From: an uncultured bacterium
Lineage (GTDB): Bacteria; Vulcanimicrobiota; JAJTBE01; CAYNGH01
NCBI GenBank assembly: GCA_964396845.1
Contig: CAYNGH010000001.1
Span: 11,936 to 75,935 of the forward strand
Length of the DNA stretch: 64,000 nucleotides
Direction of reading: 5' to 3'
In this document: positions 1 through 64,000 of the stretch, one piece after another
Position numbering within the stretch: position 1 is the stretch's first letter
How the letters are laid out: each line of letters opens with the position of its first letter
The notes under the pieces: generated by a model
Told to the model about the DNA's origin: nothing
What the model saw: the letters and a program-made list of their open reading frames with translations, nothing else
The model's database searches: none
Program-made: the position numbers and the translations under genes

Positions 1-130
1 GGATAACGGGGTTTCTAAAAGGCCGGAATTACCGGGTTTCTCAAGATCACCGGGATATATGCCGGCAAAGTGAACGGGAGCCTGTCAGGGGAGAATCCTG
101 CCGGGAGAATTAGTTATCGGGAAGAGGAAA

Positions 131-1417
131 GTGAAAGCATTCAACAGGTTATACAAGTGGTTTTTGCCGGGCATGAAGATCAAGCGGTGGATCTTTCTGT
201 CCTGGATCGGCCTTTCCATTTTCAGTATCGGCCTGATCCTGCTGATGGACATAAAGTCATATATCCCCATGGAAGTTCGCCTTGCGGAAATCCTGGGGGT
301 GGATACCCGCACTGTGGATCTTCTTATGATTTTTATCGGGCTTATTCTTCTATTGGTGGGAATCCGTCAGTGGTTTGTTTCCATTTATATGGCGGTGGTT
401 CCCCACGAAAAGAAAAGTCTTGTGGATGTTATCTTCGAGAAACGTCAGCTGGATTACGGTCTGAAAATAACAGCCCTGGGCGGAGGAACCGGCCTTTCCA
501 GTCTGCTCCGGGGACTCAAGACCCATACATCAAACCTGACTGCAGTGGTCACCGTGGCTGATGACGGCGGTTCATCGGGGAGGCTCCGCAAGGAGATGGG
601 AGTGTTGCCCCCCGGGGATATACGCAACTGTCTTGTGGCCCTGGCAGATCAGGAGAGCCTCATGGGGGAGCTTTTCCAATACCGCTTCAGTGATGGTGAA
701 TCTTTGGAGGGGCATTCCTTCGGGAATCTTTTTCTGGTGGCCATGACTGCAGTTGCCGGGGATTTTGACCAGGCCATCAAGAAATCCAGCAAAATCCTGG
801 CCATCCGGGGCCGGGTCATACCCTCCACCCTGTCCCCGGTGACTCTGTGCGCAGTCACCAAGTCGGGAGAAATGATAAAGGGAGAGTCCGCCATAACCCA
901 TGACCGCCGGAGCATAGACCGGGTTTATCTGGAGCCTGGGGATTGCCGCCCCCCCGATGAAGTCATCGAAGCCATAGCTGATTGTAATCTGGTGGTGCTG
1001 GGGCCTGGCAGTCTTTTTACCAGCGTTCTTCCCAACCTTCGAGTTCGGGGAATGGTGGAGGCCATCAACCGATCCCGGGCGTCGGTGGTTTATGTGTGCA
1101 ATGTGATGACCCAGCCGGGAGAAACCGACGGCTTCACTGCGTCGGATCACTTGAAGGCCCTGTTGAAGTCGGTGCCGGATCTCAAGATTGACTATTGCTT
1201 AGTTAACAACCAAATGCCCCCTATGGAACTTTTGGAAAAATATCGTCGGGAGGACCAGTCCGCAGTGGAGGTTGATCTGGAAAACATCGAGAAAATGGGG
1301 ATAAAGCCAATTCAGACCCCCCTCATATCCACCACGGATCTTGTCCGTCACGATTCGAATCTTCTGGCCCAGAGCATAATCGGAATTCTCAAGGAACCCC
1401 ATGGGGAGGTTTTATAA
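131..1417 (+). CDS. YvcK/CofD-like (UPF0052, gluconeogenesis-factor family) protein with a ~100-aa N-terminal hydrophobic extension
   Basis: Motif LKITALGGGTGLSSLLRGLK...VVTVADDGGSSGRLR...DIRNCLVALAD is typical of the YvcK/CofD family. The N-terminus has two predicted TM helices. The start could instead be the internal Met at 173. Confidence 0.75.
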   Translation: MKAFNRLYKWFLPGMKIKRWIFLSWIGLSIFSIGLILLMDIKSYIPMEVRLAEILGVDTRTVDLLMIFIGLILLLVGIRQWFVSIYMAVVPHEKKSLVDVIFEKRQLDYGLKITALGGGTGLSSLLRGLKTHTSNLTAVVTVADDGGSSGRLRKEMGVLPPGDIRNCLVALADQESLMGELFQYRFSDGESLEGHSFGNLFLVAMTAVAGDFDQAIKKSSKILAIRGRVIPSTLSPVTLCAVTKSGEMIKGESAITHDRRSIDRVYLEPGDCRPPDEVIEAIADCNLVVLGPGSLFTSVLPNLRVRGMVEAINRSRASVVYVCNVMTQPGETDGFTASDHLKALLKSVPDLKIDYCLVNNQMPPMELLEKYRREDQSAVEVDLENIEKMGIKPIQTPLISTTDLVRHDSNLLAQSIIGILKEPHGEVL

Positions 1418-2532
1418 TGACCGGCAGGATGAAGACAATCCGGGAGATGCAACAGGAAACAGAAGAACTGAGTCTTGGGGCCAGGGCACAGAAGTCTGTT
1501 CACAGCCGGGGACGGCAGTATCCCGAGGATCCCTGCCCTATCCGCACCTGCTATCAGCGGGATCGGGACAGGATCATCTATTCCAAGGCTTTCCGGCGGT
1601 TGATGCACAAAACTCAGGTTTTCATCGCTCCCGAAGGGGATCATTACCGCACACGCCTGACCCATACCATCGAGGTTTCCCAAATTGCCCGCACCATTGC
1701 CCGAGCCCTTCAGTTAAACGAAGACCTCACCGAGGCCATTGCCCTGGGCCATGATCTGGGGCATGCGCCCTTTGGCCACGCCGGGGAGTCGGCCCTGAAC
1801 CGCCTGATGGAGAAGTTTGCCGGCCAGGGATTTCATCACAGCCTTCAGAGTTTGCGGGTGGTGGACTGCCTGGAGAAACAGGGGGGGCTTAACCTCACAT
1901 ATGAGGTGCGTAACGGCATTCTGGCCCATACCAAGGGCCGAGGGGACATGAAATCAAAGGGGCTTTTTGCCCAGCCGGAAACTCTCGAGGCAGGAGTGGT
2001 TCGTTTCGCCGATCGGCTGGCGTATATCAACCACGACATTGACGATGCCATCCGGGCCAGGATAATCTCCCCCGACGACATCCCCGGGGACCTGCGGGAA
2101 CTCTTCGGCGAGGGGATATCTCCCCGGATCCATACCATGATTATGGACATTGTTGAATCATCCCGGGAAGCCCCGGAGATAACCATGAGCCCAAAGATGT
2201 TCCAGGGGGTCAACCGCCTGAAGGATTTCATGTTTACCAGGGTCTATACCGACTCCCCCGCCAAAGCGGAAGAGCATAAAGCCGACATCATGATAAGTCA
2301 GGTATTTGAATATTTGATGAAGAACCCCCGGCTGATCCCCGATGAGATCCGCCGTTGGGGCCGGGACGGGGAATCGTCCGGAGATAAGGATGACCCGGCG
2401 GTTCAGTCCCGGGCCGTGTGTGATTTTATTGCGGGGATGACGGATCGTTATGTGATTGCTTTTTACAAACATCTGTTTCTTCCCCGGTCCTGGGAAGTTG
2501 ACTTCGGGCAGGGGGGCGGTCAGGTTAAATGA
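1417..2532 (+). CDS. dgt: dGTPase-like HD-domain triphosphohydrolase
   Basis: HD motif ...RLTHTIEVSQIARTIA...GHDLGHAPFGH... The ATG overlaps the previous stop (ATGA), which suggests operon coupling. Confidence 0.8.
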   Translation: MTGRMKTIREMQQETEELSLGARAQKSVHSRGRQYPEDPCPIRTCYQRDRDRIIYSKAFRRLMHKTQVFIAPEGDHYRTRLTHTIEVSQIARTIARALQLNEDLTEAIALGHDLGHAPFGHAGESALNRLMEKFAGQGFHHSLQSLRVVDCLEKQGGLNLTYEVRNGILAHTKGRGDMKSKGLFAQPETLEAGVVRFADRLAYINHDIDDAIRARIISPDDIPGDLRELFGEGISPRIHTMIMDIVESSREAPEITMSPKMFQGVNRLKDFMFTRVYTDSPAKAEEHKADIMISQVFEYLMKNPRLIPDEIRRWGRDGESSGDKDDPAVQSRAVCDFIAGMTDRYVIAFYKHLFLPRSWEVDFGQGGGQVK

Positions 2533-4283
2533 TTCCCCCGGAAGTAATAGATGAAGTGGTGGCCAAAACTGACCTGGCGGGGCTGGTGGGGCAGTATGTC
2601 ACCCTGAAGAAGACAGGCAGGAATCTCAAAGGGCTTTGTCCCTTTCACAACGAGAAGACTCCGTCCTTTGTGGTGACTCCCGACAAGGGTATATTCAAGT
2701 GTTTCGGATGTGGCGTTGCCGGGGGAGCCATCCAGTTTCTTATGAAAATTGAATCCCTGGATTTTCTCGATGCAGTAAAAACCCTGGCCCGAAGCGCCGG
2801 AGTAAACCTCCCCACCACCGCAGCCCAGAGAAGACAGGTCACTGAAAGAGAGATTCTCCGGGGACTGATGGAAACCGCGGTGGCTTTTTATCAGGAACAA
2901 CTGAAAAGCTCTCCGGGAAGAGTTGCCATGGGATACCTCCGGGGACGGGGGCTTTCCCCCGGTGTGATAGATGCCTTCCGTCTGGGTTTTGCGCCGGGAT
3001 CGGGAAATGCCCTGGCCCGGCATCTTCGAAGCAGAAGATTTGATTATGGGGCAATGGAACGAGCGGGGCTGGTGCGGAGATCCGGGGATGACCTGTGGGA
3101 TTATTTCCGGGGACGGATTGTTTTTCCCATATTTGACGGTCAGGGACGGCCTCTGGGAATGGGGGGCCGAAGCATGGACCCGGAAGTCCAGCCCAAGTAT
3201 CTCAACACCCCGGAAACATCCATATTCCAGAAACGAAGCATTCTCTACGGCCTTCACCTGGCCAAGGGGGAGATCCGCCGTCAGGAGGAGATATTCATCG
3301 TTGAAGGATATATGGATGCCATTGCCCTTTATGGTGCGGGCATCAAGAACACCTGCGCATCCATGGGAACTTCTCTTTCTGTGGAGCAGGCCCGAAGTGC
3401 GGCCCGGTTTGCAGGGCGGGTGCTGTTTGCCTATGACGCTGACAGTGCTGGTCAGGCGGCAACTCTGCGGGGGATTGAAATTTTCGAAGCCGAGGGTTTG
3501 AATGTCCGGGTTATAACCTTGCCCGGCGGTGAGGATCCTGATTCCATTATAAGGAAAAAGGGGGCCGATTATTTCCGGAAGCTGGCAGGCAAAGCCCAGG
3601 GGATTGTCAACTACAAGATTCACCAGCTCACCCGAGAGGTTGATGTTGATTCTCCCGAAGGAAAACAGCAGTTTGTGGAACGTATTTCTCCCATTCTCCG
3701 CCGGGTTCGGGGGGATGTCCGCCGTATGGAATATATCCGGCTTATTTCTCAGGGATATGACATCAGCGAGGATCTTCTTCACCGGGCTGTAACCAGGGAA
3801 AAAATCCGCCGATCAAATATCGATGTAAGCCCGGTTATCCGGCCCCGGCGTCTTTTGCCTGCCGAGAGGCTTATTGCCCATCTTTTTTCTTCTCCCGGGC
3901 TTATAGAAATATGCCGTGGTTACGACTTTTTTGATCATCGTCACATGGACTCTCATCTGCTGGCCATCTACCATGCATTGCTAAAAATGGAACCTTCAGA
4001 GGTTGAAGTGATAACCTCGGAACAAATTTACCGGCTGTCCCAAGACGAAGAAGTCATAAAAAAGGCGGTGGATCTGTCCATGGTTGAAGGACTACCCCCG
4101 CCGGGTGAAGAAGAAATCCGGGCAATTTTGCGGGAAATCGACATGGTGGGAAAAAAACGCAACCTGCGGGAGCTTCAGGAGAGAATCAATCGGAAGATTC
4201 AGCAGGGGGACATGAGTCCCGGCGATGCGGATCTTGTGGAGCTCAACCGGTTGCAGATGGAGATTCGAGGCCCCAGGCAGTGA
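2529..4283 (+). CDS. dnaG: DNA primase
   Basis: N-terminal CHC2 zinc finger CPFHNEKTPSFVV...FKCFGCGVAGGAIQFLM, then TOPRIM-like EGYMDAIAL. It lies immediately upstream of rpoD, the classic arrangement. Confidence 0.9.
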   Translation: MIPPEVIDEVVAKTDLAGLVGQYVTLKKTGRNLKGLCPFHNEKTPSFVVTPDKGIFKCFGCGVAGGAIQFLMKIESLDFLDAVKTLARSAGVNLPTTAAQRRQVTEREILRGLMETAVAFYQEQLKSSPGRVAMGYLRGRGLSPGVIDAFRLGFAPGSGNALARHLRSRRFDYGAMERAGLVRRSGDDLWDYFRGRIVFPIFDGQGRPLGMGGRSMDPEVQPKYLNTPETSIFQKRSILYGLHLAKGEIRRQEEIFIVEGYMDAIALYGAGIKNTCASMGTSLSVEQARSAARFAGRVLFAYDADSAGQAATLRGIEIFEAEGLNVRVITLPGGEDPDSIIRKKGADYFRKLAGKAQGIVNYKIHQLTREVDVDSPEGKQQFVERISPILRRVRGDVRRMEYIRLISQGYDISEDLLHRAVTREKIRRSNIDVSPVIRPRRLLPAERLIAHLFSSPGLIEICRGYDFFDHRHMDSHLLAIYHALLKMEPSEVEVITSEQIYRLSQDEEVIKKAVDLSMVEGLPPPGEEEIRAILREIDMVGKKRNLRELQERINRKIQQGDMSPGDADLVELNRLQMEIRGPRQ

Positions 4284-4412
4284 GGTTTCTCCCGCTTATT
4301 GTTATTTAGTTATATTTGCAAATCATTGGAAAACTTGAAGTATATAAAAACCAGTTGAACAAATAGAAGACTTGGCAAGTTTTTCGTTTTATGGCATATC
4401 CGGGAGGAAACC

Positions 4413-6641
4413 ATGTCAAAAGGGGAGTTTTCCCTTGAAATAAGGCAGTTGATAGCCCAGGGCAAGACCCGGAAGTTTTTGACATCCGAGGAGATTAACT
4501 CTGTACTTCAAAAAGAAGACAGACTGGATCCCCAGGAGATTGAAACCCTCATTGACAGCATTATCAGCGAGGGAATCGAGATTGTTGACGAACTTCCCGA
4601 CGAGGCAGAGGAAAAAGAAGAAGAACCCGATGTGGAGGAATCCCCTGTTGACCTATTTCCCCAGGGAGTGGCCCTGGATGATCCCGTCAGGATGTATCTC
4701 AAGGAGATAGGCCGGGTTCCCCTGCTCACTTCCAGCGAGGAAGTCCATCTGGCCATCCGCATTGAACAGGGTCTTTTCTGTCGCAACCATTTGCTGGCGG
4801 AACCCGCCCTGTGGCAGGCCATACTGGAGTCAGACAGGCTTGACAGAGATAAGAAGAACAAGGTCAAAAAACTTTACACCAAAATTTCCAGTCTTGATAT
4901 CAACGGTGATGAGGATGTTTCTCAGCAGATCCTTACCCGGTGGGGACAGGTTACATCTCTGGTTGAAGGGGACAACCTCCTCGAAGAGCTTCTTTTTGAT
5001 GAAGGCAAGCAGATATTTCAGGTTTATCTTGAAAAATGCCACCTGATGCGGAAATACTGGGAAGAGATTCTGGAGCAGATTCTTCCTTATTCTTCCTGGG
5101 AGCAGATCAAAGATGCCCGGGTCATATCCGCCCTGGAAAACCACCTGAAGGAATCAGAAAAACTTCTCAAGGAAAAGATTCTGGAAGGCAAAATAGCCAG
5201 CGAGAGGATTAACGAGCCGGCATTTCTCATAAACAAGGCCCGGGAGCTTCTCACGGAAAAAATCCGGAGGGGTTACCATGCCCGGTGGAGGCTGTTGCAG
5301 GCAATGAACCTCGGTGAACGTCTGAAACAACTCACCGAGGACATGACCATTTTTGACGACCGCATATCCAGCGATGTGGAGGGAGAATCAGAAACTGATC
5401 GCAGTAGCCGGGTTGATCTGGCCAGGGTTCGCCGTCAGGAGATTATTGCAAAATATGATGATCTCCAGATCCTGCAGGAACGGATTCAGAACAAATACGG
5501 CAGTGATTTCAAAAAGCTCAGGAAGCAGATTCAGGATGGCCTGGAAGCCCGAAAAGCCCTTGAACAGCTGGAAGAGGATCCCGATTCTTTTTACGAGGCA
5601 AACAAAGAATCCCCAATCTTTACAAAAATCCGCAACCGCCTGGGAAAACTCATCGAAGAGGTGGATCGGAATCTTGAAATTCTGTCCAAACAGGAAGGCC
5701 GGCTGAAATCTCTCAAGGAATCCTGCATTGAAACCCTCAACAACCAGGACAACGTCCTGCTGAAACTGGAAGAATACAAGGTGATCGACCGTCACCTCAT
5801 CTCCGGCAAGGAAGCCATCAAACAGCTCACCGAGGCGAACCTGAGGTTGGTAGTGAGTATCGCCAAGAAGTATATCTCCAAAGGGATGCTGTTTCTGGAC
5901 CTGATTCAGGAAGGGAACCTGGGGCTTATCCGGGCGGTGGAAAAGTTCGATTTCCGCAAGGGATACAAATTCAGCACATACGCCACATGGTGGATCCGAC
6001 AGGCCATAACCAGGGCACTGGCGGACCAGGCCCGCACCATCCGCATTCCCGTTCACATGGTGGAAACCATAAACCGGCTCATCAAGGTGTCCCGCCAGCT
6101 TTTGCAGGACCTGGGAAGGGATCCCACTGTGGAGGAGATTACCCGGGAGATGTTCCCCATCGATACCGAGGAAATCCGGGAAACCCTGTCCAAAAGCCTG
6201 GGGTTTGATTTGCAGATGGATCATGAGCTGATCCAGGAAGAGATTCGCCGGCGGGAAAAGGTCTGCCAGGAAAAAGTCCGGGAGATTCAAAAAATCGCTC
6301 AGGAACCCATATCCCTGGAAACCCCCATCGGTGAAGAAGAAGATTCCCACCTGGGGGACTTCATCGAGGATGATGCCGCCATAGCCCCTGCAGAAGCGGC
6401 CTCGTCAATTCTCCTCAAGGAAAAGTTAGAAGATGTCCTTCACAACCTGACAGATCGGGAGAAGAAAGTTCTCAAGCTCCGATTCGGTCTGGAGGACGGA
6501 CGATCCCGCACCCTGGAGGAAGTAGGCCGGGAATTCGGCGTCACCCGGGAGAGAATCCGCCAGATTGAAGCCAAGGCTCTGCGGAAACTCCGGCATCCCG
6601 CCCGGTCCAAATGGCTCAAGGATTACTGGATGGGACAATAA
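4413..6641 (+). CDS. rpoD: RNA polymerase primary sigma factor (sigma-70), 742 aa with a long acidic/coiled N-terminal region
   Basis: Region 2 ([34 protein letters not shown]) and region 4 ([15 protein letters not shown]...[30 protein letters not shown]) are present. An acidic stretch [18 protein letters not shown] is also present. Confidence 0.92.
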
Positions 6642-6663
6642 CCATGCATAATCGAGGATAACC

Positions 6664-7428
6664 TTGTTTCCCTTGACTCATGTTTATTTTTATTCAACCA
6701 TCTTCCCTGTCAGCAACGGAGGAGTTCTGGGTTCTGTTTTTCCCGATACCACTCTGCTGACAGGTATGAAATGGGCCAGTACCCATAAGATGACACTGGA
6801 TTTATTCAACAGGGCAAAAAACCAGAAAGACCCGGCGGTTAGAAGCTTCATTCTGGGGCTGATGACCCACGGGGTTGATTCTCTGGGGCTGGATTATTAC
6901 GGCGATGAGGAATACAAACCCGGCAGTCCCGGCTATGCCTATATCAAGTCCCGTCCCCTGATTGAAGATGTGATCCGGGTCTGCGGGATTCCTGCTCATA
7001 TGGGGCCTTGGAAAGCCCATAACTTCATCGAGATGGGGATTGAATCCCTGGTGGCCCGAAAAGAACCCCGTCTTGAGGAATGGGTATCAAATGCCAGGCA
7101 TGATGTCCGGGGAATCGATTCCATCTCGGGGATGCTGGGGGAGTATTATAGTTTGGAGCCATCGGTTTTCAAGAAGGGGATGATCCGTTTTATAGATTTT
7201 TTACAGCCTTCAGGGAGTCCCGAGGACCTGGCTTCAAGTTATTGCCGGGTGCTGAGGGTTCGCCACCAGATCCAGAATCTCCCGGTAGAGGATGTTTCCC
7301 GACTGATATACCGGGCCAGGGATTTAATCCGGGATGAATACGAATTTTTTCTTGATGAGTGCCGGGAAGGGTTTCTTTGTAGCTGGCCGGGAATCTGCCG
7401 GGAGGGGCCTTGGAAAAATCCCGAATAA
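6664..7428 (+). CDS. hypothetical protein
   Basis: ORF 22 nt downstream of rpoD on the same strand. I recognise no family and the start codon is uncertain. Confidence 0.4.
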   Translation: MFPLTHVYFYSTIFPVSNGGVLGSVFPDTTLLTGMKWASTHKMTLDLFNRAKNQKDPAVRSFILGLMTHGVDSLGLDYYGDEEYKPGSPGYAYIKSRPLIEDVIRVCGIPAHMGPWKAHNFIEMGIESLVARKEPRLEEWVSNARHDVRGIDSISGMLGEYYSLEPSVFKKGMIRFIDFLQPSGSPEDLASSYCRVLRVRHQIQNLPVEDVSRLIYRARDLIRDEYEFFLDECREGFLCSWPGICREGPWKNPE

Positions 7429-7495
7429 GCAAGAGGTTTTACGCTACCGGTAATAAAGATATTATTTACATAACGCCTTTGGACGCAGGAGTGGA

Positions 7496-8176
7496 TTGAT
7501 GAAAAGAATCGTCACAATGATTTGTATTATTATTCTGGCCATGACAGCATTGGCATCAAGGGCAGAAGCTCAGACGGAATCAGGCAAATCCCTGATGGAT
7601 GCCATTGAGGCTATTTCCCAGACCAGGGTTTTTATCGAATTTTATTTTATGGAGGCGGGGGATTATCCCGAAAGCCTGGAGCAACTGGAGGCGGATTTAA
7701 ACTCCCTGCTTCCCCGGAACATGGAAAATGTAAAGATTCCCAAGGATCCGGCCACGGGATCTCCCTTTGTTTATAAAATGGCCCCGGATCGCAAGTCCTA
7801 CAGCCTCAAGGCGCCGGATCCTTCCCGTTACGGGGTCCCCCGACTGGAGTTTGTTCAGGTCCCTTGGGGTGGTTTTGCAGAGATTGCCGAAGAGCGCAAA
7901 CAACGTTTTCTCCAGATGATTTCCATTGAAAACATCAAGGCCATCGCCACAGCCATCGAGTATTACGCCAAGGATCACGCCGGAAATTTCCCGGCAGAGC
8001 TCAAGGATCTGATCCCCAAATACTTGAATACCATGCCCGTTTGTCCTGTTACCGGTGATTTTTATAAATACCAGCAGGACAAGGACAAGAACTACACCAT
8101 CGGCGCGCCGAAGCCATCGGTTTACGGTCTGTCGGAAATGTTCTTCTCATCTCAGCGGGGTTGGGTTACGAAGTGA
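7496..8176 (+). CDS. secreted protein with a tandem internal repeat of a pseudopilin-like (type II secretion GspG-like) module
   Basis: Signal peptide MMKRIVTMICIIILAMTALASRAEA. Two copies of the pattern E[FY]Y..[AD].G[DN][YF]P[EA].L..L...P...P.TG..[FY][VK]YK...Y.[LI].AP.PS.YG occupy residues ~45-120 and ~150-215. Confidence 0.5.
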   Translation: MMKRIVTMICIIILAMTALASRAEAQTESGKSLMDAIEAISQTRVFIEFYFMEAGDYPESLEQLEADLNSLLPRNMENVKIPKDPATGSPFVYKMAPDRKSYSLKAPDPSRYGVPRLEFVQVPWGGFAEIAEERKQRFLQMISIENIKAIATAIEYYAKDHAGNFPAELKDLIPKYLNTMPVCPVTGDFYKYQQDKDKNYTIGAPKPSVYGLSEMFFSSQRGWVTK

Positions 8177-10442
8177 ACCGGTAGCCTTCTGCCAGCAGGG
8201 GTATCAGGGATGCTCCCATGAAAGCCCCCAGCAGGTATGATACCGGGCCAGTTCCCATCAGGGGAACCAGAAATGCTCCCAGAACAAGTGCTCCCAGACA
8301 TCCTCCCAGGTGATCTGCTCCCCAGACCAGAGATACCGCCGGGGAAGATGATTCTGTTCCACGATGCATCCGGGAGATTAACTCCACACACAGGGGGGCC
8401 ACAAGCCCCGACAGGATCCCCGCGGTAATCATGGCTCCATACAGAAGAACCACCCATCCACGGCCCTTTCCTCCCAGGAGGTCAATCAGGGGAGATATGC
8501 CCAGGCACAGGATCCCCAGAAACAGTGCAGGTATTGCCACCATCCACCAGGGATGAGATTTCCTTTTTATGATATGTCCCGCTCCAAGGCCTCCGGCAAA
8601 TATCCCCAGCATATAAAGGCCCACCACAAAACCTATTCGTTCATACAGGTAACCATAAAGATTCTGGTATGAATACAACAGGAGAAGAGAAACCCCCATC
8701 CCGCAGAATCCCGATGCAAACACCATCCCCGGCGGGGATAAGGGTGTTCTTTTGACAGGAAGTGCCATCACTGCAACAGACAGCCCCAGGACAAAAACAG
8801 CAATAACCCAGTAGATGAAGGCGAATCCGCCTTTTTCCAACTTGTTGATAATCGGTGAGAGTCGGGAATCCGAGGATCCATCCCACAGTTTCAACCCCTG
8901 GAGGTAAGCCACTGGTTCAAGGTCCCGGTTGAATTTTGCCTCCCGGAGATCTCCCAGGCTTTCCTGGAAGAACCGGAGCCGATCCCCTTCGTAGAAGGTT
9001 TCAAAAAGATACGGAGTAAAGGTTGTTTCTTTGATTTCCCTTGCCTGAAAGCGATGAAAGAGAACTTGCGGATCCTCGGTGGGAGAGGCGGGATCTGTTG
9101 ATGCAAATATAAAGGCGGGATGCCCGGGGCTGGTAATCAGAACGGGAAAAACCTCCCTCAGGGTCTTGAATATGGTTCGATTGTATTCAAGAAGGGTTTC
9201 CGACAGATAGTATTCCGACGAGGCCACTGACAGGGCCAGCACTCCACCGGGGGCCAGAACCCTGCGGACATGGCGGAAGAACTCCAGAGTGTAATAACGG
9301 TTTGTCAGGGCGCTGGTGGGGTCCGGCATAGCCACGAATACCATATCCCACGGCCCTGGTGATTCTACAAGGAACAGGCGGGGATCCCCGTGAAGAACCG
9401 TAACCCGGGGATCCTGTATAATCTTTTTTTCTTCAGGGGTCATATATGGGTCAATCAGCTTGTCCAGAGCTGGATCCATGTGTATTACCGTCATTTTTTC
9501 CACCGGATGCTTCAAGACTTCCCCGATGAAACCCGGTGTCACCTGTCCCAGAACAAGTACCTGCCGGGGAGCCGGCGACTGGGTAAGAATATGGTGAGCC
9601 TTGGCAGCATCGCCGTAAGGATCCGGGAAAGCATAGCCGAATACACCGTTGAAGTAAACAGGATACTGTCCTTCCTGCTCTCCTATGGCGAGATTCTGAT
9701 ATGGGGAGTCAGCCTGGGCCAGGAGAGGAATTCCCTTCACAAGGGTTTTCCAGCGGGCATTGCGGGAAGCCTCTTCCACACCGGGAGCCATGGCCACAAG
9801 AACAAACACCGATAGAACCAGGCCCATGCTCAGGGCATCAGGTATGCCTTTTGTCCATCGGTGAAGACGGGCCCACATGACCCCCAGAGCCATGGAGGCA
9901 AAGATTATCACCCCGCAGTGAAATACCGGCAGAATCCTCACCAGGAGAAAGCTGAACAGGAGTCCCCCGCCCAGAGAACCTGCAGCTTCCATGGCATAAA
10001 GAAGTGGAAACTCGCCGACACCGTTTCTGATCCGGCATCCCAGGGGAAAGGTGAACCCCGAGGCCATACCCGGCAGAAGTAACAAACCTAAGCTTAAAAG
10101 AGCCATCTTGTGAAAAGGAATCAGCAGGCCGTAATCCACTCCGGTAAACTGACGGCTGATGCGGATCACCGGTATGAGCACAAGGGGAGCTGCAGCCACC
10201 GTCAGGGCCGAGATGCAGAAAACCCTGTGGGGTTCTCTGATGCGGCCTGAAATCAGGGAGTAAACCAATGCCCCCAGAGCAATGGACAGAAGCCATGAAA
10301 AGAGAAGATAGCCCAGCACCAGTTCATTGCCGTAAAATATTACGGTAAACTCCCGGAAAAGTATGGACTGGGTTATGGTGGATCCAGCCCCCAGCAGAAA
10401 AAAAAACAAGGGGAGGATCATCCCGATTCGATTCCTGTGCAA
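8166..10442 (-). CDS. membrane-embedded spermidine-synthase-like (polyamine aminopropyltransferase family) fusion protein, 758 aa
   Basis: About 7 N-terminal TM helices, then a central SpeE-like domain (LVLGQVTPGFIGEVLKHP...VIHMDPAL...VAMPDPTSALTNRYYTLEFF...LAPGGVLAL), then C-terminal TM helices. Confidence 0.7.
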   Translation of the reverse strand: MHRNRIGMILPLFFFLLGAGSTITQSILFREFTVIFYGNELVLGYLLFSWLLSIALGALVYSLISGRIREPHRVFCISALTVAAAPLVLIPVIRISRQFTGVDYGLLIPFHKMALLSLGLLLLPGMASGFTFPLGCRIRNGVGEFPLLYAMEAAGSLGGGLLFSFLLVRILPVFHCGVIIFASMALGVMWARLHRWTKGIPDALSMGLVLSVFVLVAMAPGVEEASRNARWKTLVKGIPLLAQADSPYQNLAIGEQEGQYPVYFNGVFGYAFPDPYGDAAKAHHILTQSPAPRQVLVLGQVTPGFIGEVLKHPVEKMTVIHMDPALDKLIDPYMTPEEKKIIQDPRVTVLHGDPRLFLVESPGPWDMVFVAMPDPTSALTNRYYTLEFFRHVRRVLAPGGVLALSVASSEYYLSETLLEYNRTIFKTLREVFPVLITSPGHPAFIFASTDPASPTEDPQVLFHRFQAREIKETTFTPYLFETFYEGDRLRFFQESLGDLREAKFNRDLEPVAYLQGLKLWDGSSDSRLSPIINKLEKGGFAFIYWVIAVFVLGLSVAVMALPVKRTPLSPPGMVFASGFCGMGVSLLLLYSYQNLYGYLYERIGFVVGLYMLGIFAGGLGAGHIIKRKSHPWWMVAIPALFLGILCLGISPLIDLLGGKGRGWVVLLYGAMITAGILSGLVAPLCVELISRMHRGTESSSPAVSLVWGADHLGGCLGALVLGAFLVPLMGTGPVSYLLGAFMGASLIPLLAEGYRFTS

Positions 10443-10459
10443 TGGCCCTCCTGGGATGT

Positions 10460-11362
10460 TTAGTTTCCGGGATTGCCCAGGCCGGATTCAAAGACCATTC
10501 CCATCCAGCCTTCCCGCAGGGAGGTCTTTAAAAGCTTCATTCCCAAATCCTCTCCCCGGCGGGTCATCTCCTCCACCCGGTCGGTGCCGATGGATCCGGT
10601 TATAAATAGTCCCCCCGGCGACAGGGACTCCCCTATCCGGTGGATTACTGACAAAATGAAGTCTGTATGGACATTAACCAGGATTATGTCGAAGGATCCC
10701 CGGATCTTTTCGAAGCCGTCACTGACGATATATTCCACCTGCCCGGTCATGTCATGGTATTTTTTTCTGGCGGTGGTGTAATTTTCCCGGCTCTCCCGGA
10801 TACATATGGGGTCATAGTCCGCCATCAGAATCTCCCCGGCCCCCATGCGGGATGCAACAATGCTGAGAATCCCCGATCCACAGCCCATATCCAGCAGACG
10901 GCAACCAGGCCGCATATATTCTTCGACCAGTTCAAGGGTCCCCGCAGTGGTGGGATGATAGCCGGACCCAAAAGCCATCCGGGGTTCGATTTCTATGACA
11001 ATATCCCCCGGCTCCGGCGGTAATTCATGATCTTTCCAGGGGGGTTTGATGACAATCCCACGGCCTATACGAGTTACCGGAAAGAACTGTTGCCAGGAAT
11101 GCGCCCAGTCCTGATCCTGAATTTCCCTGGTGACAACCCGGGTTTTATCCACAGAAAGAAGCTCTTCCAGTCGCCGAACATTTTCTTCTATCCCCTCCAT
11201 GTGGGGGATATAAACCATCAGCTTCACCTGGCCGTTTTCTTCTTCTTCTGCCCAGGACTGTATTTTCTGGCTCAGGAGAAGCCCCGTGAGATGGGGCAGG
11301 AAATCCTGCCGGGCAGTTATCTCCATCTCGTACCATTTTTGTATGTTTGTTGAACTGTTCAA
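10460..11362 (-). CDS. prmA: ribosomal protein L11 methyltransferase
   Basis: LLDMGCGSGILSIVASRMGAGEILMADYDPICI... plus the overall PrmA architecture; 300 aa. Confidence 0.85.
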   Translation of the reverse strand: MNSSTNIQKWYEMEITARQDFLPHLTGLLLSQKIQSWAEEEENGQVKLMVYIPHMEGIEENVRRLEELLSVDKTRVVTREIQDQDWAHSWQQFFPVTRIGRGIVIKPPWKDHELPPEPGDIVIEIEPRMAFGSGYHPTTAGTLELVEEYMRPGCRLLDMGCGSGILSIVASRMGAGEILMADYDPICIRESRENYTTARKKYHDMTGQVEYIVSDGFEKIRGSFDIILVNVHTDFILSVIHRIGESLSPGGLFITGSIGTDRVEEMTRRGEDLGMKLLKTSLREGWMGMVFESGLGNPGN

Positions 11363-11365
11363 AAG

Positions 11366-14359
11366 TCAATCCCTTTCGCCCTGCGGTGGCTGTTTGTTTT
11401 CCCTCAAGAGTTCCCAGAACCGCAGGGTCCCATCGTCGGAGGATGATACCAGCCACTTTCCTTCGGGGTGGAAGGCCAACCCGGTTATTTCGCTGGAATG
11501 CCCCCGGAGTACGTCGATATAATCGCCGGTTTTCGGGTTCCACAGGCTGATATTCCGGTCAAAGGAGCCTGAGGCCAAAATACTCCCGTCGGGAGAAAAC
11601 CTCACCGAGGTAACCCGCCATTTGTATGCCAGAATCTTGGTTTTCCGGGCCAGGGATGGGATGCTCAGAACCTCTATGACACAGGACCCCGCCCCAGATG
11701 AAAGAAACTCACCACATGGGGAAAAATCCAGCACAATCCCGAAGGCCCGGTATTGAACCAGAGAAGAGATTCGAGATCTTTTTTCAATATCCCACAGGAA
11801 TATCCTGTCATCATCATCCCCGGTGGCCAGGTATCGCCCCTTGGGATCCGTTGCAATTCCAGTTATCCGGCCCCGGTGATCCTTGATAGTCCAGTGGATT
11901 TCTGGTGTTTCTGTGTTCCAGGTTAACACTTTTCCCGTTGAATAGCCCGCAGTCACAAGGTTCCTCCCGGGGATGACCTCCAGACCTGTCACAGATCCGG
12001 CTTTCCCCTCCAGCACCTTGGCGCAACGGCCATTTTCTGCATCCCATATTCTCAAGGTTTCATCAGCAGACCCGGTAATCAGCCTCTTGTTGTTCAGGAA
12101 AGCCCCGGCGGTCACTTCGTCCCGGTGACCCTCCAAAGGTTCAAACCACTGGAGGTCTGTTGTTTTCATGACATATACCCTGCCGTCATCACTCCCAGTG
12201 GCCACAAGATTTCCATCGGGAGAAACTGCTACCCACAGGGGCGCGCCGGTGGGGATTTTTATTATCGGGCCGACCTTGTGAAAGCTTCCCTGGCCAGGGG
12301 GCAGGGTGCAGTCATGGGGCGGTTCTTTGCGGGCTTTCTGCAGGCATTGGGGAAAATCCCACAGCCGGGCGCACAAATCCCCGGAAACAGTTATCAGCTG
12401 ATTCCCCCTGGGAGAAAATCTCAGGCGGTTCACATTGAATATGTGCCATTCCAGGTATCCCACCTGCCAGTCATTCTGTATATCATAGACCCGCACCAGC
12501 CGATCCTGGGTGGATGCGGTCAGGTACCTGCCATCCTTTGAAAAGGCCAGCCCCGTCACCGCCAGAGGGACTGGAATGCGCCGGATTAAAGTCCCGTCGC
12601 CGGCCCTCCAGATGCCGATGAAAGCCTCGTCGCCTCCCCCGGCGATGATATCCCCATCGGGTGAAATCGCCACAGCCCGGATTCTCAGGGAGGATGCGTT
12701 TATTGTCTTGAGGATATTTCCTTTTTGATAATTTAGCACTATCACTTCGCCCATGTTGGTGCCTGAGGCCAGAAGATTGCCAGGCCCTGCCTTCAGGCCA
12801 GTGGGGTAAGAGTCCTGAAGCCTGATCCTGTTTTTCAGGCTCCCGATATTTGGATCCAGAATAAATATCTCGCCCCCGCTGGATGCCACTGCCACAAGGC
12901 TTCCTTCTTTTACCGGCTCCAAGGCATTCACCTCGATTCCATCGCCTCCGGGAAGAGAGAATGTCCTTTTCAGGGAACCTTGGGCAGGGTCCCACATTCT
13001 AAGGGTGCCATCCATGCCCCCGGTTACAACTATATTCCCGGCAAATACCGATGAAACCACCTGTCCCCGATGACCCTTCAGAATATGCAAAAGACGGCCA
13101 TCATTCACCTGCCACAACCGGGCAGTGCCGTCATCAGAGGCAGTCACCGCAAGACTGCCGTCGGGAGAGATGCTCCCGTCATTCAGAGCGCGACGGTGGC
13201 CTTCTAGAGCATTGTCATAATCCCGGAAAAACATATTCCCCCGGGCTATGGTCTGAGAGATTATATCCCGGGATCTGATGGGAACAACTCCTGACGGGAT
13301 GGGCTTCCTAACGATGGGTTCCCCCGGGGGGGATTCGTGGGGATCCGAGATGTTGAAAAAGTGTATGGATCCGTCCCGCATCCCCAAAAGCATCAATCCC
13401 CTGGCATGGTCAACAGCTGACGACTCAATGAATTCTTTTGTCTGGTAGGAATAAAGCTTGTCCCCTTCCGGCACTTTGTGAAAGAATGATTCTTTTTTAT
13501 TGCCGATGATCCCCAGGGTTCGATTTCCGGTAAAAACCACCTGCAATGCCTGACCCCATGGCCCCGGAGGAATCACCCCGGCAGGTATGGCCCTGTCCCC
13601 GGAGGTGTCCCACATAAATACCCCGCCTTCTTCACAGCCCGCCACCAGCAGGTGGGAATCAGGAGAAAAGGCCACCTGCCAGGCTTGATCCTGATGCTGG
13701 GTGAGAACTTCTATCCGCCCAAATGATTCTGCATCCCAGAGGCTGATGGTGTCATCATAACATCCCGCTGCCAGAAACCGGCCGTCGGGAGAAAAGGCGA
13801 TGGAATGAATGGCGTATATATGGCCCCGGAGGATCTGGATGGGTTTCATTTCCCGGTAATCCCAGAGCCGGATGAAATCATCCCCCCCGCCGGAAGCCAG
13901 AATCTTCCCGTCGGGGGAGAAGGCCACTGAGAACACCTCAAACAGGGATCCTTCCAGAACTCCCAGCAGACTGCCGGTTTTTGCATCCCATATCCTCACG
14001 GTGGTATCCTCGCCCCCCGAGGCCAGAATCTTCCCGTCGGGGGAGAAAGCCACCGACAGCACCGCCCCCCGGTGTCCCTGCAGGGTAAGAAGAACCTCGC
14101 CTTCAGTGTTACCGATGATGATATTCCCGTTTCGATGTCCGCCGGCAAAGAGTTTTCCCCCGGGAGATATGGCAAGGGTTGTCACCGCTGTCCTTTGAGG
14201 ATTGATACTTACGGGAGGCCGGGTTTCCAGGCGAAAAGAATCCCTGGGGGTTGGCCCTGTTTGGCGGAAACCGGGACAGCCTGACATAAACAGGAGGAAA
14301 AGAGCAATACCGGCAGTCAGGATAATGATGGGGACTGTCCTTTTGACTGGATGTTTCAA
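11366..14359 (-). CDS. WD40-repeat lipoprotein (997 aa, >14 WD repeats)
   Basis: Lipoprotein-like N-terminus ...LFLLFMSGC. Recurrent WD40 signatures such as LASGGEDTTVRIWD, LASGGGDDFIRLWD, VATGSDDGRVYV, LVSSSDDGTLRFWE. Confidence 0.85.
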   Translation of the reverse strand: MKHPVKRTVPIIILTAGIALFLLFMSGCPGFRQTGPTPRDSFRLETRPPVSINPQRTAVTTLAISPGGKLFAGGHRNGNIIIGNTEGEVLLTLQGHRGAVLSVAFSPDGKILASGGEDTTVRIWDAKTGSLLGVLEGSLFEVFSVAFSPDGKILASGGGDDFIRLWDYREMKPIQILRGHIYAIHSIAFSPDGRFLAAGCYDDTISLWDAESFGRIEVLTQHQDQAWQVAFSPDSHLLVAGCEEGGVFMWDTSGDRAIPAGVIPPGPWGQALQVVFTGNRTLGIIGNKKESFFHKVPEGDKLYSYQTKEFIESSAVDHARGLMLLGMRDGSIHFFNISDPHESPPGEPIVRKPIPSGVVPIRSRDIISQTIARGNMFFRDYDNALEGHRRALNDGSISPDGSLAVTASDDGTARLWQVNDGRLLHILKGHRGQVVSSVFAGNIVVTGGMDGTLRMWDPAQGSLKRTFSLPGGDGIEVNALEPVKEGSLVAVASSGGEIFILDPNIGSLKNRIRLQDSYPTGLKAGPGNLLASGTNMGEVIVLNYQKGNILKTINASSLRIRAVAISPDGDIIAGGGDEAFIGIWRAGDGTLIRRIPVPLAVTGLAFSKDGRYLTASTQDRLVRVYDIQNDWQVGYLEWHIFNVNRLRFSPRGNQLITVSGDLCARLWDFPQCLQKARKEPPHDCTLPPGQGSFHKVGPIIKIPTGAPLWVAVSPDGNLVATGSDDGRVYVMKTTDLQWFEPLEGHRDEVTAGAFLNNKRLITGSADETLRIWDAENGRCAKVLEGKAGSVTGLEVIPGRNLVTAGYSTGKVLTWNTETPEIHWTIKDHRGRITGIATDPKGRYLATGDDDDRIFLWDIEKRSRISSLVQYRAFGIVLDFSPCGEFLSSGAGSCVIEVLSIPSLARKTKILAYKWRVTSVRFSPDGSILASGSFDRNISLWNPKTGDYIDVLRGHSSEITGLAFHPEGKWLVSSSDDGTLRFWELLRENKQPPQGERD

Positions 14360-14365
14360 ATCAGA

Positions 14366-15115
14366 TCAAATCTCTTCAGGCTCGATTTCCGGTATGTCAA
14401 AATCATAGGAAGGCTCCGGCTCCGGGGTTCCCTCATCATCGGGATCGGGGATGATAAAATCATCGTGGGTGGTGGATGGCTCCGGCGTATCAGGATCCCC
14501 GGTCACCCTGCCCTTGCTGTCGCTGGTCTTTTCAGTCTGTTTCCCGCCCTGTTCTGCGACCCAGTCCTGGGCATACCACTGGAGGATAACATCCCGGAGA
14601 TTGTTGACCTGTTTTTGTGAAACCCACTGGGGATCCCCGAAAGGTTCTTCGAAAACCTGATTCCCGTCGAGGTTCTTCAACAGGGGAGGGAACTCCAGGG
14701 CCACCTGGGCCGGCTCATGCACCTGAATCTGAGTGCCGACTCGGGTAAAGTTAACTCCATCCAGCAAATATTTTGTGTTGCCCCGGTACTGGATTAATAC
14801 CCTGTCGAATTTCTGCCGGTTCAAGGCCCGGGCATATTCAAAGAAGAAGTAAAGGGGGGTCAGCTCGTCGGGGCGGTCAATTTTCTTGAGGTTGAACACC
14901 AGGGTTCCTGTCTGCATAAACCCGCCATAAGAAGCCTCGGCGCTGATTTCCTTGAACTTTTCTTCTTTTTCCCGGATCTCCTCCAGAGGCCGTCGGATGT
15001 TGGAATGCTCGTAATTGGACCAGCCAGCGGACATTACAATCAGGGCCACTGCCACGATTACCGCTGCCTTTCCATATGCAAAAACCTTGCTGTCCATATA
15101 TCCCTTCACCGCCAA
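14366..15115 (-). CDS. hypothetical membrane-anchored protein with an acidic Pro/Glu/Asp-rich C-terminal tail
   Basis: N-terminal TM (AAVIVAVALIVMSAGW). C-terminus DPDTPEPSTTHDDFIIPDPDDEGTPEPEPSYDFDIPEIEPEEI. It sits 7 nt upstream of the WD40 gene on the same strand. Confidence 0.5.
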   Translation of the reverse strand: MAVKGYMDSKVFAYGKAAVIVAVALIVMSAGWSNYEHSNIRRPLEEIREKEEKFKEISAEASYGGFMQTGTLVFNLKKIDRPDELTPLYFFFEYARALNRQKFDRVLIQYRGNTKYLLDGVNFTRVGTQIQVHEPAQVALEFPPLLKNLDGNQVFEEPFGDPQWVSQKQVNNLRDVILQWYAQDWVAEQGGKQTEKTSDSKGRVTGDPDTPEPSTTHDDFIIPDPDDEGTPEPEPSYDFDIPEIEPEEI

Positions 15116-15224
15116 TGCATAAATCCGGTATCATTCAACCGGTCATTTTTTCCGTTTCCTGCATGATTATAATTTGCCGGCGCGGGTATAAAAACCTGCC
15201 CTGGCCAGTGTCGCCCCGTTGAGA

Positions 15225-17012
15225 TTAACGGTAGAACACTAACTGATACATGTCCCCCAGTTTTTTGAATATGGGAATGAACACCTGACGGATAATCTCA
15301 TCCGGGGTTCTCTCGTCATTTCTCTCCCTTTTGAATTCTTCCGCCATCTGAGCCACCGTCAGTTTTCCCGAGGACAGCTCGTATGTCAGGATCTCCTCGG
15401 GCTGGGAAAGAACTGCATCCACAGTAGTCCGGGGAAGGATCAGGGATGTCCCGTCGGAAGAATACTCCCTGGGTTCATGCACCCGCTGGGCATACCACCG
15501 GGAAAGGCCTTCAAGGGGGATTTCACTGAACATCCGGTAACGGGGAGATTCAAGATAACGAAAGAATGCCGTCAGGGCTTCTCTCTTGCTCAGGAAGTGA
15601 AGATACCAGAGGCTGGACAGTCCATAATGCCAGGCCCATTGGAAATGAATCCCCAGCATGTCGATGGGGATTTTTGGGACAAGGCTCTCCATGACCGACT
15701 CCACCCGCCCGAAGAATCGCCGTTGCAGGTCCCGAATGCCGTTAATGCTGAAGGTTTCCGTGGTCATGTGGACATCAGACAAAGTCAGTCCCTTGACAAA
15801 GCGGTCGTCCACCACATTCAGGCCATATCTGCCGGGATCTTTGGCAATGGCGGTGCCGGGATAAGGCCCCATGTAAAAGGCGTTCACCTCGACGCATCCC
15901 GGCGCAGCGGACAGAAGCTCTTCTGCCAGATCCTCGGTGGCCCGGTATGTTTCCTCGTCCTCAAATGGGCCTCCCAGGATGAAGTTCCCGATGAGGCACA
16001 TTCCCCGGGTTTTCCATACCTGCTCAACAACCCGGCGGGTCATGTCATGGTTTATCTGTTTGCCGTATATGTCCAGGATCTTCTGGTGTCCTGATTCAAG
16101 CCCCACCTGAAGCCGGGCCAGCCCGGCTCCTGCCAGGGCGGGAATCATTTCCGGGTGCCTGTCCATAATGTCAACCCTGCCCTGACAGAAGAAAATAAAG
16201 TCCCGGTTGAAATCTCGGCGGTAATCCACCAGCTCCCGGGCAATCTGCTGGACTCTTTTGGGGTTGGAAATAAAGGTGTCGTCGATTATATCAAAGGCCC
16301 GGTATGGATGGGACTCCAGGTTGGATATGATCTCTTCAGTCACCTTGTGTGGACTCCGGTGACGGTATTTGAGGCCGTGGACTCCCTGAAAGCAGAAAAG
16401 GCAGTTATAGGGACAGCCCCGCCCCGACACCACGTGGAATATCTTCTGAATCCCCGCCAGGGAATGATCCGGAAAGGGGAGGATATCCAGATCCTTTATG
16501 GGTTCTGCCGGGGGGTTTGTGATTATTTTGTCGCCCTTCCGGTATATCAGGCCGGGAATTTGGGAGTAATCCCCCTTTTTGTTTATCCTGCAATCCGCCA
16601 GGCCCATGATGGCTTCTTCCCCTTCTCCCACCACGCAGGCATCAATGGCGGGATCTTCCAGCATGCCGGCTCCCAGACTGGTGGCCAGAGGCCCCCCCAC
16701 CACTGTCAGGATTCCTGGGGCCCAGTGCTTGATTTCCCCTGCCATGTGGCAAACCTGCCGGTGATTGTCGGACACGGTATAAAAGCCGGCAATGGCTGGA
16801 CGATCCATCAGAAAAACCTTTCGAATCTCATGATGTGTCATATGGTAGAGCTGATGAATTCCCAGGCATTTCACCCGGTAACCCCCATCCCGGAGAACTG
16901 TGGCCATGGACAGCAGACCCATGTTGTAATAACTGTATTCAATGTTGAATGCGGAATCCAGGTGGAGAAGAATCACCTGGGGCCGTTGGTTGATTCTGTT
17001 GAATTTATTCAA
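15225..17012 (-). CDS. B12-binding radical SAM protein (595 aa) with ~200-aa C-terminal extension (DUF4070-like)
   Basis: N-terminal cobalamin-binding fold (GGPLATSLG...VVGEGEEA), radical-SAM Cys triad GRGCPYNCLFCFQGVHG, long C-terminal helical region. Confidence 0.85.
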   Translation of the reverse strand: MNKFNRINQRPQVILLHLDSAFNIEYSYYNMGLLSMATVLRDGGYRVKCLGIHQLYHMTHHEIRKVFLMDRPAIAGFYTVSDNHRQVCHMAGEIKHWAPGILTVVGGPLATSLGAGMLEDPAIDACVVGEGEEAIMGLADCRINKKGDYSQIPGLIYRKGDKIITNPPAEPIKDLDILPFPDHSLAGIQKIFHVVSGRGCPYNCLFCFQGVHGLKYRHRSPHKVTEEIISNLESHPYRAFDIIDDTFISNPKRVQQIARELVDYRRDFNRDFIFFCQGRVDIMDRHPEMIPALAGAGLARLQVGLESGHQKILDIYGKQINHDMTRRVVEQVWKTRGMCLIGNFILGGPFEDEETYRATEDLAEELLSAAPGCVEVNAFYMGPYPGTAIAKDPGRYGLNVVDDRFVKGLTLSDVHMTTETFSINGIRDLQRRFFGRVESVMESLVPKIPIDMLGIHFQWAWHYGLSSLWYLHFLSKREALTAFFRYLESPRYRMFSEIPLEGLSRWYAQRVHEPREYSSDGTSLILPRTTVDAVLSQPEEILTYELSSGKLTVAQMAEEFKRERNDERTPDEIIRQVFIPIFKKLGDMYQLVFYR

Positions 17013-17023
17013 AGGATCCCCCT

Positions 17024-18847
17024 TTACATTTTGAAGAAAAGTACCTGATATGTCCTGTCCAGTTTCCGGAGGGCGGGGATGAAATACTTTTTTATCACCG
17101 TATCCCTGTCAAGGTCGGTGCCGGTGCGAAGGATGAACTGATCCACCATCTCCCCGACAGTAATTTTTCCCGATGAAAGCTCGTATATCAGTTTTTCATG
17201 TTCCTTCCTCAGGTGGTATCTGGCCACGGTGGGGGGGAGAATAATCTTACTGCCGTCGGAGGAGTAATAGCGGACTTCCTGAACCCGCATCACAGTGTAG
17301 TCCATCAGGTCATCGGGATGGATTCCATCGAAGATTTCAAAGCGATCGCTGGTGAGATACTTGAAATAGTTGGAAAGATCCCGCCGGGTTGCCAGAAACA
17401 CCGAATGCCACAGGCTTCCCGCACCGTAATTCCAACTCCAGTGATAATGGGTCGCCAGCATTAACCGGGGGATTTTCTTTAAACTTCTCCGCATGTGATC
17501 AGTGACTTCGCCATAGAATTTTATCCGGAGCCTGCGAAGAGTGTTAACATCCAGATGTTCCGTGGTCATGTGGACATCCGATGCGGAAAGCCCCGTGACA
17601 AAAGTCCCTTCGATGGGGGTCAGGCCGTATCTTTCGGGACTTTTCTCGATGGGAGTGCCGGGATATGGACACAGGAACCCTGCGTTTATCTCTACCACTC
17701 CCGGCGCCAGGGATATGAGCTCCTTGGCCAGATCTATGCTTGCCTGAACGGTTTCTTCGCTTTCGCCGGGCCCCCCCAGGATGATATTCCCCACCAGGGT
17801 CATTCCTCCGGTGTCCGCCACTAATTTTGTCACTTTCTTTATCTGATCGATGGTAATCTTCTTCCTGTAAGCCTTGAGCATGTCCGGATCCCCCGATTCG
17901 ATGCCTATTTGCAGCCGGGCAAGACCCGCCTCGTTGAGGGCGGGGATCATCTCCGGATGCCGGGAAATCTGATCCACCCGGCCCTGGCAGAAGAAAAGAA
18001 AGTCCCGGCCCGATTCCTCCCGATATTTTTTCAGCCTCTTGGCAAATTCCATGACCCGGCGGTGATCCGACACGAAGGTGTCATCGATTATGTCAAAGTA
18101 ACGGCTGTTGTATTTCTCGATGTTGTGGACTATCTCATCCATCAGGTTATCAACGCTTCTGAGGCGGAACTTGAGGCCGTGGACTCCCTGAAAACAAAAG
18201 ATGCAGTTGTGGGGACATCCCCGGCCCGACACCAGGTGAAAGAAATCTTGAGCCCCTGCCAGATCGTAATCGGGGAAGGGCAAACTGTCCAGATCCCCGA
18301 TGGGTGGAGCCGGGGGATTCTGTCGGACTCTGCCTCCCTCCCGCCATATCAGGCCGGGAATATCACTCAGGGCGCCGGTGGATTCTTTTTTCCAGCGCAT
18401 CAGGGCCAGCATGGCTTCCTCCCCTTCTCCCACCACCGCCATGTCAAAATCCCCGCAGTCCATTATCTCCGTTCCCAGACTGGTGGCCAGGGGGCCTCCC
18501 ACGATGATTATGGTCCCGGGACTCCACCGGCGGACCTGCCGGGCCAGACGGCTTACCTGTTCAATGTTATCGGAGATGGTATAAAACCCGGCAAAGACTG
18601 GTTTTGACAGGCTGAATGTTCTTCGCATATCTCCGGTGGATATCTCAAAAAGCTGATAACCCCCAAGACACCGAACATTATAGCCTTCCCGATCCAGGAG
18701 GGTCGCCATGTAAAGAAGCCCCATATTAAAATATTGATTCTTTAGGTTGTAAAAAGTGGTGGGGTTCATAAAAACCACGTCCAGAGGCGGGTTTGATTTT
18801 TTCAAGCTCTTTACCCGGTCGCCGATTTTCATCAATTCCTCCAACAT
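17024..18847 (-). CDS. B12-binding radical SAM protein (607 aa), paralog of the adjacent gene
   Basis: Same architecture and shared blocks (GGPLATSLG, VVGEGEEAM, GRGCPHNCIFCFQGVHGLKFR, FFCQGRVD). By eye it is ~45-50% identical to 15225..17012. Confidence 0.85.
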   Translation of the reverse strand: MLEELMKIGDRVKSLKKSNPPLDVVFMNPTTFYNLKNQYFNMGLLYMATLLDREGYNVRCLGGYQLFEISTGDMRRTFSLSKPVFAGFYTISDNIEQVSRLARQVRRWSPGTIIIVGGPLATSLGTEIMDCGDFDMAVVGEGEEAMLALMRWKKESTGALSDIPGLIWREGGRVRQNPPAPPIGDLDSLPFPDYDLAGAQDFFHLVSGRGCPHNCIFCFQGVHGLKFRLRSVDNLMDEIVHNIEKYNSRYFDIIDDTFVSDHRRVMEFAKRLKKYREESGRDFLFFCQGRVDQISRHPEMIPALNEAGLARLQIGIESGDPDMLKAYRKKITIDQIKKVTKLVADTGGMTLVGNIILGGPGESEETVQASIDLAKELISLAPGVVEINAGFLCPYPGTPIEKSPERYGLTPIEGTFVTGLSASDVHMTTEHLDVNTLRRLRIKFYGEVTDHMRRSLKKIPRLMLATHYHWSWNYGAGSLWHSVFLATRRDLSNYFKYLTSDRFEIFDGIHPDDLMDYTVMRVQEVRYYSSDGSKIILPPTVARYHLRKEHEKLIYELSSGKITVGEMVDQFILRTGTDLDRDTVIKKYFIPALRKLDRTYQVLFFKM

Positions 18848-18899
18848 TTTTTTGGACTATATTCTGTTTGCAAAGTCGATTTGCTGTTGTGACTTAATC

Positions 18900-20069
18900 T
18901 TATTTTCCCGGGGCTACTGGTTCAGGCCGATACCTGTTCACCCGGCGGAAATCGGGCTTTCCCCGGAGATATGGAAAGGACTGGATTATCATCTCACCAT
19001 CCTTGATGGCAGCGACAGACCCCGTAAGGGAGCTGCTTTCCAAAAAGTCCCGATCCAACTCCCTGCCGAATCCCGGCCTGGCAAAGGTCGCATCAGAGTC
19101 CCTGCCGGAAAGCTTAAGCCCTCCCATGGATTCAACAGCCAAGGGAGCCGGTATGAACAACATTCGAGGATGGAAAAATTCCATTGCTCCCTGGAACATA
19201 TGATGGAGGGCTGTTGCACCCCAGCCGGTGGAAGGTTCTCCCCGGAGGGCCAGAATGAAATCTTTGTAATTTTTCAGGAGATCACATATCCCCAAGAGGT
19301 TTGCCATGCCTCCATCCCGTCCCGGCCTGAACACAATGCCGTCAAAGGCTCGGCACGAGAGCAACTCCCGGGCCATCTCCCGGCTGGCAGAAAACCCGTC
19401 AAACAAGACGGGGCAGGAGATTCCTTCATCCCGGAGGGCTTTTTTCAGCTTTCGGGTCATGGAGAAATGATCCCGGTGAAAGGGCTGGATGACTGCAGAA
19501 GTTTTATCCAGCATATTGGCACAGCTTATCATGAACTGATCCGGGGAGTCGAAGAGGCCCCTGCCATCGATTATCACCGTATCATCAGTGCATTCCACTT
19601 CACCCCCGAGGATTTGTTCCCCGGTGGTCACAGGATAAGGCTCATCTGCCGGGGAGAATTCTTTCAGAGGCGCAAGCCACAGGTACTCACGCATCAAGGA
19701 GCAAACCGGTAGATTCAGGAACCGCCCCAAAAGATCAAAGAGGGCCGAGTCCAGGGCACATATGGCGGAACCCATCCCATGACGGAGTGACGAGGCTTCA
19801 CCGGTCAGGTCAATGATATCGTCAGCGGTAAAAAAACTTCTCCCCATAATTGCCGGGGCAACCCTCCGCATCATGTCGTCGTCGGCAATCTCCCGGGTCT
19901 GGCCGGTCACGGCGGGATCCCCTGTGGGGCCTTCCCCCCAGCCTTCGATAATGTCTTCCCCTGCCCGGGCCGCCACCCGCACCATGATGTTCTCAATGAT
20001 GGGTGAATCTCCGCCTGTCCCGTGGCTGAAGGAATAAACCTCCACCCTTTTTATCACAGGTCCTTGCAT
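18900..20069 (-). CDS. enolase-superfamily-like protein (mandelate racemase/muconate-lactonizing N-terminal-like fold); function unknown
   Basis: The N-terminal pattern IKRVEVYSF...IMVRVAARAGEDIIEGWGEG...MGSAICALDSALFDLLGRFLNLPV resembles MR/MLE capping-domain motifs. I could not verify the barrel catalytic residues. Confidence 0.45.
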   Translation of the reverse strand: MQGPVIKRVEVYSFSHGTGGDSPIIENIMVRVAARAGEDIIEGWGEGPTGDPAVTGQTREIADDDMMRRVAPAIMGRSFFTADDIIDLTGEASSLRHGMGSAICALDSALFDLLGRFLNLPVCSLMREYLWLAPLKEFSPADEPYPVTTGEQILGGEVECTDDTVIIDGRGLFDSPDQFMISCANMLDKTSAVIQPFHRDHFSMTRKLKKALRDEGISCPVLFDGFSASREMARELLSCRAFDGIVFRPGRDGGMANLLGICDLLKNYKDFILALRGEPSTGWGATALHHMFQGAMEFFHPRMLFIPAPLAVESMGGLKLSGRDSDATFARPGFGRELDRDFLESSSLTGSVAAIKDGEMIIQSFPYLRGKPDFRRVNRYRPEPVAPGK

Positions 20070-20199
20070 TTTATGCCTCCGGAATCGGTTTTCTTGTTTT
20101 TCTTCCCCGGCGGTTGATACTCCTTGGCAGGCGATGCATAAAATAATTAAAAGGAGCGGTGCCAGACCGCCCCTCTATTGGTTTTTCCTGAGTAGTTGC

Positions 20200-20769
20200 C
20201 TATCCGCCGTAGGTGGGATCGATAACGCCGAATCCATCTTTCCTGCGGTATATCACATTGATGGTATCTGTCTGGCCGTTGTTGAAAACAAAGAATGAGA
20301 AATCCAGGGCTTCCATTTCCTTGATGGCTTCTTCGATGGTCATCATCTTGGAGTTTATCATGGGGACCCGGATCACCAGGGGTTCTTCCATGATAATGTG
20401 TTCTTCCTTGACTTCCGAATCCTCTCCCCGGGGGCTTTCCACCTGGAAGAATTCCTCGTCCACGTGTTTTCTCGCCTTGGCGGCACGGCTCTTGTGCTTG
20501 CCTTTTTCTTTTTTAACCTGAATTTCCAGCTTGTCCAGCACCTTGTCAATGGATGTGTACATATCGTTGTTTCTCTCTTCGCCCCGCAGGACAAAGCCGT
20601 TGCCATACACGGTGACTTCCACAATGTGCCAGTTACGCTCTGTGGACATAGTGACTTCCGCAGAAATAATAGTATCCATGAACCGGACAATCTTGTCGAT
20701 TCTTTTTTCCGCGTAACTCTTCAGAGCATCGGTTACCTGAAAATTCTTGCCTTTTACAGTCAGCTGCAT
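20200..20769 (-). CDS. hpf: ribosome hibernation promoting factor (long HPF/RaiA family)
   Basis: MQLTVKGKNFQVTDALKSYAEKRIDKI... plus a C-terminal dimerisation domain. RBS GGGAGGG sits 4 nt upstream of this ATG. The longer ORF back to 20820 lacks an RBS. Confidence 0.85.
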   Translation of the reverse strand: MQLTVKGKNFQVTDALKSYAEKRIDKIVRFMDTIISAEVTMSTERNWHIVEVTVYGNGFVLRGEERNNDMYTSIDKVLDKLEIQVKKEKGKHKSRAAKARKHVDEEFFQVESPRGEDSEVKEEHIIMEEPLVIRVPMINSKMMTIEEAIKEMEALDFSFFVFNNGQTDTINVIYRRKDGFGVIDPTYGG

Positions 20770-20863
20770 TTTACCCTCCCTGTTGTATTTTAGGAGAAAT
20801 ATATCAAAACCAGTTTTCAATATGGGATCATCAAATCCTGCCGGAGAGCCATATCATTCCCCA

Positions 20864-21964
20864 TCAACCAGAAACAGCGCCGATTCTCCTGCGGGCTCTT
20901 TCCAGGTCTTCCTTGAACTTTTCGTTGTCAGGGGCCATCTCGTGAGCCTTCTGGTAGTTGGAAAGGGCTTCCTGAAGATGAGTTCTGTTCTGGCTGAAGT
21001 TATACTGCTTCTCCAGGGTCAGCCCCAGATGATAATAGCCTTCCGGGTCCCTGGGGTCCACCTCGATGGAGTGACGCAGAATATTAATCGCCTCACTGTA
21101 TTTCTTCAACTGGGTCAGGCTTTCTCCCAGATACACATATGCCCGGGCAAACCTTGGATCCGCTTCCACCGCCTTTGCATATTCTTCCGCCGCAGCCTGG
21201 TAATCCTCTGCCGCAAAAAGCCGTTCGCCGTTGATGAAATGGTGGATGGCCTTTTCGTTTATTCTCTGGGCTCCGGAGGTCTTCAGCCGGCCTTCATACA
21301 AATCAACAAACCTTCTGGCCACATCGTTTTCCGGGTCCACCCTCAAAAGGTCCTTGAACATTTTTTCCGCCATCTGATGGCGCCCCAGAGTGTTGTAAAG
21401 CAATCCCAGCCGGTATAGTGATGTCTTGTTACGGCTGTCGATTTTTAATATGTCCTCATAAGTGTTCATGGCTTCCTTGTTCATTTGCAGGTGGATGAAC
21501 AAATCCGCCATTTCTTCCCGAACCAGGATGTTTTTGGGTTCCTGCTGGGCGACTATATTGAGGATCTGCAGTGCAGTGTCAAAACGGCGATCCAGTATAT
21601 AAGCCTTTGCCAGTTGCGCCCGCATGTCCGCAGGCTGTTTAATGGCATATCCCACATGATCCGCAAGGCTGGCATAGAAGAATGCCACCTGGGGAATATC
21701 CCTGGGCCGACCGCTTTTCTTGGCCTCGGTTTCTGCTTCCATAAGAATCTTCAGAAAGATTCCCCGGACATGCTCATAAAATTCCTGGTCAACAATACGG
21801 CTGTTGGCTTTGGTCACGTTGTCCCACATGGTTTCATCCACGGAACCATAGCGCCGGAGAAGCTGTTCGTGTTCAAACTGGCTGGAACCCCATGCCATGG
21901 GGCAAACCGTCAGAACAAAAGCCACCGCCAGAATAATTACTGTTGTTTTTTTCAAACTAATCAC
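20864..21964 (-). CDS. secreted TPR-repeat protein
   Basis: Signal peptide MISLKKTTVIILAVAFVLTVCPMAWG. Multiple TPR-like helices (AEEYAKAVEADPRFARAYVYLGESL..., YYHLGLTLEKQ...). Confidence 0.75.
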   Translation of the reverse strand: MISLKKTTVIILAVAFVLTVCPMAWGSSQFEHEQLLRRYGSVDETMWDNVTKANSRIVDQEFYEHVRGIFLKILMEAETEAKKSGRPRDIPQVAFFYASLADHVGYAIKQPADMRAQLAKAYILDRRFDTALQILNIVAQQEPKNILVREEMADLFIHLQMNKEAMNTYEDILKIDSRNKTSLYRLGLLYNTLGRHQMAEKMFKDLLRVDPENDVARRFVDLYEGRLKTSGAQRINEKAIHHFINGERLFAAEDYQAAAEEYAKAVEADPRFARAYVYLGESLTQLKKYSEAINILRHSIEVDPRDPEGYYHLGLTLEKQYNFSQNRTHLQEALSNYQKAHEMAPDNEKFKEDLERARRRIGAVSG

Positions 21965-22350
21965 TCCCTGTCCTGTCAGAATTGCAGTAATATTTAATCA
22001 CTGGCGCAAAAGACGGAACATCTCTTCTCATGATACACTCCAACAGTTATTCATCCCTGATACATCGAATCCTTCCTGCTCTTTTCTGTCATAATATACC
22101 ACAACAGTCATCGGGGACCGCCCTGTCTAAATCACTGGAATAAATGGAAATGGAGTTGCTCAAAGCAAAAAGTGGATGGAAGATTTTTTAGCAAACCCAA
22201 GTATCATCGAGAAAATATCTGGCCATACAAAAAAAAGGGAAGAAGCAGTCTTCTTTTATGAAAACCTAATAGAACACACAACAAAAAAAAGTAATAACAA
22301 GAATTGCAAATGGTTGTCATTACGTGAGTTGAAGCTTATTGAAGAAGGGT

Positions 22351-22377
22351 CGGTGGAACCTTGTAAAGGTTCCACCG
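22351..22377 (-). terminator. perfect 12-bp hairpin (cggtggaacctt gta aaggttccaccg) downstream of the peroxiredoxin gene; putative intrinsic terminator
   Basis: Perfect inverted repeat in an AT-rich intergenic region 35-60 nt past the stop codon. The 3' tail on the minus strand is only moderately U-rich. Confidence 0.45.
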
Positions 22378-22410
22378 AAAACGCATAAATTGCGCAAGTC
22401 CTGATGGAAT

Positions 22411-23181
22411 TTAATGATCCTTCTGGGGATCCCATTCCTTCCAGACCTTTCCTGCCAGGTCCGGCCTGGGCTTGAGGGTTTTCTTTCCCGGCTCCCAGCC
22501 TGCGGGCAAAACTTCTCCGGTTTTCCGTACATGCTGGAAAGCTTTGACCTGTCGGATGGTTTCTTCGATCTTGCGTCCAACGGAGGGTGTGAGAATTTCC
22601 ATGGCCTGAATTACCCCGTCGGGATCGATGATGAACCGCCCCCGGACATTAACCCCTGCCTGATCATCATAGACTCCGTAAACTCGGCCGATTTTCCCCC
22701 CTGCATCACTGAGCATGGGGTATGGAACTCCGCCGGGGATCATCTTCGACAATTCGGTTTCCTGCCATATCTTGTGAGCAAACCGGCTGTCGGTACTCAT
22801 TGACAGGACCTGAACATTGAGCTTGTCAAGTTCATTCATCTTGACGGCAACTGCCGTCAATTCCGTTGGTCAGACAAAGGTGAAGTCACCGGGATAGAAG
22901 CATAAAAGAACCCACTTTCCCCGGAAATCCGAGAGTTTCAGGTTTTTGAAACCTCCCTGGTGATATGCTCCTGCTTCGAAATCCGGAGCAACCTGGCCAA
23001 TCCGGGCAACATTCTGTGTTACAGGGGCAGGATTGCTCCCTGCAGGGGTGTTCTGCTGGCTGTTAACCACCGGCCCCTTTGCACTGCTGACGCAACCGGA
23101 GTTATCGGCCCCGGCTGGCATTATCATCAATGCAATAAAAATTACCCCAATCAGAAGAGTCAGCTTCACTGGTATCTTCAC
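22411..23181 (-). CDS. selenocysteine-containing peroxiredoxin (AhpC/TSA family, periplasmic); in-frame UGA (+ strand 22870..22872) at the peroxidatic-Cys position
   Basis: The ORF track splits this into 22870..23181 and 22411..22860. They are in the same frame and separated only by one TGA. The junction reads [19 protein letters not shown] against the canonical Prx motif FYPLDFTFVCPTE. There is a signal peptide at the N-terminus, and the RBS AGGAGG lies upstream of 23181. Confidence 0.8.
22841..22860 (-). promoter_or_regulatory. putative bacterial SECIS hairpin 9 nt downstream of the UGA codon
   Basis: mRNA reads UGA CCAACGGAA UUGACGGC AGUU GCCGUCAA. That is a perfect 8-bp stem with a 4-nt loop, correctly spaced for SelB-dependent recoding. 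Confidence 0.55.
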
Positions 23182-23366
23182 GTATCATTCACCTCCTTTC
23201 GTTATAATTTTCACATATTAATTCCCCCTGCACCGGGATAACCCTTCACTGCATCTTGAAAGGCTGTCCCGGCGATCCCGGGAGAAGGAGAATATCAAAG
23301 CCGGGAGAAGGTTTGGGGAAATTTTAATAATCTGCCCATTTTGGGCCGGCAGAAAGGCAGTAATTC

Positions 23367-24575
23367 ATGAACAGACCCGATAAACCCCTTCGCAAGGTGG
23401 CCTTGATTTTCGGCACCAGACCCGAAGGGGTCAAGATGGCGCCGGTGGTTCTGGAGCTTCAGAAGCGGAAATGCATCACAACCCAGGTAATAGTAACCGC
23501 CCAGCACCGGGAAATGCTGGACCAGGTTTTGTCCCTCTTTGATATAATCCCCGATAAAGACCTGGACATAATGGAACCGGGCCAGACTCTGACCAGGATC
23601 ACCACAAAAGCCCTGACAGGGCTGGAAACCCTGTTCTCTGAAGATCCCCCGGACTTGGTCCTGACTCAGGGTGATACCACCACTGCCTTTACTGCATCCC
23701 TGGCGGCCTTTTATCAGAAAATCCCCGTGGGACACGTGGAAGCAGGGCTTCGAACCGATACCATATATGACCCCTTTCCAGAAGAAATGAACCGCCGGAT
23801 GATTTCCACCATTGCCAGCCTCAACTTTGCCCCGACTCCCCTGTCGGTGGAAAACCTGCTCCGTTTCGGGGTTTCCCGGGACACTGTTTTTCTGACAGGA
23901 AACACCGTAATCGATGCCCTGATGCATATTGTGGAAAAGAGAGCAGATAGCGCACCCGGAGAAATCCGGAGGCTGATCCGCCCCGGTATGAGGATGCTTC
24001 TGGTGGAGGCCCACCGCCGGGAGAACCTTGGCGAACCTATGGAAAATATCTGCCGTGCTTTGCTGGGGCTGGTGGAGGATTATCCTGACACATACATTAT
24101 ATTCCCGGTACATCGAAACCCCAGAGTGCGGGAAACGGTTTTTTCCATCCTGAAGGATCACGACCGCATCAGTCTTTTGGAGCCGGTGGATTACCCGGCA
24201 CTGGTGTATCTGATGAAGGAGTCATACATGATTCTGACCGATTCTGGAGGGATTCAGGAAGAAGCCCCATCCCTGGCAAGACCTGTGCTGGTCATGCGTC
24301 GCACCACCGAACGTCCCGAAGGAATCGAAGCTGGAACTGCAAAACTGGCAGGGGTAAAGGAGGCTGACATATACCGCCTTGGAGGCGAACTCCTGAAGAA
24401 CCCAGAAATTTACAAGGCCATGGCTAAAATGGCAAACCCCTATGGCGACGGCAGAGCCGCAGTGCGTATCGCCGATGCCATAGAACACCATTTCCAGCTT
24501 AGATCCCAACCGATGGATCCCTTTCATCCCGATCCCTGGGAAAGGATAATCCCCACATGGGGAGATCCCGCCTGA
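23367..24575 (+). CDS. wecB: UDP-N-acetylglucosamine 2-epimerase (non-hydrolysing)
   Basis: KVALIFGTRPEGVKMAPVV...VTAQHREMLDQVL...HVEAGLRT...; 402 aa. Confidence 0.9.
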   Translation: MNRPDKPLRKVALIFGTRPEGVKMAPVVLELQKRKCITTQVIVTAQHREMLDQVLSLFDIIPDKDLDIMEPGQTLTRITTKALTGLETLFSEDPPDLVLTQGDTTTAFTASLAAFYQKIPVGHVEAGLRTDTIYDPFPEEMNRRMISTIASLNFAPTPLSVENLLRFGVSRDTVFLTGNTVIDALMHIVEKRADSAPGEIRRLIRPGMRMLLVEAHRRENLGEPMENICRALLGLVEDYPDTYIIFPVHRNPRVRETVFSILKDHDRISLLEPVDYPALVYLMKESYMILTDSGGIQEEAPSLARPVLVMRRTTERPEGIEAGTAKLAGVKEADIYRLGGELLKNPEIYKAMAKMANPYGDGRAAVRIADAIEHHFQLRSQPMDPFHPDPWERIIPTWGDPA

Positions 24576-24616
24576 TTCCCGCTTTTCTGGCAGTGCATAT
24601 GGGGTTTTATGCCCAT

Positions 24617-25825
24617 CTATGAATCCCGGTATAGTAGATACTTTTCTCGAAGGGGGCGGAAGGCCCGGATGTCCGATTCCATCTTTTCAGACAGAAGGGA
24701 AAGCCCAGTCTGTTTTTCCACCGCCATCCGCAGGGAATCATCTCCCCACAGGATGTCGATGGGCATCTTTTCATATTCGTATTCATAAGGAGGCTCCTTC
24801 CACCGGAAGGATTCGGGGTAAAGCTCCCCGATGGCATAGATAAGACAAGCGTAGGTTTGAACCGGCAGGAATTCATCCCGGCAGGTGACGGCAACCTGAA
24901 CACCGCCACATGTAACTCCTGAGAACTTGTGAAAGGTTGGCTCGAAGCTGGCGGGCCGGAAATAAACTCCCGGCAGGGCCATGTTGTTGAGATGATCCGC
25001 CAGGCGGTATGATTCAATGAATGGAGCGCCCACCAGCTCAAAGGGCCGGGTGGTTCCCCGTCCCTCGCTGATGTTGGTGGCCTCTAACAGACAACCGCCG
25101 GGATAAACCGTTGCAGTGTCAAGGGTGGGCATGTTGGGAGAAGGCAAAACCCAGGGCAGACCGGTTTCATCAAACCAGGAGGATCGAAGCCATCCCCGGC
25201 AGGGAACCACCTGCAACCGGCAACCAATCTCTTCTTCGGTGTTGATCATGCTCAGAAGCTCTCCCATAGTCATAGCGTGGCGGATGGGAGTTTCATACAG
25301 GCCCACAAAGGATCGGAATTCCCGGCTCAGGGTGGGGCCTTCCATCATATGGCCCCCGATGGGGTTGGGCCGATCCAGCACCGTCACCGGGATGTTCTGG
25401 CCGGCGCATGCCTCGAGGCAGAGGCGGGCAGTCCAGGCAAAGGTATAATAACGGCTCCCAATGTCAGGCAAATCGATTATCAGGTGATCAATATCCCGAA
25501 GCATTTCCGGTGTGGGTTTGCGATGCTGACCATAGAGAGAATGGGCCGGCAGTCCCAGCCGTGAATCCCGGAAGCTCTGCCATTCAATCATATTATCCTG
25601 AGTAGTCCCCCACAACCCATGCTGAGGGCCGAAGAGAGCGCATAATTCAACCCCGGGGTGACGGCGCAACAGGTCCACGGCATGAATCATCTTCCTGTTG
25701 ACTGATGCCTGATTTACCAGCAGGCCCACTCTGGCACTCCGGATGAAATCAAAATCTTCTGCCTCCAGGATGTCAAGACCTGTCCATACTGTGTCTGTGG
25801 ATGTGACGGGGGCCATTGTTTTCAT
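24617..25825 (-). CDS. DUF1343 family protein (NamZ-like exo-beta-N-acetylmuramidase family)
   Basis: N-terminal GLDILEAEDFDFIRSARVGLLVNQASV is characteristic of DUF1343; ~400 aa. Confidence 0.7.
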   Translation of the reverse strand: MKTMAPVTSTDTVWTGLDILEAEDFDFIRSARVGLLVNQASVNRKMIHAVDLLRRHPGVELCALFGPQHGLWGTTQDNMIEWQSFRDSRLGLPAHSLYGQHRKPTPEMLRDIDHLIIDLPDIGSRYYTFAWTARLCLEACAGQNIPVTVLDRPNPIGGHMMEGPTLSREFRSFVGLYETPIRHAMTMGELLSMINTEEEIGCRLQVVPCRGWLRSSWFDETGLPWVLPSPNMPTLDTATVYPGGCLLEATNISEGRGTTRPFELVGAPFIESYRLADHLNNMALPGVYFRPASFEPTFHKFSGVTCGGVQVAVTCRDEFLPVQTYACLIYAIGELYPESFRWKEPPYEYEYEKMPIDILWGDDSLRMAVEKQTGLSLLSEKMESDIRAFRPLREKYLLYRDS

Positions 25826-25844
25826 TGCATTTCTCCTGCCGTTG

Positions 25845-27377
25845 TCAGTTGTAACCCTTTGACCTGAGATAACTCAAAGCCCTGTCTAACTGGGCATCTT
25901 CATCTTCAAAGTTGAACCCCGGGGGGGATCCTTCGGCAATGTCGGGGAGGATCCCGTTATTGTTGATGGAAAACCCTTTGGGAGTATAGATTTTTTCTAT
26001 AGTCAACTTGATGCCCGCCCCTTCTGCCAGCCGCCATGTTCGCTGGACAGAACCTTTCCCCCGGGTTCTGGTGCCGATGATGACGGCAATGCCATGATCC
26101 TTGAGGGATCCTGCGGCGATTTCCGATGATGATGCGGTATGTTCGTTCACCAGAACTACCACGGGTATGAAAACCACCCGGCGTCCCCGGACATGAATCC
26201 GCCTTTCTTTGTCGTCCCTGTGCCGGAAGGTGGCAATCAGGGACCCCCTGGGGAGGAAAGCCCCGCAAAGTTGCTGGGCAGAACTGACCAGTCCTCCGGG
26301 ATTGTTTCGCAAATCCAGCACCAGAGCGGAAATCTCCTTGCCTTCAAGGCTGGAATAAGCCCGACGGAATTCTTCGTCTAATTCTTCCTTGAAGCTGTCG
26401 ATCCGGATATATCCGATCCTGTTGCCGATAACTTTTTCGTGGACAGAATGAACCACGATCCGCCCCCGGATAATTTTAACCGTCAGGGCTTCATCTCCCC
26501 GCAATATAGAAAGGGTTACCGGGGTGTTCTCCTCTCCCTTGATCCGGTTGGAAACCTGTTCCAGGCTTTCTCCTTTTACCGGTTTGCCATCAATATCAGT
26601 GATGAGATCCTCTTCCAGAAGACCTGCCTTCTGGGCAGGGCCTTCCTTGAAGACTTCCATTATCTTCACATGTTCCGTGTTTCTATCTTTGACAATCCTG
26701 ATGCCGATGCCAAAATACTTGCTCTGATGGGTGCGCTCCAAAAACTCTTCATACTCGGCGGGGGAAAGAAACTCGCAGTGGTTGTCCTGCAGTCCTTCAA
26801 TCATTCCCCGGATGCAGGCATAAAAGAGGATCCTCTGATCAATCCTGTGGGAGTAAGCATCCGCCACTCCCTTGAAAAAACTTTCGTCGGAGGCCATATC
26901 ATCAAGAGAATCCCTGGAAAATCCGCTCTCTTCGAGGATCATTGCAATCTCGTTGCGGGCGCCTTCCATCAGGGTTGAGGTGGAAATCTCATCCACATAG
27001 TCCGATTGAATCCTCCCCAGCACAGACTGGCAAAGGCGCAGTGTCGGATTGAAGTCCAGGGGAGCCTGCCCCGTCAGGTATTGATGGTAATAGCTGTATT
27101 CATCAGGAGGCCTGACGGAGTCGTCAATTTCGAAATCATCTTCTGCCCTCGTCCTGGGCAGGTATGTGATGTCAGGCATGGGTTCTGCCGATGCGGTATC
27201 GGTGGAATTTACCGCCGAGGTTTTGCGGTTCGGATTTATGAGTTCCCTCAGATAAAGCTGTGCCTGGGGCGGAGCCAGAAGGTATAGAACAAAACCGAGT
27301 ATTACAGCAAAAACCGCCAATATCCGGCGATAATCCTTTGATTTGTCTTGTCTGGGGTTTTGTCCGTCCTGCTCCAT
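25845..27377 (-). CDS. ctp: carboxyl-terminal processing protease (S41 family) with PDZ domain
   Basis: PDZ block GIGIRIVKD...IMEVFKEGPAQKAGLLEEDLITDIDGKPV. Catalytic region LVLDLRNNPGGLVSSAQQ...TASSSEIAAG. Confidence 0.85.
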   Translation of the reverse strand: MEQDGQNPRQDKSKDYRRILAVFAVILGFVLYLLAPPQAQLYLRELINPNRKTSAVNSTDTASAEPMPDITYLPRTRAEDDFEIDDSVRPPDEYSYYHQYLTGQAPLDFNPTLRLCQSVLGRIQSDYVDEISTSTLMEGARNEIAMILEESGFSRDSLDDMASDESFFKGVADAYSHRIDQRILFYACIRGMIEGLQDNHCEFLSPAEYEEFLERTHQSKYFGIGIRIVKDRNTEHVKIMEVFKEGPAQKAGLLEEDLITDIDGKPVKGESLEQVSNRIKGEENTPVTLSILRGDEALTVKIIRGRIVVHSVHEKVIGNRIGYIRIDSFKEELDEEFRRAYSSLEGKEISALVLDLRNNPGGLVSSAQQLCGAFLPRGSLIATFRHRDDKERRIHVRGRRVVFIPVVVLVNEHTASSSEIAAGSLKDHGIAVIIGTRTRGKGSVQRTWRLAEGAGIKLTIEKIYTPKGFSINNNGILPDIAEGSPPGFNFEDEDAQLDRALSYLRSKGYN

Positions 27378-27485
27378 AAGACCATTTTAATGGAAAGTTG
27401 AAATAAAGGCAAGTACCCTGACGATGGAGGCTTTTTTTACAACAGGCGGAATCTGTGTTTTGAAGCTATAATTATTGGAGAGCAT

Positions 27486-28844
27486 ATGAGCCGATATGAG
27501 GCTGATATCATAGTCGTAGGGGCCGGCCCTGCAGGAGTCTGTTGTGCCCTTTCCGCCTGCCGGAGTGGGGCCGGGGTCCTTCTGCTGGAGAGAGCGCCCA
27601 TGGTGGGGGGAGTCCCTGCCGGAGCCAGGGTTCATTCCACCCTTACGTTTCATGGCAGGTATGGACAGCGGATTATCGGCGGAATAGCCGGTGAGATTAT
27701 TGATCATATGAAAGCAGCCGGAGGGAGTCCCGGTCATCTGCGGGACACCGTGGGAGTTGCTCATTCGGTGACCCCTGTGGATCCTGATATTCTTCCCCTG
27801 GTGCTTCAGGATATGCTTCACCGGGAAGGAGTTCACCTTCTTCTGGAGGCCAGTTACCTTGGTTGCACCATGGACGGCCCCAGGATAAAATCCATCCATG
27901 GGGTTCATCCGGGAGGCAGTTTTACGGCAGAGGGCAGAGTTTTTGTGGACTGCACAGGTTCGGGCCGGCTTTCTGCCGATGCGGGAGCTTCTTTCCGGCA
28001 GGGCAGGGACGGGGTGGTGATGCCTGCCACATTAATGTTTGAAGTGGAACCGGTGGACATGGACCAGGTAATGGATTATGCCCTTTCCCACCGGGATCAG
28101 TTTCATCATGAAACCCTTTTTGATCACCTGAAAAAGTCCCCGGCACCGGGGTTTTCTGGTTTCTTTGACTTGTGGAGGGATGCCCGGCTTCCGGTTCCCA
28201 GGGATCGCCTGCTTTTCTATTCATCGGTCATTCCCGGTCGCGTTGGGATTAATTCAACCCGGATAACTCCTTTTGACCCTGAAGATCCCCTTTCAGTCAC
28301 CAAAGCTTACCGGGAAGGCCGACGGCAGGTGCAGGCAATTACCAGATTTCTCCGGGAGAAGATTCCCGGCTTTTCCTGCTGTCATCTGGCCTCAGTGGCG
28401 CCTTTTCTGGGAGTCCGGGAAGTCCGCCGGGTTGAAGGTGAATATGTCCTGACTGCCGGGGATACGGCCATGGGGACTGTTTTTGAAGATCGGGTGGCCC
28501 TGGGCGGTTTTCCCGTGGATATTCATTCCCCCCAGGGTTCGGGCATCGAGTCGGCCCCTCTGGGTGGGAGGGGATATTACGGCATTCCATACAGATGCCT
28601 CATCCCAAAAGGTATTGACAATCTCCTGATGGCGGGGAAGTGTTTCTCCGGGGACTTCACAGCTCATGCCTCGGCTCGGGTTCAGGCGACTTCCATGGCC
28701 ATGGGGCAGGGTGCCGGCGTTGCTTCTGCCATATGTATTCAGGAGAAAAAACCTCCCCGGGAGATTGATATAAGCAAAATCCAGGATGAAATCCTCCGGC
28801 AGGGAGGTCTTCTGGACCCGGCAGAAGAGGGTGATTTGCCCTGA
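27486..28844 (+). CDS. FAD-dependent oxidoreductase (FAD_oxidored-type)
   Basis: N-terminal dinucleotide-binding motif DIIVVGAGPAGVCCALSACRSGAGVLLLER; 452 aa. Confidence 0.7.
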   Translation: MSRYEADIIVVGAGPAGVCCALSACRSGAGVLLLERAPMVGGVPAGARVHSTLTFHGRYGQRIIGGIAGEIIDHMKAAGGSPGHLRDTVGVAHSVTPVDPDILPLVLQDMLHREGVHLLLEASYLGCTMDGPRIKSIHGVHPGGSFTAEGRVFVDCTGSGRLSADAGASFRQGRDGVVMPATLMFEVEPVDMDQVMDYALSHRDQFHHETLFDHLKKSPAPGFSGFFDLWRDARLPVPRDRLLFYSSVIPGRVGINSTRITPFDPEDPLSVTKAYREGRRQVQAITRFLREKIPGFSCCHLASVAPFLGVREVRRVEGEYVLTAGDTAMGTVFEDRVALGGFPVDIHSPQGSGIESAPLGGRGYYGIPYRCLIPKGIDNLLMAGKCFSGDFTAHASARVQATSMAMGQGAGVASAICIQEKKPPREIDISKIQDEILRQGGLLDPAEEGDLP

Positions 28845-28888
28845 GGCTTACTGAAGAAAGAAAAAGCGACATTATCTGCCTTGTCATT

Positions 28889-31150
28889 ATGACGGCAGTG
28901 ATGGTGATATTTTTCCGGGATCCCCTGCTGACAGGCCGGGCCTGGTTTGTCGAAGACATTGAGGGAGCTTTTTATCCGATACATAGTTTAAAATACCAGA
29001 TGGGGCAGGCCCGGCAGATTTTCTTGTGGAATCCTTATATCTTTTCCGGCACTCCTTATCTGGCAGATCCCCAGTCGGCCATGTTCTATCCTCCCAACTG
29101 GATTTTTTTCCTTGTACCCACGGGACGGGCCATTGTATGGTTCATCTTCTTTCATTTTATTCTGGCCTCCGGGGGGAGTTATCTCTTTTTGCGGGCTCAT
29201 CATTTTGAACCTTTTTCCTCTCTGGGCGGTGCCTTGTTTTTTTCCCTGTCAGGGTTTGCCCTGCTCCATATGATGCACTTGGGGATCCTCGGGGCTTATG
29301 CCCTGATTCCATGGGGGCTTTATCTGACCCGGAGGCTTATAGAGAGAGGTTCTCTTGTGTCGGTTTCCCTGCTGGGTCTTTACTTTGCCCTTCTCCTTTT
29401 CAACGGCAGTTTTCAGCTTGCCATGATGGCGGGGCTTATTATTGCCCTTTACTTTGGCGGTCATCTGGACTTGAAGGGGTTTTTCCGCCGGGATCAGCTT
29501 CGGCTTTCGGGGCTGTTCATTCTGGCCTTGATACTGGGAATAACCCTTGCCTCCATTCAACTGATTCCCACAGGGGAGCTTTATTTCAACACCCCAAGAG
29601 GTTCCGGCCTGACATTTCAGGATGCCACTGCGGGCTCCCTCAGGCCAGCGGATTTTCTGATGTCCCTGATCCCTGAATACCGGGGGAATCCCCTGAAGGG
29701 CACATACCGGGGCCATCATGCCTTCTGGGAGATATGCGTGTTTATCGGCATATTTCCCCTGCTGGGGGCTTTTCTGGGGCCTGCCATCTCCCCTGCCGGA
29801 GAAAAACGCCGGGTGGGGATTTTTCTGCTGACGGGTTTTCTGGGAGTTCTTCTGTCCCTGGGGGGAAATACTCCCCTGTATATGCTGATCCATAAAGTCC
29901 CTGTAATGGGATCCTTTCGGATACCTGCCCGTTATATAGTGCTGACCATCACCGCCCTTGCATATTTTCTGACTCTGACCCTGGATCAGTTCCCCGGGGC
30001 TTTTAAACGGCTGGAAAAACCCGCCCGGCGATGGCTGGGCATTTGCCTGGCATTCTCGGTGGCGGTTTTCCTGGGCCTGCTGATATTCTTCATCCGGCGG
30101 GATGTGGCATCCATCAGGACCGGCTTTCTCTTTTTTGCCCTTGGGGGATCTGCTGGTCTGGCCCTGCTGATTTTGGGCTTTCTGGGCAAGATTCCCGCAC
30201 TGCCGGCCCGGATTACTGCCCTGATCATCCTGGTGATTACTCCCATCCCTGCATCGATTCTCTGGAATCCTACAGTTCCCGGCGATTACTTTGCAACCCG
30301 ATCAAGGCCCTTTCATCCTGTGGCAGAGCGGATTCCCCCGGTGCGGGTTCATTATTATCCCCCGGTAGAAATGAAGGACACCCTGAACCTGCCCTCCACC
30401 CGGAAGGTTTCCAACCTGCAGGGATACAACCCCCTTGCCCTGTCCCATTATCTGGAATACCTGGTGTTCAGTGAACTGGGCCGGCCCCTGGATCGGGAGA
30501 TTATTCGAAGCCTCACCAGAAATGGCAACATATTCGGTCTGGAAAACCCCGACGGCCCTATGATACGGCTTTTGAATCCTTCACTGGATTACCGCTTCCA
30601 TAAGATTGATCGGGGATACGGCATTTCAGCCCGGCAGGTTCCCGGAAGTCTTCCCCGATTTTTTCTGGCAGACAGGGCGGAAGTTGTCCCCGATGGCGAA
30701 GAGATGCTGAGAATCCTAAGTTCAAAGGATCATGATCCCCGGAAGGTTCTGTATTTGTCGGAGGATCCCGGCTTTGACCTGTCCCGGAAGCCCCATGACA
30801 AAAATAAAGAGAACCCTGATACCGGGGGGATTGAAGAGATTCGACTTTTAGAATACAGCCCGGATCGGATTCGTCTTTTAGTGAACACCCAACGGCCCTG
30901 CTGGCTTTTTCTCTCGGAGGTGTATTATCCCGGCTGGAAGGCATCATTTGACGACAAGTCCCTGCCGGTTCTCCGGGCCAATCATGTCTTCCGGGCTGTG
31001 CCTGTTCCTGCCGGTTCTGGCCAGCTGGACATGGTCTTTCGACCTTGGTCGTTAAAGACAGGAGCTGTTATAACACTGCTGGGGTTGGTTTTCTTGTTGT
31101 GGGTTGCTGTTTTTTCCTATATACGGCAATTACAGAGCCTCCCCAGATGA
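28889..31150 (+). CDS. YfhO-family polytopic membrane protein (putative lipid-linked sugar transferase), 753 aa
   Basis: Many TM helices, a WNPYIFSGTPYLADPQSAMFYPPNW block typical of YfhO proteins, and a large C-terminal periplasmic domain. Confidence 0.6.
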   Translation: MTAVMVIFFRDPLLTGRAWFVEDIEGAFYPIHSLKYQMGQARQIFLWNPYIFSGTPYLADPQSAMFYPPNWIFFLVPTGRAIVWFIFFHFILASGGSYLFLRAHHFEPFSSLGGALFFSLSGFALLHMMHLGILGAYALIPWGLYLTRRLIERGSLVSVSLLGLYFALLLFNGSFQLAMMAGLIIALYFGGHLDLKGFFRRDQLRLSGLFILALILGITLASIQLIPTGELYFNTPRGSGLTFQDATAGSLRPADFLMSLIPEYRGNPLKGTYRGHHAFWEICVFIGIFPLLGAFLGPAISPAGEKRRVGIFLLTGFLGVLLSLGGNTPLYMLIHKVPVMGSFRIPARYIVLTITALAYFLTLTLDQFPGAFKRLEKPARRWLGICLAFSVAVFLGLLIFFIRRDVASIRTGFLFFALGGSAGLALLILGFLGKIPALPARITALIILVITPIPASILWNPTVPGDYFATRSRPFHPVAERIPPVRVHYYPPVEMKDTLNLPSTRKVSNLQGYNPLALSHYLEYLVFSELGRPLDREIIRSLTRNGNIFGLENPDGPMIRLLNPSLDYRFHKIDRGYGISARQVPGSLPRFFLADRAEVVPDGEEMLRILSSKDHDPRKVLYLSEDPGFDLSRKPHDKNKENPDTGGIEEIRLLEYSPDRIRLLVNTQRPCWLFLSEVYYPGWKASFDDKSLPVLRANHVFRAVPVPAGSGQLDMVFRPWSLKTGAVITLLGLVFLLWVAVFSYIRQLQSLPR

Positions 31151-31835
31151 TGGGAATCCGCCCCAGCATATAACGATCCAAGGCAAAGGCTTCTTCCATG
31201 GCCCGGTTTATTATCCCGGCAGGGGGAACTGTGTCGGATCCCACTTCCCCCCTCCCGGTGATCCGGGATATCATTCGATCCAGGGCCATGAGGGGAAAAA
31301 GAATGCTGTTGAAGTATGACAGGAGGACCTTCTCCAGGGGCAGGCCATGGAACAGTTTCCCCAGCTGAGCTTTGGAGTACCTTCGCTTGTGATGGTGTCT
31401 TTCATCCCGGCAGGTCCACATCCATTGATGAGCCGGCACTGTGGCAATTATTATTCCCCCCGGGGAAACAAGGTTGACCCCGGCCATAGCTCCAGCCTTG
31501 TCCTCTTCGAGATGCTCCAGCACATCCATCATCAGGACCACATCAAAGGTGTCAGGCTTCAGAGGAACTTCACCGGGGAGGGAGCCTTTCACAACCTCAA
31601 TTCCTCTTTGTTTTGCAAACTCGATGGCTTCAGGGGAGGAGTCAAGTCCCGTGACCTGCTGAAAGAATGGCGCGAAGGCATGGAGGGTATATCCAGAGCC
31701 ACATCCCAGGTCTGCCAGCTGACGGGCATCGGGAGCATAGCGACGAATCAGCTCCAGCACGATCCGCCGTCGGGCGGCAAACCACCAGAACTTTTCCTCG
31801 TTGGAGAACATATCCCGGTAAAGCTCAGCTTCCAT
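31068..31835 (-). CDS. class I SAM-dependent methyltransferase
   Basis: Motif I LADLGCGSGYTLHAF. Start chosen at MEAELY with RBS GGGAGGA 8 nt upstream. The longer ORF to 31880 would overlap the GT2 gene. Confidence 0.8.
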   Translation of the reverse strand: MEAELYRDMFSNEEKFWWFAARRRIVLELIRRYAPDARQLADLGCGSGYTLHAFAPFFQQVTGLDSSPEAIEFAKQRGIEVVKGSLPGEVPLKPDTFDVVLMMDVLEHLEEDKAGAMAGVNLVSPGGIIIATVPAHQWMWTCRDERHHHKRRYSKAQLGKLFHGLPLEKVLLSYFNSILFPLMALDRMISRITGRGEVGSDTVPPAGIINRAMEEAFALDRYMLGRIPIIWGGSVIAVYRKKQQPTTRKPTPAVL

Positions 31836-32799
31836 CCGGAGTATCCTCCCTGATACCCTTGAATCCTTCTTCCCGGTCAATCACATACAGGGGACGGCCA
31901 AGGCACTGCTGGTAAATCTTGCCGATATATTCCCCGATAATACCCAGAATGAACAGCTGAATCCCTCCCATAAAAAACATCCCCACCGCTAAAAGGGCAT
32001 AGCCGGGAATGTTCAGCCCCCAGAACACCTTGTCGATTAAAACCGCCAGACCTGCCATCAGGCTCACCAGGGTGACAAAAAAACCGATCCAGGTTGATAC
32101 CCGCAGGGGCATGATGGAAAAGCCGGTCATGGCATCAAAAGAAAGCCACAGCAGTTTCAGGAAGCCGTAATTGGTGGTGCCTTGGTGACGGGCTTCCCGG
32201 CTGTAGGTTACCCCGGTCTGGCGAAAACCCAGCCATGAGAACATGCCCCGGATTAAGCGGTTGTAATCTCCCATCCGGCGGAATGCCAGCAGGACCCGGC
32301 GATCCACCAGCCGGAAATCCCCGGTATCCGGGGGCATTTTTATCGGGGAGATGGCATTGAATACCCGGTAAAATAAAAATGATGTGAATTTCTTGAAAAA
32401 ATTCTCACCGGGACGTTTCTCCCTTCGGGCATAGACCACCTGAAAGCCTTCCCGCCATTTTTCCACCAGCTGGACGATAACCTCCGGCGGATCCTGAAGA
32501 TCCCCGTCGATGATCACCGTGCAATCTCCCTGTGCCCGATCCAGCCCTGCAGTGGTGGCAGCTTCGTGGCCGAAATTCCTTGAAAAGGAGATCATCTTAA
32601 TCCGGGGGTCTTTTCTGGCCAGATCCAGAATTACATCAAGAGAGCCGTCGGTGGAGCCGTCATCCACCAGGATAATCTCATAATCCAGCCCTCCCGAGGC
32701 TTCCACTGCCTTCACCAGCCGTTCACAGAGAATCTCAAGGTTCTTTTCCTCGTTATGTATCGGCACTACAATCGAAATAAGATCCATAAAAACTCCCAA
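31825..32799 (-). CDS. family-2 glycosyltransferase, polyprenol-phosphate sugar transferase type (GtrB/ArnC/DPM1-like) with C-terminal TM helices
   Basis: ISIVVPIHNEEKNLE...YEIILVDDGSTDGS...DGDLQDPPE, plus a two-TM C-terminus. Confidence 0.8.
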   Translation of the reverse strand: MGVFMDLISIVVPIHNEEKNLEILCERLVKAVEASGGLDYEIILVDDGSTDGSLDVILDLARKDPRIKMISFSRNFGHEAATTAGLDRAQGDCTVIIDGDLQDPPEVIVQLVEKWREGFQVVYARREKRPGENFFKKFTSFLFYRVFNAISPIKMPPDTGDFRLVDRRVLLAFRRMGDYNRLIRGMFSWLGFRQTGVTYSREARHQGTTNYGFLKLLWLSFDAMTGFSIMPLRVSTWIGFFVTLVSLMAGLAVLIDKVFWGLNIPGYALLAVGMFFMGGIQLFILGIIGEYIGKIYQQCLGRPLYVIDREEGFKGIREDTPDGS

Positions 32800-32904
32800 C
32801 CCCCGATTTTAAATGGGGGAAAATAAGTCGGGATTATCACCACCAGTTGGCCAAATCACCGGGCCGTGGGGCACTTTAGAAGTACCCAGTATGAGTCGGG
32901 ATGT

Positions 32905-32980
32905 CATTGGGTTCTGGGTTAAGTGTCGGTGAGAGTTATCGCATTCTAATGATCGGCGCAAAGCCTGTGATATATTACCC
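32905..32980 (+). repeat. third, weaker copy of the recurring intergenic element (see 34219..34310 and 44955..45041)
   Basis: Shares the 5' block cattgg-gttc..g.ttaag and the 3' block gtgatatattaccc with copy B. The middle part diverges. Confidence 0.3.
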
Positions 32981-33136
32981 AAATGAAAAACAATGCCGAC
33001 TCCCTTAATTGAAACTTCTGCCCAGAAGAAAACATCCCTCCACTAATTACACCTGTTCTGGAGGAATTTGCCCGGCGGGTTTTAATCTAACTGGTAACCA
33101 GGAAATTTGACAATATCAGTTATAAGGAGGATTTAT

Positions 33137-34153
33137 ATGTCAACAACAGTCAATTACAAGGATCTGGGACTGGTCAACAGCCGGGAGATGTTCAAGCATG
33201 CCATGAAAAAAGGCTTTGCAGTTCCCGGATATAATTTCAACAATATGGAGCAGTTGCAGGCGATTATGACCGGTTGCGCCCGGACCGATTCCCCGGTTAT
33301 TCTTCAGGTGTCCAAAGGCGCCAGGGAATATGCCAACGAAACCCTGCTCCGATACATGGCCATGGGGGCTGTGGAGATGGTGAAAAAAGACTACAACAGC
33401 AGGATCCCCGTGGTGCTTCATCTGGATCATGGCGACAGCTTTGAGATTTGCAAGTCCTGCATCGACTCCGGTTTCTCATCGGTGATGATTGATGGCTCGG
33501 CTCATTCCTTCGAGGACAACATCGCCCTGACCAAAAAGGTGGTGGCATATGCCCATCCCAGGGATGTCACTGTGGAAGGCGAATTGGGAGTGCTGGCCGG
33601 GATCGAGGATGATGTATCCCACGAGAAATCCCACTATACCCAGCCTGAAGAAGTAGAAGAGTTTGTATCCCGCACCGGGGTTGACAGTCTGGCCATTTCC
33701 ATCGGCACATCCCATGGGGCATATAAGTTCAAGGTGAAGCCCGGCGAAGAACCCCCGCCCCTTCGTTTTGATATTCTCGATGAGATCGAACGCAGAATCC
33801 CCGGTTTTCCCATTGTTCTCCACGGCTCCTCATCGGTGCTTCCGGAATTTGTAGAAATCATCAACAAGTTTGGCGGAAACATGGAAAACGCAGTGGGAGT
33901 GCCAGAGCATCAGCTTAGGAAAGCTGCCAAAAGCGCGGTTTGCAAGGTGAACATCGACAGCGACGGACGACTGGTAGTCACCGCCATTATTCGCAAGGTG
34001 CTGGCGGAACAGCCCAAGCAGTTTGATCCCCGGAAATACCTGGGGCCTGCCCGGGAAGAGCTTGTCAAGATGATTATGCGGAAAAACGAAGAAGTGCTGG
34101 GTTCAGCAGGCCATGGATCCGCCATTGCCGATTCAGCTAAAGCCGCGGTCTGA
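33137..34153 (+). CDS. fba: fructose-bisphosphate aldolase, class II
   Basis: MSTTVNYKDLGLVNSREMFKHAMKKGFAVPGYNFNNMEQLQAIM...HLDHG. RBS AAGGAGG sits 8 nt upstream of the ATG at 33137. Confidence 0.9.
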   Translation: MSTTVNYKDLGLVNSREMFKHAMKKGFAVPGYNFNNMEQLQAIMTGCARTDSPVILQVSKGAREYANETLLRYMAMGAVEMVKKDYNSRIPVVLHLDHGDSFEICKSCIDSGFSSVMIDGSAHSFEDNIALTKKVVAYAHPRDVTVEGELGVLAGIEDDVSHEKSHYTQPEEVEEFVSRTGVDSLAISIGTSHGAYKFKVKPGEEPPPLRFDILDEIERRIPGFPIVLHGSSSVLPEFVEIINKFGGNMENAVGVPEHQLRKAAKSAVCKVNIDSDGRLVVTAIIRKVLAEQPKQFDPRKYLGPAREELVKMIMRKNEEVLGSAGHGSAIADSAKAAV

Positions 34154-34180
34154 GGAATCCCGAAAGTGATTGTTTCAAAC

Positions 34181-34206
34181 AAGGCCGTCCCTTTTGGGGC
34201 GGCCTT
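34181..34206 (+). terminator. putative intrinsic terminator after fba
   Basis: Hairpin aaggccgtccc-tttt-ggggcggcctt 28 nt past the stop. Only a weak U-tract follows. Confidence 0.45.
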
Positions 34207-34218
34207 GGGATATTAATT

Positions 34219-34310
34219 CTTGGTGTTCGGCTAAGCAATATGTCCCAGTGGTTGCGCCGTCAGGATGGGGTTTCCTGTCGCACCACCGGCAGTAGAATAA
34301 TACGCTTCGA
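34219..34310 (+). repeat. recurring conserved intergenic element, copy A (upstream of queD)
   Basis: About 80% identical over ~62 nt to 44955..45020: ttggtgttcgg.taagcaatatg...gttgcgc.gtc.gg..ggggtttc.tg. Confidence 0.5.
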
Positions 34311-34397
34311 AACCCAACCCTGACAGCTGAGGTATTGATGGAACAAGGATTTTAATCTTAATCGAATACGGATGGACATTAACGAAAATGAGGTGCT

Positions 34398-34784
34398 TTG
34401 ATGTATCGTGTTGTGGCAGGGCATCATTTTGACTCGGCTCATTACCTGAGGGGATACCAGGGCAAGTGCAGCCGGCTCCATGGCCACCGGTGGGAGGTGG
34501 AAGCAGAAATCCGGGGTGAGGAGCTGAATCCCCTGGGGATGCTGATAGACTTTTCCATCCTGAAAAAACTACTCCGGGAAGTGGCAGAACCTCTGGATCA
34601 TCAGAATCTGTCAGAGATTTCTCCCTTTGACACGATAAATCCCACCGCAGAGAATATTGCCGGCTACATATATCATCAGATGAAAGACAAGATGACTCCC
34701 GACACACTGCCCCCAAAAGCCTGCCTTTACAAGGTGACGGTATGGGAGTCGCCGGAATGCCGGGCAGAATATTCAGAAAAATAA
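34398..34784 (+). CDS. queD: 6-carboxy-5,6,7,8-tetrahydropterin synthase (QueD / PTPS family)
   Basis: MYRVVAGHHFDSAHYLRGYQGKCSRLHGHRWEVE...; 128 aa. Confidence 0.85.
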   Translation: MMYRVVAGHHFDSAHYLRGYQGKCSRLHGHRWEVEAEIRGEELNPLGMLIDFSILKKLLREVAEPLDHQNLSEISPFDTINPTAENIAGYIYHQMKDKMTPDTLPPKACLYKVTVWESPECRAEYSEK

Positions 34785-34908
34785 TAATTATAGACAGGGT
34801 GGAGATTCTTTCTTTAAGAAGTGTATAATAATTTTGATGCAAATGTAAACTGACAGAAAGTCTATTTGATAAAAATATATAAATAGGCAAAATTATTCAA
34901 GGTGTTTT

Positions 34909-35322
34909 ATGGCAAAACTTCTGATGCATCGTAAACCCAAGGTTCTTGTTGTAGATGGGGACAGGGATTTTCTGGAGCTTTTTGACTCTCTTTTTTACCG
35001 CTGGTTTCTTCTTACCCCGGTTGACTGTTATATTGTGGCCCTGGAGAAACTTCAAAGAGGGGTTTTTGATGTGGCGGTGGCGGATCTGGCAAGCCACAGC
35101 ACCCCTCCGGGGCAGGAGTTCCTGCAGGGAACCCGGGATCACCGGGAGGGGATTCCTGTTTTGTTTACCGCCAACATCACCAGCACCAGCCGGGTAAACC
35201 TGTGCCGGAGGGCCGGCGGGATTCGGCTTCTGGAGAAGAATTTTTCCTGCCGGGAAAAGGTGATAAAGACTGCCGGTTATATTATGGATGCGTCCCTGGA
35301 GAATCCTGCTGACGAGTCCTGA
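34909..35322 (+). CDS. single-domain response-regulator receiver (CheY-like) protein
   Basis: KVLVVDGDRDFLELF...FDVAVADL...GIPVLFTA is receiver-domain-like. The 3' end overlaps the convergent 35282..38614 gene by ~40 nt. Confidence 0.55.
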   Translation: MAKLLMHRKPKVLVVDGDRDFLELFDSLFYRWFLLTPVDCYIVALEKLQRGVFDVAVADLASHSTPPGQEFLQGTRDHREGIPVLFTANITSTSRVNLCRRAGGIRLLEKNFSCREKVIKTAGYIMDASLENPADES

Positions 35323-38300
35323 CTGCGCCGATTCTCGCATCCACATTATCGGAATCCTTTGTCAGAACATACTCATATACCGACATTGCTTCGTGGGGTT
35401 TGTCCAGTTTTTCCAGTATATTGCCCATTTTCAGAGGGATTCTCAGGTCTTCCGGGTTAATTCGGATGGCCTGACCATAGGCTTTTACCGCATCGTCGAG
35501 AAGATTCTTCTTCTGGTATAAATCTCCCATGTAAGATTGGGCAATAAAGTTGTCGGGCTGGGCTTCGAGGATCCGGCGGAAAACTTCGCCGGCCTTATCC
35601 AGTTGGCCGGTTTCCATGTATATCCGCCCCAGATAAAGGTGATATGGAATCACCTGGGGGCCCTGGGCCAGCAGTTCCATGGCATGGGGCAGGGCAGTTT
35701 CATACTGTTCATCCATCAAGAGCAGGATCACCAGCTGGTGAAGCAGTGCCCGGTTGCCGGGAAAGGTTTTCATGGCATTCCGGCAGTAGTCAATCCCCGC
35801 GGTTACAGCACCGGTGGATTTGTAGATATTTATAGCTTCAAGATAAGGCACCAGGCTTTCGGGAGATGCCCTGTTTGCATCCTTGAGTATTGACAGGGCT
35901 CTCAGACGGTTTTCATTGTGCAGTTCCATCCGGGCATACTTGATATATGTCTGGGGATCCTCCGGGTTGAGGCGAATGGAATGGCGGAAGGCTTTGCGGG
36001 CCTGATCCCAGAGTTCAAGCCGGGTATGCACCGAGGCCATGTCCCGGAAAAGCTCTCCATCGGTTTTTATTTCAGGATTCAGGTTGGTTACCCAGTCCAG
36101 TTGAGAAACTTCATCGGCATAGCGGGCCACTTCTCGAATTACCAACATTCTGTCAATGTCGCCATAAATATTTTTAGGAGCGTCAAACTCCAGAAGAGGC
36201 CGGTCATCGCTGTTTATACGGCCATCGCCGGCGAAGGCCCGAACTCTTTTTGCGCTGGTGATGTAGTTGCCCAGAAGTTTCCGGGGATTTTCGCAGTCGA
36301 TAAGCTCAAGGTATCTTTGAATGTTTTGATTCCTCTCCACCACTGATAAAAGTCTTTCATAATCAAGACGGATGGGTTGCCGGGATCCAATCAGCATCAG
36401 ATCTCCCCTCTGGGTAATCCACAAGTCGCCATGTGGGAAAACCGAATAAAAGGTGTTCATCACCATCTTCACCGTGGCGGGATCCATGCCGTAGGTGTGG
36501 ATCCACTGGCAGTAGATGCCGTCCTCCTTGAGTTTATCCAGACAAACCTTGTAAAAGTCGATGGAAAACAGATTTCCTATCCCGGCAATCCATGGGTTTG
36601 AGGGTTCGGATATTATAATGTCATATTTTTCCCCCGCTGCCAGAATAAAATTCCGCCCGTCGGCAATATGGCTGTGAAACCGGGGATCCTCAGTCACGCC
36701 TAAGTTTCCTTCATGGAAATACCTGGCCGCTTCCATAACCACCGGCTCAATTTCGATGCTGTCGATCCTCTCCACTTCGTCAAACTGGCTTACCGCAGCA
36801 TCGGTGATGCCACTGCCGAAACCGATGATGCATACTCTCCGGGGATTGGGATGAAGAACTGCAGGGATGAAGCCCTGAAGCCACTGGGTGTGAAGATCGC
36901 CGGTTCCTTCAGGGCTGAAGGATGCATCGGTCTTTCCGTTGACTTTCAGGGATACCATATCCCCGGATTTAACAATGGTAACGGTGCTGGAAATGCCATC
37001 CCGGTAAAAAACGATGTTCTTTGCTTCTCTATCCAGCAATCGGTTGAACTGCCGGATACTGCTCACCTGATCGTAAAACTGCGCATAAACAGAAACCCCC
37101 AGGGACATGGCGGATTTTCGCCAGACCTGGGAAAACATCAGAACCATTGCCAGCACTCCGATGAGGGCAAAGCGGAAGTATCCGGAGATTTTCTCGCTCT
37201 GTTCTTTTTTAAACAGATAAATATAAATCAGCAAAGCTCCCAGCATATTTATTCCCGTGGCAAGTTTCAGGGAGTTTTCCACCCCGATGATGGGGATCAG
37301 CAGAAATCCCGCCATAAAAGAACCGGTGATGTTGCCTGCGGTGTTGGATGCATAAACCACGCCGATTTTTGCACCTAAATTTTTCAAATTCCGGGTATAT
37401 ATCTTCACCACCAGGGGAAAGGTCAGCCCGAACATTATGGTGGGAGGTAGCATCACCAGGAAACTGATAATGAAATTCCCCGCCACCACGAGAAAATACG
37501 AACCTTTTAGAATCGGAAACAACCGCAGGAATAAATATGGAAGAAATCCCAGGGCTGGCAGGATCAGCAGGCTCATGATTCCGATGGTCAGCTCCACATT
37601 GGCCAGGGATTTGATGGTGATTTTCTCCTGGTTGAACAGACGGGTGTTGGAAAAAATATAACTCCCCAGGGCAATGCCGAATAAAAATGTGACAAGAATG
37701 GTGGAAAAAGAATAAACCGATGAACCGATGGAAAGGGCCAGGGCACGGCTCCATCCCACTTCGTAAACCATGGAGGTGAACCCGGACATGAAGAAAACCA
37801 GCAGAATCAAGCGGTGTTTGTTTTTCTCGTCAATATTGGATTCTATCTCCGGTTCACTGGCCGGCTCCGGATCCAGGGGGGATTCTTCAACACTGTCAAC
37901 ATTGCTGTCAGGTTCTTCGCCTCCCGCCATCATGCGGTCCGCCATTATAGTAACAAGACCGATAACCACATTAATCAAGCCTGCCGTCACCAGGGTGACC
38001 TGCAGTCCCAGGGCGGGAAACAGGATGAATCCTGCCAGAAAAGAACCGATGACTGCGCCGAAGGTGTTGATGGAATAAAGCCGGGCGGTTTTTGCCATAA
38101 GCTCGCCATAAGTCCTGATTACAAACTTGAGCACAATGGGCAGGGTGGCTCCCATGGCCATGGTGGGCAGAATAAAAATCATCACCGAGAGAATAAAAGT
38201 GATGATACTCATAGGGTAAAGAGAAAGGGAAAAGGCTCCCATGAGGCGGGTATAAATCATCCCCACCACATCAATAAGAAAAGGAGTGAAAAAGGCATAA

Positions 38301-38614
38301 ATGCCGATGCCCAGAGAGAGTAAACCGTAAAGACGCATATGGGGCGAGAAGGACCCGGCAGTCAGGGCCAGCAGGATCCCCGGCTTTTTGTCATCGGTCA
38401 GGTCCAGTTGGTCTGCTGTCTTGCCGGCAAGGTAGCTTCCCAGGGCAAGCCCCCCCATGAATGCTGCCAGAATACTGCTGATGGCAAAAACAGTATGGCC
38501 GAATATGATGGAAAGCCTCCGGCTCCATAAAATCTGGTATATCAGACCTGTCATCCCGGAAAGAAGAAAGAATACATGAAGCAGGGACAACAGAAACCGT
38601 CTTTTTCCCGACAT
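35282..38614 (-). CDS. 1110-aa fusion: MFS-like polytopic membrane domain + spermidine-synthase-like domain + C-terminal TPR repeats
   Basis: >12 TM helices at the N-terminus. SpeE-like core VCIIGFGSGITDAAVSQFDEVERIDSIEIEPVVMEAARYF...IISEPSNPWIAGIGNLFSIDFY. C-terminal TPR helices. It is a paralog of 8166..10442. Confidence 0.7.
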   Translation of the reverse strand: MSGKRRFLLSLLHVFFLLSGMTGLIYQILWSRRLSIIFGHTVFAISSILAAFMGGLALGSYLAGKTADQLDLTDDKKPGILLALTAGSFSPHMRLYGLLSLGIGIYAFFTPFLIDVVGMIYTRLMGAFSLSLYPMSIITFILSVMIFILPTMAMGATLPIVLKFVIRTYGELMAKTARLYSINTFGAVIGSFLAGFILFPALGLQVTLVTAGLINVVIGLVTIMADRMMAGGEEPDSNVDSVEESPLDPEPASEPEIESNIDEKNKHRLILLVFFMSGFTSMVYEVGWSRALALSIGSSVYSFSTILVTFLFGIALGSYIFSNTRLFNQEKITIKSLANVELTIGIMSLLILPALGFLPYLFLRLFPILKGSYFLVVAGNFIISFLVMLPPTIMFGLTFPLVVKIYTRNLKNLGAKIGVVYASNTAGNITGSFMAGFLLIPIIGVENSLKLATGINMLGALLIYIYLFKKEQSEKISGYFRFALIGVLAMVLMFSQVWRKSAMSLGVSVYAQFYDQVSSIRQFNRLLDREAKNIVFYRDGISSTVTIVKSGDMVSLKVNGKTDASFSPEGTGDLHTQWLQGFIPAVLHPNPRRVCIIGFGSGITDAAVSQFDEVERIDSIEIEPVVMEAARYFHEGNLGVTEDPRFHSHIADGRNFILAAGEKYDIIISEPSNPWIAGIGNLFSIDFYKVCLDKLKEDGIYCQWIHTYGMDPATVKMVMNTFYSVFPHGDLWITQRGDLMLIGSRQPIRLDYERLLSVVERNQNIQRYLELIDCENPRKLLGNYITSAKRVRAFAGDGRINSDDRPLLEFDAPKNIYGDIDRMLVIREVARYADEVSQLDWVTNLNPEIKTDGELFRDMASVHTRLELWDQARKAFRHSIRLNPEDPQTYIKYARMELHNENRLRALSILKDANRASPESLVPYLEAINIYKSTGAVTAGIDYCRNAMKTFPGNRALLHQLVILLLMDEQYETALPHAMELLAQGPQVIPYHLYLGRIYMETGQLDKAGEVFRRILEAQPDNFIAQSYMGDLYQKKNLLDDAVKAYGQAIRINPEDLRIPLKMGNILEKLDKPHEAMSVYEYVLTKDSDNVDARIGAVRTRQQDSPGTHP

Positions 38615-38881
38615 TGATTAACCTCCCAAACTCCCCGGCAGAAACTCAACCGGGGGTTTCATTATTCTACAGAAGGCATCTCAATATCCTGTCTTATTCT
38701 ACGGCAGTTATGGATTTCAAGTGATTCTGACTCTGGAAATTTGGCCGTGGATTCAGAGAAGTTTCCCTTTCCCGGAGAACTTTTTCGAGCAGAGTTTCCG
38801 TCAAGGCAAAACCCTGCTTTTTTGGAAAAACAAGTTATCCCTTGACAATCCCGATCCATGTTTCCTCATTCCAAATGGGGA

Positions 38882-40990
38882 TCAGGTTATGGAGAACAGG
38901 TATCCTTCGGTGGTTCCGATATAGATATCTCCGCTGGGGGCGATGGCTGGCGATGTTTCCACGGGTGCATTCAGGTTGAACCACCATCTTGATTTCCCGT
39001 AGGGGTGCAGTGCAAACAGGAAGCCTTTCTGAGTGGCGAAGTAAACCCCGCCATCGTCGGAAACTCCCACTGCTGTTGAGATTACATCGGAGGCATCGAA
39101 CCGCCATTTTTCCATTCCCTGGCTGTCCAGAGCATATAATTTGCTGTCGCTGGAGCCGAAGTATATGGTGCCTTCCCGGGAAATGGCTGGTGAGGAACGG
39201 ATCCATCCATTGGTGCGGAATTTCCATTGAAGTCCTCCGCTGTTGTCCAGGGCGTAGAGATGGTTGTCTTCACAGCCCAGATAAACAAAGCCTTCTTCAT
39301 CGCTGACAGGGGCCGAGGTGATCATCCCCGGCAGTTTTGCGCTCCAGTGCATATCTCCGTCGAGGCTCACAGAGCGAAGGATGCCCGGGATTATTCCGAT
39401 GAATATATTATCGGTTCTCCCTGCGGTAGGAGAAGCCACAACAGGCCCTTCCGCCTGGGCCATCCACAGGATATCCCCGTTGGGGTCGAAGCATTTGACT
39501 CCGCCGTCGATATCTGCCACATAAAGCCGGTTTCTGTGGAGCAGAATAGCTGCCTTGACAGGATTTTCCACCTGTCGCAACCATCGTCGGCTTCCATCAG
39601 GGCCAAGGGAATGGATGCCTCCTTTTTCATCAGCAAGGTAAAAGTTTCCCTGGTTATCCATGGCGGGAGTGGAGGAAACAATCCCCGATGCCCGGTATGA
39701 CCACTGGATTTTTCCCCGTTTGCTGTAACAGCAGAATTCATTTGCGCAACCGAAGTAAAGGTTTTCATTTTCATCGATAATCACCGATGAGGTAACTCCG
39801 GCTCCCACCTTCCGGGACCATTTCAGGCGTCCCTGCAGGCTGGCGGAAACCGGAGAATGACCGGTTCTGTATGGGTTTCCTTTGAACTGACGCCATCCTT
39901 TTTTAATCTCCTGGGGTGCTTCGGGAATATGGGATGGTTGCGAACCCGGCCCTTCCAGAAGTTCGCCATAGGGGGCCAGAATGCTGGTTCTCCGCCGTCG
40001 GAGCTGTTCCAGGTGATCCTGTATGGAATCAATCTGCCGGTTGAGATCGCTCAGCAGATCCCTGGCGCTGATTAGCCGTTCCAGGGCGTTTTTCATGTTT
40101 GTGATTCCAGGATAGCGTTGATCCGGGTTCAGGTGCAGTGCCCTGTTGACAATCGCTTCCAGCTCCGGGGGGAAGTCCGGGTTGAACTCCCGGATGGGTG
40201 GGAAATCGAAGGGTGCTTCCAGCTGGGGATCTCTGCCGGTAAGGAGATGATGAAGGGTTGCTCCCAGAGAGTAAACATCAGAGCGGGGTTCCGCATGTCC
40301 CCGATATTGTTCCGGGGGTGAATAACCCTGGGTTCCCACCATGGTTCCCCGGATTTTGGGGGCAAAGAACCGGGCAATTCCGAAATCCACCAGCCGGATA
40401 CTTCCCCGGGGTGTCACCATTATATTGGATGGTTTCATGTCCCGGTAAATTACCGGAGGATTGTGGGAGTGGAGATAATTGAGGACATCACAGATTTCCA
40501 ACGCCCATTGCAGGGCCATTTCCAGAGGCAGGGTCTTCCCGGTTTCCTGCAGACGGGTAAGCATCCTTCGCAGGTCGATCCCTTCCACCAGATCCATGAC
40601 AATGTAGGATCTCTGGTTTTCCCAGAAGTGCCGGTGAACTCTGGGGATGGCCCGGTGTCGCAGGGTCGCCAGAAGATCAACCTCCCGGCGGAAAAACTCC
40701 ATGGCAGCCCTTCGGGCATCAGAGGTGGTGAACCGGTCAATCATTTCTTTGATGGCCACATCCTGCCCGGTGGGATTATCATGGGCGCGATAGACATACC
40801 CCATCCCCCCGGCGCTCAGAAGACTTCTGATTACATAACGATCCTGCAGAACGGCTCCCTTGGGGAGGGTTCCCGTTGCCAGGAACACTCCGTCATCGGC
40901 TGTGGGGGCGGGGTTTATGAACTTGCCACAGCCAAGGCAGTATCGGGCTGTCTGGCGGTTTTCCATATTGCAGTATGGGCATGCGACCAT
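38882..40990 (-). CDS. Ser/Thr protein kinase with N-terminal zinc ribbon and C-terminal PQQ-like beta-propeller repeats
   Basis: CPYCNMEN...YCLGCG zinc ribbon. Kinase motifs GGMGYVYRA, AIKE, VIYRDMKPSNIMV, DFGIAR, SPPE. C-terminal repeats ...LYALD..G...W.F.... Confidence 0.85.
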   Translation of the reverse strand: MVACPYCNMENRQTARYCLGCGKFINPAPTADDGVFLATGTLPKGAVLQDRYVIRSLLSAGGMGYVYRAHDNPTGQDVAIKEMIDRFTTSDARRAAMEFFRREVDLLATLRHRAIPRVHRHFWENQRSYIVMDLVEGIDLRRMLTRLQETGKTLPLEMALQWALEICDVLNYLHSHNPPVIYRDMKPSNIMVTPRGSIRLVDFGIARFFAPKIRGTMVGTQGYSPPEQYRGHAEPRSDVYSLGATLHHLLTGRDPQLEAPFDFPPIREFNPDFPPELEAIVNRALHLNPDQRYPGITNMKNALERLISARDLLSDLNRQIDSIQDHLEQLRRRRTSILAPYGELLEGPGSQPSHIPEAPQEIKKGWRQFKGNPYRTGHSPVSASLQGRLKWSRKVGAGVTSSVIIDENENLYFGCANEFCCYSKRGKIQWSYRASGIVSSTPAMDNQGNFYLADEKGGIHSLGPDGSRRWLRQVENPVKAAILLHRNRLYVADIDGGVKCFDPNGDILWMAQAEGPVVASPTAGRTDNIFIGIIPGILRSVSLDGDMHWSAKLPGMITSAPVSDEEGFVYLGCEDNHLYALDNSGGLQWKFRTNGWIRSSPAISREGTIYFGSSDSKLYALDSQGMEKWRFDASDVISTAVGVSDDGGVYFATQKGFLFALHPYGKSRWWFNLNAPVETSPAIAPSGDIYIGTTEGYLFSIT

Positions 40991-41223
40991 ATCAATGGGA
41001 CTCCTTGGTGAGGGGATTAAAGTTTATCCGGTATAGATTTCTTTTTGCCGGGGCAATTCCCTCCATTGCATCAATATGGATGATCTGATTGATTTTCCAT
41101 GGGTTGCCCGTGGATATGAAGTTGTATATGGCCTTTCTCATTGAAGTTTCCCTGGTTGCTGTCATGTGGCATTGAGAGAAAAGCAGAGGTTTTTCCGCTG
41201 GCTCAGTCGAACATTGAGTTATC

Positions 41224-42051
41224 TTGTCATTGCGGGGTTTATTGCTGATGTATCCTGAAAAGAGCCGGTTGTTTCTATCCGATGGCGGTGGCTTGGAGCA
41301 GATGAAAGAGATGTTGGTTTCCAAGGGTTTGAACCTGGAGGTGACCACTTTTTCCAAGCCCCAGTATCTTGATGACTCTGATGCCCACCTGGCGGAATAT
41401 AAAAGAAATCTCTCAGAGTTGCCCTCCTGCCGGATCCTTGTTCACGGCCCATTCATCGATCTGAATATCGTATCCTCGGATCCCGGCATCGCGGCCATTT
41501 CCCGCGCCAGATACCTTCAGAGCATCCGGTGTGCCAGAGAACTTGGGGCCGAGGCCATCACATTTCACACCCAGTATAATCCTCTCCTTCGCCTTGGGTC
41601 ATACATCCGGGAATGGCTGGTGGGAACAGCCCGCTTCCTTGTGGAGATGACACAGGATCCTGTCTGTGAGGGCCTTGACATTTATGTGGAGAACATGTTC
41701 GAAGACTCCCCGGACCTGATGGTGGAGCTGATGAAGGCTGTGGATTCCCCCCGGGTGGGAATCACTCTGGATGTGGGTCATGTGGGGGTTTACGGCAAGG
41801 GAGAATATTCCCGCTGGATTCGAATGATGGCGCCATATATCCGCCATGTCCATCTTTCCGACAACCATGGGATGGTGGATGAGCATTTGCCCCTGGGCTC
41901 GGGTATTGTGGATTTTAAAGAAGTATTTGCCAGTCTTGCCCGGTTTGATGTTCGCCCCACATATACCATTGAGATGGGAAGCCCGGAAAAACAGCAGGAA
42001 AGTCTGGACTACCTGGACAGCCTTTCTGAAGGAAGGAAATCCCCGGACTGA
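41224..42051 (+). CDS. sugar phosphate isomerase/epimerase (xylose-isomerase-like TIM barrel)
   Basis: VGITLDVGHVGVYGKG...HLSDNHG pattern; 275 aa. Confidence 0.7.
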   Translation: MSLRGLLLMYPEKSRLFLSDGGGLEQMKEMLVSKGLNLEVTTFSKPQYLDDSDAHLAEYKRNLSELPSCRILVHGPFIDLNIVSSDPGIAAISRARYLQSIRCARELGAEAITFHTQYNPLLRLGSYIREWLVGTARFLVEMTQDPVCEGLDIYVENMFEDSPDLMVELMKAVDSPRVGITLDVGHVGVYGKGEYSRWIRMMAPYIRHVHLSDNHGMVDEHLPLGSGIVDFKEVFASLARFDVRPTYTIEMGSPEKQQESLDYLDSLSEGRKSPD

Positions 42052-42076
42052 TCCCCTGTTGAGGTTGTCATTCATC

Positions 42077-43219
42077 ATGAAGACTGATTTTGATGTGATA
42101 ATTGCAGGCTCCGGCCCCGGGGGAAGCACCTGTGCATTTCACCTGGCCTCGGCGGGGGCGGATGTGCTGGTTATAGAAAAGAAAGAACATCCCCGGGATA
42201 AACCCTGCGCCGGGGGTATCCCCGGGGTTCTCTTTCATGAGCCGAACATCAGGGAATTCAAGCCCCATGCCGGAGAAATAACCCGTTACCGGTTCACCAG
42301 CCGGGGAGAAAACCCCGCATCGGGATCCCTGCCTCGGGAGGGGATCTTCTGGGTGGATCGCGCAGCCTTTGATTATCATCTGTTTCTTATGGCCCGAAAT
42401 GCCGGGGCCGGGGTTCTTCAGAACACTCCCTTCAGCGATTATGCAATCCACAAGGATCACCTGGAAGTGACCGCGGGGGATTATCAGCTCCGGTGCAGGT
42501 ATCTTGCAGGGGCTGATGGAGGCTTTTCCCGGGTTGCCCGGAAGATTCACCCCAAAAAAAGGCCCATGGGCATATGCGGGTATTACCGGGTTCCCTTCCA
42601 GGCAGATTCCGCTGTATCGAACAGGGATATGGTTCATCTCGATTTTAACTTCATTGATGGCGGAGTTGCAGGGGTTATCCCCAAGGGGGATCATCTCTGG
42701 GTTGGTGCTTACACTGCCCAAAGATGCAACCTTGGGGAGCTTGAGATGGCCACCGATGAATTTATCAGCCTTCTGGGGTTGCCGGTGGCCACGGAAAAAT
42801 TCACAGGACTGAGGATTCCCCTGTATGATGACAGGATCCCCCTTCACCGGGGCCGGGTTCTTTTGATAGGTGAAGCCGGGGGGCTGGTGAACCCCATCTC
42901 GGGGGAAGGCATAAAACCGGCGGTGGATTCGGGACATATCGCCGCAGAAGAGCTGATTCAGCTGTTATCGGGAAAGGCCGGTAATTTTGCCCCTTATGAA
43001 CAGAAGGTGCGACAGATGATCGGCAGGGAGATGAAAATGGCGGGGCTGTTCTCGGTGCTGGCTTATGCCTTCCCGGGGATGGCTTATCACGGGATGACCC
43101 GGGTTGTTGACGACGCCGTCAGAATAATGAACGGCCAGCTGTCCTATGGTGACTTTCTCCGGAGGCTCAAGGGAAAAATTGCAGGAAAAATCAGGAGGGG
43201 ACTTGTCCATAAAGATTGA
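42077..43219 (+). CDS. geranylgeranyl reductase family FAD-dependent oxidoreductase
   Basis: MKTDFDVIIAGSGPGGSTCAFHLASAGADVLVIEKKEHPRDKPCAGGI... The ORF-track start at 41846 is an upstream artefact overlapping the preceding gene. Confidence 0.75.
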   Translation: MKTDFDVIIAGSGPGGSTCAFHLASAGADVLVIEKKEHPRDKPCAGGIPGVLFHEPNIREFKPHAGEITRYRFTSRGENPASGSLPREGIFWVDRAAFDYHLFLMARNAGAGVLQNTPFSDYAIHKDHLEVTAGDYQLRCRYLAGADGGFSRVARKIHPKKRPMGICGYYRVPFQADSAVSNRDMVHLDFNFIDGGVAGVIPKGDHLWVGAYTAQRCNLGELEMATDEFISLLGLPVATEKFTGLRIPLYDDRIPLHRGRVLLIGEAGGLVNPISGEGIKPAVDSGHIAAEELIQLLSGKAGNFAPYEQKVRQMIGREMKMAGLFSVLAYAFPGMAYHGMTRVVDDAVRIMNGQLSYGDFLRRLKGKIAGKIRRGLVHKD

Positions 43220-43721
43220 GGTGATAAGGAACAGTCGCCGTCGGAAGACCTGTTCGGCGCAGTTGAAGGATGATGTGATAATTGTCCGCATTCCCCGGCG
43301 CATGAGTCAGGAGCAGGAAAAAAAGGCAGTGAAGGAACTCACGGAAAGAATCCTGAAACGGCAACACCGGGAGAAGCTCAACCGGGAGCATTCCCTGACG
43401 GACAGGGCCCGGAGCCTCTGCCGGAAATACCTCGGGGTTGATCCTCCTGTGGAGTCGGTTCAATTTGTCACCAACCAGAACAGCTGTTTCGGCTCCTGCA
43501 GTGTGGGGACAGGGAAGATCCGCATATCCCACCGGCTGGAAAATGCTCCGGGTTGGGTTCTGGATTATGTCCTTATCCACGAGATGGCCCATCTTGTCCA
43601 TGGCAACCATTCCCGGGCATTTTACCAGCTTCTGGATAAATACCCCATGGCAGAGAGGGCCAGGGGATTTCTCATTGCCCTGTCGTTCATCCCCGATGAC
43701 AGTAATGATATTCTTGTCTGA
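43146..43721 (+). CDS. YgjP/DUF45-like HExxH metal-dependent hydrolase
   Basis: YVLIHEMAHLVHGNHSRAFYQLL near the C-terminus. The true start is probably internal, with a TTG/GTG around 43203, because the long ORF overlaps the GGR gene. Confidence 0.6.
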   Translation: MVTFSGGSREKLQEKSGGDLSIKIEVIRNSRRRKTCSAQLKDDVIIVRIPRRMSQEQEKKAVKELTERILKRQHREKLNREHSLTDRARSLCRKYLGVDPPVESVQFVTNQNSCFGSCSVGTGKIRISHRLENAPGWVLDYVLIHEMAHLVHGNHSRAFYQLLDKYPMAERARGFLIALSFIPDDSNDILV

Positions 43722-43725
43722 GGTT

Positions 43726-44349
43726 TTAATCCAGGTCCAGAAAACCCCGAACCATGTTCTTGACCATACTCACCGCGGCGGCATTGAAACCCCGCCAGGG
43801 AAGAATGATGTCGGCGTAACGTTTGCTTTTGTCAACAAATTCGAAATGCATGGGTCGAACCGTGGTGAGATATTGATTTATAACCGATTCCAGGTCCCGG
43901 CCCCGCACCTGAATATCCCGTTTCAGTCGTCGGATGAAGCGGACATCGTCATCGGTGTCGATATATATCTTCACATCCATGCCATCCCGCAACCGGGGGC
44001 TGTCCAGCACCAGGATCCCCTCAACGATGAGCACCTGTTTTGGCTCTACGGTGGTGGTTTCTTTCTGTCTTGTGTGGGTGACGAAGTCGTATATGGGCAT
44101 TTCGATGGGTTTCCCCGCCTTGAGAGTGTGCAGGTGTTCCGCCATGAGCTGTGCATCAAAGGAATCGGGATGGTCAAAGTTAACTTTTGCTCTCTCTGCC
44201 GGGGGCAGGTGGGACAAGTCCTTGTAATAATTATCCTGAACAATGAGCACCACTCGTTCCTTGCCCAGGTCCTCTGCAATCATTTCCGCCACGGTGGTTT
44301 TCCCCGATCCGGAACCTCCCGCTATTCCGATGGCCAGTATCTTATTCAT
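43726..44349 (-). CDS. udk: uridine kinase
   Basis: P-loop ILAIGIAGGSGSGKTTVAEMIAEDL...QDNYYKD...; 207 aa. Confidence 0.9.
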   Translation of the reverse strand: MNKILAIGIAGGSGSGKTTVAEMIAEDLGKERVVLIVQDNYYKDLSHLPPAERAKVNFDHPDSFDAQLMAEHLHTLKAGKPIEMPIYDFVTHTRQKETTTVEPKQVLIVEGILVLDSPRLRDGMDVKIYIDTDDDVRFIRRLKRDIQVRGRDLESVINQYLTTVRPMHFEFVDKSKRYADIILPWRGFNAAAVSMVKNMVRGFLDLD

Positions 44350-44394
44350 TCAATCCTCCCGGTATTTTTCTGACAGTTAAAAAAAAAGTGAAGG

Positions 44395-44730
44395 CTATGG
44401 CTTCACTTGGATCCTGTTGACCACCCGGTCAACACCTTCAACTCCCAGGGCGATTTCGCCGGCTTCATTCTTGAGTTTGTCGGTGGAAACAGTTCCCTCC
44501 AGGGTACATTCTCTGTTTACCACCGTCACCTTCAGTCCTGCTGTGGCCAGATCCTCCACCTGCTGGAGTCCCGCTTTCACTGCGGCAGTTTTGGAGGTGT
44601 CCAGGGGTTGAATGCTGGCGGGCTTCGACTGGGTTGCCGGGGATATGCATCCTGCAATAAATGACATTCCCAAGGCAACCACTGCAACCGCCATCAGCAG
44701 TCGATGTTTTAATCTCAAACTGAACACCAC
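44395..44730 (-). CDS. BON-domain (OsmY-like) periplasmic protein
   Basis: Signal peptide MVFSLRLKHRLLMAVAVVALGMSFIAGC, then a BON-like region TVVNRECTLEGTVSTDKLKNEAGEIALGVEGVDRVVNRIQV. Confidence 0.7.
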   Translation of the reverse strand: MVFSLRLKHRLLMAVAVVALGMSFIAGCISPATQSKPASIQPLDTSKTAAVKAGLQQVEDLATAGLKVTVVNRECTLEGTVSTDKLKNEAGEIALGVEGVDRVVNRIQVKP

Positions 44731-44954
44731 CTTTCAGGGTTTTATTTATCCTCCAATCCCGGATTTCCTTTTACAGGATACGTGAATAATATTATCCAGG
44801 ACTTACGCAATTTTTATTTGATCTGTTAAACTTTCATAGAAGAAGACCGTTGTTTCCATTCTATTTGTGATCAGATATTTTTTCGATGATATTTGGGTTC
44901 GTTAAAAACGCTAATCTATCTAAGCTCAACTTTGAGTAACTCCTGACTATCCTC

Positions 44955-45041
44955 CATTGGTGTTCGTTTAAGCAATATGCCTCCGTTGTTGCGCTGTCGG
45001 GCCGGGGTTTCTGGCATTAGCCGAACACGGATATATTATCC
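44955..45041 (+). repeat. recurring conserved intergenic element, copy B (upstream of a lipoprotein gene), enclosed by the inverted repeat gtgttcg ... cgaacac
   Basis: See copy A. It also shares the 3' block gatatattatcc with copy C. Confidence 0.5.
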
Positions 45042-45157
45042 TCCAGTCATGGATGATTCCGAGGTTTTTCCCAGTCATTGCCCTCCATGCATATCTTGGG
45101 CAGGATATTTTTAATATCCATAGAATACTCAGAAAAACAAGTCAGGGAGGGTTTTCG

Positions 45158-45463
45158 GTGAATAAACCGCAAGAGAAAGAAAAACTCATGTCCCGGTGGG
45201 ATTTTATGAAACTGGGGGTTACGGCCCTTGCCGGGGTAGTGGTGTTCGGTGTGTCCGGCTGTCGTGGTGACGGCCTGGAGCCGAAGCCCAATGTGCCCAT
45301 ACCCAGAACTTATAATTTTATCGGGGATCCAAAAACTAAAGTATATCATCGGATGAATTGCCGGCTTGCCCCGGACAAGTCAAAGGGAGTCTTCTTCGAT
45401 TCTCCCATCGGAGCTAAACACTCCGGTTACCGGCCTTGTCTGGGCTGCAAACCCATGGAGTAA
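45158..45463 (+). CDS. hypothetical small lipoprotein (Cys-rich C-terminus)
   Basis: GTG start 7 nt after RBS CAGGGAGGG. Lipobox-like FGVSGC. C-terminal ...YHRMNCRLAPD...GYRPCLGCKPME. Confidence 0.4.
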   Translation: MNKPQEKEKLMSRWDFMKLGVTALAGVVVFGVSGCRGDGLEPKPNVPIPRTYNFIGDPKTKVYHRMNCRLAPDKSKGVFFDSPIGAKHSGYRPCLGCKPME

Positions 45464-45583
45464 ATTCCGAATTATTCTCATTGACATCGCGGGGCATTTT
45501 TTGCCCCGTGTTTGCTTTGTCGGGGATCCTTCCCCCTTTTCTTCCATCCTGTTTAATGAATATTTTCCTTGAGGTGATTCAAT

Positions 45584-47020
45584 ATGTCAAACAAATCCCA
45601 GGAATACTGCCCCATCATCGGCGGTGAATTTGTAAAAACCGGCGACATCCGGGAGATAAGAAACCCTTATGATTCATCCCTGGTGGGCCGGGTTCATTTT
45701 GCCGGGCCTGATATGATGGATAAGGTTGTCGAAAAAGCCGTTGAAGGTTACCAGGCCATGAGATCCCTGCCGGTATATGAGAAGGCCCGGATTCTGGAGG
45801 AAATGGCCCGGGGAGTGCGGGAAAACCTGGAAGAGATTGCCGGGATTATTGCCCGGGAGGCAGGAAAGCCCATAAAGTTTGCCCGGGGTGAGGCAACCCG
45901 CTGTGCTCTGACCCTGCAGACTTCTGCGGAGGAAGCAAAACGGATTAACGGCGAGGTTATGGCCCTGGACTGGGCCGAGTCAGCAAAGGGACGCACTGGT
46001 TTCACCCGGCGTTTTCCCATGGGGCCGATCCTGGGCATATCTCCCTTCAATTTTCCTCTGAACCTTGCAGCTCACAAGGTGGGGCCAGCCCTGGCCGCGG
46101 GGAACTCCATCATCATCAAGCCTTCTTCATCGGATCCCATCTCGGCCCTGTGGCTGGGAAACCTGGCCCGGAAGGCCGGCGCACCAGCGGGAGCCTTGCA
46201 GGTGATTCCCGCATCGCCGGCATCCCTGGAGCCTCTGGTGAACAGCCATGAGATAAAGATGATCTCCTTCACTGGGTCGCCCCGGGTGGGATGGGCCCTC
46301 AAGGATCGCTCCCGACGGAAGAAGGTGGCCCTGGAGTTGGGAGGCAACGGCGGAGTTGTCATTGACCGGGACTGTGACACAGATTATGCCGTGAGCCGGG
46401 TGCTTATGGGAGGTTTTGCCTATGCCGGTCAGGTTTGCATATCTGTGCAGAGGGTGATTATTCACCGGGATATTTACAGCCAGTTCCGGGATCTTCTTCT
46501 CTGTGAGCTTCCCCGGCAGGTGAAACTGTCGGATCCCTTGGATCCTGCCGGGACCCTTTCGGCAATGATCCGGGAAGAAGAAGCCCGCCGGGTGGAATCG
46601 TGGATAAAAGAAGCCCTGGATGCCGGCGGAGTTCTTCTTGCGGGAGGAGATCGCAACGGCTCCTGCATGAGTCCCACTATAATGGAAAAAGTTCCCCGGG
46701 ATGCAAAAATTTATCGGGAAGAAGCCTTCGGCCCGGTTATTGTGCTGGAGCAGGCGGATTCCCTTGATGACGGGATTGACAGGATTAACGATTCCCGTTT
46801 CGGCCTGCAGTCAGGGGTATTCACCAGGGACCTGGAGGGCGCTCTGAAAGCCTTTGACACGATTGAAGCCGGTGGTGTCATGATAAACGATGTGCCCACA
46901 TTCCGTATTGATCCCATGCCTTATGGAGGGGTGAAGGAGTCGGGCTTTGGACGGGAGGGAGTCCGGTATTCTATCGAAGAAATGACGGAACTGAAACTTA
47001 TGGTGATTAACCGGCAGTAG
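45584..47020 (+). CDS. NAD(P)-dependent aldehyde dehydrogenase family protein
   Basis: ALDH blocks ...FTGSPRVGW..., ELGGNGG, and catalytic Cys context GQVCISVQR; 478 aa. Confidence 0.85.
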   Translation: MSNKSQEYCPIIGGEFVKTGDIREIRNPYDSSLVGRVHFAGPDMMDKVVEKAVEGYQAMRSLPVYEKARILEEMARGVRENLEEIAGIIAREAGKPIKFARGEATRCALTLQTSAEEAKRINGEVMALDWAESAKGRTGFTRRFPMGPILGISPFNFPLNLAAHKVGPALAAGNSIIIKPSSSDPISALWLGNLARKAGAPAGALQVIPASPASLEPLVNSHEIKMISFTGSPRVGWALKDRSRRKKVALELGGNGGVVIDRDCDTDYAVSRVLMGGFAYAGQVCISVQRVIIHRDIYSQFRDLLLCELPRQVKLSDPLDPAGTLSAMIREEEARRVESWIKEALDAGGVLLAGGDRNGSCMSPTIMEKVPRDAKIYREEAFGPVIVLEQADSLDDGIDRINDSRFGLQSGVFTRDLEGALKAFDTIEAGGVMINDVPTFRIDPMPYGGVKESGFGREGVRYSIEEMTELKLMVINRQ

Positions 47021-47053
47021 AATCAACCCCGGAGAGTGGCTGTTGTCGCCGGC

Positions 47054-47752
47054 TCATATCCCCTCGCCGGCATCAATCCTGTATGTTGTCCCGGAGGCCC
47101 CGGCCCTGTTTTTATATTTCTCAAAGCTGGTCTGGGAGATTTTTCCCGATATATTGCCGTCGGGCTTTTTCACCGTCATCAGACGATAGCCTTCTCCTGC
47201 CTGCCCGCCAGGGATTATCTCGAATTCATTCCAGGGAACAATGAATATATAACCGCCTTCATTGCAAAGAGCAACCCCCCGGTCGGCCATAATTGCCTTC
47301 CATTTTGTTGTAATCATTCTGTTGCCTAATGCCAGAAATTTTGAGGTGACAAAACTGATGATTTCATCTCTTTCATCTTCTGCCTGGGAATTGTCGAGGG
47401 AAACATATTCAATGATATGTCCAATTTCTGCCAATATTTCCCTGGAGGGTTCAACTTTGGGGATATCGCGTTCTACTTTTATTTTTAGCAATATACAAAA
47501 CTCGATAAGAATAAAGATCATTAGAAACTGAAGTATCTTGATAATGTTGTTGGCAAGGCTTGTGTTATGCCAGTGCTGGTGTTTCAGCATCACAAACCCG
47601 CAAATCCCGGCAATGATGAAGGCTATCATCAGCAGAATATATCTGCAGTAGAAGTCCACTTTGGGATCGGTCTTGATTTTTTGACCTTCAACTATGTGGT
47701 TGTGCCATTTTGCGCCTTCCTTCAGTTCCTGCAGGCTGTGTCGAAATTTCAA
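47054..47752 (-). CDS. hypothetical membrane protein in a low-GC segment
   Basis: Two TM helices (ILLMIAFIIAGICGFVML, ILQFLMIFILIEFCILL). Local GC is visibly lower than the surroundings. Confidence 0.4.
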   Translation of the reverse strand: MKFRHSLQELKEGAKWHNHIVEGQKIKTDPKVDFYCRYILLMIAFIIAGICGFVMLKHQHWHNTSLANNIIKILQFLMIFILIEFCILLKIKVERDIPKVEPSREILAEIGHIIEYVSLDNSQAEDERDEIISFVTSKFLALGNRMITTKWKAIMADRGVALCNEGGYIFIVPWNEFEIIPGGQAGEGYRLMTVKKPDGNISGKISQTSFEKYKNRAGASGTTYRIDAGEGI

Positions 47753-48066
47753 GGCTCCTCCTGTCGGGCAGAGAAAAACGATTATATCTGTAGTGTTCTG
47801 ACATACAAAGTAGGATTCCTCCGGCGAAAAAAACCGACATTATGACTGGATGATGATGTCAGGCAAATAAAAACAGGCGGTATTGCCGCCCGGTGTATTC
47901 TAATCGTATATTTGGTTGTGATCCCCTGCGAGTAGTGATTTCTGGAAACAGGGAGATTACCTGCATTGTCTGGTTTATTATTACTGCCCCGTTGACTTCA
48001 ATGATTCATGGGCAAAACATGCCGGGGCGGGTATTTCTTCAGTATGATGAAGCCGGCATTTTGTCT

Positions 48067-48435
48067 TCAGGAGGCAATCTCTTCCAGGGTGTTGTCAATA
48101 TGTCCCTGATCCAGCAGGAACATCACCCGGCGATGGAGTTTATCGGATCGGATAAGCCTTGAGGCTTCACCTCCGCCCATTTCCCGGATGCGGGAAGACA
48201 CCTGTTGCAACAGGCGGGGCGCATCTCCAGGGGGGATTACCTTTTCCGGACTGGTTTTAATCATCTGCTCCAGGTAGCGCAGACTCTTGTAATCGTTGGA
48301 CAAGGCCAGATCCATTTCACTAATGGCCTTTTCCGGGGGCATCACCTTCACCACCGGCGGAGGTGGAGGCGGTACCGGCACCGGCTCTCTGGGAGGTTGA
48401 TTCTGGGGTGTGACATTGGACAGCAAGTCAATCAC
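48067..48435 (-). CDS. hypothetical protein with poly-Pro N-terminus
   Basis: PVPVPPPPPPVVKVMPP tract; I recognise no family. Confidence 0.3.
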   Translation of the reverse strand: MIDLLSNVTPQNQPPREPVPVPPPPPPVVKVMPPEKAISEMDLALSNDYKSLRYLEQMIKTSPEKVIPPGDAPRLLQQVSSRIREMGGGEASRLIRSDKLHRRVMFLLDQGHIDNTLEEIAS

Positions 48436-48549
48436 CTGCCTTCCGACAAATAAATATTCCTTCCCATGAACGTTATCGGATCATGGGGGAGATATTTAAG
48501 GGCATGGCAAAAAAATCTGAAAAAATTATTTCTATCACCGGGAGATAGA

Positions 48550-50001
48550 ATGAAATCCGGCGAAAAAACAGGTATGGAAAACAACAATGAAAATGCAAAA
48601 CTGACCCGGGGAATGGGTCTTTTCGATTTGGTATTGTTCAATGTAGTGGCCATTGTAGGGCTTCGCTGGGCATCGGTGGCGGCGGGAATCGGGCCATCTT
48701 CTCTGGTGCTGTGGCTGGGGGCGATGCTGTTGTTCTTTATTCCATCGGCCCTAACAGTCACCGAGCTTTCTGCCCGCTGTCCCCGGGAAGGGGGCATATA
48801 TGTCTGGACCCGGGAGGCATTCGGAGAATACCACGGCTTCATATGCGGTTTCTTTTACTGGGTGAACAACCTTGTCTATTACCCCAACCTGCTCATATAC
48901 CTGGGCAGTACTTTTTTGTTCACCTTTGGAGTGCGTTTTTTGCACCTGGAAGAGAACACCACCTACACTGCCATATTTTCCCTGACAGTGCTCTGGTTTG
49001 CCATCATCATAAACACCATCGGCGTGAAACGGGGAAAATGGCTTCAGAATCTGGGAGCCTTCGGCACATGGATTCCCGCCCTGGCCCTTCTTGTGGCGGG
49101 GATAATTTCATGGATTCGATTCGGGCCTGCCAATGTTTTTCAGGGAAACCTGATGCCGGAATTCAGCAATATTCATACTCTTTCCATATTTGCCAGCCTT
49201 TGCTTCGGTTTTGCAGGCATGGAGCTTCAGTCCTGCATGGGTGAGGAGATCCGGGATCCTGTCCGGAATATTCCCCGGGCCGTGTTAATCAGCGGTGTGA
49301 TGATTGCCGGAGTATATGTGATAAGCACCGGCGCTCTGCTGGTGACTCTCCCGTCAGACCGGATAAACATTGTCAGCGGTGTTGTGCAGGTGATTTATGA
49401 GGTGTCCCATCGAATCAACGCCCCCTGGCTGGGGATGGCCCTGGCCCTTCTCATAACCCTGGGAGGTCTTGGAGGTATCGGGGCATGGATGTCGGGCACT
49501 GCCCGGATCCCCTTTGTGGTAGGCATCGATAAATACCTGCCCCCATGGCTGGCCCGGATTCATCCCCGGTGGGGTACACCGGCAAACGCCATCATCACCA
49601 TGGGGATCATATCCACCCTTTTCGTGTTGATGGGAACTGCCGGGGCCACGGTGAAGGAGGCTTATCAACTGCTGGTGGTGGGAACCTTAATTCTTTATTT
49701 TATTCCCTATGTATATCTTTTTGCAGCTTTTATCCGCTGGAAGAAACTGAACATGGGAGAGAGAACTGCCATGAATTATCCCTGGTGGCTTGGCATTGTG
49801 GGGATCATCACAACAATAATGGCCATGGGTCTTTCCATTATCCCCCCCCAGGACGTGAAAAGCCCGGCGGTTTATTTATACAAGGTCATCGGCGGGGTAG
49901 TTTTCTTCTGGATTATCGGCTGGGTCATGTTCCGGCAGGCCAGCATTAAAAAAGAGTCGGAAGGGGAGGACTCTCCCGGCAATTCCCCGGAAGACAGCTG
50001 A
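48550..50001 (+). CDS. APC-family amino acid permease
   Basis: About 12 TM helices with APC-like blocks (GMGLFDLVLFNVVAIVGLRW..., ...FAGMELQSCMGEEIRDP...). Start at the ATG after RBS GGAGAT. Confidence 0.75.
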   Translation: MKSGEKTGMENNNENAKLTRGMGLFDLVLFNVVAIVGLRWASVAAGIGPSSLVLWLGAMLLFFIPSALTVTELSARCPREGGIYVWTREAFGEYHGFICGFFYWVNNLVYYPNLLIYLGSTFLFTFGVRFLHLEENTTYTAIFSLTVLWFAIIINTIGVKRGKWLQNLGAFGTWIPALALLVAGIISWIRFGPANVFQGNLMPEFSNIHTLSIFASLCFGFAGMELQSCMGEEIRDPVRNIPRAVLISGVMIAGVYVISTGALLVTLPSDRINIVSGVVQVIYEVSHRINAPWLGMALALLITLGGLGGIGAWMSGTARIPFVVGIDKYLPPWLARIHPRWGTPANAIITMGIISTLFVLMGTAGATVKEAYQLLVVGTLILYFIPYVYLFAAFIRWKKLNMGERTAMNYPWWLGIVGIITTIMAMGLSIIPPQDVKSPAVYLYKVIGGVVFFWIIGWVMFRQASIKKESEGEDSPGNSPEDS

Positions 50002-50061
50002 TGAAGGATTATAGGAGGCATATATGGAATTGGCAGATAAGCATGAAATATGGAGGATAAT

Positions 50062-50577
50062 ATGTTAGTCTGTTTTCGTTGCGGTCATGGGAATGATCCA
50101 AAGGAAAACTACTGCCTGGGGTGCGGGGCAACCCTTCCCAAGCTGGCCTATACCATGGACATGGGGTCGGGAGAGGTGATCATGGACCTGTATGAAAAGT
50201 TTGCCGATGCCGCAGCCCTGGTATCCACCGGCCAGATATCCCTGGATGAGTTTGAAGATTTCCTTGTCAAGCAGAATGACAAGCAGAAGGGCATGGAGCA
50301 GGAAATCCGGGACACTGAAATATCCGAGGATATCATGGAGGATTTCGAAGAAGAACTGGAAGCAGGCTTTACCGGTATTGAACTTGTCAACGAGGGGATT
50401 GAAATTATGGCCCAGTTCCTTGACGAGCAGAATCAGAAATATCTTGATGAAGGACTGGACTCGATAAAACAGGGGATGGCATATCTCAACAAGGCTTTCA
50501 TTCTGAACCGCCAGCGGGACAAGCGCCAGTCCCATTATGCGGATCTGATGAGAAGAGATAACTCCATGGAGCTGTGA
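50062..50577 (+). CDS. zinc-ribbon domain protein (acidic helical C-terminal region)
   Basis: MLVCFRCGHGNDPKENYCLGCGA, with RBS GGAGGA upstream. It has the same C-x2-C...YCLGCG arrangement as the kinase N-terminus at 38882..40990. Confidence 0.4.
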   Translation: MLVCFRCGHGNDPKENYCLGCGATLPKLAYTMDMGSGEVIMDLYEKFADAAALVSTGQISLDEFEDFLVKQNDKQKGMEQEIRDTEISEDIMEDFEEELEAGFTGIELVNEGIEIMAQFLDEQNQKYLDEGLDSIKQGMAYLNKAFILNRQRDKRQSHYADLMRRDNSMEL

Positions 50578-51101
50578 TGTTTCACCTTCCACGGCTGATT
50601 TTTTCCATGAATGAAAACTCCATATTCCTTGAGGATTGCAACAGGGAACAAAGGTTGTTCTGTCTGCCGGCTCACAACAACACCGTCAACCCCCACGGGG
50701 ATCCCATGGTGACTGGCTCCAACGCTCCTGCTCCTTTTGGTTTTCTTTGTCTTTCCCTGCCGGATTTCATCAGTCATGATTACCGCCGGGAGTTTTATCG
50801 CAGGTTCATCTTTGGGCCAGGCCCGGGGTTGGGTGAATCCCTGGTGGAAGGATGGGGGGAGTTTCTGGTTCACGAGATGGGGCCTGTCCGCTTTGCCCTG
50901 GGCAGTCCCCATGCTCCGGAGGGAACCGCTGATAGGGCTGCCTGGGATCGGGAGCTGTTGATCCATGGCGGTGGTTATCCCCAGAAGCTGACTCACGGCT
51001 GCATCAGGATGGCGGATCATCACATTGAACAGTTGGCGGCCATGGTCATCGTCCTTATGCGTCGCGGGGTTCCCGTCACCAGCATCCTCAAGGTTCCCTG
51101 A
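50574..51101 (+). CDS. L,D-transpeptidase catalytic-domain (YkuD-like) protein
   Basis: LIHGGGYPQKLTHGCIRMADHHIEQL matches the L,D-transpeptidase active-site HG...SHGC[IV]R pattern. I see no obvious signal peptide. Confidence 0.6.
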   Translation: MMFHLPRLIFSMNENSIFLEDCNREQRLFCLPAHNNTVNPHGDPMVTGSNAPAPFGFLCLSLPDFISHDYRREFYRRFIFGPGPGLGESLVEGWGEFLVHEMGPVRFALGSPHAPEGTADRAAWDRELLIHGGGYPQKLTHGCIRMADHHIEQLAAMVIVLMRRGVPVTSILKVP

Positions 51102-51151
51102 CCGGTCAGTTTTGCCTTGTTTCCCTGTAAAGGGCCTGCTATAATCTTCTT

Positions 51152-52552
51152 ATGAAAATTCTCCTTGTTGCCCCGAATCACCGGCGGATTCTGTCGCCGG
51201 GATATATGAAGACCATTCAGGAATGTATTGGTCATCTGCCTCCCCTGGGGCTTCTTTCCATTGCAGGATACCTGCTGGAGAATACCTCCCACCGGGTAAG
51301 AGTGGTTGACGCCCTTACCGGGGATCTGACTCCCCATCAGGTGGGAGAGATAGTCAAAGAGGAAAAGCCCGATGTGGTGGGGATTCACGCCATCACCCTG
51401 GCCCTGCTGGATGTGCTGGATATGGTGGATGCCGTCAGGACGGCGGATCCATCGGCAGGGGTTCTTCTGGGAGGCCCCCATGTATCGGTGTTTCCTGGTG
51501 AGTCTGTGGGTTATGCCGGTGTGGATTTTGCTGTTGCCGGTGAAGGTGAAGAGCCGGTGGCAAGACTTCTGGACATGCTGGAGTCCGGCGGTGATCCCGG
51601 TGAGATTGACGGGGTGATGACTCCCTCCACCGGCCCAAAAACCCCTTTCATCCATAAGGATCTGGACTCTCTGCCTCCTCCTGCCAGGCATCTGACTTCC
51701 TTTGAAAAATATCATACCGTGGTGAGCAGTCATCCTCCTTCCACCACCATCATGAGCAGTCGGGGCTGTCCTTTTTGTTGCACATTCTGTCATACCGCCG
51801 GTGGCAAGGTTTTTCGCCCCCGTTCTCCGGAGAAAGTCGTGAAGGAGGTAAATCAATGCCTGGATATGGGGATCCGGGAATTTTTCTTTTTTGATGAAAC
51901 CTTCACCGTCCACCGGGATCGGGTGATTGACATATGCCGGCGGTTGATTGACGGCGGACGGGAAGTGATATGGGATGCCCGGTGCCGGGTTGATCTGGTT
52001 GATGAAGAGCTTTTGGGATGGATGGTCAGGGCCGGGTGCCGTCGGATTCAATACGGGGTGGAATCGGGCAGTGCAAAGGTGTTGGATCGCCTGGGGAAAG
52101 GATTTGATCCTGATACCGCCGAGAACGCCATTATGGCAACCCGGAAGGCTGGCATCGCAGCTTATGCTGATTTTATGATTGGCAATCCTGGTGAAACTCT
52201 GGAGGATATGGAGGAAACCTTTCTATTTGCCCGAAGAACAAGACCTGATTATGTCCATTTTTCCATAACCATGCCTCTTCCCGGCACTCCCCTTTATCAG
52301 GAGGCTATGGATATGGGGATTATCTCCGGGGACTCCTGGAGGGGATTCGCCCGGAATCCGTCCCCTGACTTCCGGGTTCCTTACTGGGAGGAGAACTTCA
52401 CCGGGGAGGAGCTGGAAAAACTCCTGGGCCGGGCATACCGTGAGTTTTATTTTAGTCCCGGCTATCTGATCTCGGCCCTGGGGGGGCTTACTTCTCCGGG
52501 AGAGGCTCTCCGCAAGGCCCGGGCAGGATTCCGCCTGCTGACAGGGCTATAG
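51152..52552 (+). CDS. B12-binding radical SAM protein (466 aa)
   Basis: N-terminal cobalamin-binding fold (MKILLVAPN...LPPLGLLSIAGYL...AVAGEGEEP). Radical-SAM Cys triad SSRGCPFCCTFCH. Confidence 0.85.
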   Translation: MKILLVAPNHRRILSPGYMKTIQECIGHLPPLGLLSIAGYLLENTSHRVRVVDALTGDLTPHQVGEIVKEEKPDVVGIHAITLALLDVLDMVDAVRTADPSAGVLLGGPHVSVFPGESVGYAGVDFAVAGEGEEPVARLLDMLESGGDPGEIDGVMTPSTGPKTPFIHKDLDSLPPPARHLTSFEKYHTVVSSHPPSTTIMSSRGCPFCCTFCHTAGGKVFRPRSPEKVVKEVNQCLDMGIREFFFFDETFTVHRDRVIDICRRLIDGGREVIWDARCRVDLVDEELLGWMVRAGCRRIQYGVESGSAKVLDRLGKGFDPDTAENAIMATRKAGIAAYADFMIGNPGETLEDMEETFLFARRTRPDYVHFSITMPLPGTPLYQEAMDMGIISGDSWRGFARNPSPDFRVPYWEENFTGEELEKLLGRAYREFYFSPGYLISALGGLTSPGEALRKARAGFRLLTGL

Positions 52553-52573
52553 GGTATCTTTTAACTGGCGGGG

Positions 52574-54199
52574 GTGTTTTTGGAAAAATTTCTGGCCCAT
52601 ACTTATCATCACTGGATATATATTCTGGTGATCATCACTTTGGCATCCATGGCCTGGATTGCAATGTTCCGCCGGGGTGATTTCCGGGACATAAAGAAAT
52701 CCCACTGGGAATGGCTAATGGTTATAATGATTCTGGGAATCCTGTTCCGGTGGGGTTTTTCCCCCATGAAGCCCCAGGTGTTTCATGACGAGTTTTATTA
52801 TCTGTCCGCAGGGGAAAACACTGCGGTCAACAATGTAATCACTCCTCTTATTCTCAGGGGTTATCCGCCGGGCGATGGCCGAACATATCACTTCAATCCG
52901 CCTTATCCCCATGCCTGGCCCGGGGTTTTATCCATAATTTTTCGAGTGGTTCGCCGGTGCAGTTTTGCCGTGGCATCCCGGTTCAGCTTTGTTCTGTCTT
53001 GTCTTGTTCCTTTGTGGATTTTTTTTGCCGGCTGTTTTCTTATGCAGGATCTTGGCCCCAATCCATCGGCCCGGCGTTATTCCGGCCCTAAATGCGGTCT
53101 GGCAGGGGCTTTGTGCTGGGCCTGTCTGCCGGTGTTAATCAAATTCACCGGGTCTGCCGCCATGGAGCCGGCATCGGCCTTTTTTATTTCCCTGTTTCTG
53201 GGGGCATTGTTTCTTTATCACCGGCACCCTTCAAAACCGGCCTTCCTGCTGATGGCCTCAACAGGGGGGCTGATGATAAACTCCCGGCCAGAAAACCTGT
53301 TTTATTTGCTGATTGCCGGGGTCTTTCTTGTCCCGAAGATAAAAAAAATCCCCAGGGATGTCCTGTGGACCGGGGGTTTTATCTTGGGGCTGTCCCTGGC
53401 CGGGGCCTTTCTGATTATGGCCTCGGGACTGCCGGATCCTGAAAGGGCGCATGTGTTCACAATAATCCCCCGGGAGGCCTTTCCGGGGCCGGTGCAAAAT
53501 GCCCTTGCAAATTTATGGAATAACCTGCTTTTTCTTCTGGGATTCTGGGGGATTCATCCCGTGGTTCTGACCTTGGCCGGGGCTTTTGGATTGTATAGGA
53601 TGATCCTTGCCGGGGACTGTCCCCCCAGGGGTTATCTGATGGGGATATGGGGCCTTGTCATTTACCTGATATTGTCGATGTTTCCCTTTGGGGACTTTGC
53701 CGGCCAAAATTCTTATGACGCTTCCCGGTTTTCCATTCACCTGTATTTTCCCCTTATTTTTACTGCTTCGTATGGTTTCCACAGATTTATCAGTCTTTTT
53801 GCCGGGACTGCTCTCCGCCGTCTGGCCCTGACCCTGACGGTTCTGATTATATTGTTTTCCCCTTTTAGGGCGTTGGATTATCTGGGGACAAGGCATCCTC
53901 ACCAGAATTTTTACCAGGCAACCCGACAGCTTTCAAAAATGCTTCCGGGGGATGCTCTGGTGATGGCGGAAAGCCCCGAGGCTGCTCTCATGCTTCGTTT
54001 TGCCCTGGACAAGCCGGCTTTTCTCATAAAAACCGCCGATGATGTGAATTCCCTTGACCCCGGCGAGTGCGGGTTGTTTCTCTTTTCCACAGAATCACCC
54101 TCGGAGATGATCCTTGAGAATTTCCGACTGGAGCCTTTTAGTAGTTTTGGTTCCGGGACAGGCGGATATACGGTTTTTCGCATGGAAAAGCTTGAGTGA
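52574..54199 (+). CDS. polytopic membrane protein, GT-C-fold (ArnT/PMT-like) glycosyltransferase candidate
   Basis: At least 10 TM helices. HDEFYYLSAGEN in the first extracytoplasmic loop resembles the DE motif of GT39/GT83 enzymes. Confidence 0.45.
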   Translation: MFLEKFLAHTYHHWIYILVIITLASMAWIAMFRRGDFRDIKKSHWEWLMVIMILGILFRWGFSPMKPQVFHDEFYYLSAGENTAVNNVITPLILRGYPPGDGRTYHFNPPYPHAWPGVLSIIFRVVRRCSFAVASRFSFVLSCLVPLWIFFAGCFLMQDLGPNPSARRYSGPKCGLAGALCWACLPVLIKFTGSAAMEPASAFFISLFLGALFLYHRHPSKPAFLLMASTGGLMINSRPENLFYLLIAGVFLVPKIKKIPRDVLWTGGFILGLSLAGAFLIMASGLPDPERAHVFTIIPREAFPGPVQNALANLWNNLLFLLGFWGIHPVVLTLAGAFGLYRMILAGDCPPRGYLMGIWGLVIYLILSMFPFGDFAGQNSYDASRFSIHLYFPLIFTASYGFHRFISLFAGTALRRLALTLTVLIILFSPFRALDYLGTRHPHQNFYQATRQLSKMLPGDALVMAESPEAALMLRFALDKPAFLIKTADDVNSLDPGECGLFLFSTESPSEMILENFRLEPFSSFGSGTGGYTVFRMEKLE

Positions 54200-54284
54200 C
54201 GGGAATGGAGTTTAGAAATAAAGGAAGTATGGAAGCCAGGAGCAATATTATTTCTGTGGGAATACTTTTCGAGGGAGCAGGAAA

Positions 54285-54515
54285 ATGTTGGTTCTTAGCA
54301 GGAAGCTGAATGAGTCGATAATGATTGACAACCAGATCCGTATTACTGTGGTTGATGTCCGGGGTGACCAGGTGAGTATCGGCATATCTGCTCCCCCGGG
54401 GATCAAGATTTACCGCTCGGAGCTTTGGGAAGCCATCCGGCGGGAGAATATTTCATCGGGTTCTGCCGGGGACGGGGATTTACAGGAGATTTCCAGAAAG
54501 TTCAAAAAAAAATAG
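54285..54515 (+). CDS. csrA: carbon storage regulator CsrA
   Basis: MLVLSRKLNESIMIDNQIRITVVDVRGDQVSIGISAPPGIKIYRSELWE. Confidence 0.85.
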   Translation: MLVLSRKLNESIMIDNQIRITVVDVRGDQVSIGISAPPGIKIYRSELWEAIRRENISSGSAGDGDLQEISRKFKKK

Positions 54516-54563
54516 ACCGCAGGGATTCCTTTGATCTAATGTCTATTCGTCGATTTATACCTT

Positions 54564-55334
54564 TCAGCTGGCCCGGCCTGCCATGACCTGGTTGCTCCGG
54601 GTTATTTTTGCCCTCAGTTTTCGCAGGGCGGTGGTATGGATCTGGCTGATTCTGGCCTCGGAGATATGCATGATGCACTTGATTTCCTTGAGGGTGAGAT
54701 CCTCAAGATAATAAAGTGACAGCACCAGTTTTTCCTTGTGAGTCAACTCCGAGAGGGCTTTTCTGAGCTGTTCCTTTATCTCTATTCGTTCAAACTCGTT
54801 GTGTTCCCGGAAGCGGTTGAGGTGGTTCTGTCTTTCCCCCGAGTAAAAGTAGCGGTTGGAAAAGGTCTGAAGGTCTTCAAAGGACAACATGTGGGATTGC
54901 TCCACCGCGTTGATTATCTGGCTCAGCTTGTTTCTGGGAAGCTCCATATGGGTGGAAATCTCCTCGGGGGAGGGTTCTCTTTTCAATGCCTGTTGCAGTT
55001 CTTCTCTGGCCCGATCGATCTTTTTAGACATCTTGCGAATCCGCCGGGGAACCCAGTCCATGGATCGCAGGGAATCCAGAATCGATCCCTTGATCCTGAT
55101 GGAAGCATATGTTGAGAACTTCATGCCGTATTTTTCATCAAACTTGACCGCAGCATCCATAAGCCCCATGATTCCATCATGAACCAGATCATCGGTGTCG
55201 ATGTGGCGGGGCAGGAATATAGCCATCTTGCTGGCTATCATTTTAACCAGGTGAAGGTTCTGGCGGATGAGTTCTTTTTTGTTCTCATCCAGCCTTTCTG
55301 TGGTTTTTCTCATAACTGCTCCCATTCTTATCAC
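54564..55334 (-). CDS. fliA: flagellar sigma factor (sigma-28, FliA/WhiG family)
   Basis: Sigma-70 region 2 LVHDGIMGLMDAAVKFD...FSTYASIRIKGSILDSLR and region 4 LSLYYLEDLTLKEIKCIMHISEARISQIHTTALRKLR. It lies at the 3' end of the flhA operon. Confidence 0.8.
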   Translation of the reverse strand: MIRMGAVMRKTTERLDENKKELIRQNLHLVKMIASKMAIFLPRHIDTDDLVHDGIMGLMDAAVKFDEKYGMKFSTYASIRIKGSILDSLRSMDWVPRRIRKMSKKIDRAREELQQALKREPSPEEISTHMELPRNKLSQIINAVEQSHMLSFEDLQTFSNRYFYSGERQNHLNRFREHNEFERIEIKEQLRKALSELTHKEKLVLSLYYLEDLTLKEIKCIMHISEARISQIHTTALRKLRAKITRSNQVMAGRAS

Positions 55335-55385
55335 CCATTACTGTATTTACAAACATTCATGAAAACACTTAAAAAAATTGAAGAA

Positions 55386-57527
55386 CTATACCTTTGTATT
55401 AGACATTCCTCCAGGGACTGTTCTTTCGGCGGTATCAGACAGCTTCATGATGTCAATGGTTTCAATGGAGGCTTCCCGGAGGATTTCATTGTATGAAAGA
55501 ACCACAAGTTCCGGGGCTACTTTCTCCGAGAGCTTCTTGACATATATCCGAATAGTCTGGGAGCACAGGATGATGGGTTGGTGTCCCAGGAGGGTGACCT
55601 TTCGGATGGAATCCAGCAGGGCTTCATAGAACCGTTTCAGGTTGTAGGGATCGATGGCTGCCAGGGGCTGATTTCTATCCTGGGCCACGGCTTCCCGGAT
55701 CAGGTTCTCGATTTCCATCCCCAGGGTTATTACAGGAATGGTGCCGTCTTCCAGCTGGTATTTTCGACAGATGGTCCGGGCCAGGGCAACTCGAACCTGT
55801 TCGGTGAGATAATAAATGTCTTTGGTGCGGGTAGCAAAATCTGCCAGCACTTCCAGGATCTGGCGCATGTTTTTCACTGGGATTCCCTCGGACAGGAGGT
55901 TCTGGAGTATCTTCTGGATATCCCCCACCGACAGCAATGACGGAGTAAGCTCCTTGATGAGGGTGGGATATTTTTCTCCCACTCTGGAAACAAGATCCTG
56001 GGTTTCCTGCCGTCCCAACAGCAGGGGGGCCCGAGATTTGATGATCTCCGAAAGATGAGTGGCAACAATCGAGGATCCGTCAATAACAGTATAGCCCAGG
56101 ATTTCCGCCTCGTCCCGATCCTCTTCCCGGATCCACAGGGCTGGAAGTCCGAACACCGGTTCCCGGGTGTCGATGCCTTCCAGATCCTCATCAAGGAGAT
56201 CCTCGGAGGCTTCTCCTCCCATGGCCAAAAGACGCCCGCTCATCATTTCATACTGGGCCATGGTTTCGCCGAATATTTTAATCCGGTACTGCCGGGGATT
56301 AAGCTGTATATTGTCCCTGATCCGCACCGGGGGCACTACTATGCCAAGTTCCTGGGCACAGGTCTTGCGCACCATCAGAACCCGATTCAACAGATCCCCT
56401 CCCTGTTTTTCATCCACCAGGGATACAAGACTATAGCCGATTTCCACTTCCAGGGGCTCCAGGTCCAGCACGGGTATGGCAATTTCCGGCTCCCTTCCCG
56501 TCTGCCGGGCTTTTTCTTCCTGCACCTGGGCTTGCTGTTGCCGGGCTTCTTCTACTTTTTCCTTTTCTGCTTCCGCGGATATTTTTCGAGAAAGAACAAA
56601 AACCCCGATGGAGAGGACTATGAAAGGCATCCTGGGGAGTCCCGGCACCAGGGCAAAGGCTGCCAGAAGACCTGCCAGGATCTGCAGTATCCGGGGTTGC
56701 TGAAGGATCTGCTCAGTGACATCAACCCCCAGGTTTGATTCTGAAGCAGCCCTGGTGACTATGATTCCCATGCCTGTGGAAATCAAAAGTGCCGGGATCT
56801 GGGTGATAAGCCCCTCGCCCACCGTCAGCAGAGTGAACCGTTTCATGGCTTCCACAATGGTCATCCCCTGCTGGGTGCTTCCCACCACTATGCCCCCCAG
56901 AATATTAATGATGATGATGACCACCGAGGCGATGGCATCCCCCTTGATGAATTTTCCCGCTCCGTCCATGGCTCCATAGAAATCCGCTTCCCGTTCAATC
57001 TTGTGCCGTCGTGCTCTGGCGTCTTCCTGAGAGATCATTCCCGATGACAGGTCAGCGTCGATGGACATCTGTTTGCCGGGCATAGCGTCCAGAGTGAACC
57101 GGGCTGCCACTTCTGCAACCCGCTGGGCACCGCTGGTGATAACCACAAATTGAACAACCACCAGTATCAGAAATATCACCAGACCAACGACATAATTTCC
57201 CCCCACCACGAAATCGCCGAATGCGCCGATGAGCTGGCCGGCAAAACCTGTCAGGAGAATCAGCCGGGTACCGCCGATATTGAGAGATAACCGCAGGAGA
57301 GTGACCACCAGCAGAAGCGACGGGAAGACAGAGAAGTTCAGAGGCTCCAGGGTGTACATGGCCACCAGCATGATCATGAGGCTCAAGGTGATGTTGAAGG
57401 CATGGAGGAAATCCAGCAGGAAGGGAGGCAGAGGCAAAACCATAAACACAATCATGGCCACCATCCCCAGCACCAGCAGGATGTCGGCATTTTTGAACAT
57501 TTCCTTTTTTGATTTGGACATGCTCAT
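55386..57527 (-). CDS. flhA: flagellar type III export apparatus protein FlhA
   Basis: FKNADILLVLGMVAMIVFMVLPLP...GGNYVVGLVIFLILVVVQFVVITSG... plus the C-terminal cytoplasmic domain; 713 aa. Confidence 0.9.
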   Translation of the reverse strand: MSMSKSKKEMFKNADILLVLGMVAMIVFMVLPLPPFLLDFLHAFNITLSLMIMLVAMYTLEPLNFSVFPSLLLVVTLLRLSLNIGGTRLILLTGFAGQLIGAFGDFVVGGNYVVGLVIFLILVVVQFVVITSGAQRVAEVAARFTLDAMPGKQMSIDADLSSGMISQEDARARRHKIEREADFYGAMDGAGKFIKGDAIASVVIIIINILGGIVVGSTQQGMTIVEAMKRFTLLTVGEGLITQIPALLISTGMGIIVTRAASESNLGVDVTEQILQQPRILQILAGLLAAFALVPGLPRMPFIVLSIGVFVLSRKISAEAEKEKVEEARQQQAQVQEEKARQTGREPEIAIPVLDLEPLEVEIGYSLVSLVDEKQGGDLLNRVLMVRKTCAQELGIVVPPVRIRDNIQLNPRQYRIKIFGETMAQYEMMSGRLLAMGGEASEDLLDEDLEGIDTREPVFGLPALWIREEDRDEAEILGYTVIDGSSIVATHLSEIIKSRAPLLLGRQETQDLVSRVGEKYPTLIKELTPSLLSVGDIQKILQNLLSEGIPVKNMRQILEVLADFATRTKDIYYLTEQVRVALARTICRKYQLEDGTIPVITLGMEIENLIREAVAQDRNQPLAAIDPYNLKRFYEALLDSIRKVTLLGHQPIILCSQTIRIYVKKLSEKVAPELVVLSYNEILREASIETIDIMKLSDTAERTVPGGMSNTKV

Positions 57528-57844
57528 TGACCTTCTCCTTCCACATCAAGACCCATCTCAAGTCGTTCCACAAAGGCGATAACTTCTGCCACTGCCTGGT
57601 ACATGTCGGGAGGAATCTCCTCTCCTAACTTCACTCCGTGGTAAAGGGCCCGGGCCAGGGGCTTGTTTTCAAAGAGTTGCACTTCATGTTCCTGGGCAAT
57701 TTTTTTGATCTGCATGGCCAGATGATCCTGTCCCCTGGCCACCACCACCGGGGCGTTGTCTTTCACCTCGTCGAACCGCAGGGCTACGGCAAAGTGGGTG
57801 GGGTTGGTCACCACCACCTTTGAGGTTTTCACATCATTGAGCAT
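57524..57844 (-). CDS. flhB: FlhB C-terminal (cytoplasmic, NPTH autocleavage) portion, downstream of an in-frame TAA
   Basis: MLNDVKTSKVVVTNPTHFAVALRFDEV... It is in the same frame as 57920..58615, separated by TAA (57920..57922) plus 25 sense codons that still read like FlhB (HKSIEGDPFVKSRIRSKQKQLARAR). Confidence 0.8.
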   Translation of the reverse strand: MLNDVKTSKVVVTNPTHFAVALRFDEVKDNAPVVVARGQDHLAMQIKKIAQEHEVQLFENKPLARALYHGVKLGEEIPPDMYQAVAEVIAFVERLEMGLDVEGEGQ

Positions 57845-57919
57845 CCTCGCCCGGGCCAGTTGTTTCTGTTTGCTTCGAATCCTGCTCTTGACAAAGGGAT
57901 CTCCTTCGATGGATTTGTG

Positions 57920-58615
57920 TTATTCTTTTACTTCCTGGTGGGTCATCATCATTTGCTTCCGGAACATAAAATACTGCAGGAAATAATCCAGAATCCCCGT
58001 GACAAAAATTAAGATCATCATATGGTAAAACAGGCTCATGGCTGTTCTGCCATAAAGACTGGTGATGTCATGGGCTTTCATTCGGGGGACTCCCTGGATA
58101 GCCGGCAGATTCTTTGAGAGGAAGTTTTGAAATACAATAATAATCAGCAAGGTTCTGAGAATCACCTTGAATGTTTCCAGAAGGCTTTTCTGGGAGAAGA
58201 GTTTTTTTGCTCCCTCCACAGGGTTAATTTTTTCCAGTTTTGGTTTTATCGCTTCCCCTGAAGCCAGAAGACCTGTCTGGAAGACATGGCCGGCGACTCC
58301 CACCACAGAAACCACTCCGAATACCTGTATCAGGATTATCATGGGCTTCTGCCAAGCGTTGAGAATATCTCCCATGTAGTTTGCCACGGTTATGTCCCTG
58401 GCCCCCAGTCCCATGAGCCGGCCTTTGAGCCATTCCAGCATGGTTGTCATCATCCCTGATCCGGCAATGGAAAAGAGTATGAAAACCCCGACAAAAACCA
58501 CGGCCCCTGCCAGGTCGTTGGACTTGGCCACCTGTCCTTTTTTTCTGGCTTCCATCAATCGATGGGGAGTCGGTTGTTCGGTTTTCTCGTCGGCCAAGGA
58601 ATCACCGCCTTTCAA
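57920..58615 (-). CDS. flhB: FlhB N-terminal (membrane) portion, ending at an in-frame TAA
   Basis: MKGGDSLADEKTEQPTPHRLMEARKKGQVAKS... with 4 TM helices. It ends ...MMMTHQEVKE-TAA, where canonical FlhB continues ...EVKDEHK... Confidence 0.8.
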   Translation of the reverse strand: MKGGDSLADEKTEQPTPHRLMEARKKGQVAKSNDLAGAVVFVGVFILFSIAGSGMMTTMLEWLKGRLMGLGARDITVANYMGDILNAWQKPMIILIQVFGVVSVVGVAGHVFQTGLLASGEAIKPKLEKINPVEGAKKLFSQKSLLETFKVILRTLLIIIVFQNFLSKNLPAIQGVPRMKAHDITSLYGRTAMSLFYHMMILIFVTGILDYFLQYFMFRKQMMMTHQEVKE

Positions 58616-58636
58616 GGCCCTGCCGGAGAGATGGGA

Positions 58637-59410
58637 TTAGATGTAGAAGGCCCGGATGATTTGCTGTTGCAACTGGCTAAAATACCTGGAAAAGCCCATC
58701 ATGATATTTCCAAAGGTTGCCATCAGGATAAACAGGCCCAGGAATATCTTGAAGGGAAAGCTGATGAGGAGTATGTTCAGCTTGGGGGCAGTCCGAGCGA
58801 TGAACCCCGCGGTCACATCCACCAGTATGACACCGATTAGCACCGGGGCTGCGGTGACAAAGGCAACTCTGATGATGTCAGAAAAACTGCGAATCATCAG
58901 GGTGACATATCCCGGCCCTACCCGGAAGCTGTCCAGAGGCAGTGCCCGGAAACTGTTGATAAGACCCAGCACAAGCCAGTGATGGCCGTCAAGGCCCAGG
59001 AAGATCATAGTGGCAATCATGTAAAACCATCGGGCATTGACAGTGGACATGACCCCGGAATGAGGATCCACCAGGCTGGACATGGAAAACCCGATTTGCA
59101 AGTCTATCAGAGATCCACCGGACTGGATGGCTTCAAAGACTATGCTCACCGCCATTCCCAGAAGCAGGCCGATGACCGCCTGTCCTGCTACAAGGATGAT
59201 AAAATCCCCCATGGTTGCGGGGATGGCAGATATCTTGTCCAGAGGAGGAAACAACAGCAGGGTTAAAACCAGAACTATGAGAGCCTTGAACATGGCAGGA
59301 AGTGTTCTGGCGCCGATTATCGGCGAGGCCACAAAAAAACCCGATATCCTGGAGAACACCAGGATAAACGAAACGATTGTAGCCGGTCTGAACAGCTGGC
59401 TCAAGTACAA
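58637..59410 (-). CDS. fliR: flagellar export apparatus protein FliR
   Basis: 257-aa polytopic protein directly between fliQ and flhB, with FliR-like hydrophobicity and conserved Gly/Pro spacing. Confidence 0.75.
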   Translation of the reverse strand: MYLSQLFRPATIVSFILVFSRISGFFVASPIIGARTLPAMFKALIVLVLTLLLFPPLDKISAIPATMGDFIILVAGQAVIGLLLGMAVSIVFEAIQSGGSLIDLQIGFSMSSLVDPHSGVMSTVNARWFYMIATMIFLGLDGHHWLVLGLINSFRALPLDSFRVGPGYVTLMIRSFSDIIRVAFVTAAPVLIGVILVDVTAGFIARTAPKLNILLISFPFKIFLGLFILMATFGNIMMGFSRYFSQLQQQIIRAFYI

Positions 59411-59680
59411 TCACCTCAGGTAGCGGGTGAGATCCCCCAGATGATGGGTGGCAAAGTCCAGGACCTTGCGAAGCATCCAGGGAGAGAAAAACATCAGGGC
59501 TGCCCCCGATGCAATGATTTTCATGACAAAACTGACGGACTGCTCCTGGATCTGGGTGATGGCCTGAACAATGCTGATAAAAAGGCCCACCACCATACCC
59601 ACCACCACCACAGGGCCTGCCAGATACAGGGCCAGAGTAAGCATTTCAGACCCGATTTGGGTCGCCTGTCCAGTGGTCAT
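59411..59680 (-). CDS. fliQ: flagellar export apparatus protein FliQ
   Basis: 89 aa; ...LTLALYLAGPVVVVGMVVGLFISIVQAITQIQEQSVSFVMKIIA... is typical FliQ. Confidence 0.85.
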   Translation of the reverse strand: MTTGQATQIGSEMLTLALYLAGPVVVVGMVVGLFISIVQAITQIQEQSVSFVMKIIASGAALMFFSPWMLRKVLDFATHHLGDLTRYLR

Positions 59681-59730
59681 TTCAAATCCCTCCAGAGTCG
59701 GTATTTACAAGGGCACAATTTTTTCCTTGA

Positions 59731-59758
59731 AAAAAAAAGGCCCCCCAAAGGGGAGCCC
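59731..59758 (-). terminator. intrinsic terminator between the fliD-fliS-orf operon and fliQ
   Basis: The minus-strand transcript reads GGGCUCCCC UUU GGGGGGCC followed by U8. Confidence 0.55.
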
Positions 59759-59832
59759 TGCAAGAAGTAATATGTGCCTTTCACCGTCTTTCGCCGATGA
59801 AATCTTAAGTCACATCGGTTGTCACCTGTATG

Positions 59833-60219
59833 TTACTTTCTTACATCAATGAATCTGGATGCAGATAAGGTGTTGTTGTTATAAGAGTTTTTTTCTCCCT
59901 TCCCTGCTCTGCGGGCCTGTGCCATATCTCTGAAGGCCTGTTCCTTCTGAGTGTGAATGGTTTGCCGGACTGTTTCTTCCATCTTTCGGATTTTTACCAG
60001 CTGGCTGTCAAATTCTTTTCTTTCCCGGCTTCCTTCTGGGGGCAGTCTGTGCCGGGGCAGTTCCTTCAATAGAGCTTCCCGCCGGGCAAGAAGTTCGCTG
60101 ATGGCTCCGGTGGCGCCGTTTTTGAGGCATTCAAGTATCCCTTCGGTCATGCCGGCATATTCCCGGCACCATGCAAGGCATGTGTTATCCTGCATTTTAG
60201 TTGAGGTATCGCTGTTCAA
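59833..60219 (-). CDS. hypothetical helical protein in the flagellar cluster (possible FliT/FlgN-like chaperone)
   Basis: 128 aa, immediately downstream of fliS. A chaperone assignment rests on synteny only. Confidence 0.3.
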   Translation of the reverse strand: MNSDTSTKMQDNTCLAWCREYAGMTEGILECLKNGATGAISELLARREALLKELPRHRLPPEGSRERKEFDSQLVKIRKMEETVRQTIHTQKEQAFRDMAQARRAGKGEKNSYNNNTLSASRFIDVRK

Positions 60220-60233
60220 TGTTATTCTCCCGG

Positions 60234-60626
60234 TTATCCGGTCATCTGCAGAGTTGAACTGTCCTGGCTGGAGAAGGCTTCTTCCCAGGAGGACTTGAGC
60301 TGGGACAGGATATTAATGGCCTCGTCGATTCCTTCGATATTGTCTTCGTTTATGGACTGGCGCAGTTGTTCCATGGCATATACATACAGTTTTTTCAATG
60401 CCCCGGCAATTTCAGGGCTTTCATCGTGGTTGAGGGTTGCAATAAGCTCCACCAGCGCGGCGATGGCCTTGAGAATATAAACATTGGCCTTGTGACGTAG
60501 ATCTTTTTTTGCCAGAAGCCGGGCTTTTTTAAGGAACTTTATGGCTCCGCCATAAACCATCAGCAACAGCTTCTCCGGTGAGGAGGTGTTGACCTGAACT
60601 TTCTTATAGCCGTTGAGGCTTCGCAT
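60234..60626 (-). CDS. fliS: flagellar export chaperone FliS
   Basis: MRSLNGYKKVQVNTSSPEKLLLMVYGGAIKFL... has the FliS N-terminus. The longer ORF to 60710 overlaps fliD. Confidence 0.75.
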   Translation of the reverse strand: MRSLNGYKKVQVNTSSPEKLLLMVYGGAIKFLKKARLLAKKDLRHKANVYILKAIAALVELIATLNHDESPEIAGALKKLYVYAMEQLRQSINEDNIEGIDEAINILSQLKSSWEEAFSSQDSSTLQMTG

Positions 60627-60663
60627 CTTGGAAGACAATTCCCTCATCCTTTCGATGTCAGTT

Positions 60664-62055
60664 TTATCTGAAGTCGGTGGCGGATCGCCGGGACCCGGAC
60701 ATGGCTTCAATCTGGTGATTCAGGTATTGGCTCTGGGACTGAAGTTTTGCCATGGCAACCTCCAGGTCCCCAAATTTCCTGTAATACCTTGATTCAACCT
60801 GACGGTAGTATTCTTCCCGGCGGGCAATGTTCTCGTTAAGATCTGTTATCTCCGACAGGTAATGATCCTCGGTGGTATATATTATGCCTTTTTCCGGGTC
60901 CAGAATCCCCCCAAGATAATCAGCCACCCTTACTCCCAGCCCTGTTTCCTTGTCGGTGAAAAATTTAATTACATCATCCATATTGTTTTCCAGGGCAGTG
61001 TTCAGGCTGGTTTCACTCTGAACCGACATTTTCCCCCCGGCCCCGAAGCCTATCCCCAGGCTTGTGAGGTTGTTGAACATGCTCTCCCCGATAACCGGGT
61101 TGTTGATGGAAGAGTATAGGCCCTCTTTTATGGTCATCAGGGCTGATTCAGAAAACAGGGTTCCTGACTGCCCCGAGTCAGGATCATAGGCAAACTGCTG
61201 ATCGAAGTAATCCACCAAGGCATTATACTGACTGATAAAATCGTCGATAACTTCCCTGGCCCGGGCGGTTCTGTTGGAAAGAGATATGGTCACGGTATTG
61301 TCGGGGTCTGCAGAAACAAGACGGATGTTGATTCCATCAATGACATCGTTGATATTGTTGCCGGAGCGAAAAACATCGATGGATCCTTCCCCGGAACCAA
61401 GCCTGATATGAGCGTCCTGGGCCTCCTGCATGGTTGAGTAGTTCAGCTCCTGGCCCCCGGACAGCTCCGCATCGATCTCAATCTCTCCCTTCACACCGCT
61501 GACACTGCTGGTGAGGACCAGTCGAAAATCCTTCTCCCCCGCCTGAACGATTTCTGCGTTGACTCCCATGTTTTCGTTGTTTATGGCTTTTCTAAGGTCT
61601 TCCAGAGTGTTGTTGTCTTCATTCAGATTCAGAGTGGTTGTCTTGCCTTCCAAGGTTATGGAAACAGTGCCGGTCCCCAGGGATTCCCCGGTGGAGGCCA
61701 AGGACCCGGTGGTGACCTGATGATTCTGGGCCAGGGCCATTACTCTGAGGGTGTATGACGAGGTGTTTTTTCCCGCAGTGGCAGAAACAGTAAGAACATC
61801 GCTGTTGGATGATATGGCTTCTCTGGCGGTAAAGGTGGATTCTGATTTAAGGCGGTTGGCCCGCACCTGCAGGGCCAGGGTTCTGGTGTTAAGATCCCTC
61901 CATGCCGTCAGCTTGGTATTTATCTGATTCTTCCTGGATTCCAGCCGTTCCAGAGGCTTGCGTTCAATCTCCATATACTGCTGAACAATCTGTTCCGTGT
62001 CAATACCTGAAACAAGGCCTCCTACCCGGAAATGAGAATCACCTATTATGGACAT
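60664..62055 (-). CDS. fliD: flagellar filament cap protein (hook-associated protein 2) FliD
   Basis: MSIIGDSHFRVGGLVSGIDTEQIVQQYMEIERKPLERLESRKNQINTKLTAW... RBS AAAGGAGG sits 7 nt upstream of this ATG. Confidence 0.8.
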   Translation of the reverse strand: MSIIGDSHFRVGGLVSGIDTEQIVQQYMEIERKPLERLESRKNQINTKLTAWRDLNTRTLALQVRANRLKSESTFTAREAISSNSDVLTVSATAGKNTSSYTLRVMALAQNHQVTTGSLASTGESLGTGTVSITLEGKTTTLNLNEDNNTLEDLRKAINNENMGVNAEIVQAGEKDFRLVLTSSVSGVKGEIEIDAELSGGQELNYSTMQEAQDAHIRLGSGEGSIDVFRSGNNINDVIDGINIRLVSADPDNTVTISLSNRTARAREVIDDFISQYNALVDYFDQQFAYDPDSGQSGTLFSESALMTIKEGLYSSINNPVIGESMFNNLTSLGIGFGAGGKMSVQSETSLNTALENNMDDVIKFFTDKETGLGVRVADYLGGILDPEKGIIYTTEDHYLSEITDLNENIARREEYYRQVESRYYRKFGDLEVAMAKLQSQSQYLNHQIEAMSGSRRSATDFR

Positions 62056-62086
62056 GTCCGCTCCTCCTTTCAACTGAGGGATCTAT

Positions 62087-62117
62087 AAAAACAGGCAAGG
62101 GAAGCCCCCCGGCGGAG
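62087..62117 (-). terminator. intrinsic terminator after fliC
   Basis: Minus-strand transcript AAGGGAAGCCC-UCCGCCGG-GGGCUUCCCUU followed by GCCUGUUUUUAU. Confidence 0.55.
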
Positions 62118-62136
62118 GGCTTCCCTTGGTTTATCC

Positions 62137-63963
62137 TTAGCCGAACAACCTCATGATGGACTGAGGCGCCTGGTTTGCCTGAGCCAGCATGGCCATACCC
62201 GTGGACTGGAGGATCTGGGCCTTGGAGAAGTCCAGCATCTCCTGGGCCATATCCGCATCCCGGATGACCGATTCTGAAGCTGCCATGTTCTGGGCAGCAA
62301 CCCGGAGGTTCCTCACTGAGGACTCAAGAATGTCCTTCTGGAATGAACCCATCGAGGACCGCATGGAGTTGACCTCGTCCATGGCGGCATCGATGATCCT
62401 CAGGGCATCCTGGGCTCCTTCGAAGCTGGTCACATCGATGGACGCAACATCGATGGAACTCATGGAGGTTACTCCTGTGGCAGTGGCTCCCAGTTGGCCT
62501 GCTCTCATATCGCCCAGGGCCACCTTCACCGTCTGGTTGGAGAAAGCACCCACCTGGAACTGAAGGGCGTTCTGCTCCACGGAGATTTTGCCTTCGTCGG
62601 TGGCTCCGCCGTCTATGCGGACCTTGATGCCTTCTGCATCGGTGCCTGCCGCGCCGACCAGGTAAACCCCGCCGACACTGGTGGCGGTGTATCCGCCGAT
62701 GTCACCGGTGACATTGGCGCCTTCCACGCCGTTGGTGCCTCCGCCGTCGGCGATGAACTGGTCCGCTCCCTTGACTCCCAGGGCAATTCCGGTGCCTGAT
62801 GCACTGTTGCCGTCAATCACACTGGAGGAGATGGAGTATTTGATGACGTCGGATGCGCCGTATTCCAGGTTCTCCACCACGAACTGTTCTGCAGTGTCAT
62901 TGTAGCTGACCTTCACATTGAACTCCGCATCAGAAAGAGCGCTGTTGATCCGGGCCACAGCATCACCAATGGAGTCCCCCTGCTTCAGGGCAACATTGAC
63001 ATGAGATCCCTGGCCGTTCTTGATGATGATGGTTTCATTCTGACCAAGGAGAGTGGTGCTGTCGGTTGATGATGCCATATCCCTTGTTAACGTGCCACCG
63101 GCAAAATCATCAGTACCGGTTATCAGCAGAGCGTCATCGTGATCGGCTCCCAGAACATTGAGGCCATCGATTACAATATCTCCACCTACTGACAGATCAA
63201 CAGTTGCAGTAACTTCAGTGAAGCCTGCTTCAGTAAAAGCAGTTTCGATGGCTAATTTCACCGCAGCATCATCATCACCTGCTTCAACATTCACCTCAAT
63301 GGTCTGACCATATACTGCTGTGCCAGAAATAGTAAGAGTTGAGTCGGCTTGAATCAGCTCACTAGCATCACCGCTTATGCCGTATGTAGCACCGTCGATG
63401 GCAGTTCTGGCTTCGCTCCTGTGTTCGCCCTTCACCGATGCCGTCAGGTTGTTCACATCATAGGTGCCCCCTACAGTGTTGACAGAACCTTCGATGAAGG
63501 AGATGCTCTGCTGATCAGAGGTACCCGTTACACCGGAAGAACCGTTGAGAAGACGGCGGGTGCCGAAAGCAGTGGTGTTGGCAATCCGGTTGAGGGTTTC
63601 AATCGAAGCATCTATCTGTTCTTGATCCGCCAGGATTGCTGCTTCGTCGGATGCACCGGTGTTGGATGCATGCAGGGCCAGATTCCTCATAGTACGAAGA
63701 ACAGTGGTTACCTCGTCCAGGGCCGCTTCTGCGGTCTGCACAAGAGAAACACCGTCGTTGGCGTTGCGGATGGCCTGGTTGAGGCCTTCAACCTGACTGC
63801 GGAACTGTTCTGAAATAACCAGACCTGCAGGGTCGTCCGCAGCCCGGTTGATGCGGAGTCCCGATGAGAGCCGTTCCACGGACTTGGTGAAGTTGCCTTC
63901 GTTGAGCTTGAGATAACGGTGCGCATTCATCGCGCTGAGGTTTTTGTACACTACCATTGACAT
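62137..63963 (-). CDS. fliC: flagellin (608 aa, large hypervariable central domain)
   Basis: Conserved N-terminus ...NLSAMNAHRYLKLNEGNFTKSVERLSSGLRINRAADDPAGL... Conserved C-terminus ...SVRNLRVAAQNMAASESVIRDADMAQEM...LAQANQAPQSIMRLFG. RBS AAGGAGG. Confidence 0.9.
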   Translation of the reverse strand: MSMVVYKNLSAMNAHRYLKLNEGNFTKSVERLSSGLRINRAADDPAGLVISEQFRSQVEGLNQAIRNANDGVSLVQTAEAALDEVTTVLRTMRNLALHASNTGASDEAAILADQEQIDASIETLNRIANTTAFGTRRLLNGSSGVTGTSDQQSISFIEGSVNTVGGTYDVNNLTASVKGEHRSEARTAIDGATYGISGDASELIQADSTLTISGTAVYGQTIEVNVEAGDDDAAVKLAIETAFTEAGFTEVTATVDLSVGGDIVIDGLNVLGADHDDALLITGTDDFAGGTLTRDMASSTDSTTLLGQNETIIIKNGQGSHVNVALKQGDSIGDAVARINSALSDAEFNVKVSYNDTAEQFVVENLEYGASDVIKYSISSSVIDGNSASGTGIALGVKGADQFIADGGGTNGVEGANVTGDIGGYTATSVGGVYLVGAAGTDAEGIKVRIDGGATDEGKISVEQNALQFQVGAFSNQTVKVALGDMRAGQLGATATGVTSMSSIDVASIDVTSFEGAQDALRIIDAAMDEVNSMRSSMGSFQKDILESSVRNLRVAAQNMAASESVIRDADMAQEMLDFSKAQILQSTGMAMLAQANQAPQSIMRLFG

Positions 63964-64000
63964 ATCAAATTCCTCCTTGAATTTGTATTAATTTTCTGCC

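Follow-up and report, generated by a model that had tools for sequence, protein, structure and literature searches.

Two adjoining open reading frames from an uncultured bacterium very probably form one prxU gene for a selenocysteine-containing peroxiredoxin

The PrxU family of peroxiredoxins with selenocysteine (Sec) at the active site has been known experimentally since 2001, with Eubacterium acidaminophilum as the precedent (Sohling et al. 2001, as cited in PMC13188914 and PMC9312934); it stands in reviews' lists of verified bacterial selenoproteins and has a curated NCBI model. As PMC13188914 summarises it, the bacterial SECIS (bSECIS) model asks for a hairpin with a loop of 3-9 nt, a stem of 4-16 bp, a spacing of 16-37 nt and a minimum free energy (MFE) of -7.5 kcal/mol or lower, with a G within the first two loop positions that is followed by G or U. 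For a peroxiredoxin of the cell envelope, recycled by electrons that cross the membrane, there is a precedent in PprX of Caulobacter crescentus, a periplasmic Cys peroxiredoxin that is reduced through ScsB and TlpA (PMC3322552). Other bacterial selenoproteins share the AhpC/TSA fold, namely the peroxiredoxin-like thiol:disulfide oxidoreductases (UxxC/UxxU) and Prx-SUH (NF045827), and they carry Sec in a thioredoxin-like UxxC or CxxU motif, in contrast to the TxxU peroxidatic position discussed here. Among the typical 2-Cys peroxiredoxins, PRDX4 combines a signal peptide with a Cys-containing N-terminal extension.

In the window, by which I mean the whole stretch of DNA that was analysed (64,000 nucleotides), two short open reading frames (ORFs) very probably constitute one gene, prxU, whose product is a PrxU-family peroxiredoxin with selenocysteine. 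The program-made ORF list splits the gene into 22870..23181 (103 aa) and 22411..22860 (149 aa, from an internal TTG). Read directly, the minus strand from 23181 to 22411 holds 256 codons and the terminal TAA in one frame, with the TGA at codon 104 as its sole internal stop, and the downstream frame is open from the first base past this TGA, with 152 codons following it (Table 1). An earlier note on this DNA had described two minus-strand ORFs in the same frame that are split only by TGA, with the junction motif FTFV-UGA-PTE, and had taken them for one protein of about 256 aa mis-split by ORF calling; the ORF list and the translated frame agree with it on each of these points. For the annotation this means joining the 103- and 149-aa fragments into a single selenoprotein of 256 residues; in its present split form the gene would either go unnoticed or pass for two truncated AhpC-like ORFs.

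Table 1. Coordinates of the features at the prxU locus, given as positions within the window.
Feature	Positions	Strand	Details and basis
Shine-Dalgarno AGGAGG	23192..23197	minus	10 nt upstream of GTG start; read from the sequence
Full prxU CDS	22411..23181	minus	256 codons including Sec104; GTG start 23181..23179; TAA stop 22413..22411
Predicted Sec-type signal peptide, residues 1-25 (MKIPVK/.../PAGA; cleavage expected after AGA)	23107..23181	minus	composition by inspection
N-terminal extension motif G-C-V-S-S-A-K-G-P (residues 29-37), with Cys30	23071..23097	minus	alignment A1
Cys94 codon (in LLCFYPGD), 10 residues before Sec	22900..22902	minus	at least 90% conserved in A1
Active-site loop P97-G-D-F-T101-F-V-U104-P-T-E, PxxxTxxU motif	22861..22893	minus	alignment A1, PDB 4fh8/5ijt
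UGA codon 104, predicted to be read as selenocysteine (peroxidatic residue)	22870..22872	minus	conserved TGA in orthologs
SECIS hairpin UUGACGGC-AGUU-GCCGUCAA	22841..22860	minus	perfect 8-bp stem, 4-nt loop; folding and covariation
Leu225 codon, resolving-Cys position of typical 2-Cys peroxiredoxins	22507..22509	minus	GEVLPAGW vs GEVCPAGW, PDB alignment
Perfect 10-bp hairpin CGGUGGAACC-UUUACAA-GGUUCCACCG	22351..22377	minus	33 nt past the prxU stop; read from the sequence

With Cys in place of the UGA, the protein reaches 372.5 bits (cutoff 270) with NCBIfam NF040737 'peroxi_PrxU', a curated equivalog model named for the selenocysteine peroxiredoxin, and the match spans residues 28-253 of the protein and positions 2-232 of the 233 in the model. 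The Prx-SUH model gives 22 bits against a cutoff of 298, while Pfam AhpC-TSA and 1-cysPrx_C both match the product. Codon 104 aligns with the peroxidatic Cys of DFTFVCPTE in the solved 2-Cys peroxiredoxins PDB 4fh8 and 5ijt (E = 6e-51), exactly where the earlier note had placed it, and P97 and T101 of the active-site loop are invariant in alignment A1. The note had also proposed to align the full-length protein to the peroxiredoxin families; the protein passes NF040737, and the homologs carry Sec or Cys in this column. Its remark that Sec-peroxiredoxins are rare needs correction, as they are not. The prxU of the window is a further member of a selenoprotein family already described since 2001 and does not alter what is known about recoding or about peroxiredoxins; the unusual point of an otherwise ordinary gene is its export signal, as only a minority of PrxU members carry one.

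To the typical 2-Cys peroxiredoxins (human PRDX2, PRDX4 and Salmonella AhpC; PDB 5ijt, 3tjb, 4ma9) the window protein is about 50% identical over 180 residues, and it shares with them the fold, the PxxxTxxC/U motif and the conserved Arg. Unlike these proteins, it has Sec for the peroxidatic Cys, Leu for the resolving Cys and conserved Cys residues at 30 and 94. An assignment to the typical 2-Cys class (Prx1/AhpC) was considered and rejected, as the protein has the fold and the CP motif but carries Leu225 in place of the C-terminal resolving Cys; in all 35 aligned homologs (A1) this position is T, L, M or A, and in none of them Cys. Cys30 is conserved in at least 90% of A1 (consensus GCVxPAxGPI), and the match to the PrxU model begins at residue 28, whereas the position of Cys94 is a Phe (VVLFFYPLDFTFVCPTE) in the aligned solved 2-Cys peroxiredoxins. 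The window protein thus displays the PrxU cysteine pattern (no C-terminal resolving Cys, Cys30 and Cys94), a pattern that is derived here from the alignment and not from a published definition.

The gene resembles that of E. acidaminophilum in belonging to the same HMM family, in having Sec in the TxxU motif and no C-terminal resolving Cys, in an N-terminal Cys extension that lies within the model, and in a SECIS hairpin directly past the UGA. It differs by a cleavable-looking signal peptide, which most of the family do not have, and by its probable origin from Vulcanimicrobiota/Eremiobacterota and not from Clostridia. As for catalysis, the selenolate of Sec104, held in the PxxxTxxU pocket with the conserved Arg180, would attack the hydroperoxide and be converted to a selenenic acid. 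Since the resolving Cys is replaced by Leu and extra cysteines stand at 30 and 94, a classical intersubunit CP-CR disulfide is impossible, and recycling must use another thiol or a thioredoxin-like reductant directly. It could proceed via Cys30 of the N-terminal extension, via Cys94, or by direct action of such a reductant; thioredoxin dependence is assumed here from the family name, and I infer from the conservation pattern that the Cys30 motif may take part. AlphaFold models the peroxiredoxin core of P0001, an exported Cys homolog, with confidence and gives its N-terminal Cys motif a pLDDT of about 56-60, so that the model lends Cys30 no structural support as the resolving residue and is uninformative on a Cys30-Sec104 contact.

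The TGA at codon 104 is found in 83 of 84 genome copies and in all 79 metagenome copies of the gene (162/163 taken together), from many phyla. The hairpin that follows begins 9 nt past the UGA, its apical loop begins 17 nt past it, and it forms the core of the MFE fold of the surrounding 71 nt, with -12.2 kcal/mol on its own; its values lie within every published bSECIS limit. The earlier note had reported a perfect 8-bp hairpin with an AGUU loop 9 nt past the UGA, at a spacing that fits a bacterial SECIS, and both statements hold: sequence and folding agree on the structure, and the loop at 17 nt falls within the 16-37 nt of the published model. Only 0.3% of positions in the window are followed by a perfect hairpin with 8 bp or more that starts within about 25 nt downstream and ends within about 50 nt. 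A search against Rfam returned no family at the gathering threshold over the whole window, and none at E <= 10 for 22780..22920.

The pairing of this hairpin is maintained across the family. In a covariation analysis of 84 sequences, 87.8% of cells were paired, as compared to 18-77% in slid controls, double-sided changes occurred at 7 of 9 pairs, and none of 500 shuffles attained the observed values. Of the 162 Sec copies, 160 have AGUU or GGUC as their loop, the latter in a third of the orthologs, and the first and last loop bases covary as a pair. At the synonymous third-position pairs (alignment columns 21-36, 24-33 and 27-30), pairing amounts to 93-100% in Sec forms vs 57-71% in Cys forms (n=7), and the free energy of the hairpin is -9.6 kcal/mol in Sec forms vs -5.9 in Cys forms. 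As a counterpoint, two of the seven Cys forms still keep 7 of the 8 stem pairs, and the GC...GC part of the stem is dictated by the Ala-Val-Ala residues. With a TGA that is nearly universal and synonymous pairs that relax in the Cys forms, the survey of prxU offers a clean example of RNA-level selection within a coding sequence. Like the SECIS of the E. coli fdhF type and the bSECIS model (Zhang and Gladyshev, in the summary of PMC13188914), the element is a hairpin within the CDS with a small loop that has G then U, and the covarying first and last loop bases recall the bSECIS N1-N2 pair, with one base fewer between them. It is shorter and simpler than the fdhF-type SECIS, with 8 bp and neither a bulged U nor a long lower stem, and its spacing is close to the minimum of the range.

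Residues 1 to about 25 would act as a Sec-type signal peptide, so that a mature enzyme of about 231 residues is, judging from its sequence, probably exported to the cell envelope. By eye, the N-terminus shows an n/h/c layout (positively charged n-region, hydrophobic h-region, then A-G-A before Asp26), and its 13-residue hydropathy (3.2) exceeds that of every other N-terminus in the comparison of loci. Signal-peptide-like N-termini are present in about 13 of the 163 Sec orthologs (~8%), with similar ones in L008, L048, L062, L102, L111, L123, L141 and L164. Alternatively, PrxU may be cytoplasmic, with a start at Met19 or Met21 and the 'signal peptide' a mere upstream extension of the ORF. In about 90% of the Sec orthologs a hydrophobic N-terminus is indeed lacking and the protein starts some 5-8 residues ahead of the Cys motif (M-x-E-x-K-D-G-C-V...), an arrangement that a start at Met21 would resemble, and no gene for an envelope reductase (DsbD/CcdA, TlpA-like) was found near prxU in the window. 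However, AGGAGG stands 10 nt before the GTG at 23181 and, on inspection of the sequence, nothing like it precedes the internal ATG codons (M19, M21); the n/h/c layout with its A-G-A cleavage motif is improbable for untranslated sequence; and a signal peptide followed by the same Cys motif recurs in at least 12 other Sec orthologs and in several Cys orthologs. I therefore consider a cytoplasmic enzyme unlikely, and the signal-peptide-bearing protein of the earlier note finds support in the AGGAGG before the GTG and in the orthologs with signal peptides.

Taking export as the preferred reading, the product could be an extracytoplasmic selenoenzyme of Vulcanimicrobiota/Eremiobacterota that is resolved by Cys30 (GCVxxAKGP) and recycled by an envelope thiol-reductase pathway, a combination that I put forward tentatively, as possible rather than probable. 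Both the resolving thiol and the reductant are putative in this scheme. If true, about 8% of the Sec orthologs would make up an 'exported PrxU' subtype, and the N-terminal Cys motif of the family would acquire a function; these are the two details of PrxU that the survey makes testable. Unlike PprX, the window enzyme has Sec and not Cys, and there is no ScsB/TlpA-type partner near the window gene or near the other exported PrxU genes. The latter share no common partner gene, as the neighbours differ at every locus: acyl-CoA dehydrogenase, trehalose synthase, TPP enzyme, MarC, PorV, nrfHA, encapsulated ferritin and VKOR-Trx.

For the decoding of codon 104, a SelB-type elongation factor with Sec-tRNA(Sec) would bind the GU-containing loop of the hairpin, 17 nt downstream of the UGA, and Sec would be inserted instead of termination, yielding the 256-residue protein. 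I infer this insertion from the conservation of the TGA and of the hairpin. It is conceivable that the gene is intact and is not decoded as Sec in its host, for instance after a recent horizontal gain by a host without Sec machinery, so that only the 103-residue fragment is made. The 64-kb window indeed contains no tRNA-Sec, selA, selB or selD (ARAGORN; Pfam on ~43 ORFs of at least 200 aa), no ortholog more than 76% identical was returned by the scans of the genome and metagenome collections, and in the literature searched no paper ties Vulcanimicrobiota/Eremiobacterota, the probable phylum, to selenocysteine. However, the frame stays open for 152 codons past the TGA, and this part is conserved like the upstream one (69% identity to homologs after the TGA vs 68% before it), and all 8 hairpin pairs and the GU loop are retained. 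As an open frame and an intact hairpin would decay in the absence of selection, a gene that is not decoded seems very unlikely. A Sec-type prxU implies that its probable Vulcanimicrobiota/Eremiobacterota host decodes selenocysteine, and the gene may place a selenium-based peroxidase outside the cytoplasm.

A pseudogene or a sequencing error, that is, a Cys-peroxiredoxin in which TGC or TGT was turned into TGA, would require one base change in the case of TGC. The sole other exact copy is an ENA metagenome contig (L001), 100% identical over 4894 bp with the TGA included, which may share its data set with the window DNA and is therefore no proof of independent resequencing. Nevertheless, the TGA at the same codon in nearly all orthologs across many phyla, and a hairpin that is intact here and relaxed in Cys forms, render this explanation highly improbable. 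A code in which TGA is sense (Trp or Gly; tables 4 or 25), with a residue 104 other than Sec, has a practically negligible chance of being right: 80 of 120 database proteins do have 'W' at the Sec position, but these entries sit on short contigs for which the gene caller chose code 4 (for one of them, P0078, table 11 does not reproduce the database sequence owing to the TGA), an enzyme with Trp or Gly as its peroxidatic residue would be inactive, and the window itself already refutes such a code, as TGA ends 14 of 33 Pfam-supported genes and is internal to none of the 33, which makes it an ordinary stop under the standard code.

A scan for other selenoproteins, which covered all TGA codons of the window with at least 60 open codons on either side, gave candidates that were antisense to real genes or consisted of neighbouring genes in a shared frame, and these were rejected; the one intergenic candidate, a TGA at 34899, was rejected as well, since neither flank matches Pfam, its translation is of low complexity and no hairpin accompanies it. 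Scans for promoters and terminators gave nothing above chance, and a search for a PerR box upstream of prxU had no match near the gene. The perfect 10-bp hairpin 3' of prxU was left uncalled by the terminator scan because no T-run follows it; it may, as a weak candidate, be a transcription terminator.

The gene prxU is a single minus-strand frame of 256 sense codons which ends in TAA, and its sole internal stop is the TGA at codon 104 (see the table). The ORF list cuts it into two, the second fragment starting from an internal TTG, and the same two fragments are called in L001, an ENA metagenome contig that is 100% identical to the window over 4894 bp. An earlier note had seen two ORFs in the same frame parted by TGA, and had read them as one selenoperoxiredoxin of about 256 aa, mis-split by ORF calling. 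Observation and interpretation are both correct, as borne out by the frame, the PrxU model, the TGA in orthologs and the hairpin, and in the annotation the fragments are to be merged as a single selenoprotein.

For comparisons with libraries, the UGA was replaced by Cys. The protein then matches Pfam AhpC-TSA (1e-35) and 1-cysPrx_C, as well as solved 2-Cys peroxiredoxins such as hookworm AcePrx-1 and human PRDX2 (E ~1e-51 to 1e-48), where residue 104 aligns on the peroxidatic Cys of DFTFVCPTE, as the earlier note had placed the UGA. Among the NCBIfam models, the equivalog NF040737 'peroxi_PrxU' scores 372.5 bits (curated cutoff 270), the AhpC equivalog 193.6 bits (cutoff 272), and every other Prx model is likewise under its cutoff. 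This shows one frame with UGA at the peroxidatic codon, encoding a member of the PrxU family. The name PrxU belongs to the selenocysteine peroxiredoxin that was purified from Eubacterium acidaminophilum (Sohling et al. 2001, cited in PMC13188914 and PMC9312934), work on which these two reviews rest the 'Peroxiredoxin (Prx), TxxU' selenoprotein family experimentally; according to PMC1794560, a PrxU-type selenoprotein appears in the selenoproteomes of many anaerobes. As reviews and selenoproteome listings include them, Sec-peroxiredoxins are well established and not rare; the description "known but rare" in the earlier note holds for its first half only. The prxU of the window adds one more member to a family long known and curated, and is therefore no surprise to a specialist. 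Modestly new are the predicted export signal on a Sec-peroxiredoxin, its probable host phylum, and two features of the family apparently uncharacterised in the literature searched: a conserved N-terminal Cys motif, and synonymous-site pairing that is relaxed in Cys forms. In that literature, no paper mentions both selenocysteine and Vulcanimicrobiota/Eremiobacterota.

The protein search returned thousands of homologs. In the best 120, the critical column holds 80 W, 37 C, one R and one S, and the W entries go back to TGA codons that metagenome gene callers had translated with genetic code 4; for one of them, P0078, the DNA has TGA and translation with table 11 does not give the database sequence. 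Homologs with Cys and homologs with TGA at the UGA column are thus both present, which is the comparison that the earlier note had proposed. A scan of one genome per species found at least 597 relatives. Its 80 best loci hold 84 gene copies, of which 83 read TGA at the codon and one reads TGC; the taxa represented include Acidobacteriota, Chloroflexota, Desulfobacterota/Syntrophia, Myxococcota, Zixibacteria, Calditrichota and Bacillota. A second scan, of metagenomes, contributed a further 79 copies, all with TGA. Identity to homologs is 68% before and 69% after the UGA, and such equal conservation on both sides is expected only if translation proceeds through it. That the TGA arose from a nonsense mutation or a sequencing error is very unlikely, as nearly all orthologs have the same codon and the accompanying hairpin is intact in the window. 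Reassignment under genetic codes 4 or 25 is excluded because TGA is the stop of 14 of the 33 Pfam-supported window genes and internal in none of them. The 64-kb window holds no tRNA of any kind (ARAGORN) and no SelA, SelB or SelD domain (Pfam, ~43 ORFs of at least 200 aa). In some MAGs, labelled Calditrichota, Cytophagia and Desulfobacterales, two Sec-prxU genes are present, each with its own TGA and hairpin; in three of these pairs (L054, L063, L078) a copy with a hydrophobic N-terminus is accompanied by a short cytoplasmic form.

Starting nine nucleotides past the UGA, the mRNA reads UUGACGGC-AGUU-GCCGUCAA, and the perfect 8-bp stem that the earlier note had pointed out is confirmed by sequence and folding: the hairpin forms the core of the minimum-free-energy fold of the surrounding 71 nt, and alone reaches -12.2 kcal/mol. 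Only 0.3% of window positions are followed by a perfect hairpin of at least 8 bp that starts within ~25 nt downstream and is complete within ~50 nt. The bacterial SECIS model, as given in PMC13188914, has a stem of 4-16 bp that carries a loop of 3-9 nt, a G within the first two loop positions, as a rule with G or U next, a UGA-loop spacing of 16-37 nt and an MFE of -7.5 kcal/mol or lower. The window hairpin fits on all four counts (loop 4 nt and stem 8 bp; A-G-U-U; 17 nt; -12.2 to -13.3 kcal/mol), so the spacing is indeed that of a bacterial SECIS. No Rfam family recognises it in the whole window, nor in 22780..22920 at E <= 10.

In a gap-free alignment of 84 TGA copies, I scored the 8-bp stem plus the pair of first and last loop bases. 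Pairing is found in 87.8% of the cells (9 pairs), two-sided changes occur at seven of the nine pairs, and none of 500 column shuffles matches any of the five measures. With the 3' arm slid by 1-3 columns, pairing is down to 18-77%, and the covariation score, 0.27 in register, is no higher than 0.11. As the Ala-Val-Ala tripeptide forces the GC...GC of the stem, the informative pairs are those that join synonymous third codon positions. Pair 21-36 is GC in 68 copies, GU in 3, CG in 2, UA in 2 and AU in 1; pair 24-33 (GC 71, AU 6, GU 4, CG 1) and pair 27-30 (AU 52, GC 29, GU 1) are never unpaired. At pair 22-35, covariation arises from amino-acid changes (Thr/Val, Ala/Ala, Ser/Asp). Columns 27 and 30, which open and close the 4-nt loop, covary perfectly and would leave G-U alone between them; they resemble the published N1-N2 pair of the bSECIS loop, and are tighter in the PrxU hairpin. 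Of 162 Sec copies, 160 have AGUU or GGUC as their loop. In seven Cys forms, the three synonymous pairs are formed in only 57-71%, several have lost the GU loop motif, and mean hairpin energy is -5.9 kcal/mol versus -9.6 in Sec forms. Judged from these comparisons, the hairpin behaves as a SECIS element under RNA-level selection tied to the TGA state.

The GTG start at 23181 is preceded by AGGAGG at 10-nt spacing, and no AGGAGG-like site lies upstream of the internal ATGs (Met19, Met21). Residues 1-25 are laid out like a Sec-type signal peptide. An N-terminus of this kind is missing from most orthologs but present in ~13 of 163 Sec copies; eight of these share the downstream Cys motif (L008, L048, L062, L102, L111, L123, L141, L164), and hydrophobic N-termini are also seen in the second copies of L054, L063 and L078, in the gene of L084/L085 and in the Cys forms P0001, P0002, P0010, P0012, P0015 and P0016. 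Because signal-peptide-like N-termini recur in both Sec and Cys forms, export appears plausible and recurrent among orthologs. The signal peptide of the first reading is retained as a prediction, supported by layout, AGGAGG and orthologs; its label 'periplasmic' is replaced by 'exported', with no claim on the envelope type of the lineage. Cytoplasmic long-form PrxU proteins have a Met 2-4 residues ahead of the conserved ARVGK, where the ~200-aa short forms begin, which suggests two alternative starts or frequent start mis-calling in the family. In exported forms, the window gene (NVARIGQ) among them, this Met is mostly missing.

Catalytic Pro97, Thr101 and Arg180 are invariant among aligned homologs. 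Unlike typical 2-Cys peroxiredoxins with their C-terminal resolving Cys (GEVCPAGW), the window protein has Leu225 at that position, and none of 35 aligned homologs has Cys there, so the classical CP-CR intersubunit disulfide is not possible. Conservation is at least 90% at two further cysteines. Cys30 belongs to a motif of the N-terminal extension (consensus GCVxPAxGPI, window GCVSSAKGP), and Cys94 (LLCFYPGD) stands where typical Prx have Phe. Resolution may go through Cys30 or Cys94, or the selenenic acid may be reduced directly; the AlphaFold model for an exported Cys homolog has a confident Prx core and a pLDDT of only ~56-60 at the N-terminal motif, and hence does not discriminate among these routes. 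On the established picture of bacterial Sec decoding and Prx chemistry, SelB-GTP with Sec-tRNA(Sec) would bind the hairpin when the ribosome reaches the UGA and insert Sec; the preprotein would be exported and cleaved after Ala25; the Sec104 selenolate would reduce H2O2 or organic hydroperoxides, becoming a selenenic acid; and Cys30, Cys94 or a thioredoxin-fold reductant could restore the selenolate. For a peroxiredoxin of the cell envelope that receives electrons through a membrane transporter, PMC3322552 gives a precedent, Caulobacter PprX/TlpA/ScsB; no such partners are encoded near prxU of the window or other exported PrxU genes.

The upstream neighbour of prxU is a divergently transcribed UDP-GlcNAc 2-epimerase gene; downstream lie genes for a TPR protein and then a ribosome hibernation factor. 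These neighbours are functionally unrelated to prxU, which looks monocistronic. A 10-bp hairpin 33 nt past its stop codon, without a T-run and not called by the terminator scan, may be a transcription terminator. Among Cys forms, exported P0010 is followed by a VKOR-thioredoxin fusion gene, exported L083 is flanked by a hemerythrin gene and nrfH/nrfA-like cytochrome genes, and L087 adjoins a divergently oriented FUR-family regulator gene; these three loci have no partner gene in common.

Positions of features in the window and of paired gene copies in homologous loci
Feature	Position	Strand	Remark
prxU	23181..22411	minus	
TGA, codon 104	22872..22870	minus	
First ORF fragment	22870..23181	minus	103 aa
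Second ORF fragment	22411..22860	minus	149 aa
SECIS hairpin (predicted)	22860..22841	minus	
Alignment columns 27/30	22852/22849	minus	
Two large spermidine-synthase-like-domain proteins	8166..10442 and 35282..38614		one fused to TPR repeats
WD40 protein	11366..14359		997 aa
Three B12-binding radical SAM genes	15225..18847 and 51152..52552		
Ser/Thr kinase fused to beta-propeller	38882..40990		
flhA	55386..57527		
flhB	57920..58615	minus	
In-frame TAA of flhB	57922..57920	minus	
Paired Sec-prxU, L054	3137 and 4139		~1 kb apart
Paired Sec-prxU, L063	166 and 1165		~1 kb apart
Paired Sec-prxU, L078	3276 and 4151		~1 kb apart
Paired Sec-prxU, L058	1686 and 4235		~2.5 kb apart

The radical SAM, spermidine-synthase-like, WD40 and kinase genes are not linked to prxU. 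The window also has dnaG, rpoD, flagellar and cell-envelope genes, and the closest named proteins to its FlhA are MAG proteins labelled Vulcanimicrobiota (76%) and Candidatus Eremiobacteraeota (72%). The flagellar export gene flhB has an in-frame TAA (...QEVKE-TAA-HKSIEGDPFVK...), beyond which its frame stays open through the NPTH autocleavage motif to the normal C-terminus, and the Pfam match of the called ORF covers only positions 1-217 of 335. The TAA resembles a GAA-to-TAA change; a pseudogene, a split gene or an error of assembly could each account for it.

Follow-up and report, generated by a model that had tools for sequence, protein, structure and literature searches.

An in-frame ochre codon in the flhB gene of an uncultured bacterium, most likely a young loss-of-motility allele

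FlhB is expected to be encoded by one uninterrupted open reading frame (ORF) of about 350-390 aa. No such ORF is found at the flhB locus of the window, the 64-kb stretch of DNA from an uncultured bacterium that was analyzed here. Instead, flhB lies on the minus strand as one reading frame running from 58597 to 57524 and containing a single in-frame TAA at 57922..57920. The locus raises the question of what this stop codon represents. An earlier note on the same DNA had listed three options and left them unranked: a sequencing or assembly error, a genuine nonsense mutation, and a functionally split gene with its C-terminal domain re-initiated at the Met at 57844. Leaky readthrough is a fourth option, which that note did not include. 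A young loss-of-motility allele is the most likely interpretation of the stop; a sequencing error and an evolved split gene are both less probable, and of the three original options the nonsense mutation is the best supported.

One FlhB reading frame with a stop codon inside

The minus-strand letters at the stop are CAG GAA GTA AAA GAA TAA CAC AAA TCC ATC GAA GGA GAT CCC, which translate as QEVKE*HKSIEGDP. The stop lies 39 codons upstream of the Asn of the NPTH motif, in agreement with the distance of about 40 codons given earlier. The segment that precedes it (Table 1) corresponds to the FlhB transmembrane domain and about 19 linker residues. The 231-aa N-terminal ORF described in the earlier note is correct as a mechanical ORF (57920..58615, from a TTG), but the TTG at 58597 is the likelier start (M-ADEKTEQPTP, 225 aa) and this length was also chosen by the ENA gene calls. 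Past the stop, a spacer of 25 codons and the ATG-initiated ORF at 57844..57524 continue in the frame of the N-terminal part. The spacer contains no ATG, GTG or TTG and would stay untranslated without readthrough. The exact 106-aa protein of the C-terminal ORF is found in an ENA contig. The 102-aa GTG product, with a predicted N-terminus of (M)KTSKVVVTNPTH, is the version chosen by the gene calls on the NCBI contig and on locus L004.

Table 1. Features of the flhB locus and its neighbors, in window coordinates.
Feature	Position	Strand	Remarks
flhA, 713 aa	55386..57527	-	Intact; TIGR01398 821 bits, cut-off 772
ATG-initiated ORF, 106 aa + TGA	57524..57844	-	Globular FlhB C-domain core including NPTH
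NPTH autocleavage motif	57794..57805	-	Intact; AAC CCC ACC CAC
Alternative GTG start, 102-aa product	57830..57832	-	GCGAGG 12 nt upstream
25 in-frame codons, FlhB_CN linker helix	57845..57919	-	HKSIEGDPFVKSRIRSKQKQLARAR
Ochre codon TAA in flhB	57920..57922	-	Replaces invariant Glu codon; next base C (TAA-C)
flhB N-terminal segment	57923..58597	-	TTG start 58597, 225 codons, ends MMMTHQEVKE
fliR	58637..59410	-	Intact; directly upstream of flhB, normal TAA end
fliQ	59411..59680	-	Intact; directly upstream of fliR

The two halves are colinear with FlhB far beyond chance. Pfam PF01312 (Bac_export_2) matches the N-terminal part over positions 1-217 (E=5.8e-54) and the part after the stop over positions 219-335 (E=5e-54), so that exactly one profile position is taken up by the stop. 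On TIGR00328, the N-terminal part covers positions 1-223 and the part past the stop positions 226-345. As encoded, the pieces score 171.0 and 182.1 bits, each under the NCBIfam FlhB equivalog cut-off of 349.25 bits. When Glu is placed at the stop, the match of the conceptual FlhB spans positions 1-345 of 348 as a single stretch and scores 372.5 bits. These matches confirm the proposal that both flanks and the 25 intervening codons form one FlhB frame.

Comparison of flhB in relatives, which the earlier note had proposed as a check, revealed full-length proteins of at least 349 aa for all 119 other top matches, none of them split. The stop aligns with E230 of Salmonella FlhB (chain 36hu_K1), and its alignment column holds Glu in 118 of the 119 homologues and Asp in one; the N and P of NPTH are present in every homologue. 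The spacer retains all near-invariant residues of the family, namely K228, E231, G232, D233, P234, K237, R239, I240, R241, Q244, A248 and R251. The nearest relative, a Vulcanimicrobiota MAG with 53% identity, has an uninterrupted flhB of 387 aa and the same fliQ-fliR-flhB-flhA order as the window. Relatives were also sought by a protein scan of GTDB species genomes, which confirmed none.

The flhA ATG overlaps the flhB TGA (ATGA), and a strong Shine-Dalgarno (SD) sequence, GGAAGGAGAAGG (-9.4 kcal/mol), lies ahead of it. No lesion was observed in the other eight genes of the cluster (fliC, fliD, fliS, a fliT-like ORF, fliQ, fliR, flhA and fliA), and flhB carries the sole lesion seen in the 64-kb window. 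A tblastn search of the window returned no second flhB or flhX copy. The 608-aa flagellin of the cluster (62137..63963) was also considered as a flagellinolysin, a reading that was rejected: it has no HExxH motif, and NF033876 matches only residues 416-538 of 608, with the C-terminal end of the profile.

Occurrence and decoding of the TAA

The same TAA is found in four separately assembled ENA metagenome contigs (ERZ27252294, ERZ27252299, ERZ27252302 and ERZ27252305), which are separate megahit runs from different ENA analyses, and in a 93,777-bp NCBI contig; it is present in loci L001-L004. The TAA-bearing contigs are each 99.9-100% identical to the window, and the stop is restricted to such near-identical copies of the same genome. 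Two of the contigs carry private SNPs elsewhere and the contigs are thus not copies of one consensus. An artefact, in which the true base would be G (GAA), would require that five assemblies, including four separate megahit runs, share the identical error at a site outside any homopolymer, in contigs that differ by these private SNPs. The neighbouring ERZ accession numbers suggest that a single study was the source of all contigs, and nothing positive speaks for such an error. The first of the original options is therefore very unlikely.

Exact look-ups in a collection of about 15 billion proteins returned no full-length FlhB in which E, Q, K or Y takes the place of the stop. DNA-pattern scans that required exact matches but left the mutated base as N gave no match in GTDB genomes or JGI metagenomes, and thus no sense-codon allele was recovered from them. 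Most simply, the ancestral codon would have been GAA, and a single G-to-T transversion would have produced the TAA.

Since TAA terminates 14 of the 42 other long ORFs in the window, including fliR, the genetic code is standard. Stop-codon reassignment is excluded on this basis, and FliR, FlhA, DnaG and RpoD are all full length. Other forms of recoding were considered in turn. Selenocysteine and pyrrolysine are excluded by the codon itself, which is TAA. Frameshifting or hopping is excluded by a downstream part that lies in the same frame and by the lack of a slippery sequence, and phase variation by a site without a repeat tract. The Glu found in nearly all homologues and the uninterrupted gene of the nearest relative argue against a conserved recoding site.

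The sequence past the stop has no apparent sign of decay. The C/N identity ratio of flhB is 1.49, compared with 1.48 among relatives, so that the usual excess conservation of the C-domain is kept. The identity of the spacer to relatives is 0.49, versus 0.62 among the relatives themselves, a difference that is not counted as decay because it rests on only 25 residues.

A probable null allele and its functional alternatives

We consider it probable that the ochre mutation in flhB is recent and population-wide, that it takes away the cytoplasmic switch domain and that flagellar export is thereby abolished or crippled. The codon that is lost is a conserved sense codon, the stop is reproducible in independent data, and it lies one substitution from the inferred ancestral codon, as expected of a recent nonsense pseudogene. 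Translation from the flhB start terminates after 225 residues, which yields the FliPQR-docking membrane domain and leaves out the cytoplasmic domain. According to this proposal, the transversion would have struck the codon for the invariant linker glutamate (Salmonella E230). In every assembly in which the population is sampled, the consensus is TAA. From knowledge of the family, the missing domain is expected to serve early-substrate binding, NPTH autocleavage and export-specificity switching. Flagellar type III export is predicted to be lost or severely reduced, and the cells would therefore carry few or no flagella. The early stop may in addition exert polarity on flhA and fliA and so lower their expression, although flhA retains a strong SD of its own. 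If any activity is left, its source would be rare readthrough or re-initiation, the latter at ATG 57844 or GTG 57832.

Work on other bacteria is in line with a severe defect. The linker and FlhB_C are required for secretion and switching (PMC3708937, PMC7064499, PMC7911332), and E230A by itself lowers export (PMC8041783). A fixed flhB pseudogene is known from non-motile Salmonella Gallinarum/Pullorum (PMC11078800). A pseudogene in an otherwise intact cluster, which the earlier note had called surprising, is less so given this precedent, and the first step of motility loss would look just like this. The lesion appears to be young, as judged from the C-domain, which has kept its excess conservation, and from the spacer, which has kept all its invariant residues. 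We propose that the remainder of the cluster and flhB past the stop are still intact because of this young age. The unbroken cluster and the undecayed 3' part of flhB fit readthrough or two-piece function equally well. Furthermore, at least four read sets have the TAA as their consensus, and the allele is thus not obviously being purged. That the TAA allele is tolerated by virtue of an FlhB that still works, either as two pieces or through rare UAA readthrough, is nevertheless unlikely.

As two pieces, a membrane part of 225 aa would be made separately from a free C-domain (102-106 aa), and the two would associate non-covalently, as do FlhX and FlhB in Helicobacter. Production of the C-domain would rely on ribosomes that re-initiate, or that scan as 70S particles past the TAA, and start at ATG 57844 or GTG 57832, located 75 and 87 nt downstream, respectively. 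Both in-frame products hold the whole globular core and the intact NPTH, and the C-domain is free of decay. Crystallized constructs have nearly the same N-terminal boundary: 6z0w_A begins at query residue 247 and 3t7y_A at 255, compared with Met252. Minamino and Macnab (2000) reportedly restored motility by co-producing FlhB-deltaCC with FlhB_CC. In H. pylori, the stand-alone FlhB_C homologue FlhX/HP1575 partly substitutes for FlhB_CC, according to a preprint that cites Wand 2006 and Smith 2009 (bioRxiv 10.1101/2021.08.29.457346).

Against such an arrangement, the break lies upstream of the natural cleavage site and 26 residues are missing, including the linker positions that are most invariant in the family (E230, K, EGDP, KxRIR). 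The natural cleavage at NPTH had been put forward in support of a split; the cleavage site is 39 codons downstream of the stop, so a split here would not mimic it. The untranslated spacer retains its invariant residues, and a split arrangement is therefore not old. None of the 119 top homologues is split, and in current models force is transmitted through the covalent bond that joins the linker to TM helix 4 (PMC7064499). By its score, the 106-aa product is a genuine fragment of FlhB (TIGR00328 positions 250-345, 145.5 bits), and it stays under the cut-off of TIGR00789 (flhB_rel; 75.5 versus 117.35 bits). Initiation signals are poor, both a properly spaced SD and a promoter being absent. A promoter scan of the minus strand revealed no promoter-like site upstream of the C-terminal ORF. 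An SD-like GCGAGG abuts ATG 57844, so that the earlier statement that no strong SD precedes this codon is correct, and the same motif stands ahead of GTG 57832. Both score about -6.5 kcal/mol, and 12-14% of the ATG/GTG triplets across the window do equally well. Re-initiation at Met 57844 thus has neither a good ribosome-binding site nor a split relative in its favor, and we regard a two-piece FlhB as quite unlikely. The product of re-initiation would also miss the invariant linker segment.

Leaky readthrough of UAA-C would depend on a near-cognate tRNA for Gln, Lys, Tyr or Glu, or on a suppressor tRNA from another part of the genome. It would yield little full-length FlhB, enough for one copy per basal body, and the allele would be hypomorphic or expression-tuning and not null. 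Past the stop the frame continues without any damage, and this holds even for the 25 codons whose translation would depend on readthrough. In E. coli, UAA followed by C (position +4) ranks among the weaker contexts for termination. UAA is read by RF1 and RF2 alike and is normally the tightest stop codon. No stimulatory RNA structure was found 3' of the stop (MFE z-score +0.5), a tRNA scan of the window returned no tRNA genes, the stop is conserved in no relative, and the spacer identity given above provides no hint of extra constraint. Only one FlhB is required per basal body (FliP5Q4R1FlhB1; PMC7911332) and one per export gate (PMC7911332, PMC7064499), and rare full-length FlhB might therefore be enough. 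However, any residue other than Glu would occupy the very position at which E230A already lowers export (PMC8041783). Altogether, we hold readthrough to be decidedly improbable.

Comparison with known systems

Gene-content trait inference from this MAG would score flagellar motility as present in a population that most likely cannot build flagella. The lineage of the MAG is poorly sampled and probably related to Vulcanimicrobiota/Eremiobacterota. The case shows that in-frame stops in MAGs can be checked against independent public assemblies. Should the allele be functional, it would be a natural experiment on the need to join the membrane and cytoplasmic domains of FlhB covalently. The need for the invariant E230/EGDP linker, which models of export-gate opening have yet to settle, would be tested at the same time. 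A true two-piece FlhB would consist of a re-initiated free C-domain, devoid of the invariant E230-EGDP-KxRIR linker, beside a membrane stub. The covalent tether from the TM to the C-domain and the linker helix, which are thought to transmit the gate-opening force, would then be dispensable.

The flhB of Salmonella enterica Gallinarum/Pullorum resembles the present case: a small lesion has inactivated the gene and become fixed in a lineage or population, and most of the flagellar regulon can still be recognized (PMC11078800). There, however, flgK and other flagellar genes are also broken, and the organism is a well-studied host-restricted pathogen, whereas the window comes from an uncultured, deep-branching bacterium. 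The 106-aa ORF has the same extent as FlhX (H. pylori HP1575)/TIGR00789 proteins, which comprise an NPTH-containing FlhB C-domain core of about 85-120 aa, and FlhX can act in trans with truncated FlhB (bioRxiv 10.1101/2021.08.29.457346). FlhX is a separate paralogue, an independent gene with its own start signals beside a complete flhB, whereas the 106-aa ORF is the orthologous 3' part of flhB severed by the stop. The autocleavage of FlhB/SctU also leaves two non-covalently associated polypeptides that work together, and NPTH is intact here. That cleavage is post-translational and occurs between Asn and Pro (Salmonella N269/P270), whereas the genetic break is at E230, the start of the linker, and would remove the CN helix instead of cutting it. 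Finally, the clostridial FliR-FlhB fusion (NF009411) illustrates that the architecture of flhB genes varies, many of the top matches being fusions of about 610 aa. These are fusions and not fissions, and they are conserved in a clade, in contrast to the singleton stop described here.

The interrupted flhB frame

The minus-strand frame, read from ACC to CCC across the stop, encodes THQEVKE, then TAA, then HKSIEGDP. The part before the stop matches positions 1-217 of the Pfam profile PF01312 and the part after it positions 219-335 (E ~5e-54 each), so the TAA takes up exactly one family position. A conceptual 357-aa FlhB, with Glu put in at the stop, covers positions 1-345 of 348 of the NCBIfam FlhB equivalog (TIGR00328) at 372.5 bits, for a cut-off of 349.25 bits. 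The feature is real and ordinary in kind. It is, as an earlier note had described with the same coordinates, one flhB frame with a single TAA followed by 25 in-frame codons before the next Met. None of these 25 is ATG, GTG or TTG. The distance to the Asn of the NPTH autocleavage motif, put at about 40 codons in that note, is 39 codons.

Features of the flagellar region and other loci of the window
Feature	Position	Strand	Remarks
yvcK (CofD-like)-dgt-dnaG-rpoD	131..6641	plus	housekeeping block
Spermidine-synthase-like fusion	8166..10442	minus	758 aa
Delta-60-repeat protein	11366..14359		997 aa
B12-binding radical SAM ORFs	15225..18847	minus	two, adjacent
Spermidine-synthase-like fusion	35282..38614	minus	1110 aa
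B12-binding radical SAM ORF	51152..52552	plus	
fliA	54564..55334	minus	
flhA	55386..57527	minus	ATG overlaps flhB TGA
flhB stop/flhA start overlap	57524..57527	minus	ATGA
ATG ORF after flhB stop	57844..57524	minus	106 aa, includes NPTH
NPTH motif	57805..57794	minus	
In-frame TAA	57922..57920	minus	
Mechanical ORF before stop	57920..58615	minus	231 aa
Likelier flhB start, TTG	58597	minus	M-ADEKTEQPTP, 225 aa; same length in gene calls on public contigs
fliR	58637..59410	minus	
fliQ	59411..59680	minus	
Intrinsic-terminator-like hairpin	59759..59737	minus	strong; 10 pairs (7 G-C), then T7; between FliT-like ORF and fliQ
Weak FliT-like ORF, between fliS and fliQ	59833..60219	minus	128 aa; PF05400 (FliT) E=1.5e-5, 26.1 bits, cut-off 29.5
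fliD, fliS		minus	after flagellin in this order, before FliT-like ORF and hairpin
Flagellin	62137..63963	minus	

A search of 5.8 billion proteins supplied the 119 best homologues for an alignment, in which the column at the stop holds Glu in 118 and Asp in one. Alignment to the solved structure, with N269/P270 as register check, places the stop at E230 of Salmonella FlhB, and GAA to TAA is one G-to-T transversion. Mean identity to the twelve nearest homologues is 61% for the C-domain after the Met and 41% for the N-domain, a C/N ratio of 1.49; among the relatives themselves this ratio is 1.48. The 25 spacer codons retain every residue that is near-invariant in the best 119 homologues (K, E-G-D-P, K, R-I-R, Q, A, R). 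Spacer identity to the relatives is somewhat lower than among the relatives themselves (0.49 versus 0.62), which over 25 residues amounts to about three positions, all inside the family's observed variation, and is thus not taken as decay. This leaves two readings, a recent mutation or continued translation of the region after the stop.

Independent assemblies and the genetic code

Exact look-ups in the public protein collection found the 225-aa product and the 106-aa or 102-aa product. One carrier is a 93,777-bp NCBI contig, from which the window presumably derives; the others are four short contigs assembled with megahit, each from its own ENA analysis: L001 (ERZ27252294, 515 bp), L002 (ERZ27252305, 1591 bp), L003 (ERZ27252299, 1256 bp) and L004 (ERZ27252302, 794 bp). 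All four cover the stop with the reading GAA TAA CAC, at 99.9-100% identity to the window. L002 has a private SNP away from the stop and L003 has another; the contigs are therefore not duplicates of a single consensus. A sequencing or assembly error, one option of the earlier note, is thus very improbable given an identical TAA in four contigs, two with SNPs of their own. Both SNPs are non-synonymous: G to C in flhB at L002 position 965 (window 58234; KLEKINP to KLQKINP), and G to T in fliR at L003 position 94 (window 58696; Gly to Cys). These singleton differences in low-coverage contigs may be errors or rare variants. Exact look-up found no full-length FlhB in the public collection whose stop site was filled by E, Q, K or Y, and DNA patterns in which the mutated base was left as N had no match in GTDB genomes or JGI metagenomes. 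The accession numbers of the four analyses are adjacent and probably stem from one study, so that what they show is a real allele of a single community and not a widespread one.

TAA functions as a stop codon in this organism. The 43 long non-overlapping ORFs of the window end in TGA (22), TAA (15) or TAG (6), and fliR, directly upstream of flhB, has its TAA just where its family profile normally ends. DnaG, RpoD, FlhA and FliR are full length. A tRNA scan of the window found no tRNA gene.

Predicted consequences for flagellar export

Both release factors recognise UAA, usually the tightest of the stops, but the flhB UAA is followed by C at +4, a relatively weak context. Leaky readthrough could yield some full-length FlhB and, because each export gate holds one FlhB (PMC7064499, PMC7911332), a very low level might support some assembly. 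We consider this quite unlikely. There is no sign of programmed readthrough at this codon, and the RNA after it is no more stably folded than shuffled sequence (z = +0.5). The comparison with relatives proposed in the earlier note found the stop in none of the best 119 homologues, and the FlhB of the closest relative, from the Vulcanimicrobiota MAG GCA_964607865.1, is uninterrupted, 387 aa long and 53% identical. The inserted residue would also replace Glu230, where substitution is already deleterious (PMC8041783); E230A brings export activity down, an effect that E11S, a change in the N-terminal tail, suppresses (PMC8041783; PMC7064499, citing Inoue et al. 2019).

A functional two-piece FlhB, with a membrane part and a separately made C-domain, is unlikely. 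Under the split-gene option of the earlier note, the product of the downstream ORF would fold: crystallised FlhB/SctU constructs (6z0w_A, 3t7y_A) begin at most 5 residues from its Met. Re-initiation 75-87 nt after termination is conceivable but without support. GCGAGG immediately abuts ATG 57844 and lies 12 nt upstream of GTG 57832; the anti-SD duplex energy of both, ~-6.5 kcal/mol, is equalled by 12-14% of ATG/GTG triplets in the window, in agreement with the note's remark that no strong SD precedes the ATG. For comparison, the flhA SD, GGAAGGAGAAGG, reaches -9.4 kcal/mol. The promoter scan revealed no promoter-like site upstream of the C-terminal ORF on the minus strand, and a free C-domain would be without the linker helix bearing the family's most conserved residues. 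On TIGR00328 the 106-aa ORF reaches 145.5 bits, but on TIGR00789 only 75.5 (cut-off 117.35), which makes it an FlhB fragment outside the stand-alone FlhX-like family.

In the reading that we favour, as reasonably probable, the ochre mutation is real and recent and leaves this population with no flagellar export or with strongly reduced export. The 225-aa product lacks the parts known to be required: the linker plays an important part in secretion (PMC3708937), FlhB_C bears the docking site of early substrates (PMC8983047) and carries out the NPTH autocleavage needed for the specificity switch (PMC7911332), and in current models gate opening is driven via helix 4 and the linker (PMC7064499). 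The favoured reading overlaps with its rivals, because a young nonsense allele may leak slightly by re-initiation or readthrough. The premature TAA lies 396 nt upstream of the ATGA overlap, which implies translational coupling; the stop may thus lower flhA and fliA expression by polarity, although flhA has its own strong SD.

Inactivation of flhB by a nonsense or frameshift lesion is known where the flagellar regulon is otherwise recognisable: an flhB pseudogene occurs in every surveyed Salmonella Gallinarum and Pullorum strain (PMC11078800). In H. pylori, FlhX/HP1575 is described as partly substituting FlhB_CC (bioRxiv 10.1101/2021.08.29.457346, citing Pallen 2005, Wand 2006, Smith 2009). In that description FlhX is a separate paralogue and the FlhB it complements retains its CN linker, whereas here the ORF is flhB's own 3' part. 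Judged from its sequence, the present flhB belongs with known flhB inactivations and, by the features tested, not with trans-acting C-domains. The feature matters chiefly because it calls for caution in trait prediction in this lineage and offers a cheap candidate to test FlhB tolerance of losing the TM-to-C tether.

The flagellar cluster and its surroundings

The cluster genes around flhB, from flagellin to fliA, are all intact, with FlhA and FliR above their equivalog cut-offs. Given the terminator-like hairpin, fliC-fliD-fliS-fliT and fliQ-fliR-flhB-flhA-fliA are probably transcribed as two separate units. The 128-aa ORF, which has no NCBIfam match, is possibly a divergent FliT-like chaperone. 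In the second unit (54564..59680, minus), neither fliP nor fliO precedes fliQ, and flhF/flhG do not follow flhA. In the closest relative the order is fliQ-fliR-flhB-flhA and the unit (5864..10262 on its contig L005) likewise begins at fliQ without fliP upstream, so the missing fliP is lineage architecture and not decay; fliP must be located elsewhere in these two genomes. RpoD is long (742 aa), its nearest public relative is only 70% identical and its named matches are Eremiobacteraeota or Vulcanimicrobiota, indicating a poorly sampled lineage with no close relative for comparison.

The flagellin, at 608 aa, is also long and has a large insert in its central part. A flagellinolysin assignment was rejected: NF033876 (E=1.2e-10) matches only residues 416-538 of 608, which align with the C-terminal end of the profile, and HExxH is absent. 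None of the three radical SAM ORFs reaches any equivalog cut-off; the adjacent two lie beside the delta-60-repeat protein. The larger of the two very large spermidine-synthase-like fusions combines an MFS-like membrane region with C-terminal TPR repeats.
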